Shown here: in pieces, positions 1 to 64,000 of the stretch
Layout of the letters: the number at the start of each line of letters is the position of its first letter
Position numbering within the stretch: the first letter of the stretch is position 1
From: an uncultured bacterium
GTDB lineage: Bacteria > Verrucomicrobiota > Verrucomicrobiia > Verrucomicrobiales > DEV007
DNA: 64,000 nt
NCBI GenBank assembly: GCA_963977015.1
Contig: CAXBMO010000016.1
Location: forward strand, 32,001-96,000
Direction of reading: 5' to 3'
Translations under genes and position numbers: made by a program
Notes under the pieces: generated by a model
Database searches by the model: none
Told to the model about the DNA's origin: nothing
The model's input: the letters and a program-made list of their open reading frames with translations, nothing else

Positions 1-628
1 TCCACTCTTTCATCTGTTGCGGATCGAGCGTGGTTTGAGCGCCAATCACGGCGGCGCACCACAGTCGAGTCGACTCCCGGGCGACCGGATCGTCGCTCCC
101 GGGATCGGCAAGATCATCGTGAAATGCCAACCAAAGACTTGAACAGGCCCCGGCCGAACCACCCGCGGCGCCAACGCGCTCCTTGTCCAGATTCCACTCC
201 GCGGCTTTGCTCCGAACAAACTGCAAGGCCCGGGCCGCATCGTGCAACGGCGCCTTCACCGGAGGCTTGATCCCGAACTCGCCCGCCTGACTCACATAGC
301 GATAATTGATCGCAGCGACCGAAATGCCTGCCTCGAGCAACTGGGCGACATCCGCAAACTTGTTGGCGCGTTCCTTCGAGCCTCCCGTCCAACCGCCACC
401 ATGAATGATGAAGGCAAGCGGGGTCGGTTCATCGGACTCCGCTTTCCAGAAATCGAGAATATGCCGTTCATGATCCCCGTAGGCGATTTCCGACAGGGTC
501 GGTTTGGGGACGGTCGGAGCATACTTCCCCGGCGGCTTTGGAGCCTTGGTTGGTTTTTCGGAAGGCGCATTCTGCCCCATCAGTTGGGGAACCAGAAACG
601 CGCTGAGCAATACAAGAATACGGATCAT
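1..628 (-). CDS. Secreted alpha/beta hydrolase (carboxylesterase, BD-FAE/HSL-like), partial, runs off window start
   Basis: Not in the ORF track because it has no stop in the window. Manual translation from ATG 628: MIRILVLLSAFLVPQLMGQ signal peptide, HGGGW oxyanion motif, INYR, GGSAG nucleophile motif. Confidence 0.85.
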   Translation of the reverse strand, partial: MIRILVLLSAFLVPQLMGQNAPSEKPTKAPKPPGKYAPTVPKPTLSEIAYGDHERHILDFWKAESDEPTPLAFIIHGGGWTGGSKERANKFADVAQLLEAGISVAAINYRYVSQAGEFGIKPPVKAPLHDAARALQFVRSKAAEWNLDKERVGAAGGSAGACSSLWLAFHDDLADPGSDDPVARESTRLWCAAVIGAQTTLDPQQMKEW

Positions 629-677
629 GAGATAGGAGGGGTTGTTGGTTAGGAAAGCGAAACAAGAAATCGGGGAT

Positions 678-2426
678 TCACAAACGCGGCTTTGCCGGTT
701 TGACCGGCGCGGCCCAGGCTTGCGCTCCGGTCAAGCCAACCTTGCGTTTGAAAACCTTCGCGCCGCACGTGGCAAACAACGTGTTTTCCCGAAACGCCAG
801 GTTCGAAGGATGACGCTCTCCCGCCGGTGGTGGCACAATCAGGTGGACCCGCCCCGGCATGTCGCAAATCTGAACCCCCATCGCGGTCGCCACGAGCAGC
901 CAGCCATCCTGACTGACACACATTCCATCAGCCTGACTGCGAGTGTCGACCGATCCGGGTGGGATGTGCAGGTGATGGAAGGGCTGAAGGTAAGCCAGGG
1001 TTCCATCGGGACGACGTTGCCCGGACCAGACAAAGCGCCCCGAAAAATCCGCGGCAAAGACCAGCGACTGATCGGTGCTGAGAGCCACGCCGTTGACGCC
1101 GGAGTATCCCTCCCCGGCCACGCTCGCCTCACCGCCACCTGGCGGGATCATCCAAACCTTCCTGGTGCGAGGTTCCGAAAAATAGACCGTTCCATCTTGG
1201 GCGACGACAACGTCATTGGGGGTGACGTCCTTGGCCAAGACACGCATTTCACTCGTCTCGGTGTCCCAGGCCACCAGCGCGCCCGGCACCCGCTGACATC
1301 CATACAACGTCTTGCCGTCGGGACCGAAGGCAAGCCCGTTGGTTCCTCCGGTATTTTCCTGAAACAAGCTGACCTTCCCTTCGGGATCGACTTTCCAGAT
1401 CTTGCTCGCTTCGAGATCGGTAAAGTACAACTCACCAGCTGGACTCACCGCGGGACCTTCGGTAAACGTGTGTCCCTCGCTGACCAACTCCCAATCCTCG
1501 CCATCGACGAGGAACTTCGCGGCATCGCTCCTGGATTGATCGTAGTGAGTCTTCACCTCCGGCGCAGTATCCCAGTTCTGCCAAAGCCAACGCATCGCCT
1601 TGGGGAAAATGGCGTTCCCATGTTTTCGATTGTGCCCGCCTTCACCCCATTCATGGTTCACCTCGTATCCTGCCCATTGAAACGAAGCCAACATGTCCTG
1701 ATTGGCGACCCACCAACTGCCGCAATAGAGATTATTGTCGTTGCGACCATCCTGCAAAAACACGCGCAGCGGCTTGGGCTCCGTCTTGCGAACCAGCACG
1801 GGAAGCTCGTTGCCTCCGCGCAATCCCACATAGGTTCCGACCGTCGTGTAAACCCGCCGAAAGGCATCGGGACGCTGCCACGCCACATTGAACGCGGCGA
1901 TTCCTCCCGAACTGGAACCGCAAATCGCCCGCAAATTCGGATCGTCCGTCACCTTGAGACCATTCAACGCGACCGGCAGCAACTCCTCGAGCAGGAACCT
2001 CGCATAGCGATCATCCACCGCATCGTACTCGAACGAGCGGTTGTAGCGCGCCAGCACCTTGTCACCAGTTTCGGGAACGACTCCGGGATTGACAAAGACC
2101 CCAATCGTCACCGGCATTTCGCCCTTGTGAATGAGGTTGTCGAACGCGGTCGGCACGTTCTTGAGATAACCGCGACCGTCCTGGAACACCATCAACGCAG
2201 CCGGCTTCGCGCCATCGTACTGAGCCGGCGTGTAGACGAAGAACTCGCGCGTCGTTCCCGGAAAAATCCGACTGTCCGTGAACCGATGTTCCGTCACCGT
2301 GCCGGTCGGAACTCCATCCTGCTTCACGGAATCGGGATCGACCGGATACGGCCCTTCGGCGGGTTTCTGCTGGGCGGAAGCGAGCGATACCGACAACGCA
2401 AAAGCGAGGAACAGGGGTTTCATCAT
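678..2426 (-). CDS. Esterase (enterochelin-esterase-like) fused to SMP-30/gluconolactonase beta-propeller
   Basis: Signal peptide; N-terminal half with VFQDG and GSSSGG; C-terminal half with FTEGP, NGLAF, NGVALS and ADGM motifs of SMP-30/SGL. Confidence 0.88.
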   Translation of the reverse strand: MMKPLFLAFALSVSLASAQQKPAEGPYPVDPDSVKQDGVPTGTVTEHRFTDSRIFPGTTREFFVYTPAQYDGAKPAALMVFQDGRGYLKNVPTAFDNLIHKGEMPVTIGVFVNPGVVPETGDKVLARYNRSFEYDAVDDRYARFLLEELLPVALNGLKVTDDPNLRAICGSSSGGIAAFNVAWQRPDAFRRVYTTVGTYVGLRGGNELPVLVRKTEPKPLRVFLQDGRNDNNLYCGSWWVANQDMLASFQWAGYEVNHEWGEGGHNRKHGNAIFPKAMRWLWQNWDTAPEVKTHYDQSRSDAAKFLVDGEDWELVSEGHTFTEGPAVSPAGELYFTDLEASKIWKVDPEGKVSLFQENTGGTNGLAFGPDGKTLYGCQRVPGALVAWDTETSEMRVLAKDVTPNDVVVAQDGTVYFSEPRTRKVWMIPPGGGEASVAGEGYSGVNGVALSTDQSLVFAADFSGRFVWSGQRRPDGTLAYLQPFHHLHIPPGSVDTRSQADGMCVSQDGWLLVATAMGVQICDMPGRVHLIVPPPAGERHPSNLAFRENTLFATCGAKVFKRKVGLTGAQAWAAPVKPAKPRL

Positions 2427-2605
2427 GATGGGAAATGAGAGCGCAGAAATTCAAGGGGGGAAAGTTCCCATTTCCCACCGATGGACATCCCCTGGGTTCC
2501 CCAATCCATGATTGGAGCCGATCCTGAAACCGCCGCCTGCGATTCCGGTAATTGATGTGGACGGTTGACAGGACGCGTGGGGAGTGGATGCTCCCGCCCC
2601 TTTTT

Positions 2606-3769
2606 ATGAAACTCCTGCCCCTGAAAACCCTCCTTACCGCTGTTGCCATCATCGCAGTGCCGACTCTTTCGCATTCCCAGAATCCAACCATGCCCGAAGT
2701 ACCCAAAGACGTAGCCGCTGCACCGGCCGATGCCGCCAAGACCGACTCCGGTCTCGCCTCCAAAGTTCTCCAAGCCGGAACCGGCGACAAGAAGCCGGTT
2801 GCCGCCGATACCGTAACGGTTCACTACTCCGGTTGGACGACTGATGGTGAGATGTTCGACAGTTCGGTCAAGCGGGGTGAGCCCACCAGTTTTCCCTTGG
2901 GCCGCGTCATCGCGGGATGGACCGAAGGCCTGCAATTGATGGTCGTTGGAGAAAAGCGCCGCTTCTGGATTCCCGAAGATCTCGCCTACGGACCCAAGGT
3001 GGAAGGCAGCGGTCGCCCGGGCGGCATGCTCGTGTTCGACGTTGAATTGCTCGAAATCCAGGAAGCGCCAAAACCACCGGAAGGCACCGAGAAAACCAAG
3101 GGCGGCGTGGCTTACAAGGTGACGAAAAAGGGCGAAGGCAAATCTCCCAAGGCGGACCAAATCGTCACGTTTCATTTCACCGGCAAGACCATGGAAGGTC
3201 AGATGGTTCAGGACAGTCGCGCGGAAGGGCAACCACCCAGCGTGCCTCTCGACAAGCTTCCACCAGAGCTCAGCGAATTGTTTACGGAAATGGCTCAGGG
3301 CGAACAGCGCACCTGTTGGTTGCCGGAAGCCCGGATGCCCGGTGGATTCATCGTCGCCGAAATCGAGTTGGTCGCGTTCAAAGACGCCCCCGTTCCTCCG
3401 GACGTCCCGGAAGACGTCGCTGCGGCACCGGCGGATTCTGAAAAGACCGAAAGTGGCCTGGCCCACAAGATCCTCACCGCCGGCAAGGGCAAAGAGAAGC
3501 CAAAAGCCAGCGAAGTCGTGAAGGTGCACTACTCCGGATGGACTCCCGATGGCGAGATGTTCGACAGCTCCGTCGTTCGTGGCGAGCCGTCTCAATTCCC
3601 GCTTGATGGCGTGATCAAAGGCTGGACCGAAGGGCTGCAACTGATGGTCGTCGGCGAGAAGCGCCGTTTCTGGATTCCAGCCGACCTTGCCTACGGTGAG
3701 AATCCCGGTGGAGGACGCCCCGGCGGCATGCTGGTCTTTGACGTCGAGCTGCTCGAGATCGTCCAGTAG
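2606..3769 (+). CDS. Multi-domain FKBP-type peptidyl-prolyl cis-trans isomerase (three FKBP domains)
   Basis: Signal peptide from ATG 2606. Two canonical domains (VHYSGW, FDSS, VIxGWTEGL, IPxDLAYG, LVFDVELL) flank a degenerate middle domain. Confidence 0.93.
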   Translation: MKLLPLKTLLTAVAIIAVPTLSHSQNPTMPEVPKDVAAAPADAAKTDSGLASKVLQAGTGDKKPVAADTVTVHYSGWTTDGEMFDSSVKRGEPTSFPLGRVIAGWTEGLQLMVVGEKRRFWIPEDLAYGPKVEGSGRPGGMLVFDVELLEIQEAPKPPEGTEKTKGGVAYKVTKKGEGKSPKADQIVTFHFTGKTMEGQMVQDSRAEGQPPSVPLDKLPPELSELFTEMAQGEQRTCWLPEARMPGGFIVAEIELVAFKDAPVPPDVPEDVAAAPADSEKTESGLAHKILTAGKGKEKPKASEVVKVHYSGWTPDGEMFDSSVVRGEPSQFPLDGVIKGWTEGLQLMVVGEKRRFWIPADLAYGENPGGGRPGGMLVFDVELLEIVQ

Positions 3770-3827
3770 AGCATTTCAAGTGGTACTGTCGCCAATGGAG
3801 CGAGGAGACTTGGTTTCCTGCAAGGTG

Positions 3828-4860
3828 TTGGACGCGCTGGTCTGAAAGGCCAGAACCTGCCAGCCCGGGGGTGCGCGAGCCCAAGTGAGCAACGCCCCGG
3901 GTCAAGACGCCCACAATCCCAAACGCTGAACGCGCGAGACAACCGCTCCCTCGGAGCCTCAACACGCACGTAGATTCGACTGGCAGTCGAATCCAAACAT
4001 CCCCCAAGCCCGCAATCGCGTTGACCCGATAGAAAGCCCAAGCATTCCCGCCCGGGATGACGCCCCCCTGCCCCGCAGCAAGACTACGGCAACGCCGTTG
4101 CGCACGAACAGCCCGCGGTTGCCAAGCGCAACGCAGGCTACTCTGGGAACTCGAGCCACCAATACATCCAACTCTGAAGGAGTCGCGAAAGCGTTAAGAA
4201 CCCCTTCCGGGATCATCCGCCAACCTGATAAAGTTTCCCGAGAGAGGGCTTCGCTTCCGGCAGGGCTGCCCAAAGCCTTCCGCAATCCCTACAGGATTGA
4301 ATCCGCTCTGGTCCCGGGAACCCCAGCGTAGCCTTCGGCAACACTGGGCTGTTCGTACGAAATCCCGTTGGGATTTACCCATCCGAACCGTCACCTGATT
4401 TGGACGGGACATTTGGACGCGCTGGCCTGAAAGGCCAAAACATGCCAGCCCGGGGTGCGCGAGCTCAAGCGAGCAACGCCCCGGGTCAAGTCGCCTACAA
4501 TCCCAAGCACTGAAAGCGCGAGACAACCGCTCCCCGGAAGCCAAAACACGCAAAGGTAGATTCGACTGGCAGTCGAATCCAACCATCCCCCAGCCCACAA
4601 TCGCGTTGACCCGATAGAAAGCCCAAGCGTTCCCGCCCGGGATGACACCTCCCCGCAGCAAGACTACGGCAACGCCGTTGCGCACGAAAAGCCCAGGGTT
4701 GCCAAGCGCAACGCAGGCTACCCTGGGAACTCGAGCCACCAGCCCGTCCAACTCTGAAGGAGTTGCGAAAGCGTTAGGACCCCATCCGCCAACCCGATGA
4801 AGCTTCCCGAGGGAGGCGGTCACTACCGGCAGGGCCGCCCGAAGCCTTCGGCAACACTGG
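3828..4860. repeat. Tandem duplication (period 585 bp) of a composite REP/REPIN-like hairpin element
   Basis: Copies start at 3828 and 4413 (ttggacgcgctgg). Each has GTAG plus the palindrome GATTCGACT-GGC-AGTCGAATC (3970, 4556), GGCC-TGAAA-GGCC-type hairpins and CAACTC-TGAAG-GAGTTG-type hairpins. Confidence 0.9.
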
Positions 4861-4936
4861 CAGGTTTTCGAAAAACTCCGCGCCGCCTCGAAGCCAGTTC
4901 ATTTGGGCAGGGCAATTTTGCTTCGCGTGGTTTCGG

Positions 4937-5031
4937 TTCCAGCCGACCTTGCCTACGGCGAGAATCCCGGTGAAGGACGCCCCGGCGGCATGCTGGTCCT
5001 TGACGTCGAGCTGCTCGAGATCGTTCGTTAG
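4937..5031 (+). repeat. Direct repeat of the last 95 bp of the FKBP gene (3675-3769)
   Basis: Ungapped manual alignment gives 6 mismatches in 95 nt and ends at the equivalent TAG. Confidence 0.95.
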
Positions 5032-5050
5032 CAGACTCTTCTTCCGGGAG

Positions 5051-6850
5051 TTATTGAATTAGCAGACCCACCATCGCGGCGGCCGCGACAATGACAGCAA
5101 GCATGGCAAAATAGAGAATGCACGCGACTCCGATAAGCGCCGTGTAGCTTTTTCGATTTTGAGTTTGAAGAACCGGCGTTTCTCCTTTTCGAAGTTGCCA
5201 GTAGGGTTCGAGAACTTTGTCGAGATCGCAAGCTCCCCGACGGAACAGCCACTGGATCGGGTTGCGGTAGAAATTGGGTAAGGCGATCGCCTCATAATTT
5301 CCGTCTTCCTTACGACCGAAGGCAAGAAAGAGGGCGTCGTCAATCGTACGGGGAAGTTCACAGTCGAAGTGACTCTCCAAATGAATCCGGAAGTCGTCAT
5401 ACATCGATTGGTCTTGGCAGGTAGCCAACGAAATGAGAACGGTGCCAGGATCCTGAAGCTCAAAAACTCGAACGATCTCCCATTCCAAGCCTTCAGAATC
5501 TCCGGGTTGAATGATGACGTGGGCCGCATTTTGAATCAACTCACGGAGCGCGTCCTGCCAACCGTGATCCGGAAGGTAGAAGCGTTCGGCCCCGCCCGTC
5601 ATAATGCGTTCTCCGGGACGGCCACAGGTCACAAGTCGGCCAATCTTGCGCCACGTGAAGGCGAGTTGCTCCTCCGCCGTGTCCGTTGGTTGGGAAAAAG
5701 CCAGGCGAAGAATCCGGTTCGGGTTGAGATTGGAAATGATGGACCATAGACCGCCCTTGGGCGCCCGAACGCCAAGCAGAATGGCTCCAAACCCTTTGGG
5801 TTCAAAGGACGGCATCTGGTGATCGTCATCGAAAGAACGAAGGACCAACGTATATTGATCTTTCTCCAAATTTGTGGCCTCGACAATCTTCAGCCCAATC
5901 CGGTAACCGAAATACATCAGCAGCGAAGAAAATACAAACCCCAGGGTAATTCCATCTTCGAAGTCATCGCTGACGAGCGTGTACCCAAAGATCAAAAAGC
6001 TAACCGGAAGAGAGAGAATCCCAAGAGTTCGCAGGATGACTCCAATGGGACGATTGCGAAACGGCCGACGATGGGATTGATCTTTTTTCTCCTTGGTCAG
6101 GCCTTTGCGAAACACCTTGAACCGGCTCCAATGAACCGCATTTGATACGAAGATGGTGTAGTAGATCACGGCCCCCACCGCCACCAGTCCGATTGCGATA
6201 CCTCTCGTCAAACCAAGCACCGCGCTCGAACCCTGCGTCGAAATCAAGACCTGGCTACCGATCAAAGCCACGACCGAGATCCAGAACCAGATCGCCAGCC
6301 ATCGTGGACCATGATTGAGGGGGAGCGGCTCCATCGTCTCCGTGACGACTCCTTCACTGGTCACACGGCGGAGCGCCGACAAAAAGGTGTTCTTGCCAGT
6401 TGGTGCAAGCAATGCGGAGTGAGTCTCTCCACCCTTGGTTTCGACTACCAACGGGTAGCCGGCAGACTTATTGGTGGTATTGGGTGGCCGAATCCATGAA
6501 TAAGGCCCGACTTGGGCGGAGCTGATTTCATCGTAGGAAATCAACGTCTTTTCACCAATGCTCTTGATTGAATTCAACGTTTGACGAACCTCGTCTGCGT
6601 CTGACAAATCACAGTCTTCCAGCTTCCACTCCGCCTTTCGAAAGCGGAAAATCAGAATTCCATCGGGAAAGAGGGCTACGATCTGTTGAACGGCCGAAAA
6701 CCGGAGCAGTGAAAAGCCGATCGCGCGATGTCGAATCATTGGCACCCATCGATGCCACGGAATGGGCTCACTTCGCTTCCGTAATCTTGGTTCCGCGCTA
6801 GGCGGCGATTCATCGCCCACTGCCTGGCCACCATCCAAGTCCTGCTTCAT
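5051..6850 (-). CDS. Hypothetical multi-pass membrane protein with conserved cytoplasmic alpha/beta domain
   Basis: Start moved to ATG 6850. About 4 central TM helices plus 1 C-terminal TM helix; LVLRSFDDD...GRPGE...GAERFY...WQ...GLEWE motif set. Confidence 0.75.
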   Translation of the reverse strand: MKQDLDGGQAVGDESPPSAEPRLRKRSEPIPWHRWVPMIRHRAIGFSLLRFSAVQQIVALFPDGILIFRFRKAEWKLEDCDLSDADEVRQTLNSIKSIGEKTLISYDEISSAQVGPYSWIRPPNTTNKSAGYPLVVETKGGETHSALLAPTGKNTFLSALRRVTSEGVVTETMEPLPLNHGPRWLAIWFWISVVALIGSQVLISTQGSSAVLGLTRGIAIGLVAVGAVIYYTIFVSNAVHWSRFKVFRKGLTKEKKDQSHRRPFRNRPIGVILRTLGILSLPVSFLIFGYTLVSDDFEDGITLGFVFSSLLMYFGYRIGLKIVEATNLEKDQYTLVLRSFDDDHQMPSFEPKGFGAILLGVRAPKGGLWSIISNLNPNRILRLAFSQPTDTAEEQLAFTWRKIGRLVTCGRPGERIMTGGAERFYLPDHGWQDALRELIQNAAHVIIQPGDSEGLEWEIVRVFELQDPGTVLISLATCQDQSMYDDFRIHLESHFDCELPRTIDDALFLAFGRKEDGNYEAIALPNFYRNPIQWLFRRGACDLDKVLEPYWQLRKGETPVLQTQNRKSYTALIGVACILYFAMLAVIVAAAAMVGLLIQ

Positions 6851-6983
6851 GGAATGAGAAGTATCTGACTTTGCTCCCTTTGTGAAGTCCAAAACTGACT
6901 TCACAATTGAATTCCCCGACTCCCCCTGTCTTCTCCGGAAAACTTTTCTGGCGTTTTCAGTCCCCCACGGAAATCTTGGTGTC

Positions 6984-7460
6984 ATGACAGTTCGCGCCAT
7001 CCCCCAGGGTCTGTTTACCTGGAATTTCGAGATTCGGAAAGCCGATAACGTGGTGGGAATGACCACCTACCGGATCTTCGGGGAGTCGGGAGAACTCAGC
7101 CTGGGCGAGCGGCAGTTCGTGGTCGAACGGCAGGGCCCCCTGAGCGGGCAATGGCGCCTGGCTCAACGCAACGGACCAGAGTTGGCGGTCGCGCAGAAGG
7201 CCAATGCGTTCACCCGGCGAATCGAAATGAAGTGGCTCGAAGCCGGGAGCGTCCTGACGATGGAAGGCGTCAATCCCTGGTCCAGAACGATGAAGATCAC
7301 GGCCAACGGAAATCTCCTCGGGAGGATCGTGCCGGATCATTTGTTCACCCGGAAGTCGACCCTGGAATTCGGCGAAGACGTTCCCATGGAGATTCAGCTA
7401 TTTTGCCTGTGGCTGGCCGTGATGTTGTGGCGGAGAGCCGCGAACAACAGCAGCGGTTAG
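6984..7460 (+). CDS. Hypothetical protein (LURP-one/scramblase/tubby-C-like beta barrel)
   Basis: Repeated beta-strand pattern ending in a hydrophobic C-terminal helix (IQLFCLWLAVMLW); ATG 6984. Confidence 0.65.
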   Translation: MTVRAIPQGLFTWNFEIRKADNVVGMTTYRIFGESGELSLGERQFVVERQGPLSGQWRLAQRNGPELAVAQKANAFTRRIEMKWLEAGSVLTMEGVNPWSRTMKITANGNLLGRIVPDHLFTRKSTLEFGEDVPMEIQLFCLWLAVMLWRRAANNSSG

Positions 7461-7468
7461 ACGTCCCG

Positions 7469-7825
7469 TTACTTGAAGCAGAAGTCGTCTTGCCTGAGGA
7501 GCTCGAATGCCCCATTCGGGCCGACGTGGTAAATCTCGAGGCAAAACTCTCCGATCCCAAGAGAGCGAAAGGCGACCTTTTCCCCTTCGTGACCGCCCGG
7601 CAGTGCCTTGAGCAGCACACCATCCCGCGCTCCTTCCAACCACATGAAGTCGGGTTGGCCTTCAATGGTGATTCGTCCCACCTCAACCAAGCCGGAGAGA
7701 ACTTGAACTTTGGAACCCACATCATCGACATAGGCAAACGAAGGTTCCGGTTCCGCGAAACCCGTGAGGTCGATTTCATAGTCGGCCCCCCGCGTGATCG
7801 AGAGAAGTTGAATGGGCGTTTTCAT
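7469..7825 (-). CDS. Hypothetical protein (118 aa)
   Basis: Only the 3' part of the 7469-8818 ORF fills the intergenic gap. Protein-like composition from ATG 7825 (MKTPIQLLSITRG). Confidence 0.55.
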   Translation of the reverse strand: MKTPIQLLSITRGADYEIDLTGFAEPEPSFAYVDDVGSKVQVLSGLVEVGRITIEGQPDFMWLEGARDGVLLKALPGGHEGEKVAFRSLGIGEFCLEIYHVGPNGAFELLRQDDFCFK

Positions 7826-7849
7826 GTCTGAAGAAGCAGGTTTATTTGG

Positions 7850-10465
7850 TTGAACCAGAGCTTTCCGAACAAAGACTACCACGTCCCGATGTCGATTCAC
7901 CCTTCTTCGAAAACAGCCCCGTTTCGGGATCAAATGCGCTTCTCGAAGCCGTGGCGTTCCTACCAGGCCCGCGTGCTGGAGAAGCTGCCGGTTTTTCTCA
8001 AGGACCGGCATTTTCACCTGGTGGCGGCCCCGGGTTCCGGAAAGACCGTGATCGGGCTGGAGATTGTTCGCCAGCTTTCCCTGCCGACCCTGGTCCTGGC
8101 TCCGACGATCGCGATTCGGGAACAGTGGATCGATCGGCTGACGCGCGACTACACCCGAGACGAAACACCGGACTGGGTGTCGCGTGATCTTGCGGAACCC
8201 CGATTGCTGACGATCAGCACCTACCAATCTCTCAGCACCGAATTCCGAAATGGGGACGGTGGCGCAGAACTCATTGCCCGACTGCGGGATTCGGGCGTCT
8301 CCGTGCTCGTGGTCGACGAAGCGCATCATCTGCGCGCCGTCTGGTGGAAGTGCCTGACGACGATCAAAGATGCGCTGGCGAAGCCGACCGTCATCTCCCT
8401 GACCGCGACCCCGCCGATCGACGTTCCCCAGGCTGAGTGGAATCGTTATGCGGCTTTTTGCGGACAGGTCGACATGGAGGTCGGCGTCCCGGAACTGGTG
8501 GCGGAGGGGAACCTCTGCCCTCACCAGGACTACGTCTTGCTCAGCATCCCCGAAGGCGAGCATGTCGAGGAACTGCGTCGATTTCGCGTGGGTGTTTCCC
8601 AGCTCATTCTGGATCTTCAACTCGACATCGACCTGGCGGAAAAACTGGGGCGGACCTGTCCGGTGCAATGGATTGCGAATGAGGACAGTCGCGACTTTGT
8701 GCGGGAGCAGCAGGCCTTTTACCTGGCTCTGGCGATTTTTCTGCAAAAGGTCGGCGGCTACATCCCGACCTGCCTTCGTAAAACGCTCCATATCGATGGT
8801 GAAGAGTTGCCCGCCCAACTGGACCGAGACTGGACGACCGCCCTGCTTCAGGGGCTGCTGTTTGATTTCCGCGAGAGAATCCTCCTAACCAAAGGTGTTG
8901 ATCCAGACCTGGGGCAAAGACTGTCCGAACTCGAAAAGCAACTCCGGCATTTGGGAGCGATCGAGAAGCAGCGCGTCGTCCTCAGCAGCAACGAGGAGAA
9001 CGACAAACTCCTCCGGGAGTCCCCGGCCAAACTCCAGAGCATTGCCCAAATCATCGAGCATGAATTCGACGCCCAAAGCATCCTCATGCGCGCGGTCATC
9101 CTCACCGATCACATTCGGAAGGACGCCTTTCCGTCGCCGAGCACGTCCGGTCCCCCGCTCGTGAAACTTGGCGTTGTGCCGATCTTCGAACTGCTGCGGC
9201 GGATCCGTTTATCGGCCTTTCAACTCGGCGTCTTGTCGGGCAGCCTGATTGTCATCCCCAAAACGAGCGGCGAACGATTTCGCGCCATTGCCGACCAATC
9301 CGGAATCGCCCCGGAAAAGTTGACGCTGAAACCCTTGCCGCATGATCCCGGCTACGTGGAGGTGGTGATTCGCGACGCGGATCGTCAACGGGCCGTCTCT
9401 GCCGCGACGCAGCTGTTTCAAGACGGCGAGATCCACTGCCTGGTGGGAACGGCTTCGCTCCTCGGCGAAGGCTGGGACGCCCCTGCGGTGAACACCCTGA
9501 TCCTCGCCTCGGTCATTGGTTCCTTTGTGATGTCGAATCAGATGCGGGGACGAGCCATCCGTGCGGACGCGGCGGTTCCTGACAAAACCGCAAACATCTG
9601 GCACGTCGCCACGGTTCCTCCAGACTTTGGCGATGGCTCGTTTGAGCACGGTCGCGATTTCGCGAGACTTGCGCGCCGGTTTGAAGCCTTTCACGGGGTT
9701 GGATTTCATCTGGAGGAGGAAGGTCACGCCGTGATCGAGAATGGATGGCGTCGCCTCGGTTTCCGCTCCTCGATGAAGGCAGGCGAGCTTCAGGCGTTAA
9801 ACCATGAGATGTTTCGGCAGGCCGAGGACCGGGACAACATGCGTCACATCTGGAGTTCCGCGATCGCTCCAGCCAGGGATGGTCGCTTCCTTCGTCCCGT
9901 CCGGGTCTTGAATGCTCCCCCGCGAGTCGTCTCGAACCGGTTCATTGCACGAGTCGCCGGGAAATCAGAGAGCGGGCTCAGGTTTGGCCTTGCCGACTGG
10001 CTCGAGCGACGCCGGCTTCAACGCATCTCCCGCGCCATTTTTCTGGCCCTGCAGGACTGCGGGGAATTGCCGGGTCGATACCACGCCAGCCAGTTGAGAA
10101 TGATTTCCGGCAAGAAACGACGGACCATTTCCGCGCCGGATCTCGAACCCGAGCACCAGACGGTTTTCATCACTGCGCTGGGCGAGTTTTTCGACATCTT
10201 CTCAAACCCGCGTTACCTAATTGAGCAAGGCGGCCGGTGGTTCGCGGTTCCCACGGTCCTGGGAGCCAAGCGGGAGCACGTCGATCACTTTTCCAAACGC
10301 CTGCGAAGGGGACGATTCGGAACCCATACGATTCACTACGTTCACGGCGGAAGAGGCGAAGACCACCTGCTCGAAGCTCGCAAACAATCGCTGCTCCGCC
10401 ACTTCGATTTCAAGACCGAGACCAAGGTTCACTGGGAAGCCTCGGGCACGAAGCAACTGGGATAA
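7850..10465 (+). CDS. SF2 DEAD/DEAH-box helicase (ResIII-like)
   Basis: Q-motif RSYQ, Walker A APGSGKT, DEAH, TATP, GEGWD, motif VI QMRGRAIR. The start may be at ATG 7889. Confidence 0.88.
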   Translation: MNQSFPNKDYHVPMSIHPSSKTAPFRDQMRFSKPWRSYQARVLEKLPVFLKDRHFHLVAAPGSGKTVIGLEIVRQLSLPTLVLAPTIAIREQWIDRLTRDYTRDETPDWVSRDLAEPRLLTISTYQSLSTEFRNGDGGAELIARLRDSGVSVLVVDEAHHLRAVWWKCLTTIKDALAKPTVISLTATPPIDVPQAEWNRYAAFCGQVDMEVGVPELVAEGNLCPHQDYVLLSIPEGEHVEELRRFRVGVSQLILDLQLDIDLAEKLGRTCPVQWIANEDSRDFVREQQAFYLALAIFLQKVGGYIPTCLRKTLHIDGEELPAQLDRDWTTALLQGLLFDFRERILLTKGVDPDLGQRLSELEKQLRHLGAIEKQRVVLSSNEENDKLLRESPAKLQSIAQIIEHEFDAQSILMRAVILTDHIRKDAFPSPSTSGPPLVKLGVVPIFELLRRIRLSAFQLGVLSGSLIVIPKTSGERFRAIADQSGIAPEKLTLKPLPHDPGYVEVVIRDADRQRAVSAATQLFQDGEIHCLVGTASLLGEGWDAPAVNTLILASVIGSFVMSNQMRGRAIRADAAVPDKTANIWHVATVPPDFGDGSFEHGRDFARLARRFEAFHGVGFHLEEEGHAVIENGWRRLGFRSSMKAGELQALNHEMFRQAEDRDNMRHIWSSAIAPARDGRFLRPVRVLNAPPRVVSNRFIARVAGKSESGLRFGLADWLERRRLQRISRAIFLALQDCGELPGRYHASQLRMISGKKRRTISAPDLEPEHQTVFITALGEFFDIFSNPRYLIEQGGRWFAVPTVLGAKREHVDHFSKRLRRGRFGTHTIHYVHGGRGEDHLLEARKQSLLRHFDFKTETKVHWEASGTKQLG

Positions 10466-10484
10466 ACGTCAGGGTATGGACCTG

Positions 10485-13154
10485 TCAGTTGCCTGACTCA
10501 AGCTGCCTGGATAGCTCCGCCAAGGTCTCGTCCGTTTTCAGAAGATAGTCCTGCTGGGCGCGATAGGCTGCCGCGCGTTCATTCTTCGCCTCGACGTAGG
10601 CGGGATCCTCCTTTGCAGAATCCTGAGCGGCCTTCTTCAACTTCCTGATCGCCTCATCCGACACGAACAACTGAGGATAGGCGGTCTCGAGTTTGGCTTG
10701 GGCGGACTGCGCTTCATCGATGAGTTTCTGATAACCCGGATCGTCCTGGAACCGTTGGCGTAACCGCTCCAGCTCCGCCTTTTTGGTGTTGTCAGGCCAA
10801 TCGTCCACCTCCGGCTTCTGCGCGATGAGATACGCATCCAGCGCACGATTCGCACGATGGGTGGCAAAGAGCATTTCCTTGTAGACCGGATCGGTCTCGT
10901 GAAGCGTTTTGCGTTGGTCTGCGATCTGTTTGCGGAACTCTTTGTGAGACCAGTTGATCTCAGGAAAGAGCTCCTTGTTTCGCCGATCCAGTTCCTCAAC
11001 CCGAAGGTCCAAACTCCGATAGGTTTCGTCATTCTGATAGAGCCGTTCGTGAGCGTTGGTTCGTTGAATCTGGATCTGTTCCTCAAGCGATTTCTCGACC
11101 GGGAACTTTCCGATCGCGGCTTCGAGCCGCCCTCTTCCGGCAGTGGCCGCGTCACCCTTCTTCGCGACGGCCGCGAAGATCTGAAGGTTGTCGAACGAAG
11201 CCGCGTTTTCATCGACCTGAAGCGCAAAATATTGCCTTACCCGATCGACGATCGGGTGTTTCGCGTGGGCAACATGATCCGCATCCAAGTGAGCGATCAC
11301 CTCGTCGTCGAGAAACTCAACGGTCATCGTGTACCATTGATCCGGTTCGAAAGCATAGGCACATTCCCCATGGCGATAGGAAAAATAGGGCACCGAACGA
11401 TCGATCGCCGTCTGGATATAAAAGTGATCCGGGCGAAGATGAATCACGGCGTTGTATCCACCACCGCTGCCGGTCATCAATCGAACGTCGTTTGCCTGAC
11501 CAAGCCGAAAATCGAATCGAATCACCACGTTCTTGTATTCGGCATCGCGCAGAAAGATCCGGGTATTCTCGCCGTTGCCGGGAAGGCGTTGCAAAATGCC
11601 CTCTTCGGCGACCCAATCCTTCGTGTACCAGAGCCGCTCACTCACCAGCCCAGGTTTGAAGTGGTCGCCAAAGTAGAGGCTGCGCGTTTCGGTGAGGAGC
11701 GGGGCTGAAGGCGTTCGGGCTCCGACCGTTTTTCGCCAGGTTCGGAGTTTTTCCCTGAGGTCCGCCGCGACTGCGGGCATTTCACGAACCAGATTCCTCG
11801 TTTCCGACGGATCCGCGCCCAACGAAAACAACTCCTCCTCACCCGTGTCGAAATTCTCGATCAACTTCCAGTCGCCGGCTCGAATGGCGCCTCCGGAGAT
11901 TCCGCCAAGGAAATGAGGCCGATCGAGTGGATAATGCCAGGCGAGAAACTCGCGTTCCAAGCCGGCGTCCGGATCTTCCCAGGTTTGCAACGTCGAAACG
12001 CCATCGAGAATCTGCCTGGGATCCGGCTCAATCCCAGCGGCCTCGAGCAGGGTCGGATAAATGTCCGTGTTCATCGTGGGGACTTCCGACACCACTCCGC
12101 CGGGGATTCGTTTCGGCCAACGGACAATCAGCGGCACCCGAAGGCCACCCTCATACAGTTGGCTTTTGCCACCACGCAACGGCGCGTTCGAAGTCACATT
12201 GGTCTCCCCACCATTGTCGCTCGAGAAAATGAGGATCGTGTTTTCCGTGAGTCCCAGTTCTTCCAGCTTCGCCGAGATTTCCCCCACCCCTTCGTCGATC
12301 GACTCCACCATCGCCGCCAAATGCGGGTTGTGGTGCGTCGCCCAGTGATTCCCGGGATCGCCTTTTCCCAATCCCGCGTCTTCACAAAGATAACAATTCG
12401 ATCGCCCAGATTCCCCCGGCGCATGCTTCTTCCGGTACTTATCAACGAGATCCGGTCGTCCATTGAGGATCGAGTGGGGCGCGAAATGGCTTATGTAAAG
12501 AAAGAAGGGCTGATCCTGATTCCGCTCGATGAACTCCACCGCCTCCAGATTGAGTCGATCGGTCAGGTATTCCTCTTCCCCCAGCCGGTTCTCCGGGAGA
12601 TCAATCCAGCGGATCGGTTGATCGCGAAACACATAGGGCCAGGTGTTGGCACCGTTTCCAACTCCCTTGACCTCGCTCCCCGTATTCCAATCAAAACCAT
12701 GATCGCTGGGGCGAACTTCAAATTCGGCCTCATGATGTCGGTATCCTGTCAGATGCCATTTGCCGACCATTCCGGTCGCGTAACCATTCTGTCGCAACCA
12801 TTCCGGAAGCGTCGTGTGAGCCGGCGAAAGCGCGTTTGCCGAATTCGGTCGCAGGTAATCCGTGATTCCGATCCGCGCCGGAACCTGACCCGTCAACAAC
12901 GCCGCGCGATAGGGCGAACAGACCGGGGCCGCCGCATAAGCCTGGGTCGATCGCATCCCCTCTTTCGCCAACTGATCGAGATGCGGAGTCTCGTTAAACG
13001 TATTTCCATAGCATCCCAACTCCGCCCAACCGAGATCATCGGCGACGACGAAGATGATGTTGGGGCTTCGATCTTCGGCATGGGTTGCCACCTGCAAAAA
13101 CCATGTTGCCGCCACCAGGCAGATCAAAGTTCGGAGAAGGATTTGGGGTTTCAT
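10485..13154 (-). CDS. Sulfatase (formylglycine-dependent) with long C-terminal extension
   Basis: Signal peptide; PNIIFVVADDLG, CSPYRA (CxPxR), GKWHL, SDNGG and YEGGLRVP motifs. Confidence 0.92.
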   Translation of the reverse strand: MKPQILLRTLICLVAATWFLQVATHAEDRSPNIIFVVADDLGWAELGCYGNTFNETPHLDQLAKEGMRSTQAYAAAPVCSPYRAALLTGQVPARIGITDYLRPNSANALSPAHTTLPEWLRQNGYATGMVGKWHLTGYRHHEAEFEVRPSDHGFDWNTGSEVKGVGNGANTWPYVFRDQPIRWIDLPENRLGEEEYLTDRLNLEAVEFIERNQDQPFFLYISHFAPHSILNGRPDLVDKYRKKHAPGESGRSNCYLCEDAGLGKGDPGNHWATHHNPHLAAMVESIDEGVGEISAKLEELGLTENTILIFSSDNGGETNVTSNAPLRGGKSQLYEGGLRVPLIVRWPKRIPGGVVSEVPTMNTDIYPTLLEAAGIEPDPRQILDGVSTLQTWEDPDAGLEREFLAWHYPLDRPHFLGGISGGAIRAGDWKLIENFDTGEEELFSLGADPSETRNLVREMPAVAADLREKLRTWRKTVGARTPSAPLLTETRSLYFGDHFKPGLVSERLWYTKDWVAEEGILQRLPGNGENTRIFLRDAEYKNVVIRFDFRLGQANDVRLMTGSGGGYNAVIHLRPDHFYIQTAIDRSVPYFSYRHGECAYAFEPDQWYTMTVEFLDDEVIAHLDADHVAHAKHPIVDRVRQYFALQVDENAASFDNLQIFAAVAKKGDAATAGRGRLEAAIGKFPVEKSLEEQIQIQRTNAHERLYQNDETYRSLDLRVEELDRRNKELFPEINWSHKEFRKQIADQRKTLHETDPVYKEMLFATHRANRALDAYLIAQKPEVDDWPDNTKKAELERLRQRFQDDPGYQKLIDEAQSAQAKLETAYPQLFVSDEAIRKLKKAAQDSAKEDPAYVEAKNERAAAYRAQQDYLLKTDETLAELSRQLESGN

Positions 13155-13335
13155 CGTTGAACCTCTCTCACCGTAGCTCCCGAACAAGTCCTTGAGACGA
13201 TCAATTTTTGATCACCAGTTCGACGAAGGAGCTGGAATGGGTGCGGCTTGATGGCTTTTTCGCCACGTGGAACGCGATAACTCTGCGGGCAGCCTCAGAC
13301 TAGGCTACGGTCCCACGCGTTCTCAGCCCAAATCC

Positions 13336-15879
13336 ATGCCCAGCCTCAGTTCCTCGACCCTTTCCGATCCGTCTTCGAATGATGAAATCCTCGATGCCTT
13401 TCTCAACTACCTCATTGAGATGGGGGTCGAGCCCTACGATCACCAGGAAGAAGCGATTCTGGAGTTGTTTGCCAACAAGAACGTGATCCTCAACACGCCA
13501 ACCGGTTCCGGAAAATCCCTCGTCGCGCTGGCGTTGCAGTTTCGGGCAATTTGTCAGGGTCGGCGATCGTTCTACACCGTTCCGGTGAAGGCGTTGGCGA
13601 ATGAGAAGTTTCTGTCCTTGTGCAAGACCTTTGGTCCGGATCACGTCGGGATGATCACGGGCGACGCAACCGTGAATGCGCAGGCGCCCGTGATTTGTTG
13701 CACCGCCGAGATCCTCGCCAACCTGGCCCTGCGCGAGGGTGAGGCCGCCGACGTCGATGAAGTGATCATGGACGAGTTTCACTACTACTCCGATGTCGAA
13801 CGCGGCGTGTCCTGGCAAGTCCCGTTGTTGACGTTGCCGCGCGCAAGGTTCCTGCTCATGTCCGCGACTCTCGGCGAAACCACGTTTTTTGAGAAGGCGA
13901 TTTCCGACCTCACCGGCGCACCAACGGTCCTGGTGAAGTCCGATCAGCGGCCGGTGCCACTGGAGTTCGAATACAGCACCACGGCGCTCGAGGAAAAAGT
14001 CGAGGAACTGGTCGAAGCCGAGCGCGCCCCGATCTATCTGGTCCACTTTACCCAACGCGCCTGTGCCGAAACGGCGCAGAATCTGATGAGCCGCAATTTC
14101 TGCAGCAAGGAGGAAAAGCGAGCCATTGGAGAGGCGTTGATTGATTCGGACTTTCGCAGTCCCTATGGCAAAGAGATGAAGAAGCTGCTCCGCCACGGGC
14201 TGGGGATTCATCACGCCGGCCTGCTGCCGAAATATCGGGTCACGGTCGAGAAATTGGCCCAGTTGGGTTTGTTAAAAGTGATTTGCGGCACCGACACGCT
14301 GGGAGTCGGCGTCAATGTCCCGATCCGCACCGTCCTCTTCACCCGGTTGTTCAAGTATGGCGGGCAATCGACCAAGACCCTGGCGGTCCGCGACTTTCGC
14401 CAAATCAGTGGACGCGCGGGCCGACGCGGGTTTGACGACATCGGCTACGTCGTCGCGCAAGCGCCTCCCCACGTCATCGACAATCTCAAGGCGACGAAAA
14501 AGGCGGAGGCCAAGGGGAAGAAGAGCAAAGCGGTCATGAAAAAGCCGCCGGAACGCGGTTTCGTGATGTGGGATGAGAACACCTTCAACCGGTTGATCGG
14601 TGCGCGCTCGGAAATGCTCAGTTCCAGCTTCCATATCCGCCACGGAATGTTACTCAACGTCCTGAGCCGGGAAGACCAGGACGGTTGCGCCGAACTTCGT
14701 CGCTTGATCAATCTGAGCCACGAAACGCCCCCCAAAAAGAAAGCCTTGCGTCGGCGAGCCTTTTCCCTCTTCCGAGGTTTGGTCGAGGGCGGCATCCTCA
14801 CGATCATCCCCAAAGCCGAGCGAACCGGCCCGGCCAAAGTGGCCCTCAACGTCGATCTCCAGGAAGACTTCACCTTGAACCAGGCTTTGGGAGTTTATCT
14901 GCTGGAAGCGATCCAGGAACTCGATCGCGAAGAGGTCGAGTATCCGATCAATGTGATCTCGTTGGTGGAGGCGATTCTGGAAGATCCGACAGCGGTGCTT
15001 CGCAAACAGGTCGACAAGGCAAAGGACGAGCTGATGGCCGAAATGAAGGCCGAGGGCATTGAGTATGAGGAGCGCATGGAACGGCTGGAGGAAGTGGAGC
15101 ATCCCAAGCCGGGCAAGGAATTCATCTACGCAACCTACAACGCCTTTGTCGTGGAACATCCGTGGGCGAAGGAAGCCTCGGTGAAGCCAAAGTCGATCGC
15201 GCGCGAGATGTTCATCGAATGGCAGTCGTTCGAAGACTACATCAAGGTGTACAAGCTCGAACGCAGCGAAGCCGTCTTGCTCCGCCATTTGTCGGAAGTC
15301 TACAAAGTGATCGCGCAAACCGTACCGCCAGCGATGAAAACGCCGGAACTGGTGGAGGCGGAAGCGTTCTTCGAAGACATGGTTCGCGGAGTCGACTCGA
15401 GCCTGCTCGATGAATGGGAACGGCTCCGCAATCCGGACTTCGTCCCGCAGTCGCAGAAACCGACCAAGGAGAGGGAAAAGAAAGCCGTTCCCATCACGCG
15501 AAGCCCCACTGCGTTCACCCGAGCGGTTCGGAATCGGGTCTTCGACGTGGTGAAAGAGCTGTCGCGAAAAAACTTCGAAGCGGCTTTCGAAAGAGCGGGC
15601 GACGCAGGCGATTGGACCGTCGCTCAGTTGATCGAAACGATGAACGGCTACCACGAAGACCACGGGGCGATTCGGCTCGATCCCGAAGCGCGGAATACGA
15701 AGCACTGCTTCATCAGCGAAATCCCCGGCAAGCGCGAATGGCGAATCGAACAGGTGCTCGTCGATCAGGAGGACCTGAACGACTGGAGTATCGTCTTCGA
15801 AATCGATTTGGACAAAAGCGACGCGGCAGGAGAGGTGGTGATGTCCTTGGTTAAACTTGGACTGGTGGCGGGAGAGTGA
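13336..15879 (+). CDS. Ski2/HelY-like DEAD/DEAH RNA helicase with DUF3516-type C-terminus
   Basis: [32 protein letters not shown] and [10 protein letters not shown] motifs. Confidence 0.9.
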
Positions 15880-16306
15880 AGTCTCCACCGTTGAATCTTG
15901 TGGAGAACTCGTCCGTCGCGAACTCTCCGCTATCGCCCAAGCCGATGGCGAACGTCCCCCCGGCACCGATGCCAGGCGACATACCGCGATTTATCCCGCT
16001 CACGGCGACGGCTCCCTTTGTGAGAACCTCGCCCGCGCCATCTTCGGGTACCTGCCGGAATTGGCGGAGGCTCACTATCGTTTCACCCGCGCCCTGGAAA
16101 CCGATCCCCGCTCCGCCTTCGACGCCATCGTCGCCTCCCATCCCGGTGCCAAGGAGTTCCTCGATGCGTTTGTCGGGATCGCGAGCGGCCAGGTAGCAGA
16201 ATTTGCTAAAAATTCCGACCTCGCAGCCCATCCGTCGGAAGATTTTGCATCTTCCGCTACGGCGACGACGGCAAACGTGGTGTCGTGGACCTTTTCCCGA
16301 AGCTAA
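15857..16306 (+). CDS. Hypothetical protein (start uncertain, may be a fragment)
   Basis: Codon usage and composition resemble neighbouring genes; no recognisable motif. Confidence 0.4.
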
Positions 16307-16404
16307 TCGAGCGGCGGCACGACGCGGTTGAGTTGATCGAACTAGGCCAAATCCCGGGAGTGCGCTTATCTTCCAACGTGACGACGAGTCTTCTTCAGCT
16401 TGAT

Positions 16405-19011
16405 TCACGGCTTGGCCGTCGCCACCATCCCATCGCGCTCGACCTTGCGATATAGGAAGGCGTCGGAGGTCACGAGCGAAGTGATCAGCGCCTTCATGCT
16501 TCCACCGCTTTCGCGATAGGAGCGCCAGGCTTCCTGGAGAACCGGGGCATCGTTGAGAGTCTCGTTGCGGCCCATCCAGAAGCGGAAGGCGTGACGCACG
16601 AAGACCTGCTCGACGCGTTCGCTCTCCGAAAGCTTGAGGATCATTTCGAGGGCGTTCTCCACCGGACCATCCAACGCGGGATCGCCGGAATTGATGATTT
16701 CGCCGCTGGTATCGACGGGCTGATCCAGTTCGGTGGTCCGGAACAGCCCAGCGTGGTTGTACATCTCGAACGGCAAGCCCAGGGGATCCATCTTCTGATG
16801 GCAGGTCCAACAGTATTTCTCCTGGGTGACGCGCATCCGGTGGCGCAGCGTCGTTCCGGGTTCGTCCGGCAACATGGCATCCACGGTGATGGGCACATCC
16901 GGAATGCCGCCGCCCAACAAACGCGTCCGAATCCAGATTCCCCGATGGATGGCATGGTTGTCCATCGCGTCCGAATGGGAAACGAGCCAGCTGGGATGCG
17001 TCAGGATCCCAAGGCGCTGGCCCTCCGGCGCGGTGGCCAGCGTTCGCTCCGGCTTCATCGAACCATTACCAAACGAACGACGGCTGACCCTCGCGTAGAT
17101 CCGCTCCCCAGGCAACGCTACCTCGGCCACGTTGACATTGATGGTGCTTCGCTTCCTTTTCTTGTCTTGTTCAAGCTTCGCTTTTTGGGTTGTCAGGGCT
17201 TTCTTTTTTCGCTCCAGGGACTTTTTCGTCTTCGGCTCCAAGGCACCGTCCTCCAATTCGGCATTCACGCTGGCAAGGTCCGATTCCACGGCCTTGAGCT
17301 CAGCTTCGATCGTCAACTTCAGGGCTTCGTCTTCGGCCTTTTTCGCGGCGGTAGCTGCCCGGCGCTCTTCCGGGGTGTGTTTCCGGCCAAAGTAGGTTTT
17401 GTCGGAATTGGTCACCACGACCTTCTGGGTGGTGAGCAGCTCTTTGAGAACCTCCTTGTCTTCCTCGAGGATCAATTCAATCAGGCGATCCGTGCTCGCG
17501 GCGGCGTCGAACATGGAGCGGTAATGGGCATTTCCCACGGGGGCGCCGGTAGCCGTCTGCGCCTTGCTATCCTTACAAATGTATCCGGCCAGGTCGTAAT
17601 CAAAGAAGTCGCGGAAGAAACGCAGAATGCGCGGTTTGCGAATGCTGTCGTCGGCCAGCATGCGGGTGACTTCCCGTTCCACGTCTTCCCGGGTACGCAT
17701 GCGACCCTCGGTGATCGCCTGGCGAAGTTCGTCGTCCGGTCTGATGTAGCGCAGGGCGTGGTTGACGGCGAGACCCAACTCCCAGTCCTGGAGCATGACG
17801 CGGCCGTGTTCGTCCGGCTCCCCGGTTTCGGCCAGCTCCGGCCGGAACAACGCATCGCGGTCCAGAAAGAGAGCGGAAAGCCCCATAAAGATCCCGTTTT
17901 CCTTCCCGACTTTCGCGATCGAATCGTTGACGATCTCCAGGTAGTCGGCGGATTCCTGCGCGGTGGGCGGGCGGAACGTCAGGGCTTCAAACAGGTAGTC
18001 AACGGCGGCGCGCAAATTCGCGTCCGTGACTTCGGGGGCCTGCATCAGGTCGTAGACCGGCGTCATCGGACGAACGACTTTGGTGTTGTAGACGATGGCA
18101 GTCGGCAGCCCGCGGAGGTCGCCCTTGGGCTTCACCTTGTCGTAGGTTTTGGGATCGTCCGTGATTTGTTCCGGCAGGCCGACGAGGCTCAACGGTCCGG
18201 AGGCCATGTATTGCAAAATGTCCTCCGCCTTCCCCAGGATCTGAGTCGCCTCGGAACTGTTGACGGTATAAAAGTCGGGGTAATTCTCGAACCCGTGCTT
18301 GCGCGCCGAGGACAGAACCACCGGCACACTTTTCACAGCGGTCGCGTAGGCCACCGTTCCACCCTCCCACCGGATGATCCGGTCGGTCCCAAAATAGAGC
18401 TTCAATTCCCCTCCGTGGTTGGTGGGGACGACGTCGCCATGCGTCCGGAGCCCCGGCTTTCCCGGATCGAATTCCGGTTCGGTGTTGATCAGCTCGTTGA
18501 GCCGCGTGATGTGTTCCTGAGGCGTGACGCGCCAGATCCGCGCGGGTGATGAAGCCGGAATCAGCTTCACGCCTTCAGGCAGGGGGCCGAAAAGCAGGTC
18601 GTGGCTGATGAAATTTCCTTTGTTGGGATCGAGGTGGGCGTAAAACCCTCCCTTGTCTTTCATCGCCGTTTGCAGCTCATCGACAACCCAATCGGTAAAC
18701 CGCAGCCGGTCGATGACTTCCGGCTGCTTTTTCTTCTTCGGCGGCATTTCCTCCAGGGCGACCTGAGCCCAGACCGCCTTCCAAAGCGCGGCGTTGGTCT
18801 CGTCGACCGCCCCCAGTTCAAGCAGATTGAGGTCGCCTTTCGTCGTAACGTCGTCGTGGCATTCGACGCAATGCCGATCCAGGAAATCCAGCGCGAAGTT
18901 GTCGAAATCACCGCCGATGGGCTCGCCGGGCGTGTAGGTATCAGCCGCCTGGAGGACCGTGCCGAGTCCGGCAACAACCGCCAGGAAGAGGACGGGGATC
19001 GCCTTGCTCAT
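16405..19011 (-). CDS. Planctomycete-type cytochrome c / DUF1592-DUF1588-DUF1585 family protein
   Basis: Signal peptide; CVECH and CWTCH heme motifs; [20 protein letters not shown] and C-terminal [11 protein letters not shown]. Confidence 0.88.
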
Positions 19012-20330
19012 ACCAGGAGCTCTTTGATCGGACCAATGCCGGAGTCGAATTTGGAGGCCATCTGCTCGCTCATGTTAAAGCGGTCACAGTGAACTCCGGC
19101 GGTATTGAGAATGGTCGAGTAAAGAGCGTTGATCGGGCGCTTGCCGTCCAGTTGGGTGAAACAACCGGACTTGAAGATGCCATCGCAATTGCCCAACAGC
19201 ATCACCGGCCAGTTGGCTCCATTGGTGTGCTGCTTATCGGCGTTGTTGCTGGTGTAGACGATCAGGGTGTTGTCCATCATGGTGCCACTGCCTTCCGGGA
19301 CGCTTTCCAGTTCCTCCATCAACCTCACCAACATGCGGCTGTTGTATTGGCGGATCTTGATCCAGATGGGATTGTCCTCCTGCTTCATGTGGCCCAGGTT
19401 GTGACCCTGTTGCTCCACGCCAATCCCTTTCCACGCGCCGAAAATCTCGCCACGGCCGGAACCAATCGTGAGCACACTGGTGATCCCGGATTTGAGGGCC
19501 GAAACCCCCAGATCGAGGAGGATGTCGTGCCAGTCGGTCTCGAATTCTGGGCTGGTGTAGCGATCGTCCACCTTGGGCGCAAAATTCCGCAGGTGATCCG
19601 AGACACTGCCGAGGCGTTCCCGCAGGCCGTTGATGTCGTTGAACCCCTGAACGTATTGACCGTAGCGTCGCTTATCCGTGGTCGGCAAAGCCCCACCCTT
19701 TGCCGCAGCCAACTGCTCGATGCGGTCGAACAGGCTGGACCTGGCCTCGTGCTGCTGGCGGATATCCCCCTTTGCAATGCCGCCGTAAAGCATCTCGTAA
19801 AGGTGATTCGGATTCGAGTGCATGAAAATGGGCTGTCCCGCACCGCTGGCCGACAGATTCGCGACCGTGGGTTTGCCTTTCATGTTCTCCAAAGAGTCCA
19901 TCCCGACGCAAAGGTGGGGAAGAAGCGTCTCGGGAAGCACCTTGCTCAATTCATAGTCAATCGTGGCTCCACTGGGCGGCACGCCATCGCTGCCACGGTA
20001 ACCGCCGAGCGCTCCGAAAAAGGCACTGTGCGACGGACTGGTGTGAACCCCGTGCAGGCCGTTGATAATGTGGAGGCGCTCCTTGTAGGCCTCCAAGGGC
20101 GCGATCGGCTCGGGCAACTTGACTCCGGCCAGCGATCCGCTGTTTTTCATTCCCGCGGGAACGCAGGTCGCCGGTTCAAACCCCTGATTCTGAAGGAAGA
20201 AAATGACCCGTTTCGGACCGCCACTCGTCGGGGTGGCGGCAGCTCGAAGGGAGCTGGGAAGCAGGGCGGAACTCAGTGCGGCACCAGCGCCAGCTGCGAT
20301 TCCTTGAAGCGTTTTTCGGCGATTGATCAT
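19008..20330 (-). CDS. DUF1552 family Tat-exported protein
   Basis: MINRRKTL twin-arginine leader; PKRVIFF and [15 protein letters not shown]; 4-bp overlap with the DUF1588 gene, the usual gene pairing. Confidence 0.85.
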
Positions 20331-20583
20331 TTCGGATGATTGGCTCTTTTTGGGGGGAGGTCGTGGGGACGACCACACGAAAATCCGGTCGTCCGCACCC
20401 GTTTCACGGCAATATTTCCCGAAATCTTCCATCTCCGACCGGTTTTTTGCGGAATCTCCCCGCACGGTTGCGAAACCCCGTCCGTCCCTCCGCAAATCCC
20501 GCCTGAAAAGGCGTCGCCATCAATTTTCTCGAAAGCTCGTTCTCAGAAGTTGGCGTTCTCAAAAGACTGGTCTATGGATTGCC

Positions 20584-21636
20584 ATGACTATGAAAAATCC
20601 CGTCATTATACTCTCCGGTCTCGCCTTTTTGGCGATCGCAACCCTGGGAACTGCTCAATCCGGTCTCTGGACCGACCCGGCTGACGAAACGCTCCCCTTG
20701 GATTTCCAAATTCAGGGCGAATATGCCGGCGAAGGACTTGGTGCACAGGTCATCGCGTTGGGCGAAGGACGATTTCAGGCCGTTCTTTATACCGCCGGGC
20801 TTCCCGGCGCCGGTTGGGACCAGAAAAACCGGAGCCTGCTTGATGGCACCTTGGAAGGCGAGGTCGCCAACTTCAGGCCAGCCGAGGGCAATCGCAAATA
20901 CGTGGCCGCTTCGCCCGATGAGTTTTCCGCTTCCGCCAGTTTCCCACCGGAAGGCCACCAGCCTTACTCCGGGACCATCTCCGGCGACACGTTTTCCGGC
21001 AAGGACGCCGACGGCGCCGCCTTCCAGCTCACCAAAACGCTGCGGAAAAGCGAAACGCTGGGAGCTAAGCCGCCCGAGGGCGCGAAGGTTCTCTTCGATG
21101 GATCAAACAGCGATGCCTTCGCTGGTGGCCGCCTTGACGAGGCAACCAAACTCCTGAACACCGACGGGAAGGATATTCGGACCAAAGACAAGTTCAACAA
21201 CTACACCATGCACCTTGAATTCATGCTTCCGTTCAAGCCCGCCGCTCGCGGTCAGGGTCGGGGAAACAGCGGATTCTATCAAGTCGATCACTACGAAGTG
21301 CAGGTTCTCGACTCTTTCGGTCTCGAAGGGAAAAACAACGAGTGTGGCGGGGTTTACACCAAGGCCGAGCCGCTCGTGAACATGTGTGCTCCACCACTGA
21401 GCTGGCAAACCTACGATGTCGAATTCACCAACGCCGTGGCTGACGCCGATGGTAAGAAAATCAAGGATGCCGTGATGACGGTCCGGCACAATGGCGTCGT
21501 GATTCACGACAAGCTGGAAATCCCCGGAAAGACCGGCGGATCCCGAAATGAACCTGAGGGAACGCCCGGCGTGATCAAACTTCAGGGACACGGAAACCCG
21601 CTTCAGTATCGCAACATCTGGATCGTCGAAAAGTAA
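20584..21636 (+). CDS. DUF1080 (3-keto-disaccharide hydrolase-like) protein
   Basis: Signal peptide; LFDG, HLEF, RGNSG, YEVQVLDS, WQTYD and LQGHG...YRNIW motifs. Confidence 0.9.
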   Translation: MTMKNPVIILSGLAFLAIATLGTAQSGLWTDPADETLPLDFQIQGEYAGEGLGAQVIALGEGRFQAVLYTAGLPGAGWDQKNRSLLDGTLEGEVANFRPAEGNRKYVAASPDEFSASASFPPEGHQPYSGTISGDTFSGKDADGAAFQLTKTLRKSETLGAKPPEGAKVLFDGSNSDAFAGGRLDEATKLLNTDGKDIRTKDKFNNYTMHLEFMLPFKPAARGQGRGNSGFYQVDHYEVQVLDSFGLEGKNNECGGVYTKAEPLVNMCAPPLSWQTYDVEFTNAVADADGKKIKDAVMTVRHNGVVIHDKLEIPGKTGGSRNEPEGTPGVIKLQGHGNPLQYRNIWIVEK

Positions 21637-21675
21637 ACCCCACCCTCCCCTTTCCATTTCCAAAAACCCTCAGTC

Positions 21676-23061
21676 ATGACTAACTCCAATCGTCGGAACT
21701 TCCTCCGCAATTCCGGTCTCGCCGCCGGAGCCACCCTTGGTTTCCCCGCCATTGTGCGCGGGCAGAACCTGAACTCCAAAATCCGCGTCGCCTGCATCGG
21801 CGTTGGCGGCAAGGGAGACAGCGATACCAAGAACGCCGCCAAGGAAGGTGGCGAAATCGTGGCGCTCTGCGATGTCGACACCAAGACCCTCGACCGCATG
21901 GCAACGAACTTCCCGAAGGCCGCGAAGTTCCAGGATTTCCGCAAGATGTTCGAGAAAATGGAAAACGAGATCGATGCGGTCACGGTTTCCACGCCCGATC
22001 ACATGCACGGGTGCGCCGGCATCCTGGCGATGCAGCTCGGCAAACACGCCTACGTCCAGAAGCCGCTTACCCAGACCGTTTGGGAAGCCCGCATCATGCG
22101 TGAGCTGGCCCGCGAGAAAAAGCTCGCCACCCAAATGGGAAACCAGGGCAGCGCCGAAAACGGCCTTCGCCGCTCAGTTGAAGTCATTCACGGTGGTGTC
22201 ATCGGCAAACCGCTCGAACTCCACGTTTGGACGAACCGCCCCGTCTGGCCCCAGGGCCTCGCCCGGCCCGAAGGCTCGGATCCGGTTCCCGACAATCTCG
22301 ACTGGGATCTCTGGCTCGGCGCCGCGAAGGAACGCCCCTACAAGAAAGGCGTCTATCACTCCTTCAAATGGCGGGGTTGGAAGGACTTCGGAACCGGCGC
22401 CCTTGGCGACATGGCCTGCCACACCGTCAACATGCCGTTCCGCGCGCTCAAGCTCGGTTACCCGACCCGAATCGAGTGCGAATTCTCGTCTCGTGAGTTC
22501 CCGGAGACGTTCCCGTTGAGCTCCCGGATCCGGTTTGACTTCCCCGAGCGCGAAGGCTGGCCACCCCTCAAATTCTATTGGTATGAAGGCACCCCCAGAA
22601 AGGAATTCTGGCCAATCCGCCCTTACCCGGACCTCACCAAACACGTCGTTGCCTCCCAGGGCAAACTCCCCACGAGCGGCGCGCTCATCGTCGGCGACCA
22701 GGGCGAGCTTTATTCCGGCGACGACTACGGCCGTTCCTTCTTCCTCAAGCGCAACGACGAGGCCACCTACACCCCCGGCGATCAACACGAGGCCTGCAAA
22801 GCGATCCCCCAATCGATTCCGCGTTCGCCCGGTCACGTCAAAGAATGGTTCGACATGATGAAGGACGGAACGCCGGCTTACTCGAATTTCGAAGTCGCGG
22901 CCTACCTCACCGAAGTGATCCTCCTCGGTTGCATCGCGCAAAACATCGGCGAAGGACGCCCCATCAACTGGGACGGCCCGAACATGAAGTCGACCGACAA
23001 CGAGGAAGCGTCAAAACTGGTGAAACGCGACTACCGTCCCGGCTGGGAACCCAACGTCTAA
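21676..23061 (+). CDS. Tat-exported Gfo/Idh/MocA oxidoreductase
   Basis: NRRNFL Tat motif; IGVGGKG, STPDHMH, QKPL, QMGNQ and GDMACH. Confidence 0.92.
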   Translation: MTNSNRRNFLRNSGLAAGATLGFPAIVRGQNLNSKIRVACIGVGGKGDSDTKNAAKEGGEIVALCDVDTKTLDRMATNFPKAAKFQDFRKMFEKMENEIDAVTVSTPDHMHGCAGILAMQLGKHAYVQKPLTQTVWEARIMRELAREKKLATQMGNQGSAENGLRRSVEVIHGGVIGKPLELHVWTNRPVWPQGLARPEGSDPVPDNLDWDLWLGAAKERPYKKGVYHSFKWRGWKDFGTGALGDMACHTVNMPFRALKLGYPTRIECEFSSREFPETFPLSSRIRFDFPEREGWPPLKFYWYEGTPRKEFWPIRPYPDLTKHVVASQGKLPTSGALIVGDQGELYSGDDYGRSFFLKRNDEATYTPGDQHEACKAIPQSIPRSPGHVKEWFDMMKDGTPAYSNFEVAAYLTEVILLGCIAQNIGEGRPINWDGPNMKSTDNEEASKLVKRDYRPGWEPNV

Positions 23062-23082
23062 CCAAAACCTTCTTTCCAACTT

Positions 23083-23988
23083 ATGAAGACCTTTACCCGA
23101 CGCGATTTTCTCCGCGCGACAACCGCCGTTGCTCCTGCGCTGGCTCTCAATCCCTCCCTGTTTGCGGAAAACGCCGATTCCGCCGGCCGCTTCCAACTCG
23201 GCATTCAGGAATACACCTTCAATCGCTGGCTCAGCAGCGGAAAGCTCGACCATCTCGACTACCCGGCGCTGGCGAAAGAGAAACTCGGCATCACCCACAT
23301 CGAATACTGGAATCGTCCGTTCAACGGCAAGCACACCGACACTGCCTATGTCGGCGAACTCGCCAAACGTTCCACCGGCGAAGGGATGAAGAATGTCCTC
23401 ATCCTCGTCGATGCCAAAAACCAGCTCGACTCCGCCGATGCCGCGCAGCGAACCCGCGCGGTGGACGAGCACAAGGGTTGGGTCGACTGCGCCGCGCAGT
23501 TGGGTTGCGACGCGATTCGGGTCAACTGCCGTTCCGGCGGCACGTTTGAGGACAACCTCGATCAGATGGCCGACGGAATGGGACGGCTCTGCGATTACGC
23601 GAAACCTTCCGGCGTCAAGATCGTGATCGAGCCGCACGGTGGCAACTCGCAGAATCCGGATTGGCTCCTCGCCGCGATGGAACGTCTCAACCACCCGAAC
23701 GCGGGTCTGCTTCCCGATTTCAACAACTTCGGCAGCTTCGACCGCTACGAAGGCGTCACCAAGAGTCTCCCCCACGCCGTCGCGGTCTGCGCCAAAGCAT
23801 TCGGCTTCGGCGAAGACGGTAACGAGACCAAAACCGACTATTTTCGCATGCTCAAAATCGTCCACGACTCCGACTACTCCGGCGTCATCACGATCGAGTT
23901 CGAAGGTCACGATCTTGATCCGGTTGAGGGAACGCTCAAGACGAAGGCGCTCATCAGGAAGGCACTCGACGCGGCTGCTGAAGGTTAG
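23083..23988 (+). CDS. Tat-exported sugar phosphate isomerase/epimerase (xylose-isomerase-like TIM barrel)
   Basis: TRRDFL Tat motif; IEPHGG, LPDFNNF and IEFEG metal-binding motifs. Confidence 0.88.
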   Translation: MKTFTRRDFLRATTAVAPALALNPSLFAENADSAGRFQLGIQEYTFNRWLSSGKLDHLDYPALAKEKLGITHIEYWNRPFNGKHTDTAYVGELAKRSTGEGMKNVLILVDAKNQLDSADAAQRTRAVDEHKGWVDCAAQLGCDAIRVNCRSGGTFEDNLDQMADGMGRLCDYAKPSGVKIVIEPHGGNSQNPDWLLAAMERLNHPNAGLLPDFNNFGSFDRYEGVTKSLPHAVAVCAKAFGFGEDGNETKTDYFRMLKIVHDSDYSGVITIEFEGHDLDPVEGTLKTKALIRKALDAAAEG

Positions 23989-24602
23989 AGCTGGCCGCGA
24001 TCGAAGGATCGGAACGTGACCGAAATTCGGCGTCCTTGATAGCGGCTGCGTTTCGGAACTTCGTGCGTCCAGGTATCGTTGACCGCGTAGGGGATGATGA
24101 GGACGTCTCGGTCTCGCACCGTCAAATCGACCACCGGTTTCTTGGGTGCGGCGTAGGGCCGCATCCTGAAAATCCGCTCTTCGCCGAGCGAGATTGTGAC
24201 AATTGGTGCGCCGGCGTCGAGCTCCGGTTCGGTGTCCCGATGAGCGGCGATGTAGTGACCGAGGCTACCGTCATACCAGTTGACCAGCAACCCGTTGAGA
24301 TCGTCGTAGACGTTGGCTTTCACCCAATCCAGCATCGGCTGCAGCATCGCAGGCAGAGGCTTGGCCATGGCGGTTTGGCCGCTGAAGGCGTAGTCTCGCA
24401 AATAGCTCTGCTGCCAGCGCGGCATGTTGTGCTGTTTTCCGAACATCTTGATTTGGTGGAAGGAGTCCGGGTGCAAATCCCAAAGCGCCTCGAAATCCGG
24501 GGCAGCATCCGCCGGAAGTCGCCCCCCGAACACGACATCGCCTTCCGTCCCCAGCGGCAGGCTTTCGAAGTTTGAATCAAGGGAGGGTGGTGGGTTGGTC
24601 AT
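23985..24602 (-). CDS. alkB: AlkB-family 2-oxoglutarate/Fe(II) dioxygenase
   Basis: LVNWY, HRD (HxD), ISLG..R.F, distal H in WTHEVP, RISVTFR. Confidence 0.88.
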   Translation of the reverse strand: MTNPPPSLDSNFESLPLGTEGDVVFGGRLPADAAPDFEALWDLHPDSFHQIKMFGKQHNMPRWQQSYLRDYAFSGQTAMAKPLPAMLQPMLDWVKANVYDDLNGLLVNWYDGSLGHYIAAHRDTEPELDAGAPIVTISLGEERIFRMRPYAAPKKPVVDLTVRDRDVLIIPYAVNDTWTHEVPKRSRYQGRRISVTFRSFDRGQL

Positions 24603-24770
24603 GGCTTCGGATTTGAGTCTTTCTGATGATGATACACTACGCCCCCGGTTCGCAGCAACCCGCACGGTTCCGAGGTCCGTCCGCTTCGGTCGCGCGACAA
24701 CTCCATTTCCAGCGCCGAAAGGACCACTCGTTCCCACCCGTGTTCTACAGAACTACAAACGCCCATTCCC

Positions 24771-26036
24771 ATGAAACCCCTTTCTCTTTTCCTGTTGGCC
24801 GGCGCTCTTGTTCTGAGTTCCGCTTCCCATGCTGGTGACTGGCCAGCGTTTCGCGGCCCGAATTTCAATGGCATCTCGGAGGAAACCGGCGTGCCGACCG
24901 AGTGGGGTCCTAACCAGAATATTGTTTGGACCGTATCGCTTCCCGGTGAGAACAATGGAAGCCCGATCGTTTCCAACGGAAACGTTTTCGTGGTGAGTGC
25001 CGAGGATCGGGGAAAAACGCGCTCGCTGCATTGTTTCGACCGGACCAATGGCGAACAACGTTGGGTCAAGACGGTCAACTTTGGATCCGTAGAACCGACC
25101 CACAAAACGAATCAATATGGCGCTTCGACCCCGGCCGCCGATGGAGAGCACGTTGTGGTCTGGCATGATTCGGCAGGGCTCTTTTGCTACGATTTTTCAG
25201 GAAATCAAATCTGGAAACGCGACCTGGGCGAGTTCCGCCACATGTGGGGGTTTGGAGGTTCCCCCATCATCGTAGAGGGCCGCGTCATTCTCCATGCCGG
25301 CCCGGGCACAGAAGTCTTCCTAACCTCGATCAATCTCCGCACCGGAGAAACTCAGTGGCAAACTGAGGAACCGGTGAATGGAAATGGAGAACGAAATCCT
25401 GAAAACAAGTACATGGGATCCTGGAGCACTCCCGTTATTGCCCAGGTTGCTGGGAAACCCCTGATCATCTGCAGCTTCGCGACGAGAGTGAATGCCTACG
25501 ATCCAGCCACCGGAAACATCGTATGGAGCTGTGACGGCCTCAGCGGGAAGAAAGGCGACCTTTGCTATACCTCCCCCATTATTGCTGACGACATCTGCGT
25601 GGCGATGGGCGGATTTGGCGGTCCGGCGATGGGTTTCCGGATGCAGGGCAACGGTAACATCACCAATGAGCAGCAACTCTGGCGTAGCGAACCCAACCCA
25701 CAACGCATTGGCTCCGGCGTTTACGTTGATGGATACATTTTCGTGGCCAACGCGGGCCCCAATCTTCTCCAATGCCTTGATCCTGCCACGGGCAAAATCC
25801 TTTGGCAGGAGCGCTCTCCCGGCGGTGCCCACTGGGGATCGACGATTTACGCAGATGGCCATCTTTTTGCAACGGATCAGCAGGGAACGACCCATGTGCT
25901 GAAGCCCAACCCGGAGAAGTACGAATGGGTTCGTTCCAATCGCCTTTCCAGTCGAGGAAACTCAACCCCGGCCTTCTCCGACGGCCAGATCTTCATCCGG
26001 ACCTTCCAAAACCTCTATTGCATCGGCCAGCAATGA
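24771..26036 (+). CDS. PQQ-like beta-propeller repeat protein
   Basis: Signal peptide, DWPAFRGP, repeated SP(I/V) and G...W propeller motifs. Confidence 0.88.
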   Translation: MKPLSLFLLAGALVLSSASHAGDWPAFRGPNFNGISEETGVPTEWGPNQNIVWTVSLPGENNGSPIVSNGNVFVVSAEDRGKTRSLHCFDRTNGEQRWVKTVNFGSVEPTHKTNQYGASTPAADGEHVVVWHDSAGLFCYDFSGNQIWKRDLGEFRHMWGFGGSPIIVEGRVILHAGPGTEVFLTSINLRTGETQWQTEEPVNGNGERNPENKYMGSWSTPVIAQVAGKPLIICSFATRVNAYDPATGNIVWSCDGLSGKKGDLCYTSPIIADDICVAMGGFGGPAMGFRMQGNGNITNEQQLWRSEPNPQRIGSGVYVDGYIFVANAGPNLLQCLDPATGKILWQERSPGGAHWGSTIYADGHLFATDQQGTTHVLKPNPEKYEWVRSNRLSSRGNSTPAFSDGQIFIRTFQNLYCIGQQ

Positions 26037-26049
26037 GAGCGCTGACCGA

Positions 26050-28122
26050 TCAGATCCTGCGCAGCAACCAGAAAACGAATCCGACCCACAGGACCGCGGC
26101 GGTGGTTCTCCATTCGTAAAGCGTTGGCAACGTGCACAGATCAAAGGAAATCGCGGGCACCTTCGCAACCAGAAAACTTAATCCCCAACCGACCACACCA
26201 ATCACGAGCGGGAACGCGACAAAGTTCCGCAGAATCCCCCCTTTGCGACGATAAGCCCGTTGGGAAATCGCGATCCGGAGATATCCAACCAAGGCCAGCG
26301 CTCCAAGGAGCGGGACAAGCAACGACTTCCGTGGGGTCCACCAGGATGGGAGCTCCACCGCCTTGGGCCAGTGTTGGAGAATCAGCATCGGAACGACACC
26401 GAGCAATCCAACGACGAGAACCGCCCAAACCAGGACGTTTCCCCAGCTCAACAGCCAGACGAACGCCGGCCAGGGATGCGTGCGATTTGGCTTCACCCTC
26501 TCCGTCGGGACTGGGAGGTTGGCAAACTCGCTTTTGTCGTTCAGCAGGACAAAGTCCGCGATCGTATCCCAGAATTTCTCCACTTTCCCAGCACCGTGGG
26601 AACCCGTCGCATATTCCAGATTGAAGACCGGCCCGTCCTCCGTCGCCTGATCGAATCCATTGTGGCTCGCGCCGCCCAGGTCCTGCAAATTGTAGAGATC
26701 AAAGAATCGCGGAAACCACGCCACCACCAGATCGCTGGTCGCCGTAAGATTCAACACGTTCGACGCCTGCTTCGCCTCGATGCGCTCCATCCAATTGTAA
26801 TTCTCCCGGACGATACTACCGGCAAAGACAATATTGTGAAAACGGCAGTTCGAATAGGTCTCCAGCGCCTTGGCCAGAACATAGGTGCCGTGGCTATGCC
26901 CTATGTAGCTGAACTTCGCGTTCGGATATTTGGCTTTCGTTTCGAGGTAACGCTCCATCAACCAGCCAACCTTGCTCCAGCGGATCGCCGGAATCAGAAA
27001 CGGCCCCATTCCAAAGTAGCCGTAGCTTTCGACCACCTTTTCCATCGTTTCCTTCTCGGAGTCCTTCGCCCGCTTCCAAACGCGCCGCGCAATCTTGTCG
27101 GTCCAATGCCCTTCGTCACGGATTCCATGGATCACGAACACCACGTGCTCGACGTTCCTTCGCCGCTCCAGTTCCTTGCTGGAAATTTCCCGCAATTCCC
27201 AGGGGCGAACCTCTTCGCGCTTCAACTCTTCATCACTGTAGGTCAGTGCCTGTTTCAACTTCTCCCGACGATGCTGCTCTTCGGGACTAATTCCCCGTTT
27301 TCGTTTCGTGAGCCCCATGTGCAGGATGTTGAGGTGCCCGGTCTTGGCCACATCCAGGTAACGAAACGCCTGTCCGGTTTCAAAGTCGATGTTGTCTTCC
27401 GGGCCAACGATGTCATCGACCGAGCCCAACAACTGAACCGTGTGGGGAAGCGGCGGCGCTTCACCCTTTGCCGAACGTTGTTCCTCCTCCAGCCAATCCA
27501 ACCGCATTTGGGTGAGAAATTTCGCGCCGCGTTCTCCGGAAGACAGGGTGAATTTCACCCAGGGCAGAAAAAACTCGATCGTTTTGGCGATCAACATCCC
27601 GGTCATCATCTTGACGACGCGCATTGGCCCCATGTGCCTGTTGACGGCGAATCCGCGGTTCACCGCAGCCAACAAGACCAACCGGTCCTCACCCGAAGTC
27701 TCGCCCCAATAGCGCCGTCCGGTCGCCGTCCAGCGCTGCTTCTCCGCCTCGTCCCAATGCTCCATCCTGCGACGGATGTAGGTCAGGAGGGCGCGGACGT
27801 AGATCCCCCCCATGCTGTGACCGATGATGTGCAGGCGAGTGTAAGTTCCCCGCTCCCAAATCTGATCCAGATCGTGGGTCAGATTCGAAAGAATCTTGTC
27901 AGGAGCCACCTGGGTAAACGGTTTGCGCCACGGCGCGATCGGCGCCCAGACATCCGCATCCGGACAGGCATCGAGCGAGGCCTCAATCACCGGGTCCAGA
28001 TGCTTCCATGAATTGAGAATCCCCGGCACAATCATCACCAGGGTTTCCTTGTCGCCTTCAAGCTTCGATTGCCCCTGACGATCGATCGTCCCCGTTTTCT
28101 TCACTGGAAGTTTGAGCCTCAT
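26050..28122 (-). CDS. Membrane-anchored protein with two tandem alpha/beta-hydrolase domains
   Basis: GHSMG and GHSHG nucleophile elbows, VPGI and IHGI oxyanion strands, about 4 C-terminal TM helices. Confidence 0.75.
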   Translation of the reverse strand: MRLKLPVKKTGTIDRQGQSKLEGDKETLVMIVPGILNSWKHLDPVIEASLDACPDADVWAPIAPWRKPFTQVAPDKILSNLTHDLDQIWERGTYTRLHIIGHSMGGIYVRALLTYIRRRMEHWDEAEKQRWTATGRRYWGETSGEDRLVLLAAVNRGFAVNRHMGPMRVVKMMTGMLIAKTIEFFLPWVKFTLSSGERGAKFLTQMRLDWLEEEQRSAKGEAPPLPHTVQLLGSVDDIVGPEDNIDFETGQAFRYLDVAKTGHLNILHMGLTKRKRGISPEEQHRREKLKQALTYSDEELKREEVRPWELREISSKELERRRNVEHVVFVIHGIRDEGHWTDKIARRVWKRAKDSEKETMEKVVESYGYFGMGPFLIPAIRWSKVGWLMERYLETKAKYPNAKFSYIGHSHGTYVLAKALETYSNCRFHNIVFAGSIVRENYNWMERIEAKQASNVLNLTATSDLVVAWFPRFFDLYNLQDLGGASHNGFDQATEDGPVFNLEYATGSHGAGKVEKFWDTIADFVLLNDKSEFANLPVPTERVKPNRTHPWPAFVWLLSWGNVLVWAVLVVGLLGVVPMLILQHWPKAVELPSWWTPRKSLLVPLLGALALVGYLRIAISQRAYRRKGGILRNFVAFPLVIGVVGWGLSFLVAKVPAISFDLCTLPTLYEWRTTAAVLWVGFVFWLLRRI

Positions 28123-28205
28123 ACGCAGATTCTTATCCTCTCATTCCCACCCTAAGAAAACGAACTCCCGCGCATCAAGCAAAACCTTCACGCGTCGCGG
28201 GACGA

Positions 28206-28233
28206 TTGACCTTGCGCGATTTCGTAGTACAAT
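28206..28233 (+). promoter_or_regulatory. Putative sigma70 promoter of the toxin-antitoxin operon
   Basis: TTGACC (28206) - 16 bp - TACAAT (28228), 8 nt upstream of the GTG start. Confidence 0.6.
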
Positions 28234-28241
28234 GTTTTACC

Positions 28242-28472
28242 GTGATCAAGACCATCAAAAAAATCGGCAACTCCAAGGGCATCATCCTCGACGCTGCGCT
28301 GCTCGAACTGGCGCATCTGAAGGAGGGTGATGAGCTTTCGGTAACCGTTCATGACGGTGGGGCGCTGACGTTTACGCCGGTGCAAGCTCGGAATTTTAGC
28401 GATGAGGAATTCGATGCCGCAACGAAGAAGGCGCTCGATGACTACACCAACACTCTGAAAAAGCTCTCGTGA
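28242..28472 (+). CDS. AbrB/MazE-family antitoxin
   Basis: IKKIGNSKGIIL swapped-hairpin motif; immediately upstream of the Doc gene. Confidence 0.88.
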   Translation: MIKTIKKIGNSKGIILDAALLELAHLKEGDELSVTVHDGGALTFTPVQARNFSDEEFDAATKKALDDYTNTLKKLS

Positions 28473-28476
28473 GCAG

Positions 28477-28878
28477 ATGATGAAAGACGAGATTCGTCAC
28501 CCCACACTCGAGCAAATTCGACGACTGCACCGTGCCGTTCTCGTCCAGCACGGAGGTAGCGACGGGATTCGAGATCTGGCACTGCTGGAGAGTGCCCTCG
28601 CAGCACCTCAAGCCACGTTCGGGGGTGAACCGATCATGTCTGATTTGGTGGAGATCGCGGCGGCTTATCTCTTTTATCTTTGCCGCAATCATCCCTTCAT
28701 CGATGGCAATAAACGAGTGGGATTGGCAACGTGTATCGTTTTCTTGAGGCTAAACGGCCTCGAACCGCCCCCGGATGGGCCTCTCTGGGAGGAACTCGTC
28801 CTCGACGTTGCCGCTTCAAAGTTGGATCGGGAGACGACGACGGAGCGATTGCGGGAGTTGCTGTGCACCAAGGGATGA
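28477..28878 (+). CDS. doc: Fic/Doc (death-on-curing) toxin
   Basis: GIRD..LLESAL..P and HPFIDGNKR Doc-type motif. Confidence 0.92.
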   Translation: MMKDEIRHPTLEQIRRLHRAVLVQHGGSDGIRDLALLESALAAPQATFGGEPIMSDLVEIAAAYLFYLCRNHPFIDGNKRVGLATCIVFLRLNGLEPPPDGPLWEELVLDVAASKLDRETTTERLRELLCTKG

Positions 28879-28900
28879 AGGCGGAGGGATGAAGGATGAA
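28873..28900. repeat. Heptamer tandem repeat GGATGAA (x3 plus one degenerate unit)
   Basis: ggatgaa-ggcggag-ggatgaa-ggatgaa between convergent stop codons. Confidence 0.7.
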
Positions 28901-28901
28901 G

Positions 28902-29644
28902 TTACTTCGGCCCTGGCGCGAACCTCCGTCGATATTCCAGGGGCGTGATTCCCATCTCGACGCGGAAGGCTTTGGTGAAGTGGCTTTGGTCGTAGAATCC
29001 ACATTCGAGGGCGACGGAGCCGACAGGTTCGTTCGATTCCTCCAGACGGCGGCGGGCCATGAGGAGGCGCACTTTGCCAACGTAGTCGCTCGGGCTCATG
29101 TCGAAAAGGCGCCGGAATTCGCGCTGCAACTGACTAACGGATAAGTTCGACATTTTGGCGAGATCATCGATTGCGATGCGGTGCCCGAACTCGCGATGCA
29201 CGAATTCCATGACCGGCGTCAGGCGATTGTAGTCACCCGGAGCGAGACCCCGGCGTGTTCGTAAGGCCGCATCACGCCGCAAAGTCCGGCTACGTCATGG
29301 TTACGATCAAAGAGCGGAATCTTCGTGGAGAGAAACCAACGGGGAAGCCCGTCGAAACCGAGAACGAGCCAAACCTGATCCGGCAAGGGTTCACCTGACT
29401 TCATGACCCGGCGATCCTCATCGACGTATTGTGAGGCCAAGGCCGGAGGATGAAAGTCGAAGTCCGTTTTGCCAACCACCTCGCATTCGTCCTGAAACCC
29501 ATGCAGAATGAGAAAACCTTGGTTCACTTTCACGAACCGGCTCTCCGCATCCTTGATGAACAAGTAAACCCGCGGCAAATAATCGAACAGCGCCGCGATC
29601 TGTTCGGGAGAATCCAGGTTCTGAAAAAAGCTTGCCGGGCTCAT
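28902..29644 (-). pseudogene. PAS-domain AraC transcriptional regulator, frameshifted near 29250
   Basis: PAS half (FIKD..SRF, GKTDFDFHP, STKIPL) lies in the 29219-30511 frame. The AraC HTH (CGFYDQSHFTKAF, GITPLEYR) lies in the 28902-29282 frame. The switch is at or near a C4 run at 29248-29251. Confidence 0.85.
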
Positions 29645-29769
29645 GGGCACACCAAATTTTCGGGTATCGCCTCGGTCTCGCGAATCTTTTTTGTGACCAA
29701 TTTCATCCTTGGTGAAGTCCGGGGCCTTCCAGTTGCCAACAATGTAGTCAAGGCTCGGCCCCTGAGCCC

Positions 29770-30320
29770 CGTCGTTCCCTGCGAAATGTCCCCAACCAAA
29801 CGCGGAAGATTCCCGGAAGTAAAACTCGGCATCGTCAAAGTAATTGCCAACCAGATTATAGCGCGCGGGAGCAGCCATGTAGGACCAGTCATCATCCCAT
29901 TTGTAGAAGTCGGCGTTGTAGGCTGGCGCGTTTCCACTTTGGGAGATGAAATTGAAGCGAATATCGAAAATCGGACCGGCGGGCGTCCCCGGATCCGGAA
30001 TACCCGTTTGAGTAATCGATAGATAGGAACCGGAGGAACCGACCCGCGGTGTCCAGCCATTGTTGTGATTGTGCCACACGTTGTGGTGGAAGCTGTGACG
30101 GGAGCGCACCTGCGCGGTTTCGAGACGCCCGCGAAGGGGCGTCCCGATGGCGTGGTCGAACGGTTTGCTAACCTTCCCATTTTTTGGTGGGGGATTGGGC
30201 CCTATTCCGACGCTGTCGGCAATCAGGCTCCATTGTACGGTGACTCGGCCGGATTCGTTGATCGAGAGGGTTTCGTCCGTGGCCCAGGACGCCGAAATGT
30301 GGTCGAGGATGACATAAAAA
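29770..30320 (-). pseudogene. Internal fragment of a PL1-type pectate lyase (beta-helix)
   Basis: VILDHISASWATDE, VTVQWSLI, FHHNVW, TPR, FDIRFN and YNLVGNYF motifs; no start or signal peptide. Confidence 0.7.
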
Positions 30321-30353
30321 AGGCCCGTCCCCAATAACCATTCGGTTGTCTCT

Positions 30354-30623
30354 TCCCGCGCGGGTATCGACGCGGTCCGGGCTGTGCTCGTAGCGTGCCG
30401 CGCCGCAGAGCTGATCGGCCTCCAAGTCGAGCAGGGCGTTGAGGGTGTCCTCCACGCTCTTGCGCACCATCTCATCGAGGTGGCCGCGAATCTCGCCTTC
30501 GTTGATTTCAACGATTTTGCCCGCGATCCGGGCTTCTCTTTCGGTTTTTGGTTCGGTTGTCATTTTGGGTCTGTTAGTTCAGAACACCAAAAAGTAAATG
30601 TGCGAAAGAAATCCTACGTTATC
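30354..30623 (-). mobile_element. Truncated IS256-family element (transposase N-terminus plus putative terminal repeat)
   Basis: ATG 30563: VEDTLNALLDLEADQLCGAARYE...DTRAG, then abrupt loss of similarity. IS256-like end sequence aaatgtgcgaaagaaatcctacgttatc at 30596-30623. Confidence 0.8.
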
Positions 30624-30727
30624 CAATGCCGATAGCAATGAGGGTCGTTCGTTTCGTGGTTCTGCGCTTCTTTCATAGTGGTGTTTCGGGCGTCAGGTTT
30701 TCTCACGTTCTAGCCGTCGATCTCCAC

Positions 30728-30894
30728 GAGCTCGGTCACAAAGCCGAGGTCAACAAGGTTCACGTCAACGACCTCCACGCCACGATTCTGCATCAGCTAG
30801 GGCTCGATCACGAGAAACTGACCTACACCTACGCCGGTCGGAGGTTTCGGCTGGCCGATGTTGGGGGGCATGTGATCCGCGTATTGTCAGCTAG
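30728..30894 (+). pseudogene. Orphan 3' tail of a DUF1501 gene (copy 1)
   Basis: [47 protein letters not shown], a typical DUF1501 C-terminus; the rest of the gene is absent. Confidence 0.85.
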
Positions 30895-30969
30895 CCTAGG
30901 AGCAATATCTCGATCCCGATCGCCCACCAAATGAAGTGGCCGGAGAAGTGTAACCATTTCCTACGAACT

Positions 30970-31767
30970 TCAATACTTTGACTTGAATTTACCAGAGTAG
31001 CGCGCAGCTACAACAATAAACAGAACAATGAGTAACGCACCTCCGAAAAATACAATCAGTCCGGTCGTGCCACCTTCATCTCCCTCATTCCCAACAGTTA
31101 CGCCCGGTGATAATGCTTCACCTTGATCCACCCTAACAGCCGGAAGTTGATCACTCTCTTTTCCCGCGCCAACAACGCTTCCATCCTGTCCAATACTTTC
31201 AGGCAATGGCCTCCCGCTATTTTGGCGAGCCAAAACCACGTTTCTTACCAAATCACCCCTCTTGGCCTTTAAAAAGAGCAGTTCGTAGTCTGTCCCAACC
31301 GCGACTTCAAGAACATCGTCCAACAACTGCTGCACTCTTGAGGATTTGTAGTTGAAGGCAACAAAACCGTCTTTTTCGCCTTGGCCAATCACTGCGCGAA
31401 AAACAACCTCCGGAGCAAGGTCTCCCTGCTTAACAAACTGTATCGCCGCTTCCAAGACTTCTAGGTATTCCTCAGAAGAAAGGGCTTCGCAAACACGGAG
31501 GATAACAAGCTGCTCCTTAGGTGTGGGTGCTACTTCTGAAAGGTGTGTGTCGAAGATACCTCGCCAACTGTCTGCAATATTTTCAAGTATTGCTAACTCA
31601 TCGTGATTTGGATTGCGTCGAACAAAACCGTCACTTCGATCAGTGATAACTACAGCTCCATTTTCACTAACTGATGCCTTGCTGAGAATACTTTGAACGT
31701 TCTGTATATCAGACGAAACAAGAATTGTGACTGCTATTGAAAATAGTGATATTGCGATTGGATTCAT
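30970..31767 (-). CDS. Exported helical protein with C-terminal membrane anchor; candidate immunity protein
   Basis: N-terminal hydrophobic leader, C-terminal TM helix with basic tail, ATGA overlap with the upstream gene, AT-richer than the flanks. Confidence 0.7.
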   Translation of the reverse strand: MNPIAISLFSIAVTILVSSDIQNVQSILSKASVSENGAVVITDRSDGFVRRNPNHDELAILENIADSWRGIFDTHLSEVAPTPKEQLVILRVCEALSSEEYLEVLEAAIQFVKQGDLAPEVVFRAVIGQGEKDGFVAFNYKSSRVQQLLDDVLEVAVGTDYELLFLKAKRGDLVRNVVLARQNSGRPLPESIGQDGSVVGAGKESDQLPAVRVDQGEALSPGVTVGNEGDEGGTTGLIVFFGGALLIVLFIVVAARYSGKFKSKY

Positions 31768-34256
31768 TCTTTGAAGCGCCCAAAATGTGAAGGTTGATAA
31801 TTCATATCGATACTTAGGTGTACAGATTTATTTACGTCTATTGACCCCGCACCGATCCAACTGCCATCGTAGTCAAGGATACCCATATGGCCTTGGCCTC
31901 CTACAATACCGATTGAGATCGTTCCGATACCTTCGGTCCAAGTTACAATATCGCCGGGCTGGGGGGTTGTGTTGTTACTCAACCATTGCCAACCTTCGAT
32001 CAAGTAGATGGAACTCCACCAATCAACCGCCCCGGGCGGAACTTCACGCGGCGTAAAATCCACATCCGGCCAACCTAACGGTGCACCGGTTGTTGTCCCT
32101 ACATCGGAGGTTGAAAAATCAAAATCGTTCCATGTCTTTGTCGGTATTGTAGCATCAACCGAATTTGCCCTTTCAAAAACAAACAAATTACACTTATAGC
32201 TACCTATGAAATCAAGAGTTGGATCCACTCCATATCCCGGCTTGAAAGCCGACGACTTGGCGTATTCGGTACTCCCAAGCTTCGAAACGGCTGCATTACG
32301 GATTTCAAGTTGTTTTTGGGTTTCTACCACACCAAAAAAATCTAGTTCCCCTTTTCTGAGGTTCTCGCTGTAAAGCCCTCCTGAATTCTCACCGTGCGGT
32401 GCGTCAATTGAACGGACAAAGTTTACAGCCGTTTCTCCAGTTGTCGTATCAACTATAACCCTTGTCTGAAAAATCCCTGTTTCGGTAGCGAAATGTAAAT
32501 ATTTCTGACCTCGTGCATGAGTACCTAAAGAGGCCCAGGGTGTGAACCCACCGTCTCCTTGAAGTTGGCGTGCCTGCCAAAAAATAAAATGTGAAGGGAT
32601 TTCATCATATTCGATTCCTTCCAGCGTAAAATCTATCATTTCCATTTGTTTCACAACTAGACCGTTTTCAGGGGGAGCCGAGTCGTTGTGGCGTTTGATT
32701 TCTATCCTTAGTTCCAACAACGTCCACTCCACAAACACATCCTGATAATACCATTGCCCATCTTGAATTCCACCGAGATGACGGGGGTCAGGATTAATCA
32801 ACAAGGGCTCCGAGACCACCGCTCCGGCCGGGACAATCAATTTTTCGATCCTTGTGATCGGTTCATCCTGCCCCCAATAAACTCTCTCCTTGACCAGAAC
32901 CAACTGAGAGAAGTCTTCCTCCATGGGTTCAGCCAATCGCAAACGCACTCGTTGGGAGGTGCTAAACCACGAAGAGGGTCCATGACCGTCGTCAACTTCA
33001 AACCCACTTGAGGAATGGGCGGTTCCTTGATCCGCTGGAGTCCAGTCCGTGATGATTTGCCTTCCGTTCTCCTCCAGGTAAATCTCGTCGTACTCCAACC
33101 ACCAGGGACCGTATAAATAGGCCTCCGGCCCTGGATCAACCGGTTGAAATCCATCTCCACCCGATCCCGATCCTGAATCTGATCCATCACCGGAATCCGT
33201 CGAACTTCCATCGGGTCCGCCCTCATCGGAAGGTGAGGGATCAGGCGACGTGCCTGGGCCACCACCCAGAGAATTCTCTTCCGACGAAGCTGGGTCCGTC
33301 GAATCAGGCCCCTCCTCGGGGCCATCAGATTCCTCCGAACTCGGCGGATCGTCAGGATTCCTTGGGTCCGTGCCAAACACGAAAACTTCATCTCCATCAA
33401 AATGACCATCTCCATCGGTATCGGCGAGATGATCCCAAGTCTGGTGAACGATTTCCTGAGCCAACGTCAACCCGTCAGAATCGATATCGCTTTCCCCATC
33501 CTGCGGCAAAAGCGGGTGATAGGGATATTGAGCTTCCAGTTGATCATTGAGGCCGTCTCCATCCGTATCGGCCAACCAAGGATCGGTGTAGACAAAAATG
33601 GGATCGACGGCACCTCCAAAATTCACTCCTGGTTTGCGAGCCTGTTCGCTGACCGGGTCGATCGCGTAGGTCCAATAGCCGTCCAGTTCCAGGAGATCGG
33701 GAATTCCATCTCCATCAGAATCCTCCAGGTCATGGTAATCGGCCGGATACGAGTCAGGATTGAGAAAGGAAAGATCCGGCCAGTTGGAATTTTCCCATTC
33801 ATTACCATCCGGATCGGTAGGATTGGCGACTGTTTCCTCTCCCTCCGTTTCGGGCGAGTAGTCTTCGTACGAACCTGAATCTTCCGGGTAAGTCTCACCC
33901 TCGTAATACCCTTCGCTATCCGAGTAGCCTTCTGATCCATCGTCAATTCCTTCCGATCCGTCGTAGTAGCTGTCAGTATCGGTTTCTTCACCGTAGGAAT
34001 CCCAGCCATAGTCGGTATCAGGATCTTCGTAGTATTCAGAATCCGTCGATGAATCGTAAGCGTAAGGGTCGTAACCTTCTCCGTAATATTCGTCCCAATA
34101 ATCGTCTTCGTAGTAGTCGTAAGAACCGTCGTCCTGCGCCTGAAGCAGGACCATGGTGAAAACCCCAAGGACAACTACCATCCCGACCTGAGGGCCTCTT
34201 GTTCGAAAACGTTGCAGCAACAAATTCCTGACTCTACGCATATCTACCTTGATCAC
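31764..34256 (-). CDS. Large secreted acidic protein with DxDxDG (TSP3-like Ca-binding) repeats and C-terminal NlpC/P60-CHAP-like domain; candidate toxin
   Basis: Signal peptide; DSDGDG, DTDGDG x2 and DIDSDG repeats; YKCNLFV...PQPGDIV...GHMGI. The start may be ATG 34241. Confidence 0.78.
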   Translation of the reverse strand: MIKVDMRRVRNLLLQRFRTRGPQVGMVVVLGVFTMVLLQAQDDGSYDYYEDDYWDEYYGEGYDPYAYDSSTDSEYYEDPDTDYGWDSYGEETDTDSYYDGSEGIDDGSEGYSDSEGYYEGETYPEDSGSYEDYSPETEGEETVANPTDPDGNEWENSNWPDLSFLNPDSYPADYHDLEDSDGDGIPDLLELDGYWTYAIDPVSEQARKPGVNFGGAVDPIFVYTDPWLADTDGDGLNDQLEAQYPYHPLLPQDGESDIDSDGLTLAQEIVHQTWDHLADTDGDGHFDGDEVFVFGTDPRNPDDPPSSEESDGPEEGPDSTDPASSEENSLGGGPGTSPDPSPSDEGGPDGSSTDSGDGSDSGSGSGGDGFQPVDPGPEAYLYGPWWLEYDEIYLEENGRQIITDWTPADQGTAHSSSGFEVDDGHGPSSWFSTSQRVRLRLAEPMEEDFSQLVLVKERVYWGQDEPITRIEKLIVPAGAVVSEPLLINPDPRHLGGIQDGQWYYQDVFVEWTLLELRIEIKRHNDSAPPENGLVVKQMEMIDFTLEGIEYDEIPSHFIFWQARQLQGDGGFTPWASLGTHARGQKYLHFATETGIFQTRVIVDTTTGETAVNFVRSIDAPHGENSGGLYSENLRKGELDFFGVVETQKQLEIRNAAVSKLGSTEYAKSSAFKPGYGVDPTLDFIGSYKCNLFVFERANSVDATIPTKTWNDFDFSTSDVGTTTGAPLGWPDVDFTPREVPPGAVDWWSSIYLIEGWQWLSNNTTPQPGDIVTWTEGIGTISIGIVGGQGHMGILDYDGSWIGAGSIDVNKSVHLSIDMNYQPSHFGRFKE

Positions 34257-34347
34257 GGGTTAGACCAAAGATCCTGGCAACCTTCAATCTTCACACCAGT
34301 TGTAGGAGAATCGTCAGGAAGGTGACAAGATTTTTCTCTCGTTGAAC

Positions 34348-34461
34348 ACCATTCAACATGAGTTAGGGCTCGATCACGAAAAGCTGACCTCCACCTACGC
34401 CGGGCGTCGATTTCGGCTGACCGACGTTGCGAGCCATGGCATTCATGACATCATCAGCTGA
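34348..34461 (+). pseudogene. Orphan 3' tail of a DUF1501 gene (copy 2)
   Basis: Manual translation [37 protein letters not shown]; aligns with 30782-30894. Confidence 0.85.
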
Positions 34462-34518
34462 TCGCCCCTGCTTCCTGCTTCTCCCTTTACCCCAGAGGCG
34501 CATTTGCTCGGTTCGCAT

Positions 34519-34655
34519 TTACCGCGACTGGAAAATGTCGCTGCTGAGACACTCCACGATGAGCGTCCGGAGGCCACGGTCGCGGACCGTCTCGTAGATT
34601 TCGTCGATCTCGAAGTCGTCGACCGGCTCCATGTGACGCCCGGTCGAGTAGCTGA
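34519..34655 (-). pseudogene. Orphan 3' tail of a DUF1585-domain (DUF1592 family) gene
   Basis: YSTGRHMEPVDDFEIDEI...GLRTLIVECLSSDIFQSR* resembles the DUF1585 C-terminus; no upstream gene body. Confidence 0.65.
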
Positions 34656-34783
34656 TTCGCAACCATCGGGAAGAATGACTCTCTCGGTCCCTTTTCAAGA
34701 ACCGTTCGTCATGCGGTATTTTTACCAAAACATGCGGCCTCCTTCATTGCGTGCTGTTTGTTCTTCGAGCATGCTTTCATGCC

Positions 34784-36172
34784 ATGTTCGACTTTCTCGC
34801 TGAAACCCCTGGAGATCATGCTCGGCTCTGCGCTGGAAAGAACCGGCGCGAATTTCTCCAAATTGGCGCGCTTGGCGCCGCCGGACTTTCGCTCCCCCAA
34901 TATCTTGCGGCGAAGCAGAATGGCGCGGTCAAACCCGGTCATGATAACCGTTCGTGCATCATGATCTTCAACCTCGGGGGCCCCAGCCACATCGATCTGT
35001 GGGACATGAAACCCGATGCCCCGAGCGAAATTCGCGGACCCTTCAAGCCCATTCGTACCAACTCACCCGAGATCGACATTTCGGAGATTCTCCCGATGCA
35101 CGCCAAGGTCGCGGACAAGTTTTCGCTGGTGCGCAGTTGTCATCATGGCGGCGCAGCGGTGCATGACGCCGGTTGGCAGATCATGCAGACCGGGCGACGT
35201 TTCACCGGAGGCATTTCGACACCGCACGCCGGAGCGGTGACGAGCTATTTGAAGGGACGAAAAAGCGATCTGCCGCCCTTCGTCGTCCTGCCGGAATTGA
35301 TGGGACGGGGTGGCGGAAATCTACCGAACGGACAGGCCGGCGGATTCCTGGGGAAAGCCCACGATCCCTTTGCGCTGATGGCCGATCCCTCGGTGAAAGA
35401 TTTTGAGGTGCCGGATCTGCTTCCCCCGGATCAGATCGGCGCGGCCCGGCTCGACCGTCGTCGCAAGATGCGCGACATCGTCGAAGAGAGCGTGAAGAAT
35501 TTCGAAGCGAGCGAGGATGCGCGTCTGCTCGACGAAAACTTCCAGGCAGCCTTTCGCATGATGACGAGCGAGCAGGCCCGCAGCGCGTTCGACCTTTCCC
35601 AGGAACCTGAGAAAGTCCGGGAGCGCTATGGGATGAACCGGGTCGGTCAGTGCTTCCTGCTTGCACGCCGCCTCGTGGAGAACGGAGTTCGCTTCGTCAC
35701 CGTGAACACCTTCCTCACGGTGTTCAACGAACTAAGCTGGGACATTCACGGCTCCAAACCCTTCATCAGCGTGAAGCAGATGAAGGAGCAGGTCGCCCCG
35801 ATGTATGACCAGGCCTACTCGGCGTTGCTCGAAGATCTCTTTGATCGTGGATTGTTGGATGACACGCTGGTGACGACGCTCGCGGAATTCGGTCGGACGC
35901 CCAAAGTCAACCCGGCCGGCGGTCGCGATCACTGGCCGCAGTGTTTCACCGTTTCGTTCGCCGGTGGCGGCGTTCAAGGTGGTCAGGTCGTCGGCGCAAG
36001 CGATCCCATTGGCGGTTTCCCTGCCGAGCGGCCCGTCGATCCTGCCGAAGTGGTGGCCACGATTTTCCACAGCCTCGGACTCGACCCGGAAGGCCACCTT
36101 CCCGGCCCTGCCGGACGCCCGTTCCCCCTGGTCGATTTCGGAAACGAGCCCATTCGCGAATTGTTCGGCTGA
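34784..36172 (+). CDS. DUF1501 family protein
   Basis: NRREFL Tat motif; GGPSHIDLWD, ARRLVE.GVRFV, WDIH, EFGRTP and GRDHW. Confidence 0.92.
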   Translation: MFDFLAETPGDHARLCAGKNRREFLQIGALGAAGLSLPQYLAAKQNGAVKPGHDNRSCIMIFNLGGPSHIDLWDMKPDAPSEIRGPFKPIRTNSPEIDISEILPMHAKVADKFSLVRSCHHGGAAVHDAGWQIMQTGRRFTGGISTPHAGAVTSYLKGRKSDLPPFVVLPELMGRGGGNLPNGQAGGFLGKAHDPFALMADPSVKDFEVPDLLPPDQIGAARLDRRRKMRDIVEESVKNFEASEDARLLDENFQAAFRMMTSEQARSAFDLSQEPEKVRERYGMNRVGQCFLLARRLVENGVRFVTVNTFLTVFNELSWDIHGSKPFISVKQMKEQVAPMYDQAYSALLEDLFDRGLLDDTLVTTLAEFGRTPKVNPAGGRDHWPQCFTVSFAGGGVQGGQVVGASDPIGGFPAERPVDPAEVVATIFHSLGLDPEGHLPGPAGRPFPLVDFGNEPIRELFG

Positions 36173-36191
36173 CCAAACCTGGAATCCCATC

Positions 36192-38669
36192 ATGAAACCC
36201 CACTGCGCAATCTGGATTGCAGCCTTCGCCTTCGTCAAATTCGCGACGGCCCAAGAACTGGCGATCCTCCCCTCCACCATCAACCTGAGCGGACCGGAGT
36301 CCACGCAACGTCTGATCATCGCGCTCCAACTCGGCGAGGGGGAATATTCGCAAGGGCTCGACGGGGTCGCCCTCGCTTCCGACAATCCCAAGGTCGCGCA
36401 GTTCGAGAATGGCGCCGTTATTCCCAAGTCGAACGGAACCGCGACCATCGTTGCGACAACAACCGACGGAAAAACCGCGAAAGCCGTCGTCACCGTGAGG
36501 GACTTTGGCCAAGAAACCGAGTGGAGTTTCCGCAACCACGTTCAACCGGTCCTCGCCAAGCAGGGCTGCAACATGGGGGCGTGTCACGGCGCACTGGCGG
36601 GCAAAGGCGGCTTCCGGCTGAGCCTGCGAGGTTATGATCCCGAGGCGGACCACCACACCATCACGCGGGAAGCTCGCGGCCGGCGGATTGAGTTGAATGA
36701 TCCCGGTCGCAGCCTGCTTCTCACCAAGGCAACCACGGCGCTGAAGCACACCGGCGGCAGGCAGATTGTCGTCGGCTCCCGAGACTACGAAGTCCTTTCC
36801 CGTTGGATTGCGGAAGGAGCGAAGCCACCTCAGGCGAGGGATCCACGCCTGACCCATCTGGAGATCTTCCCTCCCCTCTCGATTCTCAAACCGGGCGACA
36901 AGCAACGCATCGTCGTTCGTGCCACCTACTCGGATGGACGCGAGGAAGATGTGACACACTGGGCAAAGTTCACGTCGTCCAATGAAGCGGTCGCACTCGT
37001 CGATGAAGATGGCTCCATTTCCGTGATCGGGCCTGGCGAGGGAGCTGTGACCGCCTGGTTTTCGAGCCAGATTGTGACCGCCCGAATCTCAGCTCCGTTT
37101 CCTCACCAGATTCCAGCCCAGGTTTATGCCCGGGAGTCTCGAAACAATTTCATCGACGCCCATGTTCTCGACCAACTCGAACGGCTCAACCTGAAGCCCT
37201 CACCTCGTTCCACCGATTCCGAATTCATTCGCCGCGTCCATCTGGACACGATCGGTCTTCTCCCGACTCCAGCCGAAACCCGGGCGTTCCTCGCGGATTC
37301 GAATCCGAAGAAGCGCGAGCGCCTCATCGATGCCCTGCTCAGGCGCGAGGAATACGTCGATTACTGGGCCTACCGTTGGTCCGACATGCTGCTGGTGAAC
37401 GGGAGAAAACTGCGCCCGGAAGCGGTCAAAGCCTACTACTCCTGGATTCGCAGCTCCGTGGAGAAGAACCTGCCGTGGGATGAAATGGCCCGCCAAATCG
37501 TCACCGCCACCGGAAGCAGCGTGGAGAACGGCGCGACGAACTTTTTCGCGGTTCATCAGGATCCGGAAAACATGGCGGAGAACGTGAGTCAGGCATTTCT
37601 CAGCTTATCGATCAACTGCGCCAAGTGCCATAACCATCCTCTTGAGAAGTGGACCAATGATCAATACTATCAATTCGCAAATCTCTTCTCCCGCGTCCGG
37701 GCGAAAGGTTGGGGAGGCGATGCCCGCAATGGCAATGGAATCCGGACCCTCTACGTTGAGCCGCGTGGCGAATTGATTCAGCCGCGCACCGGTCAACCTC
37801 AGATTCCGGCTCCGCTCGACGCCGAGCCGATCGATCCGGATGACACCCGCGATCGTCGAGAAGTTCTCGCCGCGTGGCTGACTTCGCCGGACAACAATCT
37901 TTTCAGCCGCTCGATTACGAATCGCGTTTGGGCGAACTTTTTCGGCATCGGCCTGGTTGATCCGGTGGACGACCTGCGAGCTTCCAATCCGGCCAGCAAC
38001 GAACCCGTGCTCCACGACCTGGCCAACTACCTCGTCCAGCAAAACTTCGACCTGAAAGCCGTGATGCGCCTCATCCTGCAAAGCGAGACCTATCAGCGCA
38101 GCAGCGTTCCGTTGGCGGAAAACAAGGACGAACATCGCTACTTTTCGCGCTATTATCCGCGCCGTCTCATGGCGGAGGTGCTCCACGATGCCGTCGCCGG
38201 AATCACCGAGGTTCCAACCGCGTTCAACCAGATCACCCTCAGCGATGGCAGCGTTCAGAAGACAGAGTTTTACGACAAAGGAACGCGGGCGATCCAGCTT
38301 TTCGATTCCGCCGTCGCGTCCTACTTCCTGAAAACGTTTGGTCGCAACGATCGCGAGATCAGCTGCGAATGCGAACGCTCGAACCAACCCAGTCTCGTTC
38401 AGGTTTTGCACGTTTCGAACGGGTCGACACTCAACGACAAATTGAAGGCACCGGAAAGCATCGTGACCAGCCTCACCAAAGACCATTCGGACGATCGCAA
38501 GATCGTGGAGCAAGCCTACCTGCTCTGCCTTTCCCGGGTTCCAACCGAACGCGAAGCCTCCAGCTTTGCTGAAATACTGGCGAGCACGCCTCCCGCCGAA
38601 AAACGCATCGCGGTGGAAGACCTGTTCTGGTCACTCATGAGCTCACGGGAGTTCCTCTTCCAACACTAA
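36192..38669 (+). CDS. DUF1549/DUF1553 protein with Ig-like (Big_2) domains
   Basis: Signal peptide; GCNMGACHG, FIRRVHLD..G..PT, CAKCHNHP, NRVWANFFG.GLV.PVDD and SREFLFQH. Confidence 0.9.
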   Translation: MKPHCAIWIAAFAFVKFATAQELAILPSTINLSGPESTQRLIIALQLGEGEYSQGLDGVALASDNPKVAQFENGAVIPKSNGTATIVATTTDGKTAKAVVTVRDFGQETEWSFRNHVQPVLAKQGCNMGACHGALAGKGGFRLSLRGYDPEADHHTITREARGRRIELNDPGRSLLLTKATTALKHTGGRQIVVGSRDYEVLSRWIAEGAKPPQARDPRLTHLEIFPPLSILKPGDKQRIVVRATYSDGREEDVTHWAKFTSSNEAVALVDEDGSISVIGPGEGAVTAWFSSQIVTARISAPFPHQIPAQVYARESRNNFIDAHVLDQLERLNLKPSPRSTDSEFIRRVHLDTIGLLPTPAETRAFLADSNPKKRERLIDALLRREEYVDYWAYRWSDMLLVNGRKLRPEAVKAYYSWIRSSVEKNLPWDEMARQIVTATGSSVENGATNFFAVHQDPENMAENVSQAFLSLSINCAKCHNHPLEKWTNDQYYQFANLFSRVRAKGWGGDARNGNGIRTLYVEPRGELIQPRTGQPQIPAPLDAEPIDPDDTRDRREVLAAWLTSPDNNLFSRSITNRVWANFFGIGLVDPVDDLRASNPASNEPVLHDLANYLVQQNFDLKAVMRLILQSETYQRSSVPLAENKDEHRYFSRYYPRRLMAEVLHDAVAGITEVPTAFNQITLSDGSVQKTEFYDKGTRAIQLFDSAVASYFLKTFGRNDREISCECERSNQPSLVQVLHVSNGSTLNDKLKAPESIVTSLTKDHSDDRKIVEQAYLLCLSRVPTEREASSFAEILASTPPAEKRIAVEDLFWSLMSSREFLFQH

Positions 38670-38682
38670 CCTGCTTCCCACC

Positions 38683-41409
38683 ATGCCACGTATCCTCGCC
38701 TTCTTTTCGCTTGCGCTCATCACGGCAAACGCGGCACCGGATTACCAGAAAGACATCGCTCCGTTGCTTCGCCAATACTGCGCGGGCTGTCACAATGACG
38801 AAGACCTGGAAGGTGATTTTTCGGTCGAGTTTTTCGCCGATGTTCAGGAAGGAATGAACCTTCGTCCCGGCAATCCGGAAAAGAGCGAACTGATCCGCCT
38901 GATGACCGGCCAGGCCAAGGAACCGATGCCGCCTGCCGACGAACCTCAGCCTACTGAAGCGGAGATCTCCGTCTTTCGGGAATGGATTTCCGCCGGCGCG
39001 AAAGGACCAACCGGCGATGCCGACCTGTCGATCCTCTCCAGTCTCGACGTCCCCAAAATCGCGGCTGCGCCAACTCAAACCGCAATCACGGCTGTCGCTC
39101 ACGCTCCCGATGGCTCAAGGGCGACGGCACGATATGGCAGGATCGAACTAACGGACGCGGCTGACTCCAAAAAGGAAACCCTTCGCGTGCTCGGGCCCCT
39201 TCCCGGCAAAGTGAACGCGCTGCATTTTTCCAAAAACGGAGCCCAACTCATCGCGGCATCCGGGATCACGGGATTGAACGGAATTGCCACCGTCTTCGAT
39301 GTGGAATCCGGAGAGCCCGTCCTTGAGATTGGCGATGGCTACCATCGTGACGTGCTCTATGACGCCGAGTTTTCGCCGGATGGAAAGCACATCGCCACAG
39401 CGGGCTACGACGCGAAAATCGCGATCTGGGATCGCGCGAGTGGGAACCGAATCCGGACGATCGAAGTCCACAACGGCGCGATTTTCGATCTCGCCTTCAG
39501 TCCCGACGGATCCGTTCTCGCCAGCGCGAGTGGCGATTCGACGGTCAAGATCTGGAAGGTCGATTCCGGGCTTCGGCTCGACACGCTCAACCAACCTCAA
39601 GGCGAGCAATTCAGTGTCGCGTTTACGCCCGACGGCAGGCACATCCTCGCCGGTGGCGCGGACAATCGCATCCGCATGTGGCGATTCATTTCGAAGACCA
39701 AACCGCAAATCAATCCGCTGATTCAGGCGCGATACGCCCACGAAGATGCGGTCGTGAACGTCGTGTTCTCGGCCGATGGCAAGAGCTTGATTTCCTCGGG
39801 TGACGATCGCGCTCTCAAGCAATGGAGCCTTCCCGGCCTTGAGCAAGTCCGAGCCTGGGAAAACCAGCCCGATGTGGCTGCCGCATTGAGTTGGGAAGCG
39901 GAAAAGCTCTTCGTCGCGAGAATGGATGGCTCGACCGCGACCCTTTCCCTAGCGGCTCCGAAAGGCCGGCGCGATTTGACGAGTGACTCCCCCGTGGTGC
40001 AACCTTCCAACACGGACCTTTCGCCGATCCTGCTCAGCGAGGTCGAGCCGAACAATGGACCGGCCGAAGCGATGTCCGCGCAGAGGCTGCCCGCCGAAAT
40101 CCGCGGCAAGATCGAGGCCGAAGGCGACTTCGATCATTTCTGGTTTCGCGCCAAACGCGGTGAACCCTGGGTCTTCGAGATCAACGCCGCGAGGACCAAG
40201 TCCAAGCTCGATTCCAAAGTTGAGATTCTGCATGCCGACGGCACCCCGGTTGAGCGGGTCAAACTCCAGGCAGTTCGCGATTCCTGGTTCACGTTCCGCG
40301 GGAAAGACTCCGATACGTCGAACGATTTCCGGGTTCACAACTGGCGCGAAATGGAGCTGAACGAATACCTCTACGCGAACGGCGAAGTGGTGAAGCTCTG
40401 GCTCTATCCCCGCGGCCCCGATTCCGGTTTCAAGGTCTATCCGGGCGTTGGGAAACGTCGCTCCTACTTTGGCACCACCGCGCTTTCCCATGCCCTTGGT
40501 CAGCCAACTGCGATTGTCGAACCGATTCCGCCCGGCACGGAGCCGGCGCCGAACGGCCTGCCGGTTTACACGATTTTCTACGAGAACGACGACGATTCCG
40601 AACGCCACCTCGGCACGGATTCCCGGCTCGATTTTGTGGCTCCGGCAACGGGCGACTACGTGGTTCGCGTGAGCGATGTGCGCGGATTCGGCGGCTCAGA
40701 TTTCTCTTACACGTTGAAGATTCGGCAGCCGAAGCCTGAATTCAACGTCGCGATCACGGACGTGAAGGATGTCGTCGTCAGCCCCGGCAGCGGCAGGGAG
40801 TTTAACCTCAAAGTGGATCGCCACGATGAGTTCATGGGCGAGATCCGGGTCGATATCTCCGGCCTTCCACCTGGATTTTCGGCGACCACTCCCATCATCA
40901 TCGAGGCGAACCAGCACCTGGCTTCCGGCGTTCTCTTCGCTGAAGCCGATGCGCCCGTTCCCTCCGCCGACCGGGCAAACCAGGCGAAGTTCATCGCAAC
41001 CGCCAATCTGGGCGGACGCAAGGTCACCCGCGAAGTCGGCACGTTTGGCACCATCAAACTGGGAGAACCGGCTCCCATCACGATCGAGATTCAGGCATCA
41101 AACGACGTCATTGAAATCCGCCCCGGCGAGACCGTGACCGCAAAAGTGGTCGCCAATCGTGGTGAATTCAAAGACCGCATCACCCTGGGGAAGGAAGATT
41201 CGGGCCGCAATTTCCTGCACGGTCTCTATGTCGACAACATCGGTTTGAGCGGGCTCATGCTGCCGGAGGGCGTTAGCGAGCGCACCTTTTTCATCACCGC
41301 CGCGCCCTGGGTTCAACCGAGCGAGCGGCTCGTTCATTTGCGCGCGGATCAGGGTGGGAAACAGGCCACCCGTCCGGTCCTACTCCGGGTTCTGGAGCCG
41401 AAGGAGTAA
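38683..41409 (+). CDS. Planctomycete cytochrome c + WD40 repeats + PPC-like domains
   Basis: CAGCH; several FSPDG...D..(I/V)(K/R)(I/M)W repeats; EVEPNN and DSRLDF.AP..GDY motifs. Confidence 0.88.
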   Translation: MPRILAFFSLALITANAAPDYQKDIAPLLRQYCAGCHNDEDLEGDFSVEFFADVQEGMNLRPGNPEKSELIRLMTGQAKEPMPPADEPQPTEAEISVFREWISAGAKGPTGDADLSILSSLDVPKIAAAPTQTAITAVAHAPDGSRATARYGRIELTDAADSKKETLRVLGPLPGKVNALHFSKNGAQLIAASGITGLNGIATVFDVESGEPVLEIGDGYHRDVLYDAEFSPDGKHIATAGYDAKIAIWDRASGNRIRTIEVHNGAIFDLAFSPDGSVLASASGDSTVKIWKVDSGLRLDTLNQPQGEQFSVAFTPDGRHILAGGADNRIRMWRFISKTKPQINPLIQARYAHEDAVVNVVFSADGKSLISSGDDRALKQWSLPGLEQVRAWENQPDVAAALSWEAEKLFVARMDGSTATLSLAAPKGRRDLTSDSPVVQPSNTDLSPILLSEVEPNNGPAEAMSAQRLPAEIRGKIEAEGDFDHFWFRAKRGEPWVFEINAARTKSKLDSKVEILHADGTPVERVKLQAVRDSWFTFRGKDSDTSNDFRVHNWREMELNEYLYANGEVVKLWLYPRGPDSGFKVYPGVGKRRSYFGTTALSHALGQPTAIVEPIPPGTEPAPNGLPVYTIFYENDDDSERHLGTDSRLDFVAPATGDYVVRVSDVRGFGGSDFSYTLKIRQPKPEFNVAITDVKDVVVSPGSGREFNLKVDRHDEFMGEIRVDISGLPPGFSATTPIIIEANQHLASGVLFAEADAPVPSADRANQAKFIATANLGGRKVTREVGTFGTIKLGEPAPITIEIQASNDVIEIRPGETVTAKVVANRGEFKDRITLGKEDSGRNFLHGLYVDNIGLSGLMLPEGVSERTFFITAAPWVQPSERLVHLRADQGGKQATRPVLLRVLEPKE

Positions 41410-41418
41410 TCCATCCAC

Positions 41419-41868
41419 CTACCGCGAAATCGTGCCACTGACGGTTCCGGCTTTGCCGCCGGGGCTCCACCAGCTTCCCACATACACATCGTTGTGAAAG
41501 AGCACCCGCGCGGACCAGGTTCCGCCGTCACCCGTTCGCGCGTCGTCGAGAATCACCACCGCGGTGTCGCCGGCAAATTTCACGACCACGGGAATCGGGT
41601 GCTCCAACACCTGTCCCTTGTGCTCCACCCGGGTCACGAGATGCCACTGATCTCCCTTTTGTTTCTCGGCACGCACGATGTGGTACGCGTCGTTGCGATC
41701 CTCACCCAAGCTTCCATCGCGGACCGGCGCCCAGGTTCCCTTCAACGTTGCATTTTCGAGCATGGCAACAAATGCAGACTCGGCAACGGCTGAATCTGTT
41801 TCGGCGAATAGCGGGCCGGCAAACAAAGCGGATCCAAGCAGGAAGAGGGAAGTGACCAGGGGTTTCAT
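41419..41868 (-). CDS. Secreted hypothetical protein
   Basis: Signal peptide from ATG 41868; beta-rich domain (VKFAGDTAVV, SARVLF). Confidence 0.72.
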   Translation of the reverse strand: MKPLVTSLFLLGSALFAGPLFAETDSAVAESAFVAMLENATLKGTWAPVRDGSLGEDRNDAYHIVRAEKQKGDQWHLVTRVEHKGQVLEHPIPVVVKFAGDTAVVILDDARTGDGGTWSARVLFHNDVYVGSWWSPGGKAGTVSGTISR

Positions 41869-41964
41869 GGAGTCCAATGAAGGATGACTATCGGCCGGGC
41901 GCCACCAGAAAGCTTTTCTAAAAAGGGATTGAAAACTCCGGCGAAAACGCGCCCAATCTCCATC

Positions 41965-42336
41965 GTGGCGACACTCTCCCCTCCCCAATTCAGATTCCAC
42001 CTTCGCATGGTCGCAGCATCCCTCGCCGTTCTACTGTTCGGAGGATGCGCGTCGCTGGATGAAGGTGGCTCCGGAGCCGTGCGCGCCCTGACAAATCCGC
42101 CCAACGTCACTCCCTACCCGTTCAACACCTGCGCTGTGGCGATGTCGCGTCCCCTCGATGCCGAAGGCAAGGTCATCCGTCGCGTCTATCAGGGCCAGGA
42201 AGTCCTCTTTTGCTGCGTCCCCTGTGTCCGCGCTTTCGACATCAATCCGGAACCGTTTATGCCGCGGATTCTGGCTGCGGTCGAGTCGCAACGTCAGGGG
42301 GAAGTGTCACCCTCTCAGGAATTCAATTCCCAATGA
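41965..42336 (+). CDS. Lipoprotein with YHS/TRASH-like metal-binding domain
   Basis: Lipobox LFGGC; C-x-V...YQGQEVLFCCVPCVRAF..NPE. Start uncertain (GTG 41965 or ATG 42007). Confidence 0.72.
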   Translation: MATLSPPQFRFHLRMVAASLAVLLFGGCASLDEGGSGAVRALTNPPNVTPYPFNTCAVAMSRPLDAEGKVIRRVYQGQEVLFCCVPCVRAFDINPEPFMPRILAAVESQRQGEVSPSQEFNSQ

Positions 42337-43562
42337 TCCAACACCCTTTTTCACGGTGGCTGCGTCTGTTCACGATCGCCACGTTTTTCACTGCAACCGC
42401 CATTGCGGAAGAATCGTCGGGCCGGTTTCATTTCGATGGGTCGATCTCGCAACCTGTCCTCGAAAACTACCTCTCCCGCGCCGTCACCCATGCCGGCCTT
42501 TGTGCCAGTAGCGCCGATCCCACCACTCGATATTTCAAGGACGACCTCCGAATGATTCTCGACCTCGGAGCCAAGTTCATCGGTCGTGCCGCTTTCGTCT
42601 GGGATTTGCCCAGAAACAACGAAACCCACTTTCAAGCCGCCGCCGATGCCGCGCGCGAGATTCACGAAGGTGATCCCGAGATCATCATCCAGGCGGCGAT
42701 CTTCGAGGTCGTGGAGAAAGGCGTCAATCGGATTGAAATTCCCGCCTGGGCTTTCACCGAGCTCGATCTGCCGATCGAGACCCGCAACTTCAGCTACGAC
42801 GCCATGCTCTTCGACCAGGGCCAGTTTCACAATCACTGGCGCGGCGGGGCCTCGGTCCCTGACATGAGCAAACTCGAAACCCGGCTTTGGTTCTATTACC
42901 GCGCGCGCCGCTACATCGATTGCGGGATTGAGGCGATCCACTTTGGACAAGTCCAGCTCATGGACAACGCCGATCCGTCACATCGGCACTGGATCGATCT
43001 GCTCACGAGAGTCCGCAACTACGCCAAAGAAAACGCCCGGCGCCACTACGTGGTTTGCGATGCCCACACCCACGGCATCTCAGAGCAGGAGCAACTGCTT
43101 TTCGACTTTCACTCCTACCCGATGCGGCTTCGTGAAGTGCCTGGCAAGCCGATGCAGGTTCGTCTCTCCGACCAAACCCGGGGCGATATCTTCGGACGCA
43201 GCCTGGGCGGCATCGCACCGAGCGGATGGAAGTGCGATTCCCTCCCCTACCTCGTCGAATTCGACAACTACGGATACAGTGGTCGGGGCGGTGAGAGCGT
43301 CGGCGGCATCTGGGTTTGGGGTTACGATGAGATGTCCTGGTTTGCCCACCAAACTCCGGAACATCGCGCTGAGTTTTTGCGTTATGCCAACGACTGGATC
43401 GCAAACCTGGATTCTCCCGGCTTTCTTCAAATGCCAACACGGCGCATTCTCGCCGCGCCGGTCGATCGACGACGGATGTATCACGCCAACCTCGCGAGCG
43501 ACACTTGTCCGGACGGCTTCGGCGATGAAGCGGTCATTCGTCAGATTTGGAACGCGCCCTAA
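42333..43562 (+). CDS. Secreted hypothetical protein, possible glycoside-hydrolase-like TIM barrel
   Basis: Signal peptide; GAKFIGR, AAIFE, IHFGQ, FDFH and LVEFDN; ATGA overlap with the upstream lipoprotein gene. Confidence 0.7.
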   Translation: MIQHPFSRWLRLFTIATFFTATAIAEESSGRFHFDGSISQPVLENYLSRAVTHAGLCASSADPTTRYFKDDLRMILDLGAKFIGRAAFVWDLPRNNETHFQAAADAAREIHEGDPEIIIQAAIFEVVEKGVNRIEIPAWAFTELDLPIETRNFSYDAMLFDQGQFHNHWRGGASVPDMSKLETRLWFYYRARRYIDCGIEAIHFGQVQLMDNADPSHRHWIDLLTRVRNYAKENARRHYVVCDAHTHGISEQEQLLFDFHSYPMRLREVPGKPMQVRLSDQTRGDIFGRSLGGIAPSGWKCDSLPYLVEFDNYGYSGRGGESVGGIWVWGYDEMSWFAHQTPEHRAEFLRYANDWIANLDSPGFLQMPTRRILAAPVDRRRMYHANLASDTCPDGFGDEAVIRQIWNAP

Positions 43563-43592
43563 CCCACCTCCTCTCCTTCCCAACCTTCCCTC

Positions 43593-45932
43593 ATGTCAGA
43601 AAAATCACCGTTTAAATTCCGCGGATTCCTCAGCTACAGCCGCCGGGACGCCAAGGAAGCCAAAAAGCTGCATCGCCGCCTCGAACGCTATCAGATTCCG
43701 AAAAGTCTTCGCTCGGTCGCGAAAAAGACGCTTGGAAGATTCTTTCGCGACAAGGAAGAGTTGGCCGCCTCCTCGGAACTGAAGGGCGAGCTCACCGAAA
43801 ACCTGGACGAATCCCAGTGGCTCATCGTGTGTTGCAGTCCCGAAGCTGCCGCCTCCAAATGGGTCAATGCCGAGATTGAGCACGTCATCCAAACCCGGGG
43901 ACGCGACGCCGTTCTCGCCGTCATTCTGGAAGGCGAACCGGAAGCCGTCTTCCCTCCCGCCTTGCAGGATCTTCCGCCGTTGGCTGCCGATTTTCGCCCG
44001 CAGGGAGACGGCCAGGACATCGGCTTTCTCAAACTCGTCGCCGGCATTCTCAATGTGGATCTCGGCGAACTCCGGGATCGGGAAGCAGCTGCGCAACGCC
44101 GCCGCGCCCGGCTGCGTTCGGCTCTCGTCACGCTCTTCGCCCTTCTCGCGATCGCCGCTTCCGTCAGCGCCTATCTTGCGATTCAACAACGCGATCGGGC
44201 CGAAAAGATGGCGCTGGAGGCGATCGACATCGGTGCGGGAGTTGTCGATAAGGCAGGCGATTTATCGCGCACCTATCAGGTTCCCACGGAGGCCGTCGAG
44301 GAAATGCTGACCTTCGCCGAGGAACGCTTCGAGCGTCTCTTTGCAGCGGGGGCGAAAGATCCGGAACTCGAACGGCGACGCGCCCAGTTGCTGCTCAGCT
44401 TCGCCTCGGTCGCGAAGCGAACCGGTGACGTGGCTGCGCAACGGCGTTATGCCGAGACCGCGATCGAACAGATGGCTTCCCTCGTCGAACGCGGCGAAGG
44501 CATTCCCGGCCACTACACTCAGGCGCTGATGACCGCGGGTCAGGCCGCGCTGGCCCAGGGCGACGAGACGACCGGCATGAAGCATTTGGAGGGCGCACTT
44601 TCCATCGCTCGCGCCAGCTACCACGATCGAGACGACACCGACCTCCACATTCGGCATCTCTATGGACGGGCACTCTACGAGATGGCGATGGCCAAGCTCG
44701 CGAATCAGGACGGCGCCGCCGCTCGACCCTTGCTCGAGGAAGCCGTACCGCTCTTCGAAGCGAACCGCAATGAAGCGCCGGACGACGAGATTCACGTCAC
44801 CAACCTGATCGTTTCGCTCGATCTTCTGGGTGGGGCGCAAGCTCTCGACCAGGATCGGGAAGCCGCGCTCGCCACTCTGGAACGCGCCATCGACCAGGGG
44901 CGAACCTGGGTTGAGATCCATCCCGGCAGTCTCACCGCGCGAACCACGCTCGCTACCTCGTTGACCAAACTGGCTCAGCTTCGACTGGATTCCGGCAACG
45001 CTCCCGGGGCCGTCTCCTCCTACCTTGAATCCATCGCCCTGACGCGTGAGCTCGCCGAGATCGACCCGGGGAACGCCGAATTGCAGAACAATCTTTCGCT
45101 TCGTCTCGTGCTTGGCGCTCAGGCGCTTCAAACCGTCGGGGATCTGGACCGGGCGGCTGAATTCACGAATGAAGGGATCGCGCTGACCAAGAATTCCATC
45201 GCCGCCGATCCCACCAACGTCGGGCTCAAGAACACCTACCTCTCCATGCTCGACGCCGGTTATGGCACCGCGTCGCAACGGAATGACGCACCGGGCATGC
45301 TCGCCATCGCCCGGGAACAAGCGGCGCTGCGTGGAGATTTGCGAACCCTTCTCGGGGATTCCACGGCACGCAAAACCGATCACGCCTATGCCCTGGAACG
45401 CGTCGGTGACGCCTCGGCCGCAAACCGCAACCTCGAAGGGATGCTCGAAGCCTATGGAGCCGCCGCCCCGTTGCGCCGCGAGCTCCTCGCTGAAGATCCC
45501 CAATCCATCGACGCCCGGACCGCACTCGCCGGAACGCTCCACGCGCTCGGCTTGAGCCACAAATTCGCCAAGCAAAGCGAAGCGGCCCTCGAAGCGCTCG
45601 GCCAGGCAGCGGAACTTCGCTCCGGCTTGGCCGAGCAGGATCCCGGCAACCGCGACATCGCCTTCGCCGCGTCCGACAGCTTTCAACAACTCGCCATCGT
45701 CCAAGCCGGGATCGACGGCGCCGCCAGCCTCGCGAGTCTGGAGTCTGCCGAAGCCCTGCTCGCCAAGCTGGTGGAGGCGCATCCGGACCACGCCGCCTAC
45801 CAGGAATCGCTCAAAAAGACGCGCGACATCCTGCAGATGATCCGCGAATCGCTCGCGCCCGTGCCGGAATCCGCCCTCTCGCCACCTGAGGAGACTTCCA
45901 ACCCTGAAGCGCCTGAAGATTCTCCCGAATAG
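43593..45932 (+). CDS. TIR domain - TM helix - TPR repeat protein
   Basis: FLSYSRRD, FFRD, LIVCCSP..AASKWVNAEI; a single TM helix follows the TIR domain, then Ala/Leu-rich TPR-like helices. Confidence 0.88.
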   Translation: MSEKSPFKFRGFLSYSRRDAKEAKKLHRRLERYQIPKSLRSVAKKTLGRFFRDKEELAASSELKGELTENLDESQWLIVCCSPEAAASKWVNAEIEHVIQTRGRDAVLAVILEGEPEAVFPPALQDLPPLAADFRPQGDGQDIGFLKLVAGILNVDLGELRDREAAAQRRRARLRSALVTLFALLAIAASVSAYLAIQQRDRAEKMALEAIDIGAGVVDKAGDLSRTYQVPTEAVEEMLTFAEERFERLFAAGAKDPELERRRAQLLLSFASVAKRTGDVAAQRRYAETAIEQMASLVERGEGIPGHYTQALMTAGQAALAQGDETTGMKHLEGALSIARASYHDRDDTDLHIRHLYGRALYEMAMAKLANQDGAAARPLLEEAVPLFEANRNEAPDDEIHVTNLIVSLDLLGGAQALDQDREAALATLERAIDQGRTWVEIHPGSLTARTTLATSLTKLAQLRLDSGNAPGAVSSYLESIALTRELAEIDPGNAELQNNLSLRLVLGAQALQTVGDLDRAAEFTNEGIALTKNSIAADPTNVGLKNTYLSMLDAGYGTASQRNDAPGMLAIAREQAALRGDLRTLLGDSTARKTDHAYALERVGDASAANRNLEGMLEAYGAAAPLRRELLAEDPQSIDARTALAGTLHALGLSHKFAKQSEAALEALGQAAELRSGLAEQDPGNRDIAFAASDSFQQLAIVQAGIDGAASLASLESAEALLAKLVEAHPDHAAYQESLKKTRDILQMIRESLAPVPESALSPPEETSNPEAPEDSPE

Positions 45933-46055
45933 GAGAAGCCCGTAGCGGAAGATGCCAAATCTTCCGATCACCCGCGCTACCATGCGATGTCGGAATTTTT
46001 GCAAATTCCGCTACGACCGGACCGAATCAACCCTTCACTCTCGCATCCGTTCTGC

Positions 46056-46451
46056 TCAGCCTCCCTTCTCCACCTCCTCCATCAAGATCCTGAGCGCACC
46101 GCCGGAGTGCCAGATTTCGATGACGAGGGCGGCGAGGGAGAGGGCCATGAGGAAGAGGGCGAGGCCGAAGTTGATCGTGGCGAGGATTTCGGCGTTGAGG
46201 AGGATGGAGATCATGGAGGTGACGCAGAGGAGGAGGCTGACGGCGCCGAGCCATTGCATCCAGCGGATCAGGCGCAGACGGAGACGCAGGTTGTCGATCT
46301 GGCGCTTGAGGTGCTCGCAGCCGCGGTCGATCCAGTCCTGGTGAAGCTGGCGGATGAGGGCGGCGAGGTGGAGAAAGCGGTTGGTGTAGGAGAGGAAGAG
46401 CAGGGAGATGGCGGGAAAGAGGAGCGCGGGAGTGGTGATGTCGATCTTCAC
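46056..46451 (-). CDS. DUF2721 membrane protein
   Basis: ITTPALLFPAISLLFLSYTNRFL and QI.NLR.RL.LIR.MQ; GTG start at 46451. Confidence 0.82.
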   Translation of the reverse strand: MKIDITTPALLFPAISLLFLSYTNRFLHLAALIRQLHQDWIDRGCEHLKRQIDNLRLRLRLIRWMQWLGAVSLLLCVTSMISILLNAEILATINFGLALFLMALSLAALVIEIWHSGGALRILMEEVEKGG

Positions 46452-46588
46452 GGTCGGAAGGTGGATTGGAAGGCAGGCGGTGTCCAGATTCACCTGTGTC
46501 ATGCTGGAGAGCGGACGGCCAAATTGAGATGGGGACGAGGGTGGAGCCAAGGGTGAAGTTGGGCTACCATGCGGCTTTTCCAACGTTT

Positions 46589-47584
46589 ATGAGTCTTCAC
46601 ATTCAGGTTCTCGGCAATCCCGGGCGCGACAACGCGCTTTGGGTCCGCTTGGATACCGGTCAACGCATCGTCAGCCTGCTCTTTGATTGCGGGCAGGGAG
46701 TGTTAACGCGGTTTGGTTCGTCGGAGGTGAAGGAGATCGATCACCTGTTGTTTTCCCACTTTCACATGGATCACATCTCGGGATTCGACGCGTTTTTTCG
46801 GGCGAATTTCAACCGGGAGACGAAGCCGATCGAGATCTGGGGACCGGCGCGAACGATCGAAATCATGCATCATCGGTTTCGAGGCTTCTGGTGGAATCTC
46901 CACGCGGATCAATCCGGGATCTGGGATGTAAACGAGGTGGTTCCCGGAAGGGTCGAACGAAGTCGATTCCGGACGGCTGAAGCGTTTGCCACCGCGGAGA
47001 AATCTCCCTCTCGCCCGATCACGGATGGAGTAATTCTGGATGATCCGGATTTTACGGTGAAAGCGATTCAAATGAAGCATCATGGCCCATCGCTCGGTTA
47101 CCTGGTTCGGGAGAAAACGCGGAGCAATATTGATCCCGAAAAACTTCTGAGCACGGGTCTCAAACCCGGCCCCTGGGTTCGGCAGCTAAAGGACGGGAGC
47201 GAGGAAATCGAGGTCGACGGAAAGATGTTGGACGCCGCAACACTCCGCGCTGATTTGTTGGTGGAGACGAAGGGAGAATCCGTGGCTTATCTGACGGACT
47301 TTCTGCTCGATGCGGAAACCCGGGCCCGGCTGGAAACCTGGCTGGCGGATTGCGAAACGGTCATTTGTGAGGCGCAGTATCATCACACGGATCTGGAGTT
47401 GGCGCTCCGCAATCATCATACGACGACCAAGCTGGTCGCTAAGTTGGCAAAGGCTTCCAAGGTTGAGAAGCTGATTTTGTTTCACCTTTCCCAGCGGTAT
47501 CGACCCTCGGAATGGTTGGCGATGCTGAAAGAGGCCCGGGCGATTTTTCCCAACACCTCGTTCCCCGCGCATTGGAAGCTATGA
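46589..47584 (+). CDS. Ribonuclease Z-like metallo-beta-lactamase fold protein
   Basis: LFDCG, SHFHMDH (HxHxDH), YLTD, CEA, NHH and LFHLSQRY. Confidence 0.85.
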   Translation: MSLHIQVLGNPGRDNALWVRLDTGQRIVSLLFDCGQGVLTRFGSSEVKEIDHLLFSHFHMDHISGFDAFFRANFNRETKPIEIWGPARTIEIMHHRFRGFWWNLHADQSGIWDVNEVVPGRVERSRFRTAEAFATAEKSPSRPITDGVILDDPDFTVKAIQMKHHGPSLGYLVREKTRSNIDPEKLLSTGLKPGPWVRQLKDGSEEIEVDGKMLDAATLRADLLVETKGESVAYLTDFLLDAETRARLETWLADCETVICEAQYHHTDLELALRNHHTTTKLVAKLAKASKVEKLILFHLSQRYRPSEWLAMLKEARAIFPNTSFPAHWKL

Positions 47585-48886
47585 GGCGGGTTTCGCCTGA
47601 TGGCGTTTCGCTACATAGTAAACGGCAAATCCGGCAACGAGAGTCAGCAGGCCCCAGAGTGTTTCGCCCGGGCGTTCCGACGCAAACTTGACGAGCATCA
47701 ATACGGTTGCCGCGAGAAAGATGATCGGCGTGACCGGGTATCCCCAGGTTTTATACGGCCGATCCGCTTCGGGACGGCGAACGCGCAGGACAAAGACGGC
47801 AAGCACGACAAGGAACGAAGAGACAAAAAGGAGCGCCTGTATATAATAGATGAGGCTTTCGAACGTGCTGGTAACAAGAAGAATCAGGACGATGGCTGAC
47901 TGAAGCAGAATGGCCCAACCTGGTGAACCGAAACGATTCTTGACCGAGAGAAAGCCGAACAGGCGATAGTCCTCGGCCATGACCTGGGTCACGCGCGGAC
48001 CGGCCCAGATCATGGAACTGATGGTTGAGACGAGACCAAAGCTGATGAGCAATCCCATGACCTTCCCGCCTTGCTCACCAAAGATATGCGTTGCGGCAAT
48101 GAGCCCCACTTCCTCCTGAAGCTTCATCTCCTCGACCGGCGTGACGTGGAGAAACGCCGCGTTGAGCATGATATATAAGAGCGTGACGACACCAGTCCCC
48201 ACGACCAACGCAAGCGGAACATTGCGCCCGGGATTGCGCACTTCGCCCGCGACATAGGCCGCCGCATTCCACCCGCTATAGGCATACATGACCCAGAACA
48301 AGGAAATGGCGAACGCAGGTTGAAAGATCAATTCCAAGTCTCCCGGTTGGGGAAGTAAACTGACACCCTGGCCTTTTCCAATCACGAAGGCGAAGAAGCT
48401 CAGCAGGAGAATGAGGAGAACCTTGCCACTGGTGAACGCAATCTGAAACTGGCTTGCCGTGCGGACCCCACGCAGGTGCACCAGCGTGACGAGAATCACG
48501 AGAATCGCGGCGTAGAGTTCTCCCCGACCGACACCGGTGATGGCGCCCATGTATTCTCCAAAGGCGAGGCCGGCGGCGGCGATCGGCGCGCCAAACCCGA
48601 CCGTGACCGAGATCCAACCGCTCAGGAATCCGAGCAGGGGATGATAGCCTTCGGAAAGGAGATGATATTCGCCACCGCTGCGGGGCATCATCGCCGCGAG
48701 TTCGCCGTAGCAGACGGCCCCGCAAAAGGAAAGCACACCACCAATGAGCCAGAGAAGGAGAATCGGAAAGCCGGATGGAATGTCGACCACTTGAAATCCC
48801 AGGCTGGTGAACACGCCAACGCCAACCATATTTGCAACGACGATCGCGATAGCGGTGAGGAGGGAGATTTTGGGCTCGGGGCTCAT
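47579..48886 (-). CDS. APC-family amino acid permease
   Basis: NMVGVGVF, ELAAMMPRSGGEY, YAYSGWN and RPYKTWGYP; about 12 TM helices. Confidence 0.92.
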   Translation of the reverse strand: MSPEPKISLLTAIAIVVANMVGVGVFTSLGFQVVDIPSGFPILLLWLIGGVLSFCGAVCYGELAAMMPRSGGEYHLLSEGYHPLLGFLSGWISVTVGFGAPIAAAGLAFGEYMGAITGVGRGELYAAILVILVTLVHLRGVRTASQFQIAFTSGKVLLILLLSFFAFVIGKGQGVSLLPQPGDLELIFQPAFAISLFWVMYAYSGWNAAAYVAGEVRNPGRNVPLALVVGTGVVTLLYIMLNAAFLHVTPVEEMKLQEEVGLIAATHIFGEQGGKVMGLLISFGLVSTISSMIWAGPRVTQVMAEDYRLFGFLSVKNRFGSPGWAILLQSAIVLILLVTSTFESLIYYIQALLFVSSFLVVLAVFVLRVRRPEADRPYKTWGYPVTPIIFLAATVLMLVKFASERPGETLWGLLTLVAGFAVYYVAKRHQAKPAS

Positions 48887-49003
48887 AGGCTTAGGAACGG
48901 CAGAATCTGAGACAATGCCATCATAAATCAGCCTAATTTTCGAAGGTTTTAGACCTTTCATAACTTTCAAAATCCGATTATCCTTCCGCTCACGAAACGA
49001 TCC

Positions 49004-50167
49004 ATGAAATTTGCGTACACTCTCCTCGTTCTCGTCTCGGTTTTGGGGCTGACCCAATGCAAGAATGCTTCCCAGGCCCAAGGCGGTTTCTCCAAGCCTG
49101 CAGCGTTCGGCAAGAAAGCCAAGAAACAGAAACACATCGTCGATCTCGGTACGAGTTATTCCGCCAAGAACTACGATCACATCAACGACACGGCACGGTT
49201 TCTGGCCGGCATGCCGGGGGGAATCAATTCTCCGCTCGCAGACCAACGCCGGACCTCCGCGTGGCAACAACACCATGCCAGCATGGACAAGATGTTCGAT
49301 TATTTCGCGCGGTCCCGCCAGTCATCCATCATGAGCTGGCAAGGTTCCGAGTTAGGTGATGTGAGCAATCGCAACGTCTTCTATCCGTTTGGCGGCCCGG
49401 ACTACCTCTACGCACACACCTTCTTTCCGCGGGCGAGTCGTTATGTCCTCGTTGGCTTGGAGCCGGTTGGTTCCGTGCCGGATATCGCGACGCTTTCAGG
49501 CGGAGATTTGACACCGAGCTTGAACAATTTGAAGGCGTCGATGAGTTCAGCGACGAATTTCAGCTACTTCATCACGAAAGACATGCGGGCCGACCTCTCG
49601 CGGACGAGCATCAACGGAACGCTCCCGATCGTGATGACGTTCATGGCACGGACCGGGCATCGGATCCAGTCGGTGAACAAATTGAGCAGCCCGGCTCCGG
49701 GATTCCACATTCTGGCGACCGGGCCGAGCGGCGGAACGAAGAGCGTCTACTACTTTCAAAAGGATCTCTCCAACAGCGGGATTTCCGCCAACAGCAACTT
49801 TCTCAGTTTTGTGACGAGCGTGGGTGCTCCGACCACGTTTTTGAAGAGCGCGTCGTATCTGATGCATCGCAACAGCTTCTCGAACATTCGAAACGCCATT
49901 TTGAGCCGGAGCTACGCGGTGGTTCAGGATCCATCGGGCATTCCGTTCAACGCGATTGCGCAAAGCGGCTATAACGTTCGGCTTTACGGCCAGTATTCCG
50001 GGACGCTCGACATTTTTCGCGAACACTATCAGCCGGAACTCGCGAGCGGATACAGCAGCGGACAGTTTCGGGTAAAGCCACTGCCATTCGGAGTTGGTTA
50101 CAAGCAAACATCGCTGATTGTGGCGAAGCGCGGGGTTAGCCTCGACCCGATTTTGGCTCAGTATTGA
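49004..50167 (+). CDS. Conserved hypothetical lipoprotein
   Basis: Lipobox-like LTQC; ARFLAG, FYPFGGPD, GLEP, SYFITKDM, KSASYLMH, QDPSGIP and LPFGVGY. Confidence 0.75.
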   Translation: MKFAYTLLVLVSVLGLTQCKNASQAQGGFSKPAAFGKKAKKQKHIVDLGTSYSAKNYDHINDTARFLAGMPGGINSPLADQRRTSAWQQHHASMDKMFDYFARSRQSSIMSWQGSELGDVSNRNVFYPFGGPDYLYAHTFFPRASRYVLVGLEPVGSVPDIATLSGGDLTPSLNNLKASMSSATNFSYFITKDMRADLSRTSINGTLPIVMTFMARTGHRIQSVNKLSSPAPGFHILATGPSGGTKSVYYFQKDLSNSGISANSNFLSFVTSVGAPTTFLKSASYLMHRNSFSNIRNAILSRSYAVVQDPSGIPFNAIAQSGYNVRLYGQYSGTLDIFREHYQPELASGYSSGQFRVKPLPFGVGYKQTSLIVAKRGVSLDPILAQY

Positions 50168-50251
50168 TCGGAATTTCCGCAATTCGGGCTTGAGAAGGTT
50201 CACGTTTTTCGTGGGACGTGGAAAATCACGTAAATCTGGCACGTGGGAAGC

Positions 50252-50279
50252 TTGACGGCACCCTAGGCTTCCCTACAAT
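50252..50279 (+). promoter_or_regulatory. Putative sigma70 promoter upstream of the NRAMP-like transporter
   Basis: TTGACG (50252) - 16 bp - TACAAT (50274), 33 nt before the ATG. Confidence 0.55.
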
Positions 50280-50312
50280 CGCCCGACTGTTACGCACACA
50301 CCTGAAAATCCC

Positions 50313-52067
50313 ATGGACTCTGATAAACTAGCGCAAGAGCGCGCCGAACTTGCCGAGATCAATCAAAAGCCGTTTTTGAACCGTCTCGGGTATTACACCA
50401 AGAAGTCTGGCCCCGGCTGGCTCCAAGGCGCCATCACCCTCGGGGGCGGTTCGCTGGCAGGTGCGATGTATTTGGGCGTGTTCATGGGTTACAACATGAT
50501 GTGGATCCAGCCGTTGGCGATGATCCTGGGTGTGGTGATGCTGAGCGCGATTTCCTACGTGACGCTGAGCACGGGCCAACGGCCGTTTGGAGCAATTAAC
50601 GAGCATGTTTCGCCGGTCCTGGGTTGGGCCTGGCTCATTGCCGCGACCATGGCCAACATCGTTTGGTGCATGCCGCAATTTGCCCTGGGGACGGCCGCGA
50701 TTCAGCAAAACCTGGGCTTCGAGCTACCCACGGCCCTCATCTGCTTCGTCCTCCTCGGAGTCGCGTTTGCCGTGAACTTTTCGTATGAAAGCGGGAGCAA
50801 GGGAATTGCGCTCTTTGAGCTGATTCTGAAGGTTTTGGTCGGGATTGTGGTCATTTCGTTCTTCGGCGTCGTCGTCGCGCTTTCCTCCTCGGGGGTTCTC
50901 GATTGGGCTGCCGTTTTCAAAGGGATGATTCCGAATTTCGGACTCTTCAGCAGTCCGGCTCCGACCTACAACGAGTTTATCGCCGCAACGGGCGACTTTG
51001 CCTCCTACTGGACGAACAAGATCAACGCGGACCAACGCGACATCATGATCACCGCCTTCGGCACTGCCGTCGGGATCAACATGACCTTCCTCCTCCCCTA
51101 CTCCATGCTGAAAAAGAAATGGGGAACCGAGCATCGTCCGCTTGCGATTGTCGACCTGTCGATTGGTTTGATCGTTCCTTTCGTGCTCGCCACGGGCTGC
51201 GTGGTGATCGCCGCCGCGTCCCAGTTTCACACCAAGTATGACGACGTTCTCGACGAATCCGGAAATGTCCAGGCCGCCATGGCGAACGGATTCAACGGGA
51301 TCGCCGATGGCCGAATCAAGGCTGAGCTTGGTGAGAAAGCGTTCGGCATGCTTTCGGCTGACGAACTTGCAGAGATCCGAAAAGACCGCAAAGGCGCCAG
51401 CGATAGCGAAATCAAGGCGGTCCTCGCCGGCAAAGCCATCGGCGCGCTTTCCGCCGAGGAACTTGATCAGGTGCGGGCCAATCTGCCTCTCGCCGACAAG
51501 CAGATGGCCGCGATGCTGGTTCGCCGCGACAACTTCAAACTGGCAAGCGCTCTGGAGCCCTTGACCGGGAAGGCGGTTGCTCAGGTCGTCTTTGGAATCG
51601 GTGTTTTGGGAATGGCGCTTTCCACCATCATCATTTTGATGCTGATCAACGGCTTCACCTTCTGCGAGATGCTCGGCAAACCCGGAAATCGCGCGATTCA
51701 CCTGACCGGTTGTCTCGTCGCCGGAATTGCCGGGTTCATGGGGCCGTTCCTCTGGGGCAACGCCAATGCCAAAGCCGCGCTCGCCATTCCGACCTCCGTC
51801 ATTGGCTTCAGCATGCTGCCGATCGCCTACTTCACCTTCCTCCTGCTCATGAACAGCAAGAAAGTCCTGGGATCGAACATGCCCAAGGCGGGCTCCAAGA
51901 TCGCCTGGGATGTGCTCATGACGATTTCGACGCTTGTGGCGACGATGGGCTCTGTCTGGGTCCTCTCCAGCAAAGGGTTCTGGGGCCAGGTCGGCATCGC
52001 CGTTTTGGTCGCACTTTTCGTCATCGGGCTCATCGGCTTCCTTTCGAAGAACAAGAAGTCGGCGTAG
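50313..52067 (+). CDS. NRAMP-family (divalent metal cation) transporter-like protein
   Basis: SGPGWLQGAITLGGGS, AVGINMTFL.PY, about 11-12 TM helices. It lacks the canonical DPGN motif, so the substrate is uncertain. Confidence 0.78.
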   Translation: MDSDKLAQERAELAEINQKPFLNRLGYYTKKSGPGWLQGAITLGGGSLAGAMYLGVFMGYNMMWIQPLAMILGVVMLSAISYVTLSTGQRPFGAINEHVSPVLGWAWLIAATMANIVWCMPQFALGTAAIQQNLGFELPTALICFVLLGVAFAVNFSYESGSKGIALFELILKVLVGIVVISFFGVVVALSSSGVLDWAAVFKGMIPNFGLFSSPAPTYNEFIAATGDFASYWTNKINADQRDIMITAFGTAVGINMTFLLPYSMLKKKWGTEHRPLAIVDLSIGLIVPFVLATGCVVIAAASQFHTKYDDVLDESGNVQAAMANGFNGIADGRIKAELGEKAFGMLSADELAEIRKDRKGASDSEIKAVLAGKAIGALSAEELDQVRANLPLADKQMAAMLVRRDNFKLASALEPLTGKAVAQVVFGIGVLGMALSTIIILMLINGFTFCEMLGKPGNRAIHLTGCLVAGIAGFMGPFLWGNANAKAALAIPTSVIGFSMLPIAYFTFLLLMNSKKVLGSNMPKAGSKIAWDVLMTISTLVATMGSVWVLSSKGFWGQVGIAVLVALFVIGLIGFLSKNKKSA

Positions 52068-52112
52068 ATTCATCTCGATTGCTTTGAGCTCAGAAGTCCG
52101 TTAGTTTCCAGA

Positions 52113-52697
52113 ATGGCCCGAATTTTAAAAGGAGCCGCGCTTGGAAAGCACGTTCACCCGATCTCCGTTGCGTTTTATCACGAAGCGGGAAATCTCGGTT
52201 TGATCGATGAACAGGTGGAACTGTTGCAGGGAGTTCTTTTCGACAAGATGTCCAAATCACCTCTCCACTACGCGATTTTTCAGAGGCTTCTGGGGATGCT
52301 GAACGCATTGAGCCTCGACGGATATTGCATTCGGTCAGAAGGGCCAATCACGACAACTGATTCCGAGCCCGAACCTGACCTGGCCGTTTGCAAAGGGAGT
52401 GAGAACGACTTTTTCGATTCCCACCCGACAACCGCTGAACTGGTGATTGAGGTCGCGATCAGCTCCTTGGAGATCGACCGCAAAAAGGCCGAGATTTATG
52501 CAGCGGCCGGCGTCACGGAATATTGGATCGTGATGCCGAAGACCAAAGCCATCGAGGTGTATACAAAGCCTTCCTCCGACCACTACGAATCCATCAAAAC
52601 GTTCGAAGGATCGACAACGGTGGCTTCTTTGGTGTTTCCGGAGCTGTCCGTGCAGCTGCCTGATCTCTTTTTGCCGCCGAAGGAGTTAGCGAAATAG
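52113..52697 (+). CDS. Uma2 family (PD-(D/E)XK) endonuclease
   Basis: VELLQG, SEPEPDLAV, LVIEVA.SSL..DR.K..IYA.AGV.EYWIV. Confidence 0.92.
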   Translation: MARILKGAALGKHVHPISVAFYHEAGNLGLIDEQVELLQGVLFDKMSKSPLHYAIFQRLLGMLNALSLDGYCIRSEGPITTTDSEPEPDLAVCKGSENDFFDSHPTTAELVIEVAISSLEIDRKKAEIYAAAGVTEYWIVMPKTKAIEVYTKPSSDHYESIKTFEGSTTVASLVFPELSVQLPDLFLPPKELAK

Positions 52698-52703
52698 AAG
52701 CGA

Positions 52704-53789
52704 CTAATTCGGCTTCATCACCAGCCCACCTCCCCCAACATAGGTCGCCAAGTAGGGATGGCTTCCACCTTTCTTCCAAAGTAGGAGGAAAAATGGATGG
52801 TCGAAGACCAACTTCCTTGGCTCCCCCTTTCCAAGCTTACCTGGTCCACCAAGAAAACCGGGAGGAACAAGAAACGACCGAGTTTCCATTTCCGCTCCTG
52901 ATTCATTGAGTTCAAGCTCAACCAACTGCAAGGCCGCATGAAAACGGTGATCATACGGATCTCCAGGCCCACGAAACCCTCCGTTAAGCAATGGGAGAAA
53001 ATTCGCCTGATTTGCCAGAGCTAAATAGGGAACCAGCAACGTATCATCGCCGTCCAAACGAGATTCAGGCTTCTTGGCATTGCCACCCAATTTCCGAACC
53101 AAATCGATCGCTCGGGCTATAGAATCGATCCGAGAATCCATCACCAAGAACATCGATTGATCGGCTTCTTTGAGCCTCAACCTCACTGCGATCAGCTCAC
53201 CCGGTTCATAGGCAAGAACCCATCCCGCGCCCGCATATTGAGGTTTTAGAGATCCATACGAACCAAAATATCGGACCGACTCCTCGCGACCATCAGTAAA
53301 CTTAAACGGAGCAGGTCCTGGTGCATACTCGCGAAAAGGAAGCTCGAACTCAACGCTTTGCTTCATCACGGTGAGACAGCAAATTCCTTGCGCCATCGGC
53401 ACATTCCAATCCTTAGGATTAAGTTTTGGAGTTCCCGGCCCAAAGGCTTGATCGATAATTCGATTTGCGGTTCGCGCGAATTCCGGACCTTTCCCTCCAA
53501 CGACCGAAATTGAAGTTCCAATTGGTATGGTTGCATTCGCGTCCCACTCGAAAGCATCCAATACTTCTGAGGTTGGGGTCACCAAATCGATCTTCTTCAG
53601 ATTGAACATCCCGCGAACTTCATCCCAACAACGTTGAAATCCCGGCGTCCAAATGGTAGTTGCTCCTTTCGGCAAAACCTCATCCAGATCCAAGGTCTGC
53701 CGAACCATCCTGTCATCTGCGCGTGTAACCGTTATGGACCCAAAATACATCACGATCACCATCCATCGTTTCCAATCTCCCAAGGTCAT
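52704..53789 (-). CDS. Secreted divergent serpin-like protein
   Basis: Signal peptide; C-terminal ALQLVELELNESGAE...PRKLVFDHPFFLLL resembles serpin strand 5A/hinge and the FDHPF signature. Confidence 0.62.
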   Translation of the reverse strand: MTLGDWKRWMVIVMYFGSITVTRADDRMVRQTLDLDEVLPKGATTIWTPGFQRCWDEVRGMFNLKKIDLVTPTSEVLDAFEWDANATIPIGTSISVVGGKGPEFARTANRIIDQAFGPGTPKLNPKDWNVPMAQGICCLTVMKQSVEFELPFREYAPGPAPFKFTDGREESVRYFGSYGSLKPQYAGAGWVLAYEPGELIAVRLRLKEADQSMFLVMDSRIDSIARAIDLVRKLGGNAKKPESRLDGDDTLLVPYLALANQANFLPLLNGGFRGPGDPYDHRFHAALQLVELELNESGAEMETRSFLVPPGFLGGPGKLGKGEPRKLVFDHPFFLLLWKKGGSHPYLATYVGGGGLVMKPN

Positions 53790-53884
53790 TCTGCAATGAT
53801 GACGGATCTTTCGTGGACCGACAAGATCCGATTCAACTTTGGAAACTGCTTGAAACCGCAACCTTCCAACCGGAAAACTGCATC

Positions 53885-54928
53885 ATGAAATTCGGAATCA
53901 TCGGTGCTGGCATGATTGCCAACTTCCACGCCAAGGCGATCCAGGCAATGGAGGGTGGAGAGTTGCTCTCTGTGTATGGACGGAACGCGGAAAAGGCGGA
54001 AGCGACGGCTCAGGAACACGGTGTGAAGGCGTTTAGCGATCTGGATGCGTTTCTCGGCGATCCGGAGTTGGATATCGTGACGATTGCGACGCCGTCCGGC
54101 GCGCATCTTGAGCCAGCTGTGGCCGCGGCGAAGGCCGGGAAGCACGTGATTGTGGAGAAACCACTCGAGGTGACTCCCGAGCGGATCGATACGATGCTGG
54201 CGGCGGCGAAAGAGACGGGCGTGACGGTTTCGGGAATCTTCAACCGACGCTTTCATCCCGCGATGGAGGCGTTCAAAAAGGCGGTCGATGACGGGCGTTT
54301 TGGCAAGCTGACGATGTGTGATGCCTATGTGAAATGGTATCGCGATCAGGCGTATTACGACAGCGGCGCCTGGCGCGGAACCTGGGCACTCGACGGCGGT
54401 GGGGCGTTCATGAACCAGGGCATCCACACGATCGATCAGTTGCTCTACCTCGCCGGAGACGTGAAGTGCGTTTCCGCGAGCACCGGCTGCCTCACCCATA
54501 CCGGCATTGAGGTCGAGGATACTGGGGTCGCGATTCTGGAGTTTGTGAATGGCGCCCGTGGGGTGATTCAGTGCGCGACCTCCTGCTGGTCTTCAACCGG
54601 ACATCCCGCCGAGGTTCATCTCTGTGGTGAGAAGGGTTCGGTTTTTCTTGCCGACGAACAATTCCGGACCTGGGATTTCAAGGATCCAGCACCTCAGGAT
54701 GACGAAGTGAAAGCGACGATGATGCAGGGGGCGGAAGTCGCGGGAATGGGAGCGAACGATCCCAACGCGATCAATTTCACCGGACACCAACGCAATTTCG
54801 AAGACGTGGTCAGTGCGATTCAGGAAGGACGAGAGCCTTCCGTTTCCGGTCAGGAAGCCCGACGCGCCGTCGCCTTGATTTGCGCCATGTACGAAAGCGC
54901 GAAGACGGGTCAGCGAGTCGATCTCTGA
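53885..54928 (+). CDS. Gfo/Idh/MocA oxidoreductase
   Basis: GIIGAGMIA, ATPSGAH, VEKPL and DGGGAFMNQGIH. Confidence 0.92.
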   Translation: MKFGIIGAGMIANFHAKAIQAMEGGELLSVYGRNAEKAEATAQEHGVKAFSDLDAFLGDPELDIVTIATPSGAHLEPAVAAAKAGKHVIVEKPLEVTPERIDTMLAAAKETGVTVSGIFNRRFHPAMEAFKKAVDDGRFGKLTMCDAYVKWYRDQAYYDSGAWRGTWALDGGGAFMNQGIHTIDQLLYLAGDVKCVSASTGCLTHTGIEVEDTGVAILEFVNGARGVIQCATSCWSSTGHPAEVHLCGEKGSVFLADEQFRTWDFKDPAPQDDEVKATMMQGAEVAGMGANDPNAINFTGHQRNFEDVVSAIQEGREPSVSGQEARRAVALICAMYESAKTGQRVDL

Positions 54929-54940
54929 GGCTCAGCTACG

Positions 54941-55462
54941 CTAAAACTTGTAGCCGTAGATTTCGAGATCTCGTTGATGAACCGCATCGACGAGAGCCTT
55001 GCTCTCTTCATCAAAGTAGGAGCGGTAATCCCGGTTGCGCTTGCTTTTCCCGGTATGCGGAAGGTCGAGGTCGAGACCGAGGCGATTCTTGATTTCCACC
55101 CACCCGTCCTGCAGATTTTCGAAGCGACCGACGAAGTCGAGTTCTTCATCCAACCAGTAATCATGATACGCTTTCTGGAGCGAAGTGATGTTGGCCACGA
55201 AGTCGCGAAACGTGCTGTCCGGCATGAGGCGATCCTTGAACTTGCGCATGGAAACCATGCGATCATAGGGGTTCCTCACAAACCCGAACTTAAAGTACTC
55301 ATCCCAGTATTCCGCATAGCGTTTCCGGGCATGGGAAGCACGCAGGTGCTTGGCTTCCGCGTCAATTTTCCAGAAATCGCGTCCAAACAAGGCCTTCTCC
55401 ATCGAGGTCATTCCCGTCCGCGGAATGTGGATCCCGATTAACTTTCGCTCGTGACAAATCAT
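54941..55462 (-). CDS. Sulfotransferase family 2 protein
   Basis: HIPRTGMTS (5'-PSB), FVRNPYDRMVS (3'-PB), FVGRFENL, D...GY.F. Confidence 0.85.
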   Translation of the reverse strand: MICHERKLIGIHIPRTGMTSMEKALFGRDFWKIDAEAKHLRASHARKRYAEYWDEYFKFGFVRNPYDRMVSMRKFKDRLMPDSTFRDFVANITSLQKAYHDYWLDEELDFVGRFENLQDGWVEIKNRLGLDLDLPHTGKSKRNRDYRSYFDEESKALVDAVHQRDLEIYGYKF

Positions 55463-55509
55463 CAGTCCTCACACTGGACCTGATTGACGGGCAGATTTCA
55501 AGTCTGCGG

Positions 55510-56352
55510 TCACTTACAAAGATGCGGAGGATGGAGGCTCCACTGGCAGCCTTGAACCCAAAATGCGCCAAACTTGTCTTTGTCGATACCGGGAATCAGT
55601 CCGCTTTCCCCAATGGGAGGGTCGAATTTGCGATCGACATAAAGCTCCACATCGGTCGCCTTGATCTTGTTGCCCAGGTCGTAGTGAAGATCCTCGCAGA
55701 CGCGCACAAACGTCACTTCGATCACGTCTTTGAGTCCGAAACTCTTCTTGATGGAGTCCGTGTAGGAGCCGAGCACCGGATGGGTGAAAACCTCGCGGAT
55801 TGCGTCGATCCGCGGTTTTGCCTCCGGCCCCAGCTTGCGCCGCTTCCGTTCTGTCAGCTTGACCAGGGGCGTTCCCGGAAAATCGAACAGCTCATCGATC
55901 ATAAACCCTTTCCGGCTCATCACGAGATTGGCGAAGTACTTGTTGATCGCTCCAACCCAACCCAACAACACGCCGCGGGGATCCTTGAGATAGAGCGAAA
56001 CTGGGTAATTGCGGGGTTCATCTCCACAGCCGCGCGCATACGGAATGACACAGGCCGCTTCGAGGTAATTCAAATTCCGGGGCAGCACCGGAATGTCAGG
56101 AACCGGGCTGACGCCGTGATAGTTGCCGCAAAGAAACAGCACGGGGTGGAAATCCTCGTCCGGCCGAATCGCTTCCGGAATGGATTCATTCGGCATCAAC
56201 CCTACAAAGTCGGGCAAACACTCTCGAAGCGTTTCCTTATCGACTTCCCGAAGGATGACCCAAGTGTCGAGTTTCCCCTCGTAGTGAAAGTCTTCTTTGA
56301 CTTCGAATTCGGGCTGCGGGACGCGGAAAAGGGGCGAGGTCTGAAGTTTCAT
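55510..56352 (-). CDS. Acetoacetate-decarboxylase-like (ADC superfamily) protein
   Basis: HPVLFL, YLEAACVIPY and LLGWVGAINK resemble the ADC Y-x-E and G...G..K motifs; ATGA overlap with the upstream gene. Confidence 0.6.
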   Translation of the reverse strand: MKLQTSPLFRVPQPEFEVKEDFHYEGKLDTWVILREVDKETLRECLPDFVGLMPNESIPEAIRPDEDFHPVLFLCGNYHGVSPVPDIPVLPRNLNYLEAACVIPYARGCGDEPRNYPVSLYLKDPRGVLLGWVGAINKYFANLVMSRKGFMIDELFDFPGTPLVKLTERKRRKLGPEAKPRIDAIREVFTHPVLGSYTDSIKKSFGLKDVIEVTFVRVCEDLHYDLGNKIKATDVELYVDRKFDPPIGESGLIPGIDKDKFGAFWVQGCQWSLHPPHLCK

Positions 56353-57503
56353 GGATGATTCAAGAGTTCGGGCGAATGTTGGTTGGATGAAAAGTTCGGG
56401 CTTGGCTCGGCTGCTTTCGAACGTTGATCGAGAATGCGTCGAGCCATTGGAAAGACAAGCCGATTCAGGGCGGAAGGCGCACAAAGCCCATGCAGGTAGT
56501 TCTGCAAATTGCGACTTCGCGAAGCGGTTGCGAGGATGGCTCGATAACCGGCGTGCCCCAGCGTTTCCCACGCCCAACGATTCACCACCCCGGCCCGAAC
56601 CAAGGGCGTAAACCGGGACTCCGCCACCGCCTCGTAGTCCAACTGATTCAGCAGGCCTTGGGCGGCGAGAAAGCCGGATGTCATCGCATTGCGAACTCCG
56701 AATCCCCAGAGCGGATCCTGAAGACCGGCGGCCTCGCCGGCAAAGAACTGGTCACCACCGGAAAAACGCGGAGCCGCGCTGTAGGTCGTGAATCCCCCGG
56801 TCGAGTTCCCACCTTCCAGGTCGATTCCGGAAACGCGGCTCAGCTTCGCTTTGGCGATTTCCAACTGTTGTCGAGCCGTCGAAAAATCGGCGAAGAGAAT
56901 GGAGGCGAGACAGCCATGTCCTCCAGCAATCAGCAAATAGGCGTATCCTTTTGAAGCCGCCGAATTGTCGAGCAAGACATAAGCCTGATCTTCGAGATCG
57001 GTCTCAAACACCTCACTCACCGCCAAACCTCGCTTTGGTTTCCCGACCGGCCCCGAAGTCACCAGATTCGCCTCCTCATCCGCAATGGGCTGCTCAAACT
57101 GAAGCCGGACTCCTGCCTGCAACGCCTGTCTTTGGAGGCTCTGATCGAGCGAATCCCAAGCCGAACCACGTTGGATCACATAAAAGATGGTCGAATTTCG
57201 CCCCATCATGACGCTTCGCTCGCGATCGTCAATGCCGAGAGCTTTCTGGAACGGGCGCGCCATGAAATCGGCCTCAATCCCCCAGTCGCGCAGGTCATCC
57301 AGGAAATCCGTCGTTCCCAACCAGTTTTCCACCCCCTGCAGATCCCCATGAAACCGCGCACCACAATCCTTCCGGCTCTCAAACACCTCCACAACAGCAC
57401 CTTCACGCGCCAGCGCAATGGCAGCCGTCAATCCCGCAGGGCCTGCGCCCTTGATCCGAAAATCCGCCTTCACAGATTGTCCCGGAAATATTTGCGTTTC
57501 CAA
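56349..57503 (-). CDS. FAD-dependent oxidoreductase (geranylgeranyl-reductase-like)
   Basis: GAGPAG...VFE, KGYAYL and [18 protein letters not shown]. Confidence 0.82.
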
Positions 57504-59767
57504 CGGCGAAACAGTTGGGCGGTCTTGGATCCCGGGTAGCGATCGCGCTCGCTGAAGATGACCGCCGGATAACCGGAGATCGCTCGCGACGCCTGTTTGC
57601 CTGATGTCACCGTGCTTTCCACCGCCCCCACATTGATCCCGTTATCAATCCAGTCCCCAGCCAAAACCAGGTTGCGGAATCCGGACTCATCGGCGCGCAT
57701 CCGGCGCTTGCTACTACCCGGAATACTCAGCACATAGCGATCGGCGGGATTGATGTTTGGCCGAAAGTACTGGGAATCAAAGGGCCCCGCACCAAAATCG
57801 GCCAAATTGCTCCAATCAAATTTCCCTTCCGCGTCAACCACGTTGGGCCAGAGTTTGTGGGCGTGTTCCTCCAAAAACTTGCGGCCCAGCTCCTTGACCC
57901 GCTCCCGTTCCCGCACCGGAACGTGATCGCCTACCATGTCCGGCGCATCGGTCAGGGAGTCGAGCAGATACGCGAGATGGCCAACGCCGGCGGCTGATGG
58001 AAGATTCTCCCGCTTCGCCACCTGGTCATAATCCGCCCAGGTGTCGACCGGCCGACGAAATCCGAGCTCAATGAGCGGGTGAACCGATTTCCAGCCCAGC
58101 TCGCGAACCGTTTTCGTGACCCAAAGCTGAATGTTGAGCGTCTGGATGGTGCGCAGGGAATCGGGACGCCCTTTCTCCAACATCCAGGCCCATCGCTGGC
58201 TCCGCGCCGACAACTCCGTGCAGATGGAAGGAAGCGCACCAACCGGAATCGCGAGAACCACCTGGTCAAAATCCTCGCCACGCTTCAGCGTGATTTGCTT
58301 GTCCCAGGACTGCTCCGGCATCCATCCGCTTTCGAGATCAATGTTCTTCTCCGCATGCAGCTGCTTTAACGATTCTGCCTGAGCAGGATCGATCAGATCA
58401 TACTTGGGCTCGGCCGGCCAACAATTGAGGATTCCTTTCGGATCGGGAATCGGGACCAACGGGTCATAACTTTCGATCGCTGCGCCGTCTTTCAGGTCGA
58501 CCTGCTGCCGAATCGCAATGGTGCCGATGTTCCTTCCCTCCAATCCCAGATTCTCGACCTTGTGGAAAAACTTGAACTTCACTCCACGCGCTTTGAGCGC
58601 CTCATACAGCGGCGTGATCACCGCCTCCCCCATTCCCGCCTGCATCTTCCAAACGAACGCACCGCGGTAATCGAGGAACAATCGCAGCGAAAACCGGACC
58701 GCAACGCCGGCGGAGAGTTTTCGCTGACCGTCGTCGTCAGGATTGTAGGCGAGTGGAACGGCGTAAAGCGCTCGCATCAGAGCCGAATCGGTTACCATCT
58801 CCGGCGCACCGTATTTCTTGATCCAGTCCGTGAACTCGTGCTGATCCAGACAATCGAAGCCTTTGAGAAAGGCGCCCTCCCTGAGAATTCCACGTGCAAT
58901 GGCAGTGGCGAACCGAACCTCGATCAGGAAATGGCGGCGCTCGCTATCATCCAAGTTTGCTTCATCCGCGATTTTCTCGCTGTCTTCCTCGATCCGGCCA
59001 ATCAACCAAAGGATACTGCGTCGCGCACGACGGGTGACGGGCGCATCCGGAAAATTTTTCGCGATGTCATAGGCCAGATCCGCCGCATTTCGCGGGTCGG
59101 TAATCACGGCGTCGAGATTCCGGATCACCTTGATCGCGAATCGAACCACGCGGGGGATGAACCGCTCGTCCCGACCAAAAATAATCGAGCTGTCGCTGGC
59201 ATGCACCGCATCCACCCGGTCTTTCAGCCACGCGAGGAGCAGGAGGAGAAGCGCCCAGATCGTCGGTCCCTTGTCTCCGGCCCGGCTTCGTTTTCCTGGC
59301 ACGGTCCGAGTATCTTCCGGCATTCCGAAATCCCAGGACTTCCAAACTCCGTCCTTTTCTTCCATGAAGGAGAAGGTCGCTTTGTTTTCCCCACCCAAGG
59401 CATTGCGCAGCGGTTGAAACGCGGGATCGCGAACGCCGGTGGGATCCGGGAAACAGGTCGAAAGGGGCTCGTCAGCGCCGCGATTCAGCTCCTGAAAGCA
59501 ATCGTCCAGCATGTGGAAGGCATTTTCATAGCAGCCTGCCAGGTAGTGAATCCCATGTTCCAGACTGCGATTCATCACCTGACCATCCGGACCGACCTCG
59601 TGTGTTCGGCCGCTGGCACACTTCCCACCCAACCTCCATCCCATCTGATAGACGGTGATGTCGTATTGCTTCGGATTCTTGGGATCGCTCAGGTAAAACG
59701 CCGATGTCAGCCCGCCAATTCCTCCCCCAAGGATGGCAATTTTCGATTTTGAAGTTGAATCGCTCAT
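57470..59767 (-). CDS. FAD/NAD(P)-binding oxidoreductase (amine oxidase/carotenoid desaturase fold)
   Basis: [47 protein letters not shown] and VESTVTSG. Confidence 0.85.
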
Positions 59768-60167
59768 GAATATCGTTCTGCGGAAGACCTATCGAAACGA
59801 ACTACACACGTGCTCCTCACGCGTTGCGCCCAACTGTCTCTCGCAAACTTTTGGGCTGCTGGCAAGCTTTACCAGAGCACGAGGGCCACCGGGGATAGAA
59901 CCCGGAAGCCCTGCCCGATGTTCTACGTTCTAACCCTGCCAAAATCCTCGATGCCCAATATCCCACGATCCCCCCGATTGTCCCCCAATCCTTCCATCTC
60001 CAATACGAGAAACCCGGTGGCAGCCAAAGCTGCCAATGCTGTTGCCCAGCCATAAAATTCTGGTTGTTCACATGGTTCGAAATATGAACTCTGTTTGCGA
60101 TTTCTCATACCGTTGTACGCGTTATCCCTTTCTAGGAAAGCCGCGCACAAACGTGACAAACAATTTT

Positions 60168-60200
60168 AAAAAAATCGCAAAACCGGGCTGAAGACGCCCG
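60168..60200 (-). terminator. Possible intrinsic terminator downstream of the fadL-like gene
   Basis: On the minus strand, CGGGC-GTCTTCA-GCCCG is followed by GTTTTGCGATTTTTTT. Confidence 0.35.
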
Positions 60201-60237
60201 AAACCTCGTCAATCCGAGGTAAAATCCGGCCCTCGGC

Positions 60238-61506
60238 TCAGAAATTGATCGTGTGGCTGATCGTAAAGACGTCCCACTGGGACTCGTAGTTCCCATTGAA
60301 CTGGGGAACGACGTTGGTGCGAATCTCTCGATCCTGGTAGAAGCCCGCCACGTAGGCGAAATCCCAGGAGCCCCGCTTGGTTTGATAGCCCAGGCCAAAA
60401 GTCACAATATTGCGATCCGCACCGGGAATCAGCGGAATGTAGGTTTCGTCAGGAATCGGAGTTTGGGTGTAAAGATAGCCGAGACGAAGGGTCAACTTCT
60501 CATTCACGCGGTAGTCCAAGCCTGTTCCCACGCTGAAGCTGTCTTCCCAATTCAGCCCAACACTATCAGAAGGCGCAAGGGCTTGATTGACACCAATATC
60601 GACCGGCAAATCGTCGTGGGTCGAATTTCCGATGTATTCGAAGTCAAACCCGAGGGTCACGGCTTCGCAAAGATCAACCGCATAGCCGACCCCATAGCTC
60701 CAGGGAAATTCCATCTCGGTGTTGTAGTCGCTCCGGTCGGAAAAAAACGGCTCCAGAGGCGCTGGAATATTGGTGATGGTGTAGTCGCCACTCAAATCGG
60801 TGGGAATGGACAACCGCCCGGTCGCCGCAATGCGGTGTCCTTCCGCGATTTCATGGGTAATCCCGAAGGTCGCCCCAACTCCCCAACCATCGCCATCAAA
60901 CTCCTGCACTCCGTTTGGAGTTCCCGGAACTCCCGTCAGCGCCACCCACGGAAAATCCTGCTCCAAATTCAATTGGCTCCACATCACGTTCAGGGCCGCA
61001 CCAACGGTCGTTTTTTCGCTGATTTGATAGGAAATTGCCGGGCTCAAATCCAACGTGACCAGAGATGCCTCATGAGGCAACGCGAACTCAAAGACGCCAT
61101 CCCGCTTCCAACGCATGTCGACACCGTAGGGCGCGCTGGCGCTGAATCCCCAGGAAAAGGGAGAATCGCCAATCGGCCCACCCAGGTAAAGACCACCCGT
61201 GTATTTCAGGGGATCGCCCATTTCCTCGCTGGTTCCAACGAGTGACTGAAAATCAACCTCACCATACCAAACTGACGCGCCAACCAACACCTGAGTGCCA
61301 TCCAGAAAGCTGAGATTCGCCGGATTAAAACGCGTCGCGGTGGGGTCATCAACAGTCGCGAACTTGGCTCCCATTTTTCCGGACACTGCAGCGGAATCCG
61401 GTAGCGATCGGAGTCCTTCCTGGGCCCGGCCAGATTGAACGAAAACGGAAAAGAGCGTTGTCGCCAGCAAAACAACTGCCCGCGAACGAATTGAAGAAAT
61501 GATCAT
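60238..61506 (-). CDS. fadL: FadL/OmpP1 outer-membrane hydrophobic-compound transporter
   Basis: Signal peptide; DDPTA..FNPA hatch motif, APYG, RLGY...TP and C-terminal Phe. Confidence 0.88.
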   Translation of the reverse strand: MIISSIRSRAVVLLATTLFSVFVQSGRAQEGLRSLPDSAAVSGKMGAKFATVDDPTATRFNPANLSFLDGTQVLVGASVWYGEVDFQSLVGTSEEMGDPLKYTGGLYLGGPIGDSPFSWGFSASAPYGVDMRWKRDGVFEFALPHEASLVTLDLSPAISYQISEKTTVGAALNVMWSQLNLEQDFPWVALTGVPGTPNGVQEFDGDGWGVGATFGITHEIAEGHRIAATGRLSIPTDLSGDYTITNIPAPLEPFFSDRSDYNTEMEFPWSYGVGYAVDLCEAVTLGFDFEYIGNSTHDDLPVDIGVNQALAPSDSVGLNWEDSFSVGTGLDYRVNEKLTLRLGYLYTQTPIPDETYIPLIPGADRNIVTFGLGYQTKRGSWDFAYVAGFYQDREIRTNVVPQFNGNYESQWDVFTISHTINF

Positions 61507-61730
61507 TGTGCGTGTGCCTCTAGGTGAATGAAGGCTTTGCCTTCACGGTTTAAGGCATTGTTCCTGTCAACAAATGACGCCGACGGCAAGGAAAAAGTGT
61601 CGAGCGACGAGTTGAACGGACCTTTGCATGGGTTTTTTGGCAATAAACCGGACTCCCAACCTGCCAGCGCTCGATTCTGAAGACCCGAAATTCGCTCGAC
61701 CAACCCGCGAGGCTCTGGGAAACTTGAGTG

Positions 61731-62510
61731 ATGGGCCAGTTCCAGGAAATCACCCAACACGCGATCTCCAACGCCAGCTACCTGCAAATCTTTCTGGGGA
61801 TTTACATCACGTTTGGGTTGTTCTATTTCGGGTTGGCATTTCTCACCTTGCGCTTCACGCGCGATTGGCTTCCCAAAGCTGGAATTGGGCGTCTCATCGA
61901 CGGTCGGCCCCTCAAGCCGGGCCAGATGAAACGCGAGATGAAGAACTCCCTCGTTTCCATCGGTATTTTCGCCCTGTACGGAGTGCTGACCATCGCGTTG
62001 GAACGGAAGGAGTGGCTTGTGATTCAGTGGGAATTCGGATTTTGGGACTTTGTGATCGACCTCCTCGTGATTGCGCTCTGGAACGAACTGCATTTTTACG
62101 CGTGCCATGCGTTGCTTCATCGCAAGTGGCTCTATCGGAGGATCCATCGGGAACACCACCGATCGGCCATCCCCACGCCTTTTTCGACGTTCAGCTTCCA
62201 TTGGATCGAAGCCGTCATGTTAAGCAGTGTGATGATTCTGCTGATGCCGTTCCGGCATTTGAACATCGGCGTGATCCTCTTTTTTCCCGTCGCAAGCCTG
62301 ATCTACAACAACATCGGTCACATGAACTACGCGGTGTTTCCACAGCATCGGTTAGGAAGCTTTTTTTCCTCCTGCCGCCGTCACACCATGCATCACACCC
62401 GAATCCGGGGAAACTACGGGTTCGTGTTGCCGTGGTTCGATTTTCTTTTCAAAACCCGAGCGCGCAACGTGGACTACGACGCACCTCTCGAAGACCTGCC
62501 CGAAGCTTAA
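61731..62510 (+). CDS. Sterol desaturase / fatty acid hydroxylase family protein
   Basis: His boxes HALLH, HREHH and HTMHH; FHWIE, GH and NYG...WFD.LF.T. Confidence 0.9.
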   Translation: MGQFQEITQHAISNASYLQIFLGIYITFGLFYFGLAFLTLRFTRDWLPKAGIGRLIDGRPLKPGQMKREMKNSLVSIGIFALYGVLTIALERKEWLVIQWEFGFWDFVIDLLVIALWNELHFYACHALLHRKWLYRRIHREHHRSAIPTPFSTFSFHWIEAVMLSSVMILLMPFRHLNIGVILFFPVASLIYNNIGHMNYAVFPQHRLGSFFSSCRRHTMHHTRIRGNYGFVLPWFDFLFKTRARNVDYDAPLEDLPEA

Positions 62511-62832
62511 AGCGCGCGCCGCGGCGGCCGGGAAGCACTACAACCAAGCACTTCCCGACCACCCACCTCGCGCGAGAGATGGCCCGTACACCTCTCATCC
62601 ACTCGACCTTCACAGGTCGTTTCGTTCTACCTTCTGACCTCCCAAATCCGCATCAAGGTTGCCCTCCCTGATTCGAACTCAGTCGATCGCCCCAAGTCGG
62701 CGATCTCATTCGTTTCTTGGGGAGAAGTCCTCGAAAGTGACACCCCAAAATGAAAAAAATTTCAGGAATGTGCTGAATTCCTTGCTAATGGTGCTGGTCG
62801 ATTGGATAGATGCCCTAGTTGAAGATGATGTC

Positions 62833-63546
62833 ATGAATCAGGAAGGAAACGCAGCATTTCCAACCACCGCGTGGAGCACGGTTCTTCGTGCCAAAAAAGG
62901 AAGCGAGGCCGACTTCGAAACTTTGTGCAAACGCTATTGGTATCCCCTTTATGCCTTTGCCAGGCGCTCTGGAAAGTCCCCCGAGGAAGCGGAAGACCTA
63001 ACGCAAGGCTTTATCTTCAAGCTGATGCAGCGCAATTGGCTTGAGCAGGTCAATCCAGACGACTGCAAGCTCCGAACCTTTCTCCTGACGCGGCTCAAAT
63101 CCTACATGAGGGATGAGTGGAAGAAGCAGACCGCCCAAAAACGCGGTGGTGTCGAAGCCCTCCCCAAACTCGATTACGAGTCCGCAGAGCGCTTTTACTC
63201 CTCTGAAATGTCCGACAAACTCAGCGCCGATCGTGTCTATCTGCGGTCTTGGGCCTCGGAAATGCTTCGAAGAACGCATCGCACGCTTCGCAATTACTAC
63301 GCCAAGAAAAACCAGGCCAAGGAATTCGAAACGCTCTATCCCTACATTCCGAAAGACGAGAAGCTCAAACCTTATTCCGAGGTCGCCGCAGAACTCGGGA
63401 CCACCGAGGATTGGGTGAAAACCAACGTTAGCCGGATGCGAAAGCGCTATCGCATGGTTCTGGAAAGCGAAGTTCGTGAAACGTTGGCCAGCGCCTCGGA
63501 GTTGGAAGAGGAACTCGCCAGCCTGATGACGGCTTTCAGCAGTTAG
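62833..63546 (+). CDS. ECF RNA polymerase sigma factor (PVC FPTT-type)
   Basis: FPTTAWS, YWYPLYAFARR, AEDLTQGF, QKRGG, YSEVAAELG and VSRMRKRY. Confidence 0.88.
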   Translation: MNQEGNAAFPTTAWSTVLRAKKGSEADFETLCKRYWYPLYAFARRSGKSPEEAEDLTQGFIFKLMQRNWLEQVNPDDCKLRTFLLTRLKSYMRDEWKKQTAQKRGGVEALPKLDYESAERFYSSEMSDKLSADRVYLRSWASEMLRRTHRTLRNYYAKKNQAKEFETLYPYIPKDEKLKPYSEVAAELGTTEDWVKTNVSRMRKRYRMVLESEVRETLASASELEEELASLMTAFSS

Positions 63547-63711
63547 CGCATAACCTGAAAACTAACCCGACCTCGAATCGGTTTGGGATCGAGAGATAGC
63601 CCCTTCGCTTCGCGGCATGGATTGGTGATTGTGAATCTTCTGCCCGATCTCACCGTTGCGTCTTCAGACACGAAGCTCGCAAAGCCTGCCCACAGCCCCT
63701 AACGACTACCC

Positions 63712-64000
63712 TTAGACTGGAAGAACCAGATAAACGCTATCGTTCTCCGTCTGGAAAACAGCTTGGTTGCACTTCAACATCTCCACCGTCGACGTGGGAG
63801 CTGTGTTGTTGAAAACGCGAACTTCGACCACCGCGAGTCTCGGACAATTCGACAACTCGACCGGTAAACTCCCCAATCGCGGATCCCTTCCATCGGTTTG
63901 AAACGTGCTCATCTGAAGTGCGCCGCCGTTCTCGGCACATTTCATCGATTGTACCATCAAATTCGTAATGATTTCCGTCACTTCTTCCTCCGGGGTGGCA
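63712..64000 (-). CDS. Hypothetical protein, 3' part only (runs off window end)
   Basis: Frame is open from the window edge to the stop at 63712; no recognisable motif. Confidence 0.5.
   Translation of the reverse strand, partial: ATPEEEVTEIITNLMVQSMKCAENGGALQMSTFQTDGRDPRLGSLPVELSNCPRLAVVEVRVFNNTAPTSTVEMLKCNQAVFQTENDSVYLVLPV

Follow-up and report, generated by a model that had tools for sequence, protein, structure and literature searches.

The window, the whole stretch of 64,000 nucleotides that was analysed, holds a mosaic of about 5 kb (about 29700-34700), flanked by a PAS-AraC regulator gene on one side and by a DUF1501/PSCyt2-PSD1/WD40 operon on the other. Inside the mosaic a two-gene cassette lies between two orphan 3′ ends of DUF1501 genes, named t1 and t2. 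The features of the locus are listed below with their positions in the window.

28902..29644, minus strand: PAS-AraC regulator gene, apparently frameshifted (PAS part 29219-29644; AraC HTH part 28902-29282, in another frame)
29700..30340, no strand: left part of the mosaic
30343..30625, minus strand: remnant of an IS256-family (Mutator/IS256-type) element, its outer end and the first ~74 transposase codons
30712..30894, plus strand: t1, an orphan 3′ end of a DUF1501 gene (~60 codons) that lacks 1 nt close to its stop (from Pfam and homology to paralogues)
30970..31767, minus strand: 265-aa protein, the conserved partner, which starts with a signal or anchor and has a transmembrane helix at its C-terminus (from the translation)
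31764..34241, minus strand: 825-aa secreted protein with a signal peptide, an acidic region, TSP3 calcium-binding repeats, an Ig-like domain and a C-terminal NlpC/P60-fold domain
34347..34461, plus strand: t2, orphan DUF1501 3′ end of 37 codons and the stop, in the upstream region of the cassette operon
34519..34650, minus strand: orphan tail (3′ end) of a PSCyt1/PSD3/PSD5/PSD4/PSCyt3/PSD2 gene, in convergent orientation to t2
34751..41409, plus strand: right flank, an intact native operon of DUF1501, Big_2/PSCyt2/PSD1 and PSCyt1/WD40 genes (from Pfam)

The locus is scarred, as is evident from the frameshifted PAS-AraC gene, the IS256-type remnant and the PSD2 tail, whose intact orthologue occurs in the congener G003 but not in this genome. 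The PAS-AraC gene matches PAS_4 (E 1.3e-13) and, in the ORF 28902-29282, HTH_18 (E 1.8e-24). In its relatives PAS and HTH stand in a single frame, and run X6 has 2 nt fewer at 29248. The left part of the mosaic shows no Pfam family in its 4 ORFs, no second copy in the genome and no DNA match in 40 relatives; run X5 contains it, with 4 other letters in 29969-30209. The IS256-type remnant matches Transposase_mut at positions 8-70 of 379 (27.9 bits, cut-off 21) and shows 87-88% identity with the final ~280 bp of a ~1.48-kb element with at least 2 copies in the congener G001. It is the sole Transposase_mut match of the genome. About 282 bp are kept, outside the t1/t2 repeats, and the whole transposase with both ends, which would make a full IS256 element, is absent at 30343-30625. 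The tail at 34519-34650 matches PSD2 (DUF1585) at positions 31-74 of 74 (E 4.9e-6) and has 81% nucleotide identity to the end of the intact 843-aa gene of G003; this genome contains no full-length copy of a PSD2-type gene. Both of these relics are additions to the original prediction, which described the cassette as a toxin-like unit bracketed by the two DUF1501 tails.

The right-flank operon is conserved in 80 metagenome loci and corresponds to a four-gene module type (DUF1501 + PSCyt1/Big_2/PSCyt2/PSD1 + PSCyt1/WD40) described in passages of PMC3542564. Of 62 related metagenome loci whose sequence extends 700 nt or more upstream of the operon, 21 have a divergent PAS homologue within about 350 nt of it. 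Here the gap between the PAS-AraC gene and the operon is ~5.1 kb, hence the synteny is broken at this locus. Neither the cassette nor an orphan tail like t1 or t2 stands upstream of the operon in any of 79 non-identical metagenome loci.

Anatomy and kinship of the DUF1501 tails

DUF1501 is a very common planctomycete gene, and its family is hugely expanded.

The tails form a true direct repeat, 30781-30872 and 34347-34438, which is 92 nt long and 82% identical in the repeat search. Aligned globally, 30781-30894 and 34347-34461 agree at 87 of 115 columns, with a single 1-nt gap shortly before copy 1 ends. Given this gap, the last residues of copy 1 before the stop are IVS, corresponding to IIS in copy 2. 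Most paralogues end in A or G, whereas the final S is common to t1 and t2. Translated, t1 matches Pfam PF07394 at positions 337-387 of 390 (E 1.6e-14, 54.4 bits, cut-off 27), and its 55 aa are 73% identical to a paralogue on contig C35 of the same genome, with homology extending back to about 30712. The shorter t2 (37 aa, 68% identity to the C35 paralogue) matches positions 355-390 of PF07394 below the cut-off (E 1.5e-4, 23.2 bits) and a tail HMM made from 74 paralogues of the genome at E 6e-10. When three full-length paralogues serve as tblastn queries against 29000-31000 and 33900-34800, only the tails are returned, with no gene body beside them, and the intact DUF1501 gene at 34751-36172 has a C-terminus unlike both. 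The original prediction had already proposed that both copies encode only DUF1501 C-termini with an equivalent stop, that copy 1 needs a 1-nt gap and that neither tail has a parent gene here, and all of this holds.

The similarity of t1 and t2 is due to family homology, not chance; ~74 full-length paralogues of the genome carry the same tail motif. The longest identical runs, of 16 nt and 12 nt, both fall in the most conserved codons of the family. Conservation would suffice to explain these cores, and an att function is not needed.

Over the 33 shared codons the tails differ by 13.0 synonymous differences at 25.3 sites (pS 0.51) and 10.0 non-synonymous differences at 73.7 sites (pN 0.14); for the 21-codon core alone the values are 0.41 (pS) and 0.04 (pN). 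This is an ancient divergence under purifying selection, and the tails therefore originate in two different functional genes. As a full-length reference for their kinship we used G132:C574, an intact 504-aa gene of another genus. On the same 99 nt, t1 shares 76 bases with t2, 74 with the reference gene and 73 with the C35 paralogue, and t2 shares 75 with the reference gene. BLAST ranks the match of t1 to the G132 gene (82.8% of 134 nt, 139 bits) above that of t1 to t2 (81.5% of 92 nt, 90.6 bits). On the same columns ordinary intact paralogue pairs reach up to 79%, and the t1-t2 pair ranks 9th of 2926. Within its own genome alone, the best match of t1 is t2 and vice versa. By these comparisons t1 and t2 are not copies of one sequence, and there is no special kinship between them.

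The tails could also mark the joins of a chimera, produced when metagenome assembly joined unrelated DNA at the repeated motif. The genome is a 51-contig draft, and the t1 motif draws many paralogue contigs in the run data. However, each junction is crossed, with 0 other letters, by independent contigs from runs X1 and X2 (30509-30763, 30759-31022, 30766-31097, 34174-34355 and 34246-34798), and in run X6, which comes from a different study, a single contig spans 34160-34659. The 41-kb metagenome scaffold L048 contains the whole arrangement at 100% identity. We therefore regard an assembly chimera as scarcely credible.

The two-gene cassette

The cargo begins 75 nt past the t1 stop and ends 90 nt short of t2. 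It looks imported by horizontal acquisition, because its GC content is low (0.49, the genome value being 0.56), none of 40 relatives matches it at the DNA level, and its protein relatives have a different taxonomic spread: they occur at 59 genome loci, nearly all of them in Verrucomicrobiota, Kiritimatiellia or Lentisphaerae, the closest reaching 42% identity. No DUF1501 tail lies closer than about 6 kb to the NlpC/P60-module relatives at these 59 loci, thus elsewhere the cassette is independent of such tails.

In the 825-aa protein a signal peptide and adhesin-like repeats are seen, and no T6SS or other delivery domain was found. The model of its C-terminal module has a pLDDT of 90.1. Every one of the top 25 VIA matches of this model is an NlpC/P60 or CHAP hydrolase, with Z 9.1-11.4 for an alignment that covers residues 141-326, and the best VIA-align match is 6bim_A (Z 11.4, rmsd 3.1, 118 residues aligned). 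Foldseek alone matched only the Ig-like N-terminal part of the model. The match of the protein to Pfam CHAP stays below the cut-off (E 6.5e-4, 20.6 bits, cut-off 26), and the NCBIfam search returned nothing relevant. In the alignment of 35 family members C185, H286 and D293, the putative catalytic residues, are invariant. Judged from the modelled fold, the C-terminus is a cysteine peptidase or amidase domain, which probably cuts peptidoglycan. The term toxin-like in the original prediction is thus borne out as far as the protein ends in an NlpC/P60-fold domain. A weak match to Binary_toxB (E 0.0073) is a calcium-binding repeat and was rejected as a toxin domain.

The 265-aa protein matches no Pfam or NCBIfam family. 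A relative of it stands directly downstream of an NlpC/P60-type gene in 18 of the 59 loci. We suggest that it is an immunity-like partner, probably an inhibitor or immunity protein. The C-terminal module (Ig-like + NlpC/P60) has 270 cluster representatives at E <= 0.001. This unnamed module with its conserved partner gene, spread in Verrucomicrobiota and kin and rare in Planctomycetota, may outweigh the tails in use.

Origin of the arrangement

Orphan DUF1501 tails are rare in this 6.9-Mb genome: the tail HMM finds three, against ~74 intact genes. Two of the three are t1 and t2, which point the same way, are separated by 3.5 kb and are placed exactly at the borders of the low-GC cargo. By a rough reckoning, three random places in 6.9 Mb would give such a placement about once per several hundred trials. 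Among the best 150 t2-like matches in 134 genomes of the family there is no other true orphan tail; 11 short frames among these matches all lie at a contig end (six by inspection or measurement, and five because they start within about 700 nt of a contig start). The congener G001 has 128 DUF1501 matches, with 4 C-terminal fragments that have no matching N-terminal part beside them, 1 N-terminal fragment and 4 further genes split in two frames. Such fragments are ordinary debris in G001.

The third orphan tail lies on contig C30. There an intact DUF1501 gene is followed by 12.4 kb of other genes and then by an orphan tail that shares 89.5% identity with the end of that same gene (pS 0.27, pN 0.035). 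This locus looks like a one-step tail displacement, and such events therefore probably occur in this genome. In the genome G002 the DNA directly 3′ of the stop of the orthologous gene differs in length and content, with 3.7 kb against 1.9 kb before a shared 199-aa ORF.

The original prediction took the conserved 3′ ends of DUF1501 genes for att-like sites or recurrent recombination anchors. In this explanation a dedicated recombinase, or the cell's own recombination, would repeatedly insert, swap and excise cassettes. It draws on the direct repeats at both edges of the low-GC cargo, on the second locus with an orphan tail and on the difference in G002. However, no integrase, resolvase-like gene or intact transposase was found in or beside either locus. 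The tyrosine integrase family PF00589 has 6 matches in the genome and none on C16, the window's contig, or on C30, in line with the earlier remark that the window shows no integrase. The tails come from two functional genes with no special kinship and share no identical core longer than 16 nt. A joint between t1 and t2 is absent from the contigs of four runs, although contigs drop rare variants. Orphan tails number three against about 74 intact genes and do not recur in the family genomes beyond t1 and t2 among the matches above, the cassette family elsewhere has no link to them, and the same 5 kb holds other truncated genes that need no such mechanism. A working att-like or recurrently used anchor is thus highly improbable. 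The anchor idea as a whole is weakened rather than refuted; of the original interpretation, the foreign-looking cargo, the tails exactly at its edges, their rarity and the C30 locus are borne out.

Another explanation is a single import that displaced a gene tail. One DUF1501 gene would once have stood here, converging on the PSD2 gene. DNA from another planctomycete would have brought the cassette together with the end of its own DUF1501 homologue. One side of it would have joined by homology within the gene and the other illegitimately, or else a circle would have integrated Campbell-fashion. The gene would then have ended in t1, the incoming end, with the resident end t2 pushed behind the cargo, an arrangement like that of icd/e14/icdC or of rhs/cdiA ends after displacement. 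An IS256-type element and a deletion would later have destroyed the gene body. In agreement with this, t2 corresponds to a part of t1 and runs in the same direction, the cargo lies 75 nt from t1 and 90 nt from t2, orphan tails are rare but here paired, and the IS remnant lies ~90 nt from the 5′ edge of t1. A donor and a resident tail would also show selected divergence, as t1 and t2 do, and C30 presents the complete form with an intact gene. Further, run X5 compared with the window (longest 32 of 162 pieces) has 2 differences in 1160 nt over four cassette pieces and 23 in 1116 over four flank pieces, a hint that a move or a sweep of the cassette postdates the split of the strains.

Against such a displacement, RecA-type homologous exchange normally needs far higher identity than 76 of 99 bases with runs of at most 16 nt. 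The key feature, an intact gene, is missing at the window locus, and no recombinase was found. No donor arrangement is known, a DUF1501 gene end standing beside the pair in none of the 59 loci of cassette relatives. The extra relics show that truncation alone yields orphan tails here. We consider displacement, the main rival of the relic reading given below, possible but doubtful. A wider version seems unlikely to us: conserved 3′ ends of expanded planctomycete families (DUF1501, perhaps PSD2-type) would be recombinase-free landing strips for DNA that brings a homologous gene end, and with every import the resident end would be displaced, leaving orphan tails as borders of the cargo. This would resemble the displacement at rhs/cdiA loci but affect ordinary multicopy genes, the window being an old, partly eroded case and C30 a fresher one.

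We favour, at about even chances, that the tails are relics of two different, anciently diverged DUF1501 genes around imported cargo, and neither the two copies made by one insertion nor a working attachment site. The mosaic would have accumulated between the PAS-AraC gene and the DUF1501/PSD1/WD40 operon, which are neighbours in many relatives. Several cuts and joins, which we infer to be illegitimate recombination and deletion next to the IS256-type element, would have left four truncated pieces: the IS end, t1, t2 and the PSD2-gene tail. The acquired two-gene unit, encoding a putative Sec-exported TSP3/NlpC/P60 protein with its conserved membrane-anchored partner, would have entered into or between these pieces. 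The 3′ ends would persist as debris because they are harmless without promoter or start, while 5′ pieces would be expressed with export signals and hence purged.

Four observations count against the relic reading: the pairing of t1 and t2 at the cargo edges, their mutual best match in the genome together with the common S ending, the fact that all three protein-gene relics of the mosaic are 3′ ends, and the C30 layout. The difference between cassette and flank in X5 does so as well and hints at a younger cassette. No relative was found that is close enough to show the ancestral state or an empty site of this very locus.

If the relic reading is true, the gene pair, acquired horizontally, simply lies among ordinary genome debris, and direct repeats can look like att sites when they consist of the conserved ends of multicopy genes. 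A count of silent against replacement changes on the repeat would then separate a true duplication from two genes, and the junction upstream of the conserved operon would be a rearrangement hot spot. The C30 locus, which may also outweigh the tails in use, makes gene-tail displacement a candidate for a general route of gene import.

Comparison with known systems

In E. coli K-12 the 3′ end of icd occurs twice in direct orientation around an insert, e14 (and phage 21), with the pseudogene icdC as the outer copy and e14 being a cryptic prophage, as passages of PMC13626634 describe. The window is similar in that the copies differ mainly by silent changes and that the outer copy is an orphan C-terminal fragment (PMC13626634, same passages). 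In icd/e14 the target gene is intact, the prophage insert has its own site-specific recombinase and excision is observed, according to these passages of PMC13626634. In contrast, the window tails have no gene body, no recombinase and no joint seen, and they are about 24% apart. Both are orphans, an intact gene with a second end being present at the C30 locus only, and an integrase or recombinase domain is absent from both cassette ORFs.

At rhs/cdiA toxin loci C-terminal displacement leaves orphan modules, and homology-facilitated illegitimate recombination is known in naturally transformable bacteria. The likeness of both to the arrangement here is that homology in a conserved coding stretch anchors imported DNA, which displaces the old gene end and leaves it as an orphan. 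However, rhs/cdiA orphans start in the conserved core upstream of the variable toxin tip, with high homology. Here the repeat is the conserved end of a non-toxin, enzyme-like gene, with an identity too low for easy homologous exchange.

A further comparison is with ordinary pseudogene debris of expanded planctomycete families. The right flank belongs to the module type of the planctomycete DUF1501/PSCyt/PSD families (PMC3542564), and fragments of DUF1501 genes are found also in the congener G001. The passages of PMC3542564 that describe these families are silent on orphan tails or cargo between them.

Last, the gene pair may be compared with NlpC/P60 and CHAP peptidoglycan hydrolases that have a cognate inhibitor or immunity protein, such as LytE-IseA (8i2e, Z 10.4) and the T6SS pair Tae3-Tai3 (4hz9, Z 9.3). 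Unlike in these, the similarity here is below Pfam cut-offs, no delivery domain was found, and partner binding and activity are predicted only. As in both of them, a papain-like NlpC/P60 fold with a conserved Cys-His-Asp is encoded with a conserved small gene directly downstream.

The two DUF1501 gene ends and their divergence

The genome to which the window belongs (6.9 Mb, 51 contigs) carries about 74 intact DUF1501 genes and also encodes PSCyt/PSD families typical of Planctomycetota. Two stretches of the window, t1 and t2, are ends of DUF1501 genes in direct orientation, bracketing a two-gene cassette:

~30712-30894: t1, coding for the C-terminal ~55-60 residues of a DUF1501 protein (PF07394 positions 337-387 of 390, E 1.6e-14)
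34347-34461: t2, the last 37 residues of a DUF1501 protein

The original prediction described these as diverged direct repeats encoding DUF1501 C-termini without a parent gene, and this description is borne out. The stretches 30781-30872 and 34347-34438 share 82% identity over 92 nt. With extension to the stops 87 of 115 columns match and the alignment contains one 1-nt gap, located in copy 1 as had been noticed. The longest identical run between the two is 16 nt. They have the ...S* ending in common, and the gene body is absent for both.

A tail HMM, based on the C-terminal 60 residues of each of the 74 paralogues, was searched against all six frames of the genome. It gave 82 matches in frames of at least 300 aa and only three significant matches in short frames, namely t1, t2 and t3, the last on contig C30. 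The count of orphan tails in the genome is thus three, with two of them flanking the low-GC cassette. These two are co-oriented, 3.5 kb apart and located at the edges of low-GC DNA, which is not what random scatter would give; they are also mutual best matches within the genome. Rarity, pairing and mutual best match are the strongest point for the proposal that the conserved DUF1501 ends act as recombination anchors or att-like sites.

In relatives the best matches of t1 and t2 are ends of intact paralogues with no neighbours in common, therefore the tails offer no synteny argument. Among the 150 t2-like matches listed (134 genomes) no orphan tail besides t1 and t2 is established. A contig end truncates each of the 11 short open frames among them (six were inspected or measured, and five start at most ~700 nt from a contig start). 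A limited literature search, covering for PMC3542564 the passages that mention DUF1501, found no orphan DUF1501 tails.

Over 33 shared codons t1 and t2 differ by 13.0 synonymous changes on 25.3 sites and 10.0 non-synonymous changes on 73.7 sites; the conserved core of 21 codons has pS 0.41 and pN 0.04. The divergence is mostly silent, therefore both drifted apart as parts of working genes and not as dead duplicates. Over the same 99 nt, 76 bases are identical between t1 and t2, 74 between t1 and a gene from another genus (G132, contig C574; intact, 504 aa), 75 between t2 and this gene, and 73 between t1 and the paralogue on contig C35 of the window's genome. BLAST scores t1 higher against the G132 gene (139 bits) than against t2 (90.6 bits). 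Intact paralogue pairs reach up to 79% on the same columns, and the t1-t2 pair is 9th of 2926. The 'diverged direct repeat' therefore consists of two members of a single DUF1501 subfamily, separated by roughly the distance between genera, and this excludes a long target-site duplication; such in-situ duplication is ruled out by the silent-site divergence. As the tails now stand about as diverged as genera, RecA-type exchange, unlikely at this similarity, is improbable between present-day t1 and t2.

The junction in relatives and in sequencing runs

A search with the right-flank DUF1501 gene, which is intact, gave 80 metagenome loci. One of them (L048) is 100% identical throughout and has the same arrangement as the window. 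All the others keep the operon DUF1501 / PSCyt2-PSD1 / PSCyt1-WD40, a type of module reported in PMC3542564. Neither the cassette nor an orphan t1- or t2-like tail is found upstream of the operon in any of the 79 non-identical loci; t1-like matches occur there in five loci, all inside full-length paralogues. A divergent PAS homologue lies within ~350 nt of the operon in 21 of the 62 loci having at least 700 nt upstream, and not in the other 41. In the window ~5 kb separate the start of the PAS gene (~29644) from that of the operon (34751), where many relatives have an intergenic spacer.

In one related metagenome lineage (L123, L124 and L126) the orthologous operon is preceded by a co-oriented, intact DUF1501 paralogue. 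In L123 (4753-10631) it converges on two minus-strand sulfatase genes, which fill the same slot. At this junction, DUF1501 modules in tandem with variable genes in between are therefore a normal layout, and this makes it plausible that t1 and t2 originate from two resident paralogues.

DNA search of 28200-38700 in 40 relatives and inspection of individual loci gave no usable empty-site comparison. Genomes of the same genus are only 73-88% identical to the window DNA and are rearranged at the locus. The congeners G001 and G002 have different neighbours upstream of the operon, and a third, G003, has pieces of the region on three short contigs. Upstream of the orthologous operon of G003 (L003:1-1323) we also observe, in place of the ~5-kb mosaic, a putative AbrB/PIN-like pair of vapBC type and the beginning of a putative DUF1552-like gene, both named from their translations.

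Four sequencing runs, belonging to three studies, supplied Logan contigs that were aligned to 27000-38000. Contigs of the runs X1 and X2 span every junction of the present arrangement with no differences, which rules out an assembly artefact to the point where we regard its probability as negligible. No joint between t1 and t2 is found in the assembled contigs of the four runs, which would miss rare forms. Contigs of X6 (another study, ~2% different) cover both flanks and 34160-34659; the eight bins 31037-33972 have zero depth and are bridged by no contig, a lack of cover that we do not count as absence. For X5 (another study, depth 2-3) the longest pieces listed differ from the window by 2 of 1160 nt in the cassette (31528-33751) versus 23 of 1116 nt (~2%) in the flanks (28181-30209 and 37157-37486). 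This pattern hints that the cassette may be younger than its flanks and would fit its recent spread between strains.

Neither cassette ORF contains a recombinase domain. The genome has six tyrosine-integrase matches, none on contig C16, to which the window belongs, or on C30; hence the earlier observation that no integrase is visible extends to the whole of C16. The geometry of the tails would suit an active att or anchor system. Beyond the geometry we find no support for it, and with no recombinase, no joint between the tails in the assembled contigs and no identical run longer than 16 nt we consider such a system very improbable.

The cassette genes

The cassette has a GC content of 0.49 versus 0.56 in the genome and 0.57-0.60 in the flanks. 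It comprises the following features:

31764-34241, minus strand: gene of an 825-aa protein
31767-32744, minus strand: Ig-like + NlpC/P60 C-terminal module of the 825-aa protein
30970-31767, minus strand: gene of a 265-aa protein

The 825-aa protein consists of a signal peptide, an acidic Asp/Glu/Tyr-rich stretch, TSP3-type calcium-binding repeats (under the Pfam cut-off), a Pro/Ser/Gly/Asp-rich linker and the module of 326 aa. A word-index search for homologues of the protein found only two. Exhaustive HMMER search with the module found 270 cluster representatives at E <= 0.001, and in nearly all of the 150 matches listed (proteins of 109-2920 aa) the match reaches within a few dozen residues of the C-terminus. 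The N-terminal parts of these proteins contain TSP3, Big, cadherin-like, fn3 or RCC1 repeats. The module sits C-terminally on very different adhesin-like proteins.

An alignment of 35 members shows C185, H286 and D293 to be invariant. In the AlphaFold model of the module (pLDDT 90.1) an NlpC/P60 fold comes after an Ig-like domain. All of the 25 top VIA-align matches belong to NlpC/P60 or CHAP cell-wall hydrolases (Z 9.1-11.4); among them are LytE together with its inhibitor IseA, and the T6SS amidase Tae3 together with Tai3. Foldseek against the PDB gave only Ig/PKD-like folds, for the N-terminal part; the NlpC/P60 fold comes from VIA-align. The module is an unnamed family, with no Pfam model above cut-off.

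In species-representative genomes the module occurs at 59 loci (L128-L186), almost all in Verrucomicrobiota, Kiritimatiellia and Lentisphaerae, with best identity of 42%. A relative of the 265-aa protein, a signal-peptide protein of ~190-290 aa, is encoded directly downstream in 18 of the 59; a DUF1501 tail is present in none. Family-wide protein search with the 825-aa protein matched 74 of 134 genomes. Outside the window's genome, only two partial relatives among the 150 rows listed (G001:C32 and G075:C39) reach beyond the TSP3 repeat region, and no DUF1501 tail lies near either. We read the cassette as a horizontally acquired, predicted secreted peptidoglycan hydrolase with a putative cognate membrane-anchored inhibitor or immunity protein. 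The 825-aa protein may be either an antibacterial toxin or a wall-remodelling enzyme.

Neighbouring relics, the C30 locus and the origin of the tails

The tails are accompanied by other damaged genes, listed here together with the full-length IS copies of a congener:

28902-29644, minus strand: PAS-AraC regulator gene, split between two frames near 29219-29282
30343-30625, left of t1: IS256-family remnant, the outer 282 bp with the first ~74 transposase codons (Transposase_mut positions 8-70 of 379)
34519-34650, minus strand, right of t2 and convergent with it: orphan tail of a gene of the type PSCyt1/PSD3/PSD5/PSD4/PSCyt3/PSD2 (PSD2 positions 31-74 of 74, E 4.9e-6)
L016:4205-5681 and L017:3821-5298 (congener G001): full-length IS256-family copies, 85% alike

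G001 has at least two copies of this ~1.48-kb element, 87-88% identical to the remnant, which is the sole such match in the window's genome, where no intact copy is found. The PSD2-type tail is plainly the remains of a lost gene: its DNA is 81% identical to the end of a gene that is intact in G003 (843 aa), and the window's genome holds no intact copy. Its homology to the G003 gene ends at the stop codon, so that such an end is no special mark. The PAS-AraC gene is a single frame in relatives, and run X6 is without 2 nt at 29248; the split marks either a recent pseudogene or variation between strains. The promoter and terminator scan gave no promoter-like sites and five terminator-like sites versus 6.4 expected, and the Rfam search gave no matches. 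As a background, the 128 DUF1501 matches of G001 include four unpaired C-terminal pieces, one N-terminal piece and four split genes.

We suggest, at about even probability, that t1 and t2 are debris of two genes. This is argued by the ancient, selected and equidistant tails with their very short identity runs, by the other truncated genes in the same 5 kb, by the DUF1501 fragments present as background in G001, and by the finding of neither a donor arrangement nor recombination machinery.

A second place in the same genome bears on a different history:

C30:19668-33620 (locus L019:5669-19906): intact DUF1501 gene, 12.4 kb of other genes, then orphan t3 just upstream of thrS

The 12.4 kb encode DUF2971, two unknown ORFs, an ECF sigma factor, an unknown 318-aa ORF, an LRR protein, FecR, a Ser/Thr kinase, an unknown 277-aa ORF and a CHASE2 cyclase, with no recombinase among them. 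The tail t3 corresponds to the last ~50-60 codons of the C30 gene, with a 4-nt deletion at its 5' edge. It is 89.5% identical to the end of this gene over 153 nt (pS 0.27, pN 0.035), nearer than the G002 orthologue is (pS 0.44). Relatives have thrS without t3 and with none of the 12.4-kb genes alongside. Probably, import from a near relative displaced the resident gene end. C30 shows that displacement events are possible in this genome, and because of this we keep as a tentative reading of the window that one import pushed a resident DUF1501 tail behind the cassette. The pairing, the orientation and the exact bracketing of the cassette speak for it, together with the rarity of orphan tails, their common ending, the C30 precedent and the X5 hint. 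The rest of the probability belongs to histories other than debris, displacement, an att system or artefact.

The layout of the window is similar to that of icd/e14/icdC, as it is given in PMC13626634. C30 has the complete icd/e14/icdC-like layout, again with selected divergence, but with no recombinase. Unlike an integrative element by its defining tests, the window has no intact target and no recombinase, and no excision is seen in the assembled contigs. Displaced gene ends are also carried by rhs/cdiA loci, to which the layout of the window is similar.

Follow-up and report, generated by a model that had tools for sequence, protein, structure and literature searches.

Organization of the two-gene cassette

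The window, that is, the whole 64,000-nucleotide stretch of DNA analysed here, comes from an uncultured member of the Verrucomicrobiales and carries two adjacent genes on its minus strand. Gene 1 (31764..34256; 830 aa from a GTG start) encodes a putatively exported carrier with a C-terminal NlpC/P60-type tip, and gene 2 (30970..31767; 265 aa) encodes its putatively exported, membrane-tethered partner, which is predicted to be an immunity or inhibitor protein. The two open reading frames overlap by the four bases ATGA, reading ...AAAGAATGAATCC..., at the place where a preliminary description of this DNA had put the overlap; thus, the genes are probably translationally coupled. The true start of gene 1 is uncertain, the candidates being GTG at codon 1 and ATG at codons 6 and 26, and the database form, of 805 aa, starts at the internal M26. 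Gene 1 is present as a single copy in the window's own genome.

From its N-terminus, the product of gene 1 begins with a predicted export signal (residues 1-40; 34137..34256), in which a basic stretch is followed by the hydrophobic segment VGMVVVLGVFTMVLL and then by LQA/QDD. Next come an Asp/Glu/Tyr-rich tract of low complexity (residues 41-175; 33732..34136), for which a family search found no match, a block of Ca-binding TSP3-type repeats (residues 176-300; 33357..33731), and a linker rich in Ser, Gly, Pro and Asp (residues 301-375; 33132..33356); leader, tract and linker were read directly from the sequence. The repeat block holds four DxDxDG-type motifs (DSDGDG at 179, DTDGDG at 231, DIDSDG at 258 and DTDGDG at 280). 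Gene 1 scores 21.4 bits with TSP3_bac (PF18884), below the Pfam cut-off of 25 bits; 672 PF18884-annotated proteins match the block and no other part of gene 1, and the block is 35% identical to that of a homologue in a genome of the same genus (G001). A carrier-specific domain (residues 376-515; 32712..33131) is common only to gene 1 and this homologue. It is followed by a conserved pre-tip domain (residues 516-624; 32385..32711), which accompanies the tip in many relatives, and by the tip itself (residues 625-830; 31767..32384), a cysteine peptidase domain of NlpC/P60 type according to an AF2 model and fold matches. The A1 profile covers residues 516-828, and the pre-tip domain also aligns in short relatives. 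Thus, the signal-like leader, acidic tract, repeats and linker that had been described for gene 1 are all present. A scan of gene 1 for trafficking domains of the Rhs, CdiA/FilH, LXG/WXG, PAAR/VgrG and MuF types found none.

Gene 2 begins with a hydrophobic N-terminal leader, again a reading of the sequence. Its putative periplasmic domain (residues 24-200; 31168..31698) consists, in the AF2 model, of a small beta element and a helical-repeat domain; the model has a pLDDT of 84, with blocks of 93-98 across residues 70-190. A predicted C-terminal transmembrane anchor (residues 236-255; 31003..31062) is followed by the basic tail RYSGKFKSKY, and a model helix at 238-261 agrees with it, so that the export leader and anchor claimed earlier are both borne out.

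The cassette had also been described as AT-rich, especially in the 3′ third of gene 1, and base composition agrees. The G+C content is 0.526 (GC3 0.522) in the carrier part of gene 1, 0.457 (GC3 0.406) in the pre-tip domain plus tip, and 0.458 (GC3 0.385) in gene 2, against 0.571 for the whole window and 0.575 and 0.595 for the flanks. Just past gene 2 lie two gene fragments (30168..30934). One is from a Mutator-family transposase (30168-30563, minus strand; PF00872, E 1.4e-6, profile positions 8-70 of 379) and the other is the 3′ part of a DUF1501 gene (30626-30934, plus strand; PF07394, E 1.6e-14, profile positions 337-387 of 390).

Fold and predicted catalytic residues of the tip

The C-terminal 206 residues of gene 1 were modelled confidently with AF2 (pLDDT 87.2). 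With VIA-align, the best match of the model is 6bim (Z 12.1, rmsd 3.2, 119 residues aligned), and it is followed by 8ev5 (Z 12.0), CwlO (11.1) and LytE (10.9), the last two with 16-24% identity across 111-127 residues. Altogether, 31 chains match at Z>=8, topped by NlpC/P60 DL-endopeptidases and including CHAP hydrolases, and every match at Z>=9.5 is a peptidoglycan hydrolase. The amidase effectors of type VI secretion systems (T6SS) also match (Tae3 at Z 9.8, Tse1 at 7.6 and Tae4 at 5.6), as do the Gsp amidase (Z 7.9) and a transglutaminase (Z 7.3). In Foldseek, nearly all of the matches listed are NlpC/P60 or CHAP hydrolases, with weak E values (best 5.8e-3). CHAP is the sole model among the NLPC_P60/CHAP Pfam models that the tip matches, and it scores 20.6 bits with the whole of gene 1 and 23.3 bits with the tip alone, below the 26-bit cut-off. 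Seven of 45 relatives of the tip match CHAP at E<0.01, and profile searches of PDB sequences gave no match.

The motifs YKCNLFV, PQPGDIV and GHMGI that had been singled out are found in the translation, and the positions given for the Cys and His codons are confirmed by arithmetic on the coordinates of the open reading frame. In an alignment of 45 sequences, the predicted catalytic residues Cys689 (32190..32192) and His790 (31887..31889) fall in the invariant columns C65 and H166. The former opens a model helix (65-75) and the latter sits on a strand (165-170). A third invariant column, D173, corresponds to Asp797 (31866..31868; all three codons on the minus strand), a candidate for the third catalytic residue, beside which D171 is nearly invariant. 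In this superfamily the third residue is a polar one (His, Asn, Glu or Asp). The tip reads IGA at the site which we take to correspond to the usual NlpC/P60 third-His motif, IHA, so that Gly replaces His. On its model, the tip has the canonical, non-permuted fold of the NlpC/P60 superfamily, with Cys before His. According to the account in PMC12994826, this order is the canonical arrangement of peptidoglycan peptidases, while permuted NlpC/P60 forms target lipids. The papain-like fold that had been proposed is borne out by the model and its structural matches; of the claim that the domain is an NlpC/P60-CHAP amidase, the fold stands, but the nearest structures are DL-endopeptidases and not amidases. 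The tip most likely cleaves the peptide stems of the peptidoglycan of other bacteria.

The partner and its predicted complex with the tip

In 54 of 59 genome loci, the gene immediately after the tip is one of the partner family, and two of the five remaining loci end at a contig edge. The downstream open reading frames (47 of them, together with P0002, P0153 and the one in G033) form one BLAST cluster. No third gene family recurs around the tip loci, the next cluster being present in only 5 of them. All 47 partner N-termini listed look signal-like, and many partners have a C-terminal transmembrane segment and a basic tail. The mean column identity of the family is 16% and Met1 alone is invariant; such low conservation would be expected of a binder rather than of an enzyme. 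Searches of Pfam and NCBIfam with gene 2 found no family, and fold searches gave generic helical-repeat matches only (Z <=7.2), with no solved relative. On its model, gene 2 is a candidate for a new fold class of peptidoglycan-hydrolase inhibitor. The tip and partner families are both unnamed in Pfam.

Modelling of the tip together with gene 2 gave an ipSAE of 0.82 (median of 3 runs), while the best of 3 controls reached 0.01. Of 157 solved complexes, 116 reach this mark, as against 2 of 215 mismatched pairs; these counts are only rough because the alignments were our own. The runs have at least 65% of their contacts in common, with a partner pLDDT of at least 84, and it is unlikely that the model merely reproduces a known complex, as the searches found no solved relative of the partner. 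The predicted interface covers tip residues 57-63, 65-66 and 160-166, C65 and H166 included, and gene 2 is thus predicted to cover the catalytic Cys and His of the tip. This agrees with the role of tip partner that had been suggested for gene 2, as do its conserved downstream position and its export leader.

Distribution, carriers and modularity

The tip family is widespread, with 230 representative clusters at E<=1e-3, from the Verrucomicrobiota, Kiritimatiellia and Lentisphaerae. By their record titles, its hosts include Akkermansia muciniphila as well as rumen and gut lineages, and two complete genomes of culturable Luteolibacter strains (L009 and L056) are among the matches. Within the phylum the pair is accessory: of 401 genomes, 11 have the tip and 13 have the partner, and the tip is found in 3 of 61 close relatives, the window's own genome counted. 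It is also patchy inside genera, for instance 3 of 28 genomes in g31. Among the matches listed, tip-bearing proteins span 105-2920 aa with the tip at the extreme C-terminus, and the His motif, sought with a regular expression among the 150 representatives listed, stands 35-56 aa from the C-terminus in all 139 motif-bearing proteins. In 34 tip-bearing proteins that were scanned, no Rhs, LXG, PAAR or VgrG domain was found, which upholds the earlier statement on carriers for these proteins as for gene 1; TSP3_bac is present in 11 of them, and the others have Big_1, fn3, cadherin, RCC1 or LamG domains, or no domain. A crude hydropathy test was applied to 43 tip proteins that look complete, and only 22 of them have an N-terminal hydrophobic stretch.

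That one carrier may bear different C-termini had been proposed, and a single homologue agrees with the proposal. P0001 residues 179-522 align with residues 250-595 of G001 (35% identity, E 9e-30), with the similarity ending at the start of the module, that is, at the pre-tip domain. Past the junction, G001 has an unrelated end with an HExxH motif (HETLH), for which the atlas gives a zinc-metalloprotease lead (0.93; a lead only). The nearest downstream open reading frame on the same strand has a signal and a C-terminal transmembrane segment and, in a comparison by hhalign, is unrelated to gene 2 (probability 0.2). In both gene 1 and the G001 gene, G+C falls at the module junction. The G001 gene is split across two overlapping frames and flanked by two transposase-like open reading frames, which we judged by sequence to be IS110-like and IS630-like, and the carrier domain (residues 376-515) is present in 2 of 134 genomes of the family, the window's own and G001.

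Orphan pieces of the cassette are found in relatives. At the L065 locus, the order is tip, partner, a 55-aa tip fragment and a second partner-like open reading frame, which falls in the partner BLAST cluster and has a weak match (E 9e-6) to the partner HMM; its sole BLASTP match to the first partner is weak (21% identity, E 0.056). At L054, there are two tip fragments besides the main gene, and behind each of them lies an open reading frame of another family with an N-terminal transmembrane segment. The open reading frames after these fragments are candidates for further immunity genes. In G238 and G491, a tip remnant adjoins an intact partner. The window's own genome has one tip and one partner only, with no orphan cassette.

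Comparison with known systems

The T6SS effector-immunity pairs Tse1-Tsi1, Tae3-Tai3, Tae4-Tai4 and Ssp1-Rap1a resemble the present pair in that a papain-like NlpC/P60-type Cys-His enzyme acts on peptidoglycan and the immunity gene lies directly downstream and encodes a periplasmic protein that plugs the active site, as is predicted here. In contrast to those pairs, gene 1 has a Sec-signal-like leader and a long TSP3 carrier, gene 2 is a helical-repeat protein without a match to a Tai or Tsi fold, and its relatives often have a C-terminal membrane anchor. A search for the T6SS sheath (VipB/TssC) in the window's genome, which is 95% complete, gave no match; together with the signal-like leader of gene 1, this sets the pair apart from the T6SS Tae/Tai pairs. 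Seven secretin matches are found in the same genome.

Among polymorphic toxins, the Tox-NLPC/P60 domain has C, H and D residues, stands at the extreme C-terminus of multidomain toxins from Bacteroidetes and delta-proteobacteria and is predicted to degrade the target wall (Zhang et al. 2012, PMC3482391). The carriers given in that account are Rhs proteins and export is through T6SS, PVC or TcdB/TcaC, and its entry for the domain gives no immunity family (PMC3482391). Gene 1 likewise ends in an NlpC/P60 domain with C, H and D after several other domains; unlike Tox-NLPC/P60, the present family is found in Verrucomicrobiota, Kiritimatiellia and Lentisphaerae, rides on TSP3 or Ig-type carriers and has a conserved cognate partner family, and for export gene 1 has a signal peptide only. 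The family also has traits of polymorphic toxins: a C-terminal tip on varied N-termini, a downstream partner, one carrier swap and orphans in relatives. Of the suggested, possibly undescribed toxin class, the lack of an Rhs, LXG or VgrG carrier holds for the proteins scanned, but polymorphic toxins with only a signal peptide are a described category, filed as 'T2SS' in the same source (PMC3482391).

The best fold matches of the tip include endogenous DL-endopeptidases (LytE-IseA of B. subtilis, CwlO, and MepS-NlpI of E. coli), for which a protein partner also controls the enzyme. Nevertheless, these are core enzymes of wall growth, whereas the present pair is rare, patchy and atypical in G+C, and the tip family is found on giant variable carriers, strictly operon-linked to its partner. 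Lysostaphin and zoocin A are Sec-released peptidoglycan peptidases that lyse competitors and are encoded beside a gene for protection of the producer. Gene 1 and gene 2 would be alike in combining an exported wall peptidase with an adjoining self-protection gene; the differences lie in the fold (M23 metallopeptidases), the producers (Gram-positive) and the mode of protection, which is by wall modification with no inhibitor protein.

Interpretation and alternative explanations

The best reading is that the two genes are a new family pair of an established toxin-immunity type, in which gene 1 is probably a Sec-exported antibacterial endopeptidase and gene 2 its periplasmic immunity protein. The adhesin-like carrier (acidic tract, Ca-binding TSP3 repeats, linker and carrier domain) would present a C-terminal module, made of the pre-tip domain and the NlpC/P60 cysteine peptidase, that cuts peptidoglycan stems in other bacteria. 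Passage through the outer membrane is perhaps by one of the secretin systems of the genome. Gene 2 would reach the periplasm, be held on the inner membrane by its C-terminal anchor and bind the tip across Cys689 and His790, sparing the wall of the producer while the enzyme passes through or re-enters. Tip and immunity gene probably act together as a mobile unit that is recombined onto varied carriers. We infer that the tip is toxic to other cells and that gene 2 protects against it. Several observations count against this reading, namely the sub-threshold Pfam matches, Gly at the third-His site, a leader in only 22 of 43 tip proteins, a carrier swap in one homologue and no orphan cassette in the genome itself. 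In addition, no domain known to serve in translocation or receptor binding accounts for the way into a diderm target.

An unlikely but serious alternative is a secreted enzyme with self-protection but no role as a weapon, which would serve nutrition or host interaction by degrading peptidoglycan that is free or comes from dead cells, or some other extracellular amide. In that case, gene 2 would be a periplasmic inhibitor that only prevents early activity in transit. Secreted proteases are known with cognate inhibitors, for instance AprA with AprI and staphopain with staphostatin, and both the strict linkage of enzyme and inhibitor and the predicted occlusion of the active site fit this arrangement equally well. 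By record title, many tip hosts are degraders from gut or rumen; neither gene 1 nor the 34 tip proteins scanned showed a delivery domain, and the alternative tip of G001 resembles a metalloprotease (a lead only), another typical exoenzyme. The carriers are adhesin-like or lectin-like (TSP3, Big_1, fn3, cadherin, LamG), and Ig, cadherin, fn3 and LamG carriers also suit surface enzymes without a part in antagonism. However, the orphan tip fragments with extra partners, and the tip remnants beside an intact partner, suggest that immunity is selected in its own right, while patchiness (3/28 in g31), low G+C and a mobile-element context suit conflict genes better than enzymes for nutrition; moreover, a peptidoglycan hydrolase freed among bacteria would be lytic anyway.

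It is distinctly improbable that the tip acts on something other than peptidoglycan, for instance on a protein, on an acyl bond in a lipid or on a small amide. Superfamily membership alone does leave the substrate unfixed, as some NlpC/P60 and CHAP relatives differ; the Gsp amidase and a transglutaminase match the tip (Z 7.9 and 7.3), which also lacks the usual third His. Nevertheless, from Z 9.5 upwards the matches are peptidoglycan hydrolases without exception, and lipid-targeting members are permuted, with His before Cys, which the tip is not. Least probable is a housekeeping or morphogenetic autolysin that remodels the producer's own wall under a membrane-anchored regulator. In its favour, the tip is closest in structure to endogenous DL-endopeptidases (LytE, CwlO, MepS, RipA); several of these work with a protein that regulates or inhibits them (LytE-IseA, MepS-NlpI), and gene 2 is predicted to be anchored in the inner membrane. 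This explanation would fit poorly with the rarity of the tip (11/401 genomes of the phylum and 3/61 close relatives, the own genome included), with the atypical G+C of the cassette, with long variable carriers of extracellular type (up to 2920 aa), with another tip on the same carrier in G001 and with the orphan tip fragments of L065 and L054.

Beyond the single pair, the toxin-immunity reading could extend to a contact-independent polymorphic bacteriolysin system across the PVC group, with Sec-exported cassettes shuffled, through recombination at a module junction, onto Ca-binding, adhesin-like carriers for interbacterial killing; this is a rather tentative extension, for which the odds are somewhat short of even. 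Release in such a system would be without T6SS, CDI, Rhs or T7SS machinery, its users would include gut Akkermansia, and the same carriers would take other enzymatic tips, for example metalloproteases, each paired with a membrane-anchored immunity protein of its own.

The map of interbacterial weapons is detailed for Proteobacteria, Bacteroidota and Firmicutes and has barely been begun for the PVC group. If the toxin-immunity reading is true, the pair would provide a defined antagonism module for Verrucomicrobiota, Kiritimatiellia and Lentisphaerae, and an effector exported by Sec only would raise an issue of delivery, namely by what route so large a peptidoglycan hydrolase gets to the wall of a competitor.

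Organization and surroundings of the cassette

The cassette consists of two minus-strand ORFs that span positions 30970-34256 of the window. Gene 1 (31764..34256, minus strand) encodes 830 aa counted from a GTG start, and gene 2 (30970..31767, minus strand), its predicted immunity partner, encodes 265 aa; the two overlap by ATGA, as the preliminary description had reported. The landmarks it named can be read in gene 1: an N-terminal leader, an acidic tract, four DxDxDG motifs, a Ser/Gly/Pro linker and a C-terminal domain, or tip (residues 625-830), with the motifs YKCNLFV, PQPGDIV and GHMGI, in which the Cys and His codons lie at 32190-32192 and 31887-31889. The AT-rich character of the cassette is borne out as well, since G+C is 0.571 in the entire window but falls to 0.526 over the carrier portion of gene 1 and to 0.457 over the last 315 codons of that gene, with gene 2 at 0.458. 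The feature is real, and its interpretation as a polymorphic toxin-immunity pair holds up computationally.

The acidic tract (residues 41-175; 33732-34136, minus strand) follows the signal peptide and is unusually rich in Tyr, with runs such as YDYYEDDYWDEYYGEGYDPYAYD. The carrier homologue in a same-genus genome, G001, has an acidic tract of other sequence at the equivalent position. Possible roles are metal or mineral binding, or keeping the protein unfolded for export.

Beyond gene 2, the interval 30168-30934 holds two pieces of gene debris: the N-terminal portion of a Mutator-family transposase (matching profile positions 8-70 of 379) and the 3′ end of a DUF1501 gene, which covers its last ~50 residues (positions 337-387 of 390). 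Upstream of gene 1, DUF1501 is present as an intact gene (34751-36172), whose end is overlapped by the 901-aa ORF that comes next. Because this debris adjoins the cassette and an intact DUF1501 gene stands on its other side, the arrangement suggests arrival of the cassette together with a mobile element or next to one. Also located beyond gene 2 are a PAS/AraC pair and a MazE-Doc toxin-antitoxin module. The latter (28206-28878, plus strand) encodes an 88-aa MazE/AbrB-type antitoxin (PF04014, E 7e-5, below cut-off) and, 4 nt further on, a 133-aa Fic/Doc protein (PF02661, E 8e-17). The gene at 26050-28122 (minus strand) encodes 690 aa; its product shows weak alpha/beta-hydrolase (lipase/esterase-like) similarity in two regions and has several hydrophobic segments in its C-terminal part.

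Predicted fold and catalytic residues of the tip

The Pfam matches of gene 1 to CHAP (20.6 bits, cut-off 26) and TSP3_bac (21.4 bits, cut-off 25) are both sub-threshold; the whole protein has no match among PDB sequences at E<=10, and a tip profile returned from them a sole chance match to an aldose-epimerase (E 1.3). Exhaustive HMMER searching with the C-terminal 206 aa recovered 230 representative clusters at E<=1e-3, 114 of them at E<=1e-10. When the tip is aligned with 44 short relatives, the invariant columns are C65, P143, H166, D173 and A179, of which C65, H166 and D173 are Cys689, His790 and Asp797 of gene 1. Where a third catalytic His is usually found, the tip has Gly; Asp797, which is invariant, may take its place.

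The AlphaFold model built on this alignment has a mean pLDDT of 87.2. For this predicted structure, the question of fold was settled by an exhaustive VIA-align search, led by canonical NlpC/P60 peptidoglycan DL-endopeptidases. The closest structure is Trichomonas vaginalis NlpC1 (Z 12.1, rmsd 3.2, 119 aligned residues), followed by CwlO (Z 11.1) and LytE (Z 10.9); CHAP endolysins and T6SS effectors rank lower (Tae3 9.8, Tse1 7.6, Tae4 5.6). Foldseek found no PDB match at E<=1e-3 (best 5.8e-3), yet despite weak E-values nearly all the matches listed are NlpC/P60 or CHAP hydrolases. The initial assignment to this group is supported at the level of the model.

Carriers, position and distribution

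The tip occupies the extreme C-terminus of very different proteins. A regular expression for the His motif matches 139 of the 150 representatives listed, in all 139 of which it lies 35-56 aa from the C-terminus of proteins from 105 to 2920 aa long, and in 56 of 59 genome loci the tail past the tblastn match is 0-31 aa. The short forms consist of little more than a signal peptide and the module, that is, the tip and the domain preceding it. In a Pfam scan of 34 tip-bearing proteins, none had Rhs, LXG, PAAR or VgrG, in line with the carrier type originally proposed; TSP3_bac was found in 11, others had Big_1, fn3, cadherin, RCC1 or LamG, and many lacked a match.

By label, Verrucomicrobiota accounts for 46 of the 59 loci, Kiritimatiellia for 7 and Lentisphaerae for 2, making 55 in all; these include loci of Akkermansia muciniphila and of two Luteolibacter genomes that are complete. 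The others carry the labels Gemmiger (n=2), Chryseolinea (n=1) and ‘uncultured bacterium’ (n=1). The family is accessory: the tip occurs in 11 of 401 sampled genomes of the phylum, in 3 of 28 genomes of genus g31 and in 3 of 61 close relatives, the window's own genome included.

Alternative C-termini and orphan arrays

Variable C-termini on homologous carriers had been predicted, and a single homologue bears this out. Residues 179-522 of the gene 1 protein align with 250-595 of the G001 protein (35% identity, E 9e-30), and homology stops at the start of the conserved module. The G001 C-terminus is unrelated to the tip and contains HETLH; an atlas match to zinc metalloproteases (0.93) is a lead only. 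In both genes, G+C falls at the module junction. The motif LLPV[DE]I.VRKKG was considered as a universal recombination mark at this junction and rejected, since a strict pattern detected it in no more than 12 of the 59 loci and in 38 of 105 representatives, and the gene 1 protein does not match. A six-frame search of 134 family genomes found the carrier domain (residues 376-515) elsewhere only in G001, and in a word-based search for carriers with other tips all matches were to generic TSP3 blocks (17-52% coverage).

The G001 locus, L005, has further peculiarities. Its carrier gene is divided between two frames that overlap (4337-5218 and 4855-7806) and each contain TSP3 motifs; a frameshift, an erroneous assembly or a pseudogene could account for this. 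Directly after it, on the opposite strand, is a transposase-like ORF, IS630-like from its sequence (7815-8867), and the next same-strand ORF (8963-9844), which has a signal peptide and is anchored at its C-terminus, shows no relationship to gene 2 (hhalign probability 0.2). Upstream (695-4117) there is a 305-aa ORF without a Pfam match, whose start resembles the end of an Rhs core (YDRETEFGYYGFRYYAPERGHWASRDP) before an unrelated tail; then come a small ORF in which an internal Met (MKIYHLGL...) opens a lipoprotein-like leader, and an apparently IS110-like transposase ORF. The 305-aa ORF looks like the remnant of a second, Rhs-type toxin tip within the G001 island.

In some relatives there are arrays of the kind that typifies polymorphic toxin loci. 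For instance, locus L065 has the tip, its partner, a 55-aa tip fragment and a second partner-like ORF, which belongs to the partner BLAST cluster; its match to the partner HMM (E 9e-6) is weak, and so is its sole BLASTP match to the first partner (21% identity, E 0.056). In L054, the full gene is followed by two C-terminal tip fragments, each with an ORF of another family, with an N-terminal TM, after it. Genomes G238 and G491 have a tip remnant beside an intact partner. The window's own genome has a single copy of each gene and no paralogue, orphan cassette or orphan immunity gene.

At L054 6480-9310, four consecutive ORFs (~180-286 aa) with an N-terminal TM and a QWQV...VVFSN.FFVS domain alternate with tip fragments, and a portion of the middle region of the main gene (PPEW.G..GLDLT...HISVP[FY]RD) is repeated in the first of these ORFs. 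They look like a separate candidate immunity family and a recombination scar.

The partner family

Gene 2 has no Pfam or NCBIfam family, no Pfam match is consistent among 50 members of the partner family, and a word-based search found only one homologue (40% identity). Linkage to the tip is nevertheless strong. A same-strand ORF starts -94 to +171 nt from the tip gene stop in 53 of 59 loci, and 47 of these 53 share a BLAST cluster with gene 2, its homologue P0153 and the downstream ORF of genome G033. By HMM, 54 of the 59 loci have a family member immediately after the tip, and 2 of the 5 misses are at a contig edge. BLASTP leaves gene 2 and the G033 ORF unlinked (E 0.44), but single-linkage clustering and the HMM join them. 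Across loci, no further gene recurs near the pair, for example one that might assist secretion or lysis.

Members are highly divergent (mean column identity 16%, Met1 alone invariant). All 47 N-termini listed resemble export signals, and many partners, gene 2 included, have a C-terminal transmembrane helix with a basic tail. In the gene 2 model (pLDDT 84), the leader helix is followed by a small beta element and then a helical-repeat domain (55-184), which a disordered spacer separates from the anchor helix (238-261). Foldseek found no PDB match at E<=1e-3, the only structural matches were to generic helical repeats (Z 7.2 or less), and an atlas search gave no usable feature match, with TPR-like rows at TM below 0.5.

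A second partner-family match soon follows the first in L028 (6438-8378, adjacent), L029 (1076-3039, ~1.1 kb on) and L062 (6532-7896, ~90 nt). In these loci, immunity genes may have been duplicated without a second tip.

Folded together, the tip and partner residues 24-200 gave a median ipSAE of 0.82, against 0.01 for the best of three controls. Among solved complexes, 116 of 157 attain this ipSAE mark, compared with 2 of 215 mismatched pairs; the counts are only rough because our own alignments were supplied. Runs shared at least 65% of contacts, with partner pLDDT at least 84. The predicted interface comprises tip residues 57-63, 65-66 and 160-166, that is, the catalytic Cys and His with their neighbours, and on the partner side it includes residues 173-180; the modelled complex supports binding of gene 2 over the active site.

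Relation to known systems and proposed function

By analogy, the pair is proposed to act like the Tae/Tai pairs of the T6SS and like the Tox-NLPC/P60 class of polymorphic toxins (PMC3482391). It cannot be placed in the T6SS, as gene 1 has a Sec signal and no sheath gene (TssC) was found in the window's genome, which has seven secretin matches. The Tox-NLPC/P60 entry of PMC3482391 lists Bacteroidetes and delta-proteobacteria, Rhs carriers and T6SS/PVC/TcdB export, with no immunity family; the present pair differs in its PVC-group hosts, its TSP3/Ig-type carriers and its family of immunity candidates. The suggestion of an undescribed class stands only in part. Searches of a set of open-access papers yielded no account of the gene 1 tip or gene 2 family, but the class itself is not new because signal-peptide-only toxins are a recognised category, filed as ‘T2SS’ in the same paper. 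The family pair appears to be new, as do its confinement to the PVC group, the TSP3 or Ig-type carriers on which it occurs and the immunity candidate with its helical repeats.

We consider it rather probable that gene 1 encodes a Sec-exported peptidoglycan endopeptidase that harms other bacteria and gene 2 its periplasmic immunity protein. Of its elements, fold, catalytic residues, C-terminal modularity, linkage and export signals are supported by computation, and the complex of tip and gene 2 is predicted; we infer the peptidoglycan substrate, toxicity, protection by gene 2 and passage of the outer membrane. The main rival, a self-protected exoenzyme that is not a weapon, would also pair an exported enzyme with its protector, and we judge it unlikely. 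Less likely still is a substrate other than peptidoglycan, a reading that overlaps the others: Cys precedes His in the tip, the canonical arrangement associated with peptidoglycan peptidases, and lipid-targeting NlpC/P60 toxins are circularly permuted, according to PMC12994826. A housekeeping autolysin with its regulator, which would likewise cleave peptidoglycan, seems very improbable for so sporadic a family. A prophage endolysin was also considered, but the protein has a signal peptide, some carriers are giant and phage genes are absent, so this reading was rejected.

If the pair is indeed a toxin and its immunity protein, gene 1 would leave the cytoplasm by Sec, and its Ca-binding, adhesin-like carrier would show or free the endopeptidase tip, which would harm other bacteria. 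Gene 2, probably co-translated with gene 1 and then exported, would be anchored at the inner membrane and plug the active site of the tip, so that the producer would be protected.
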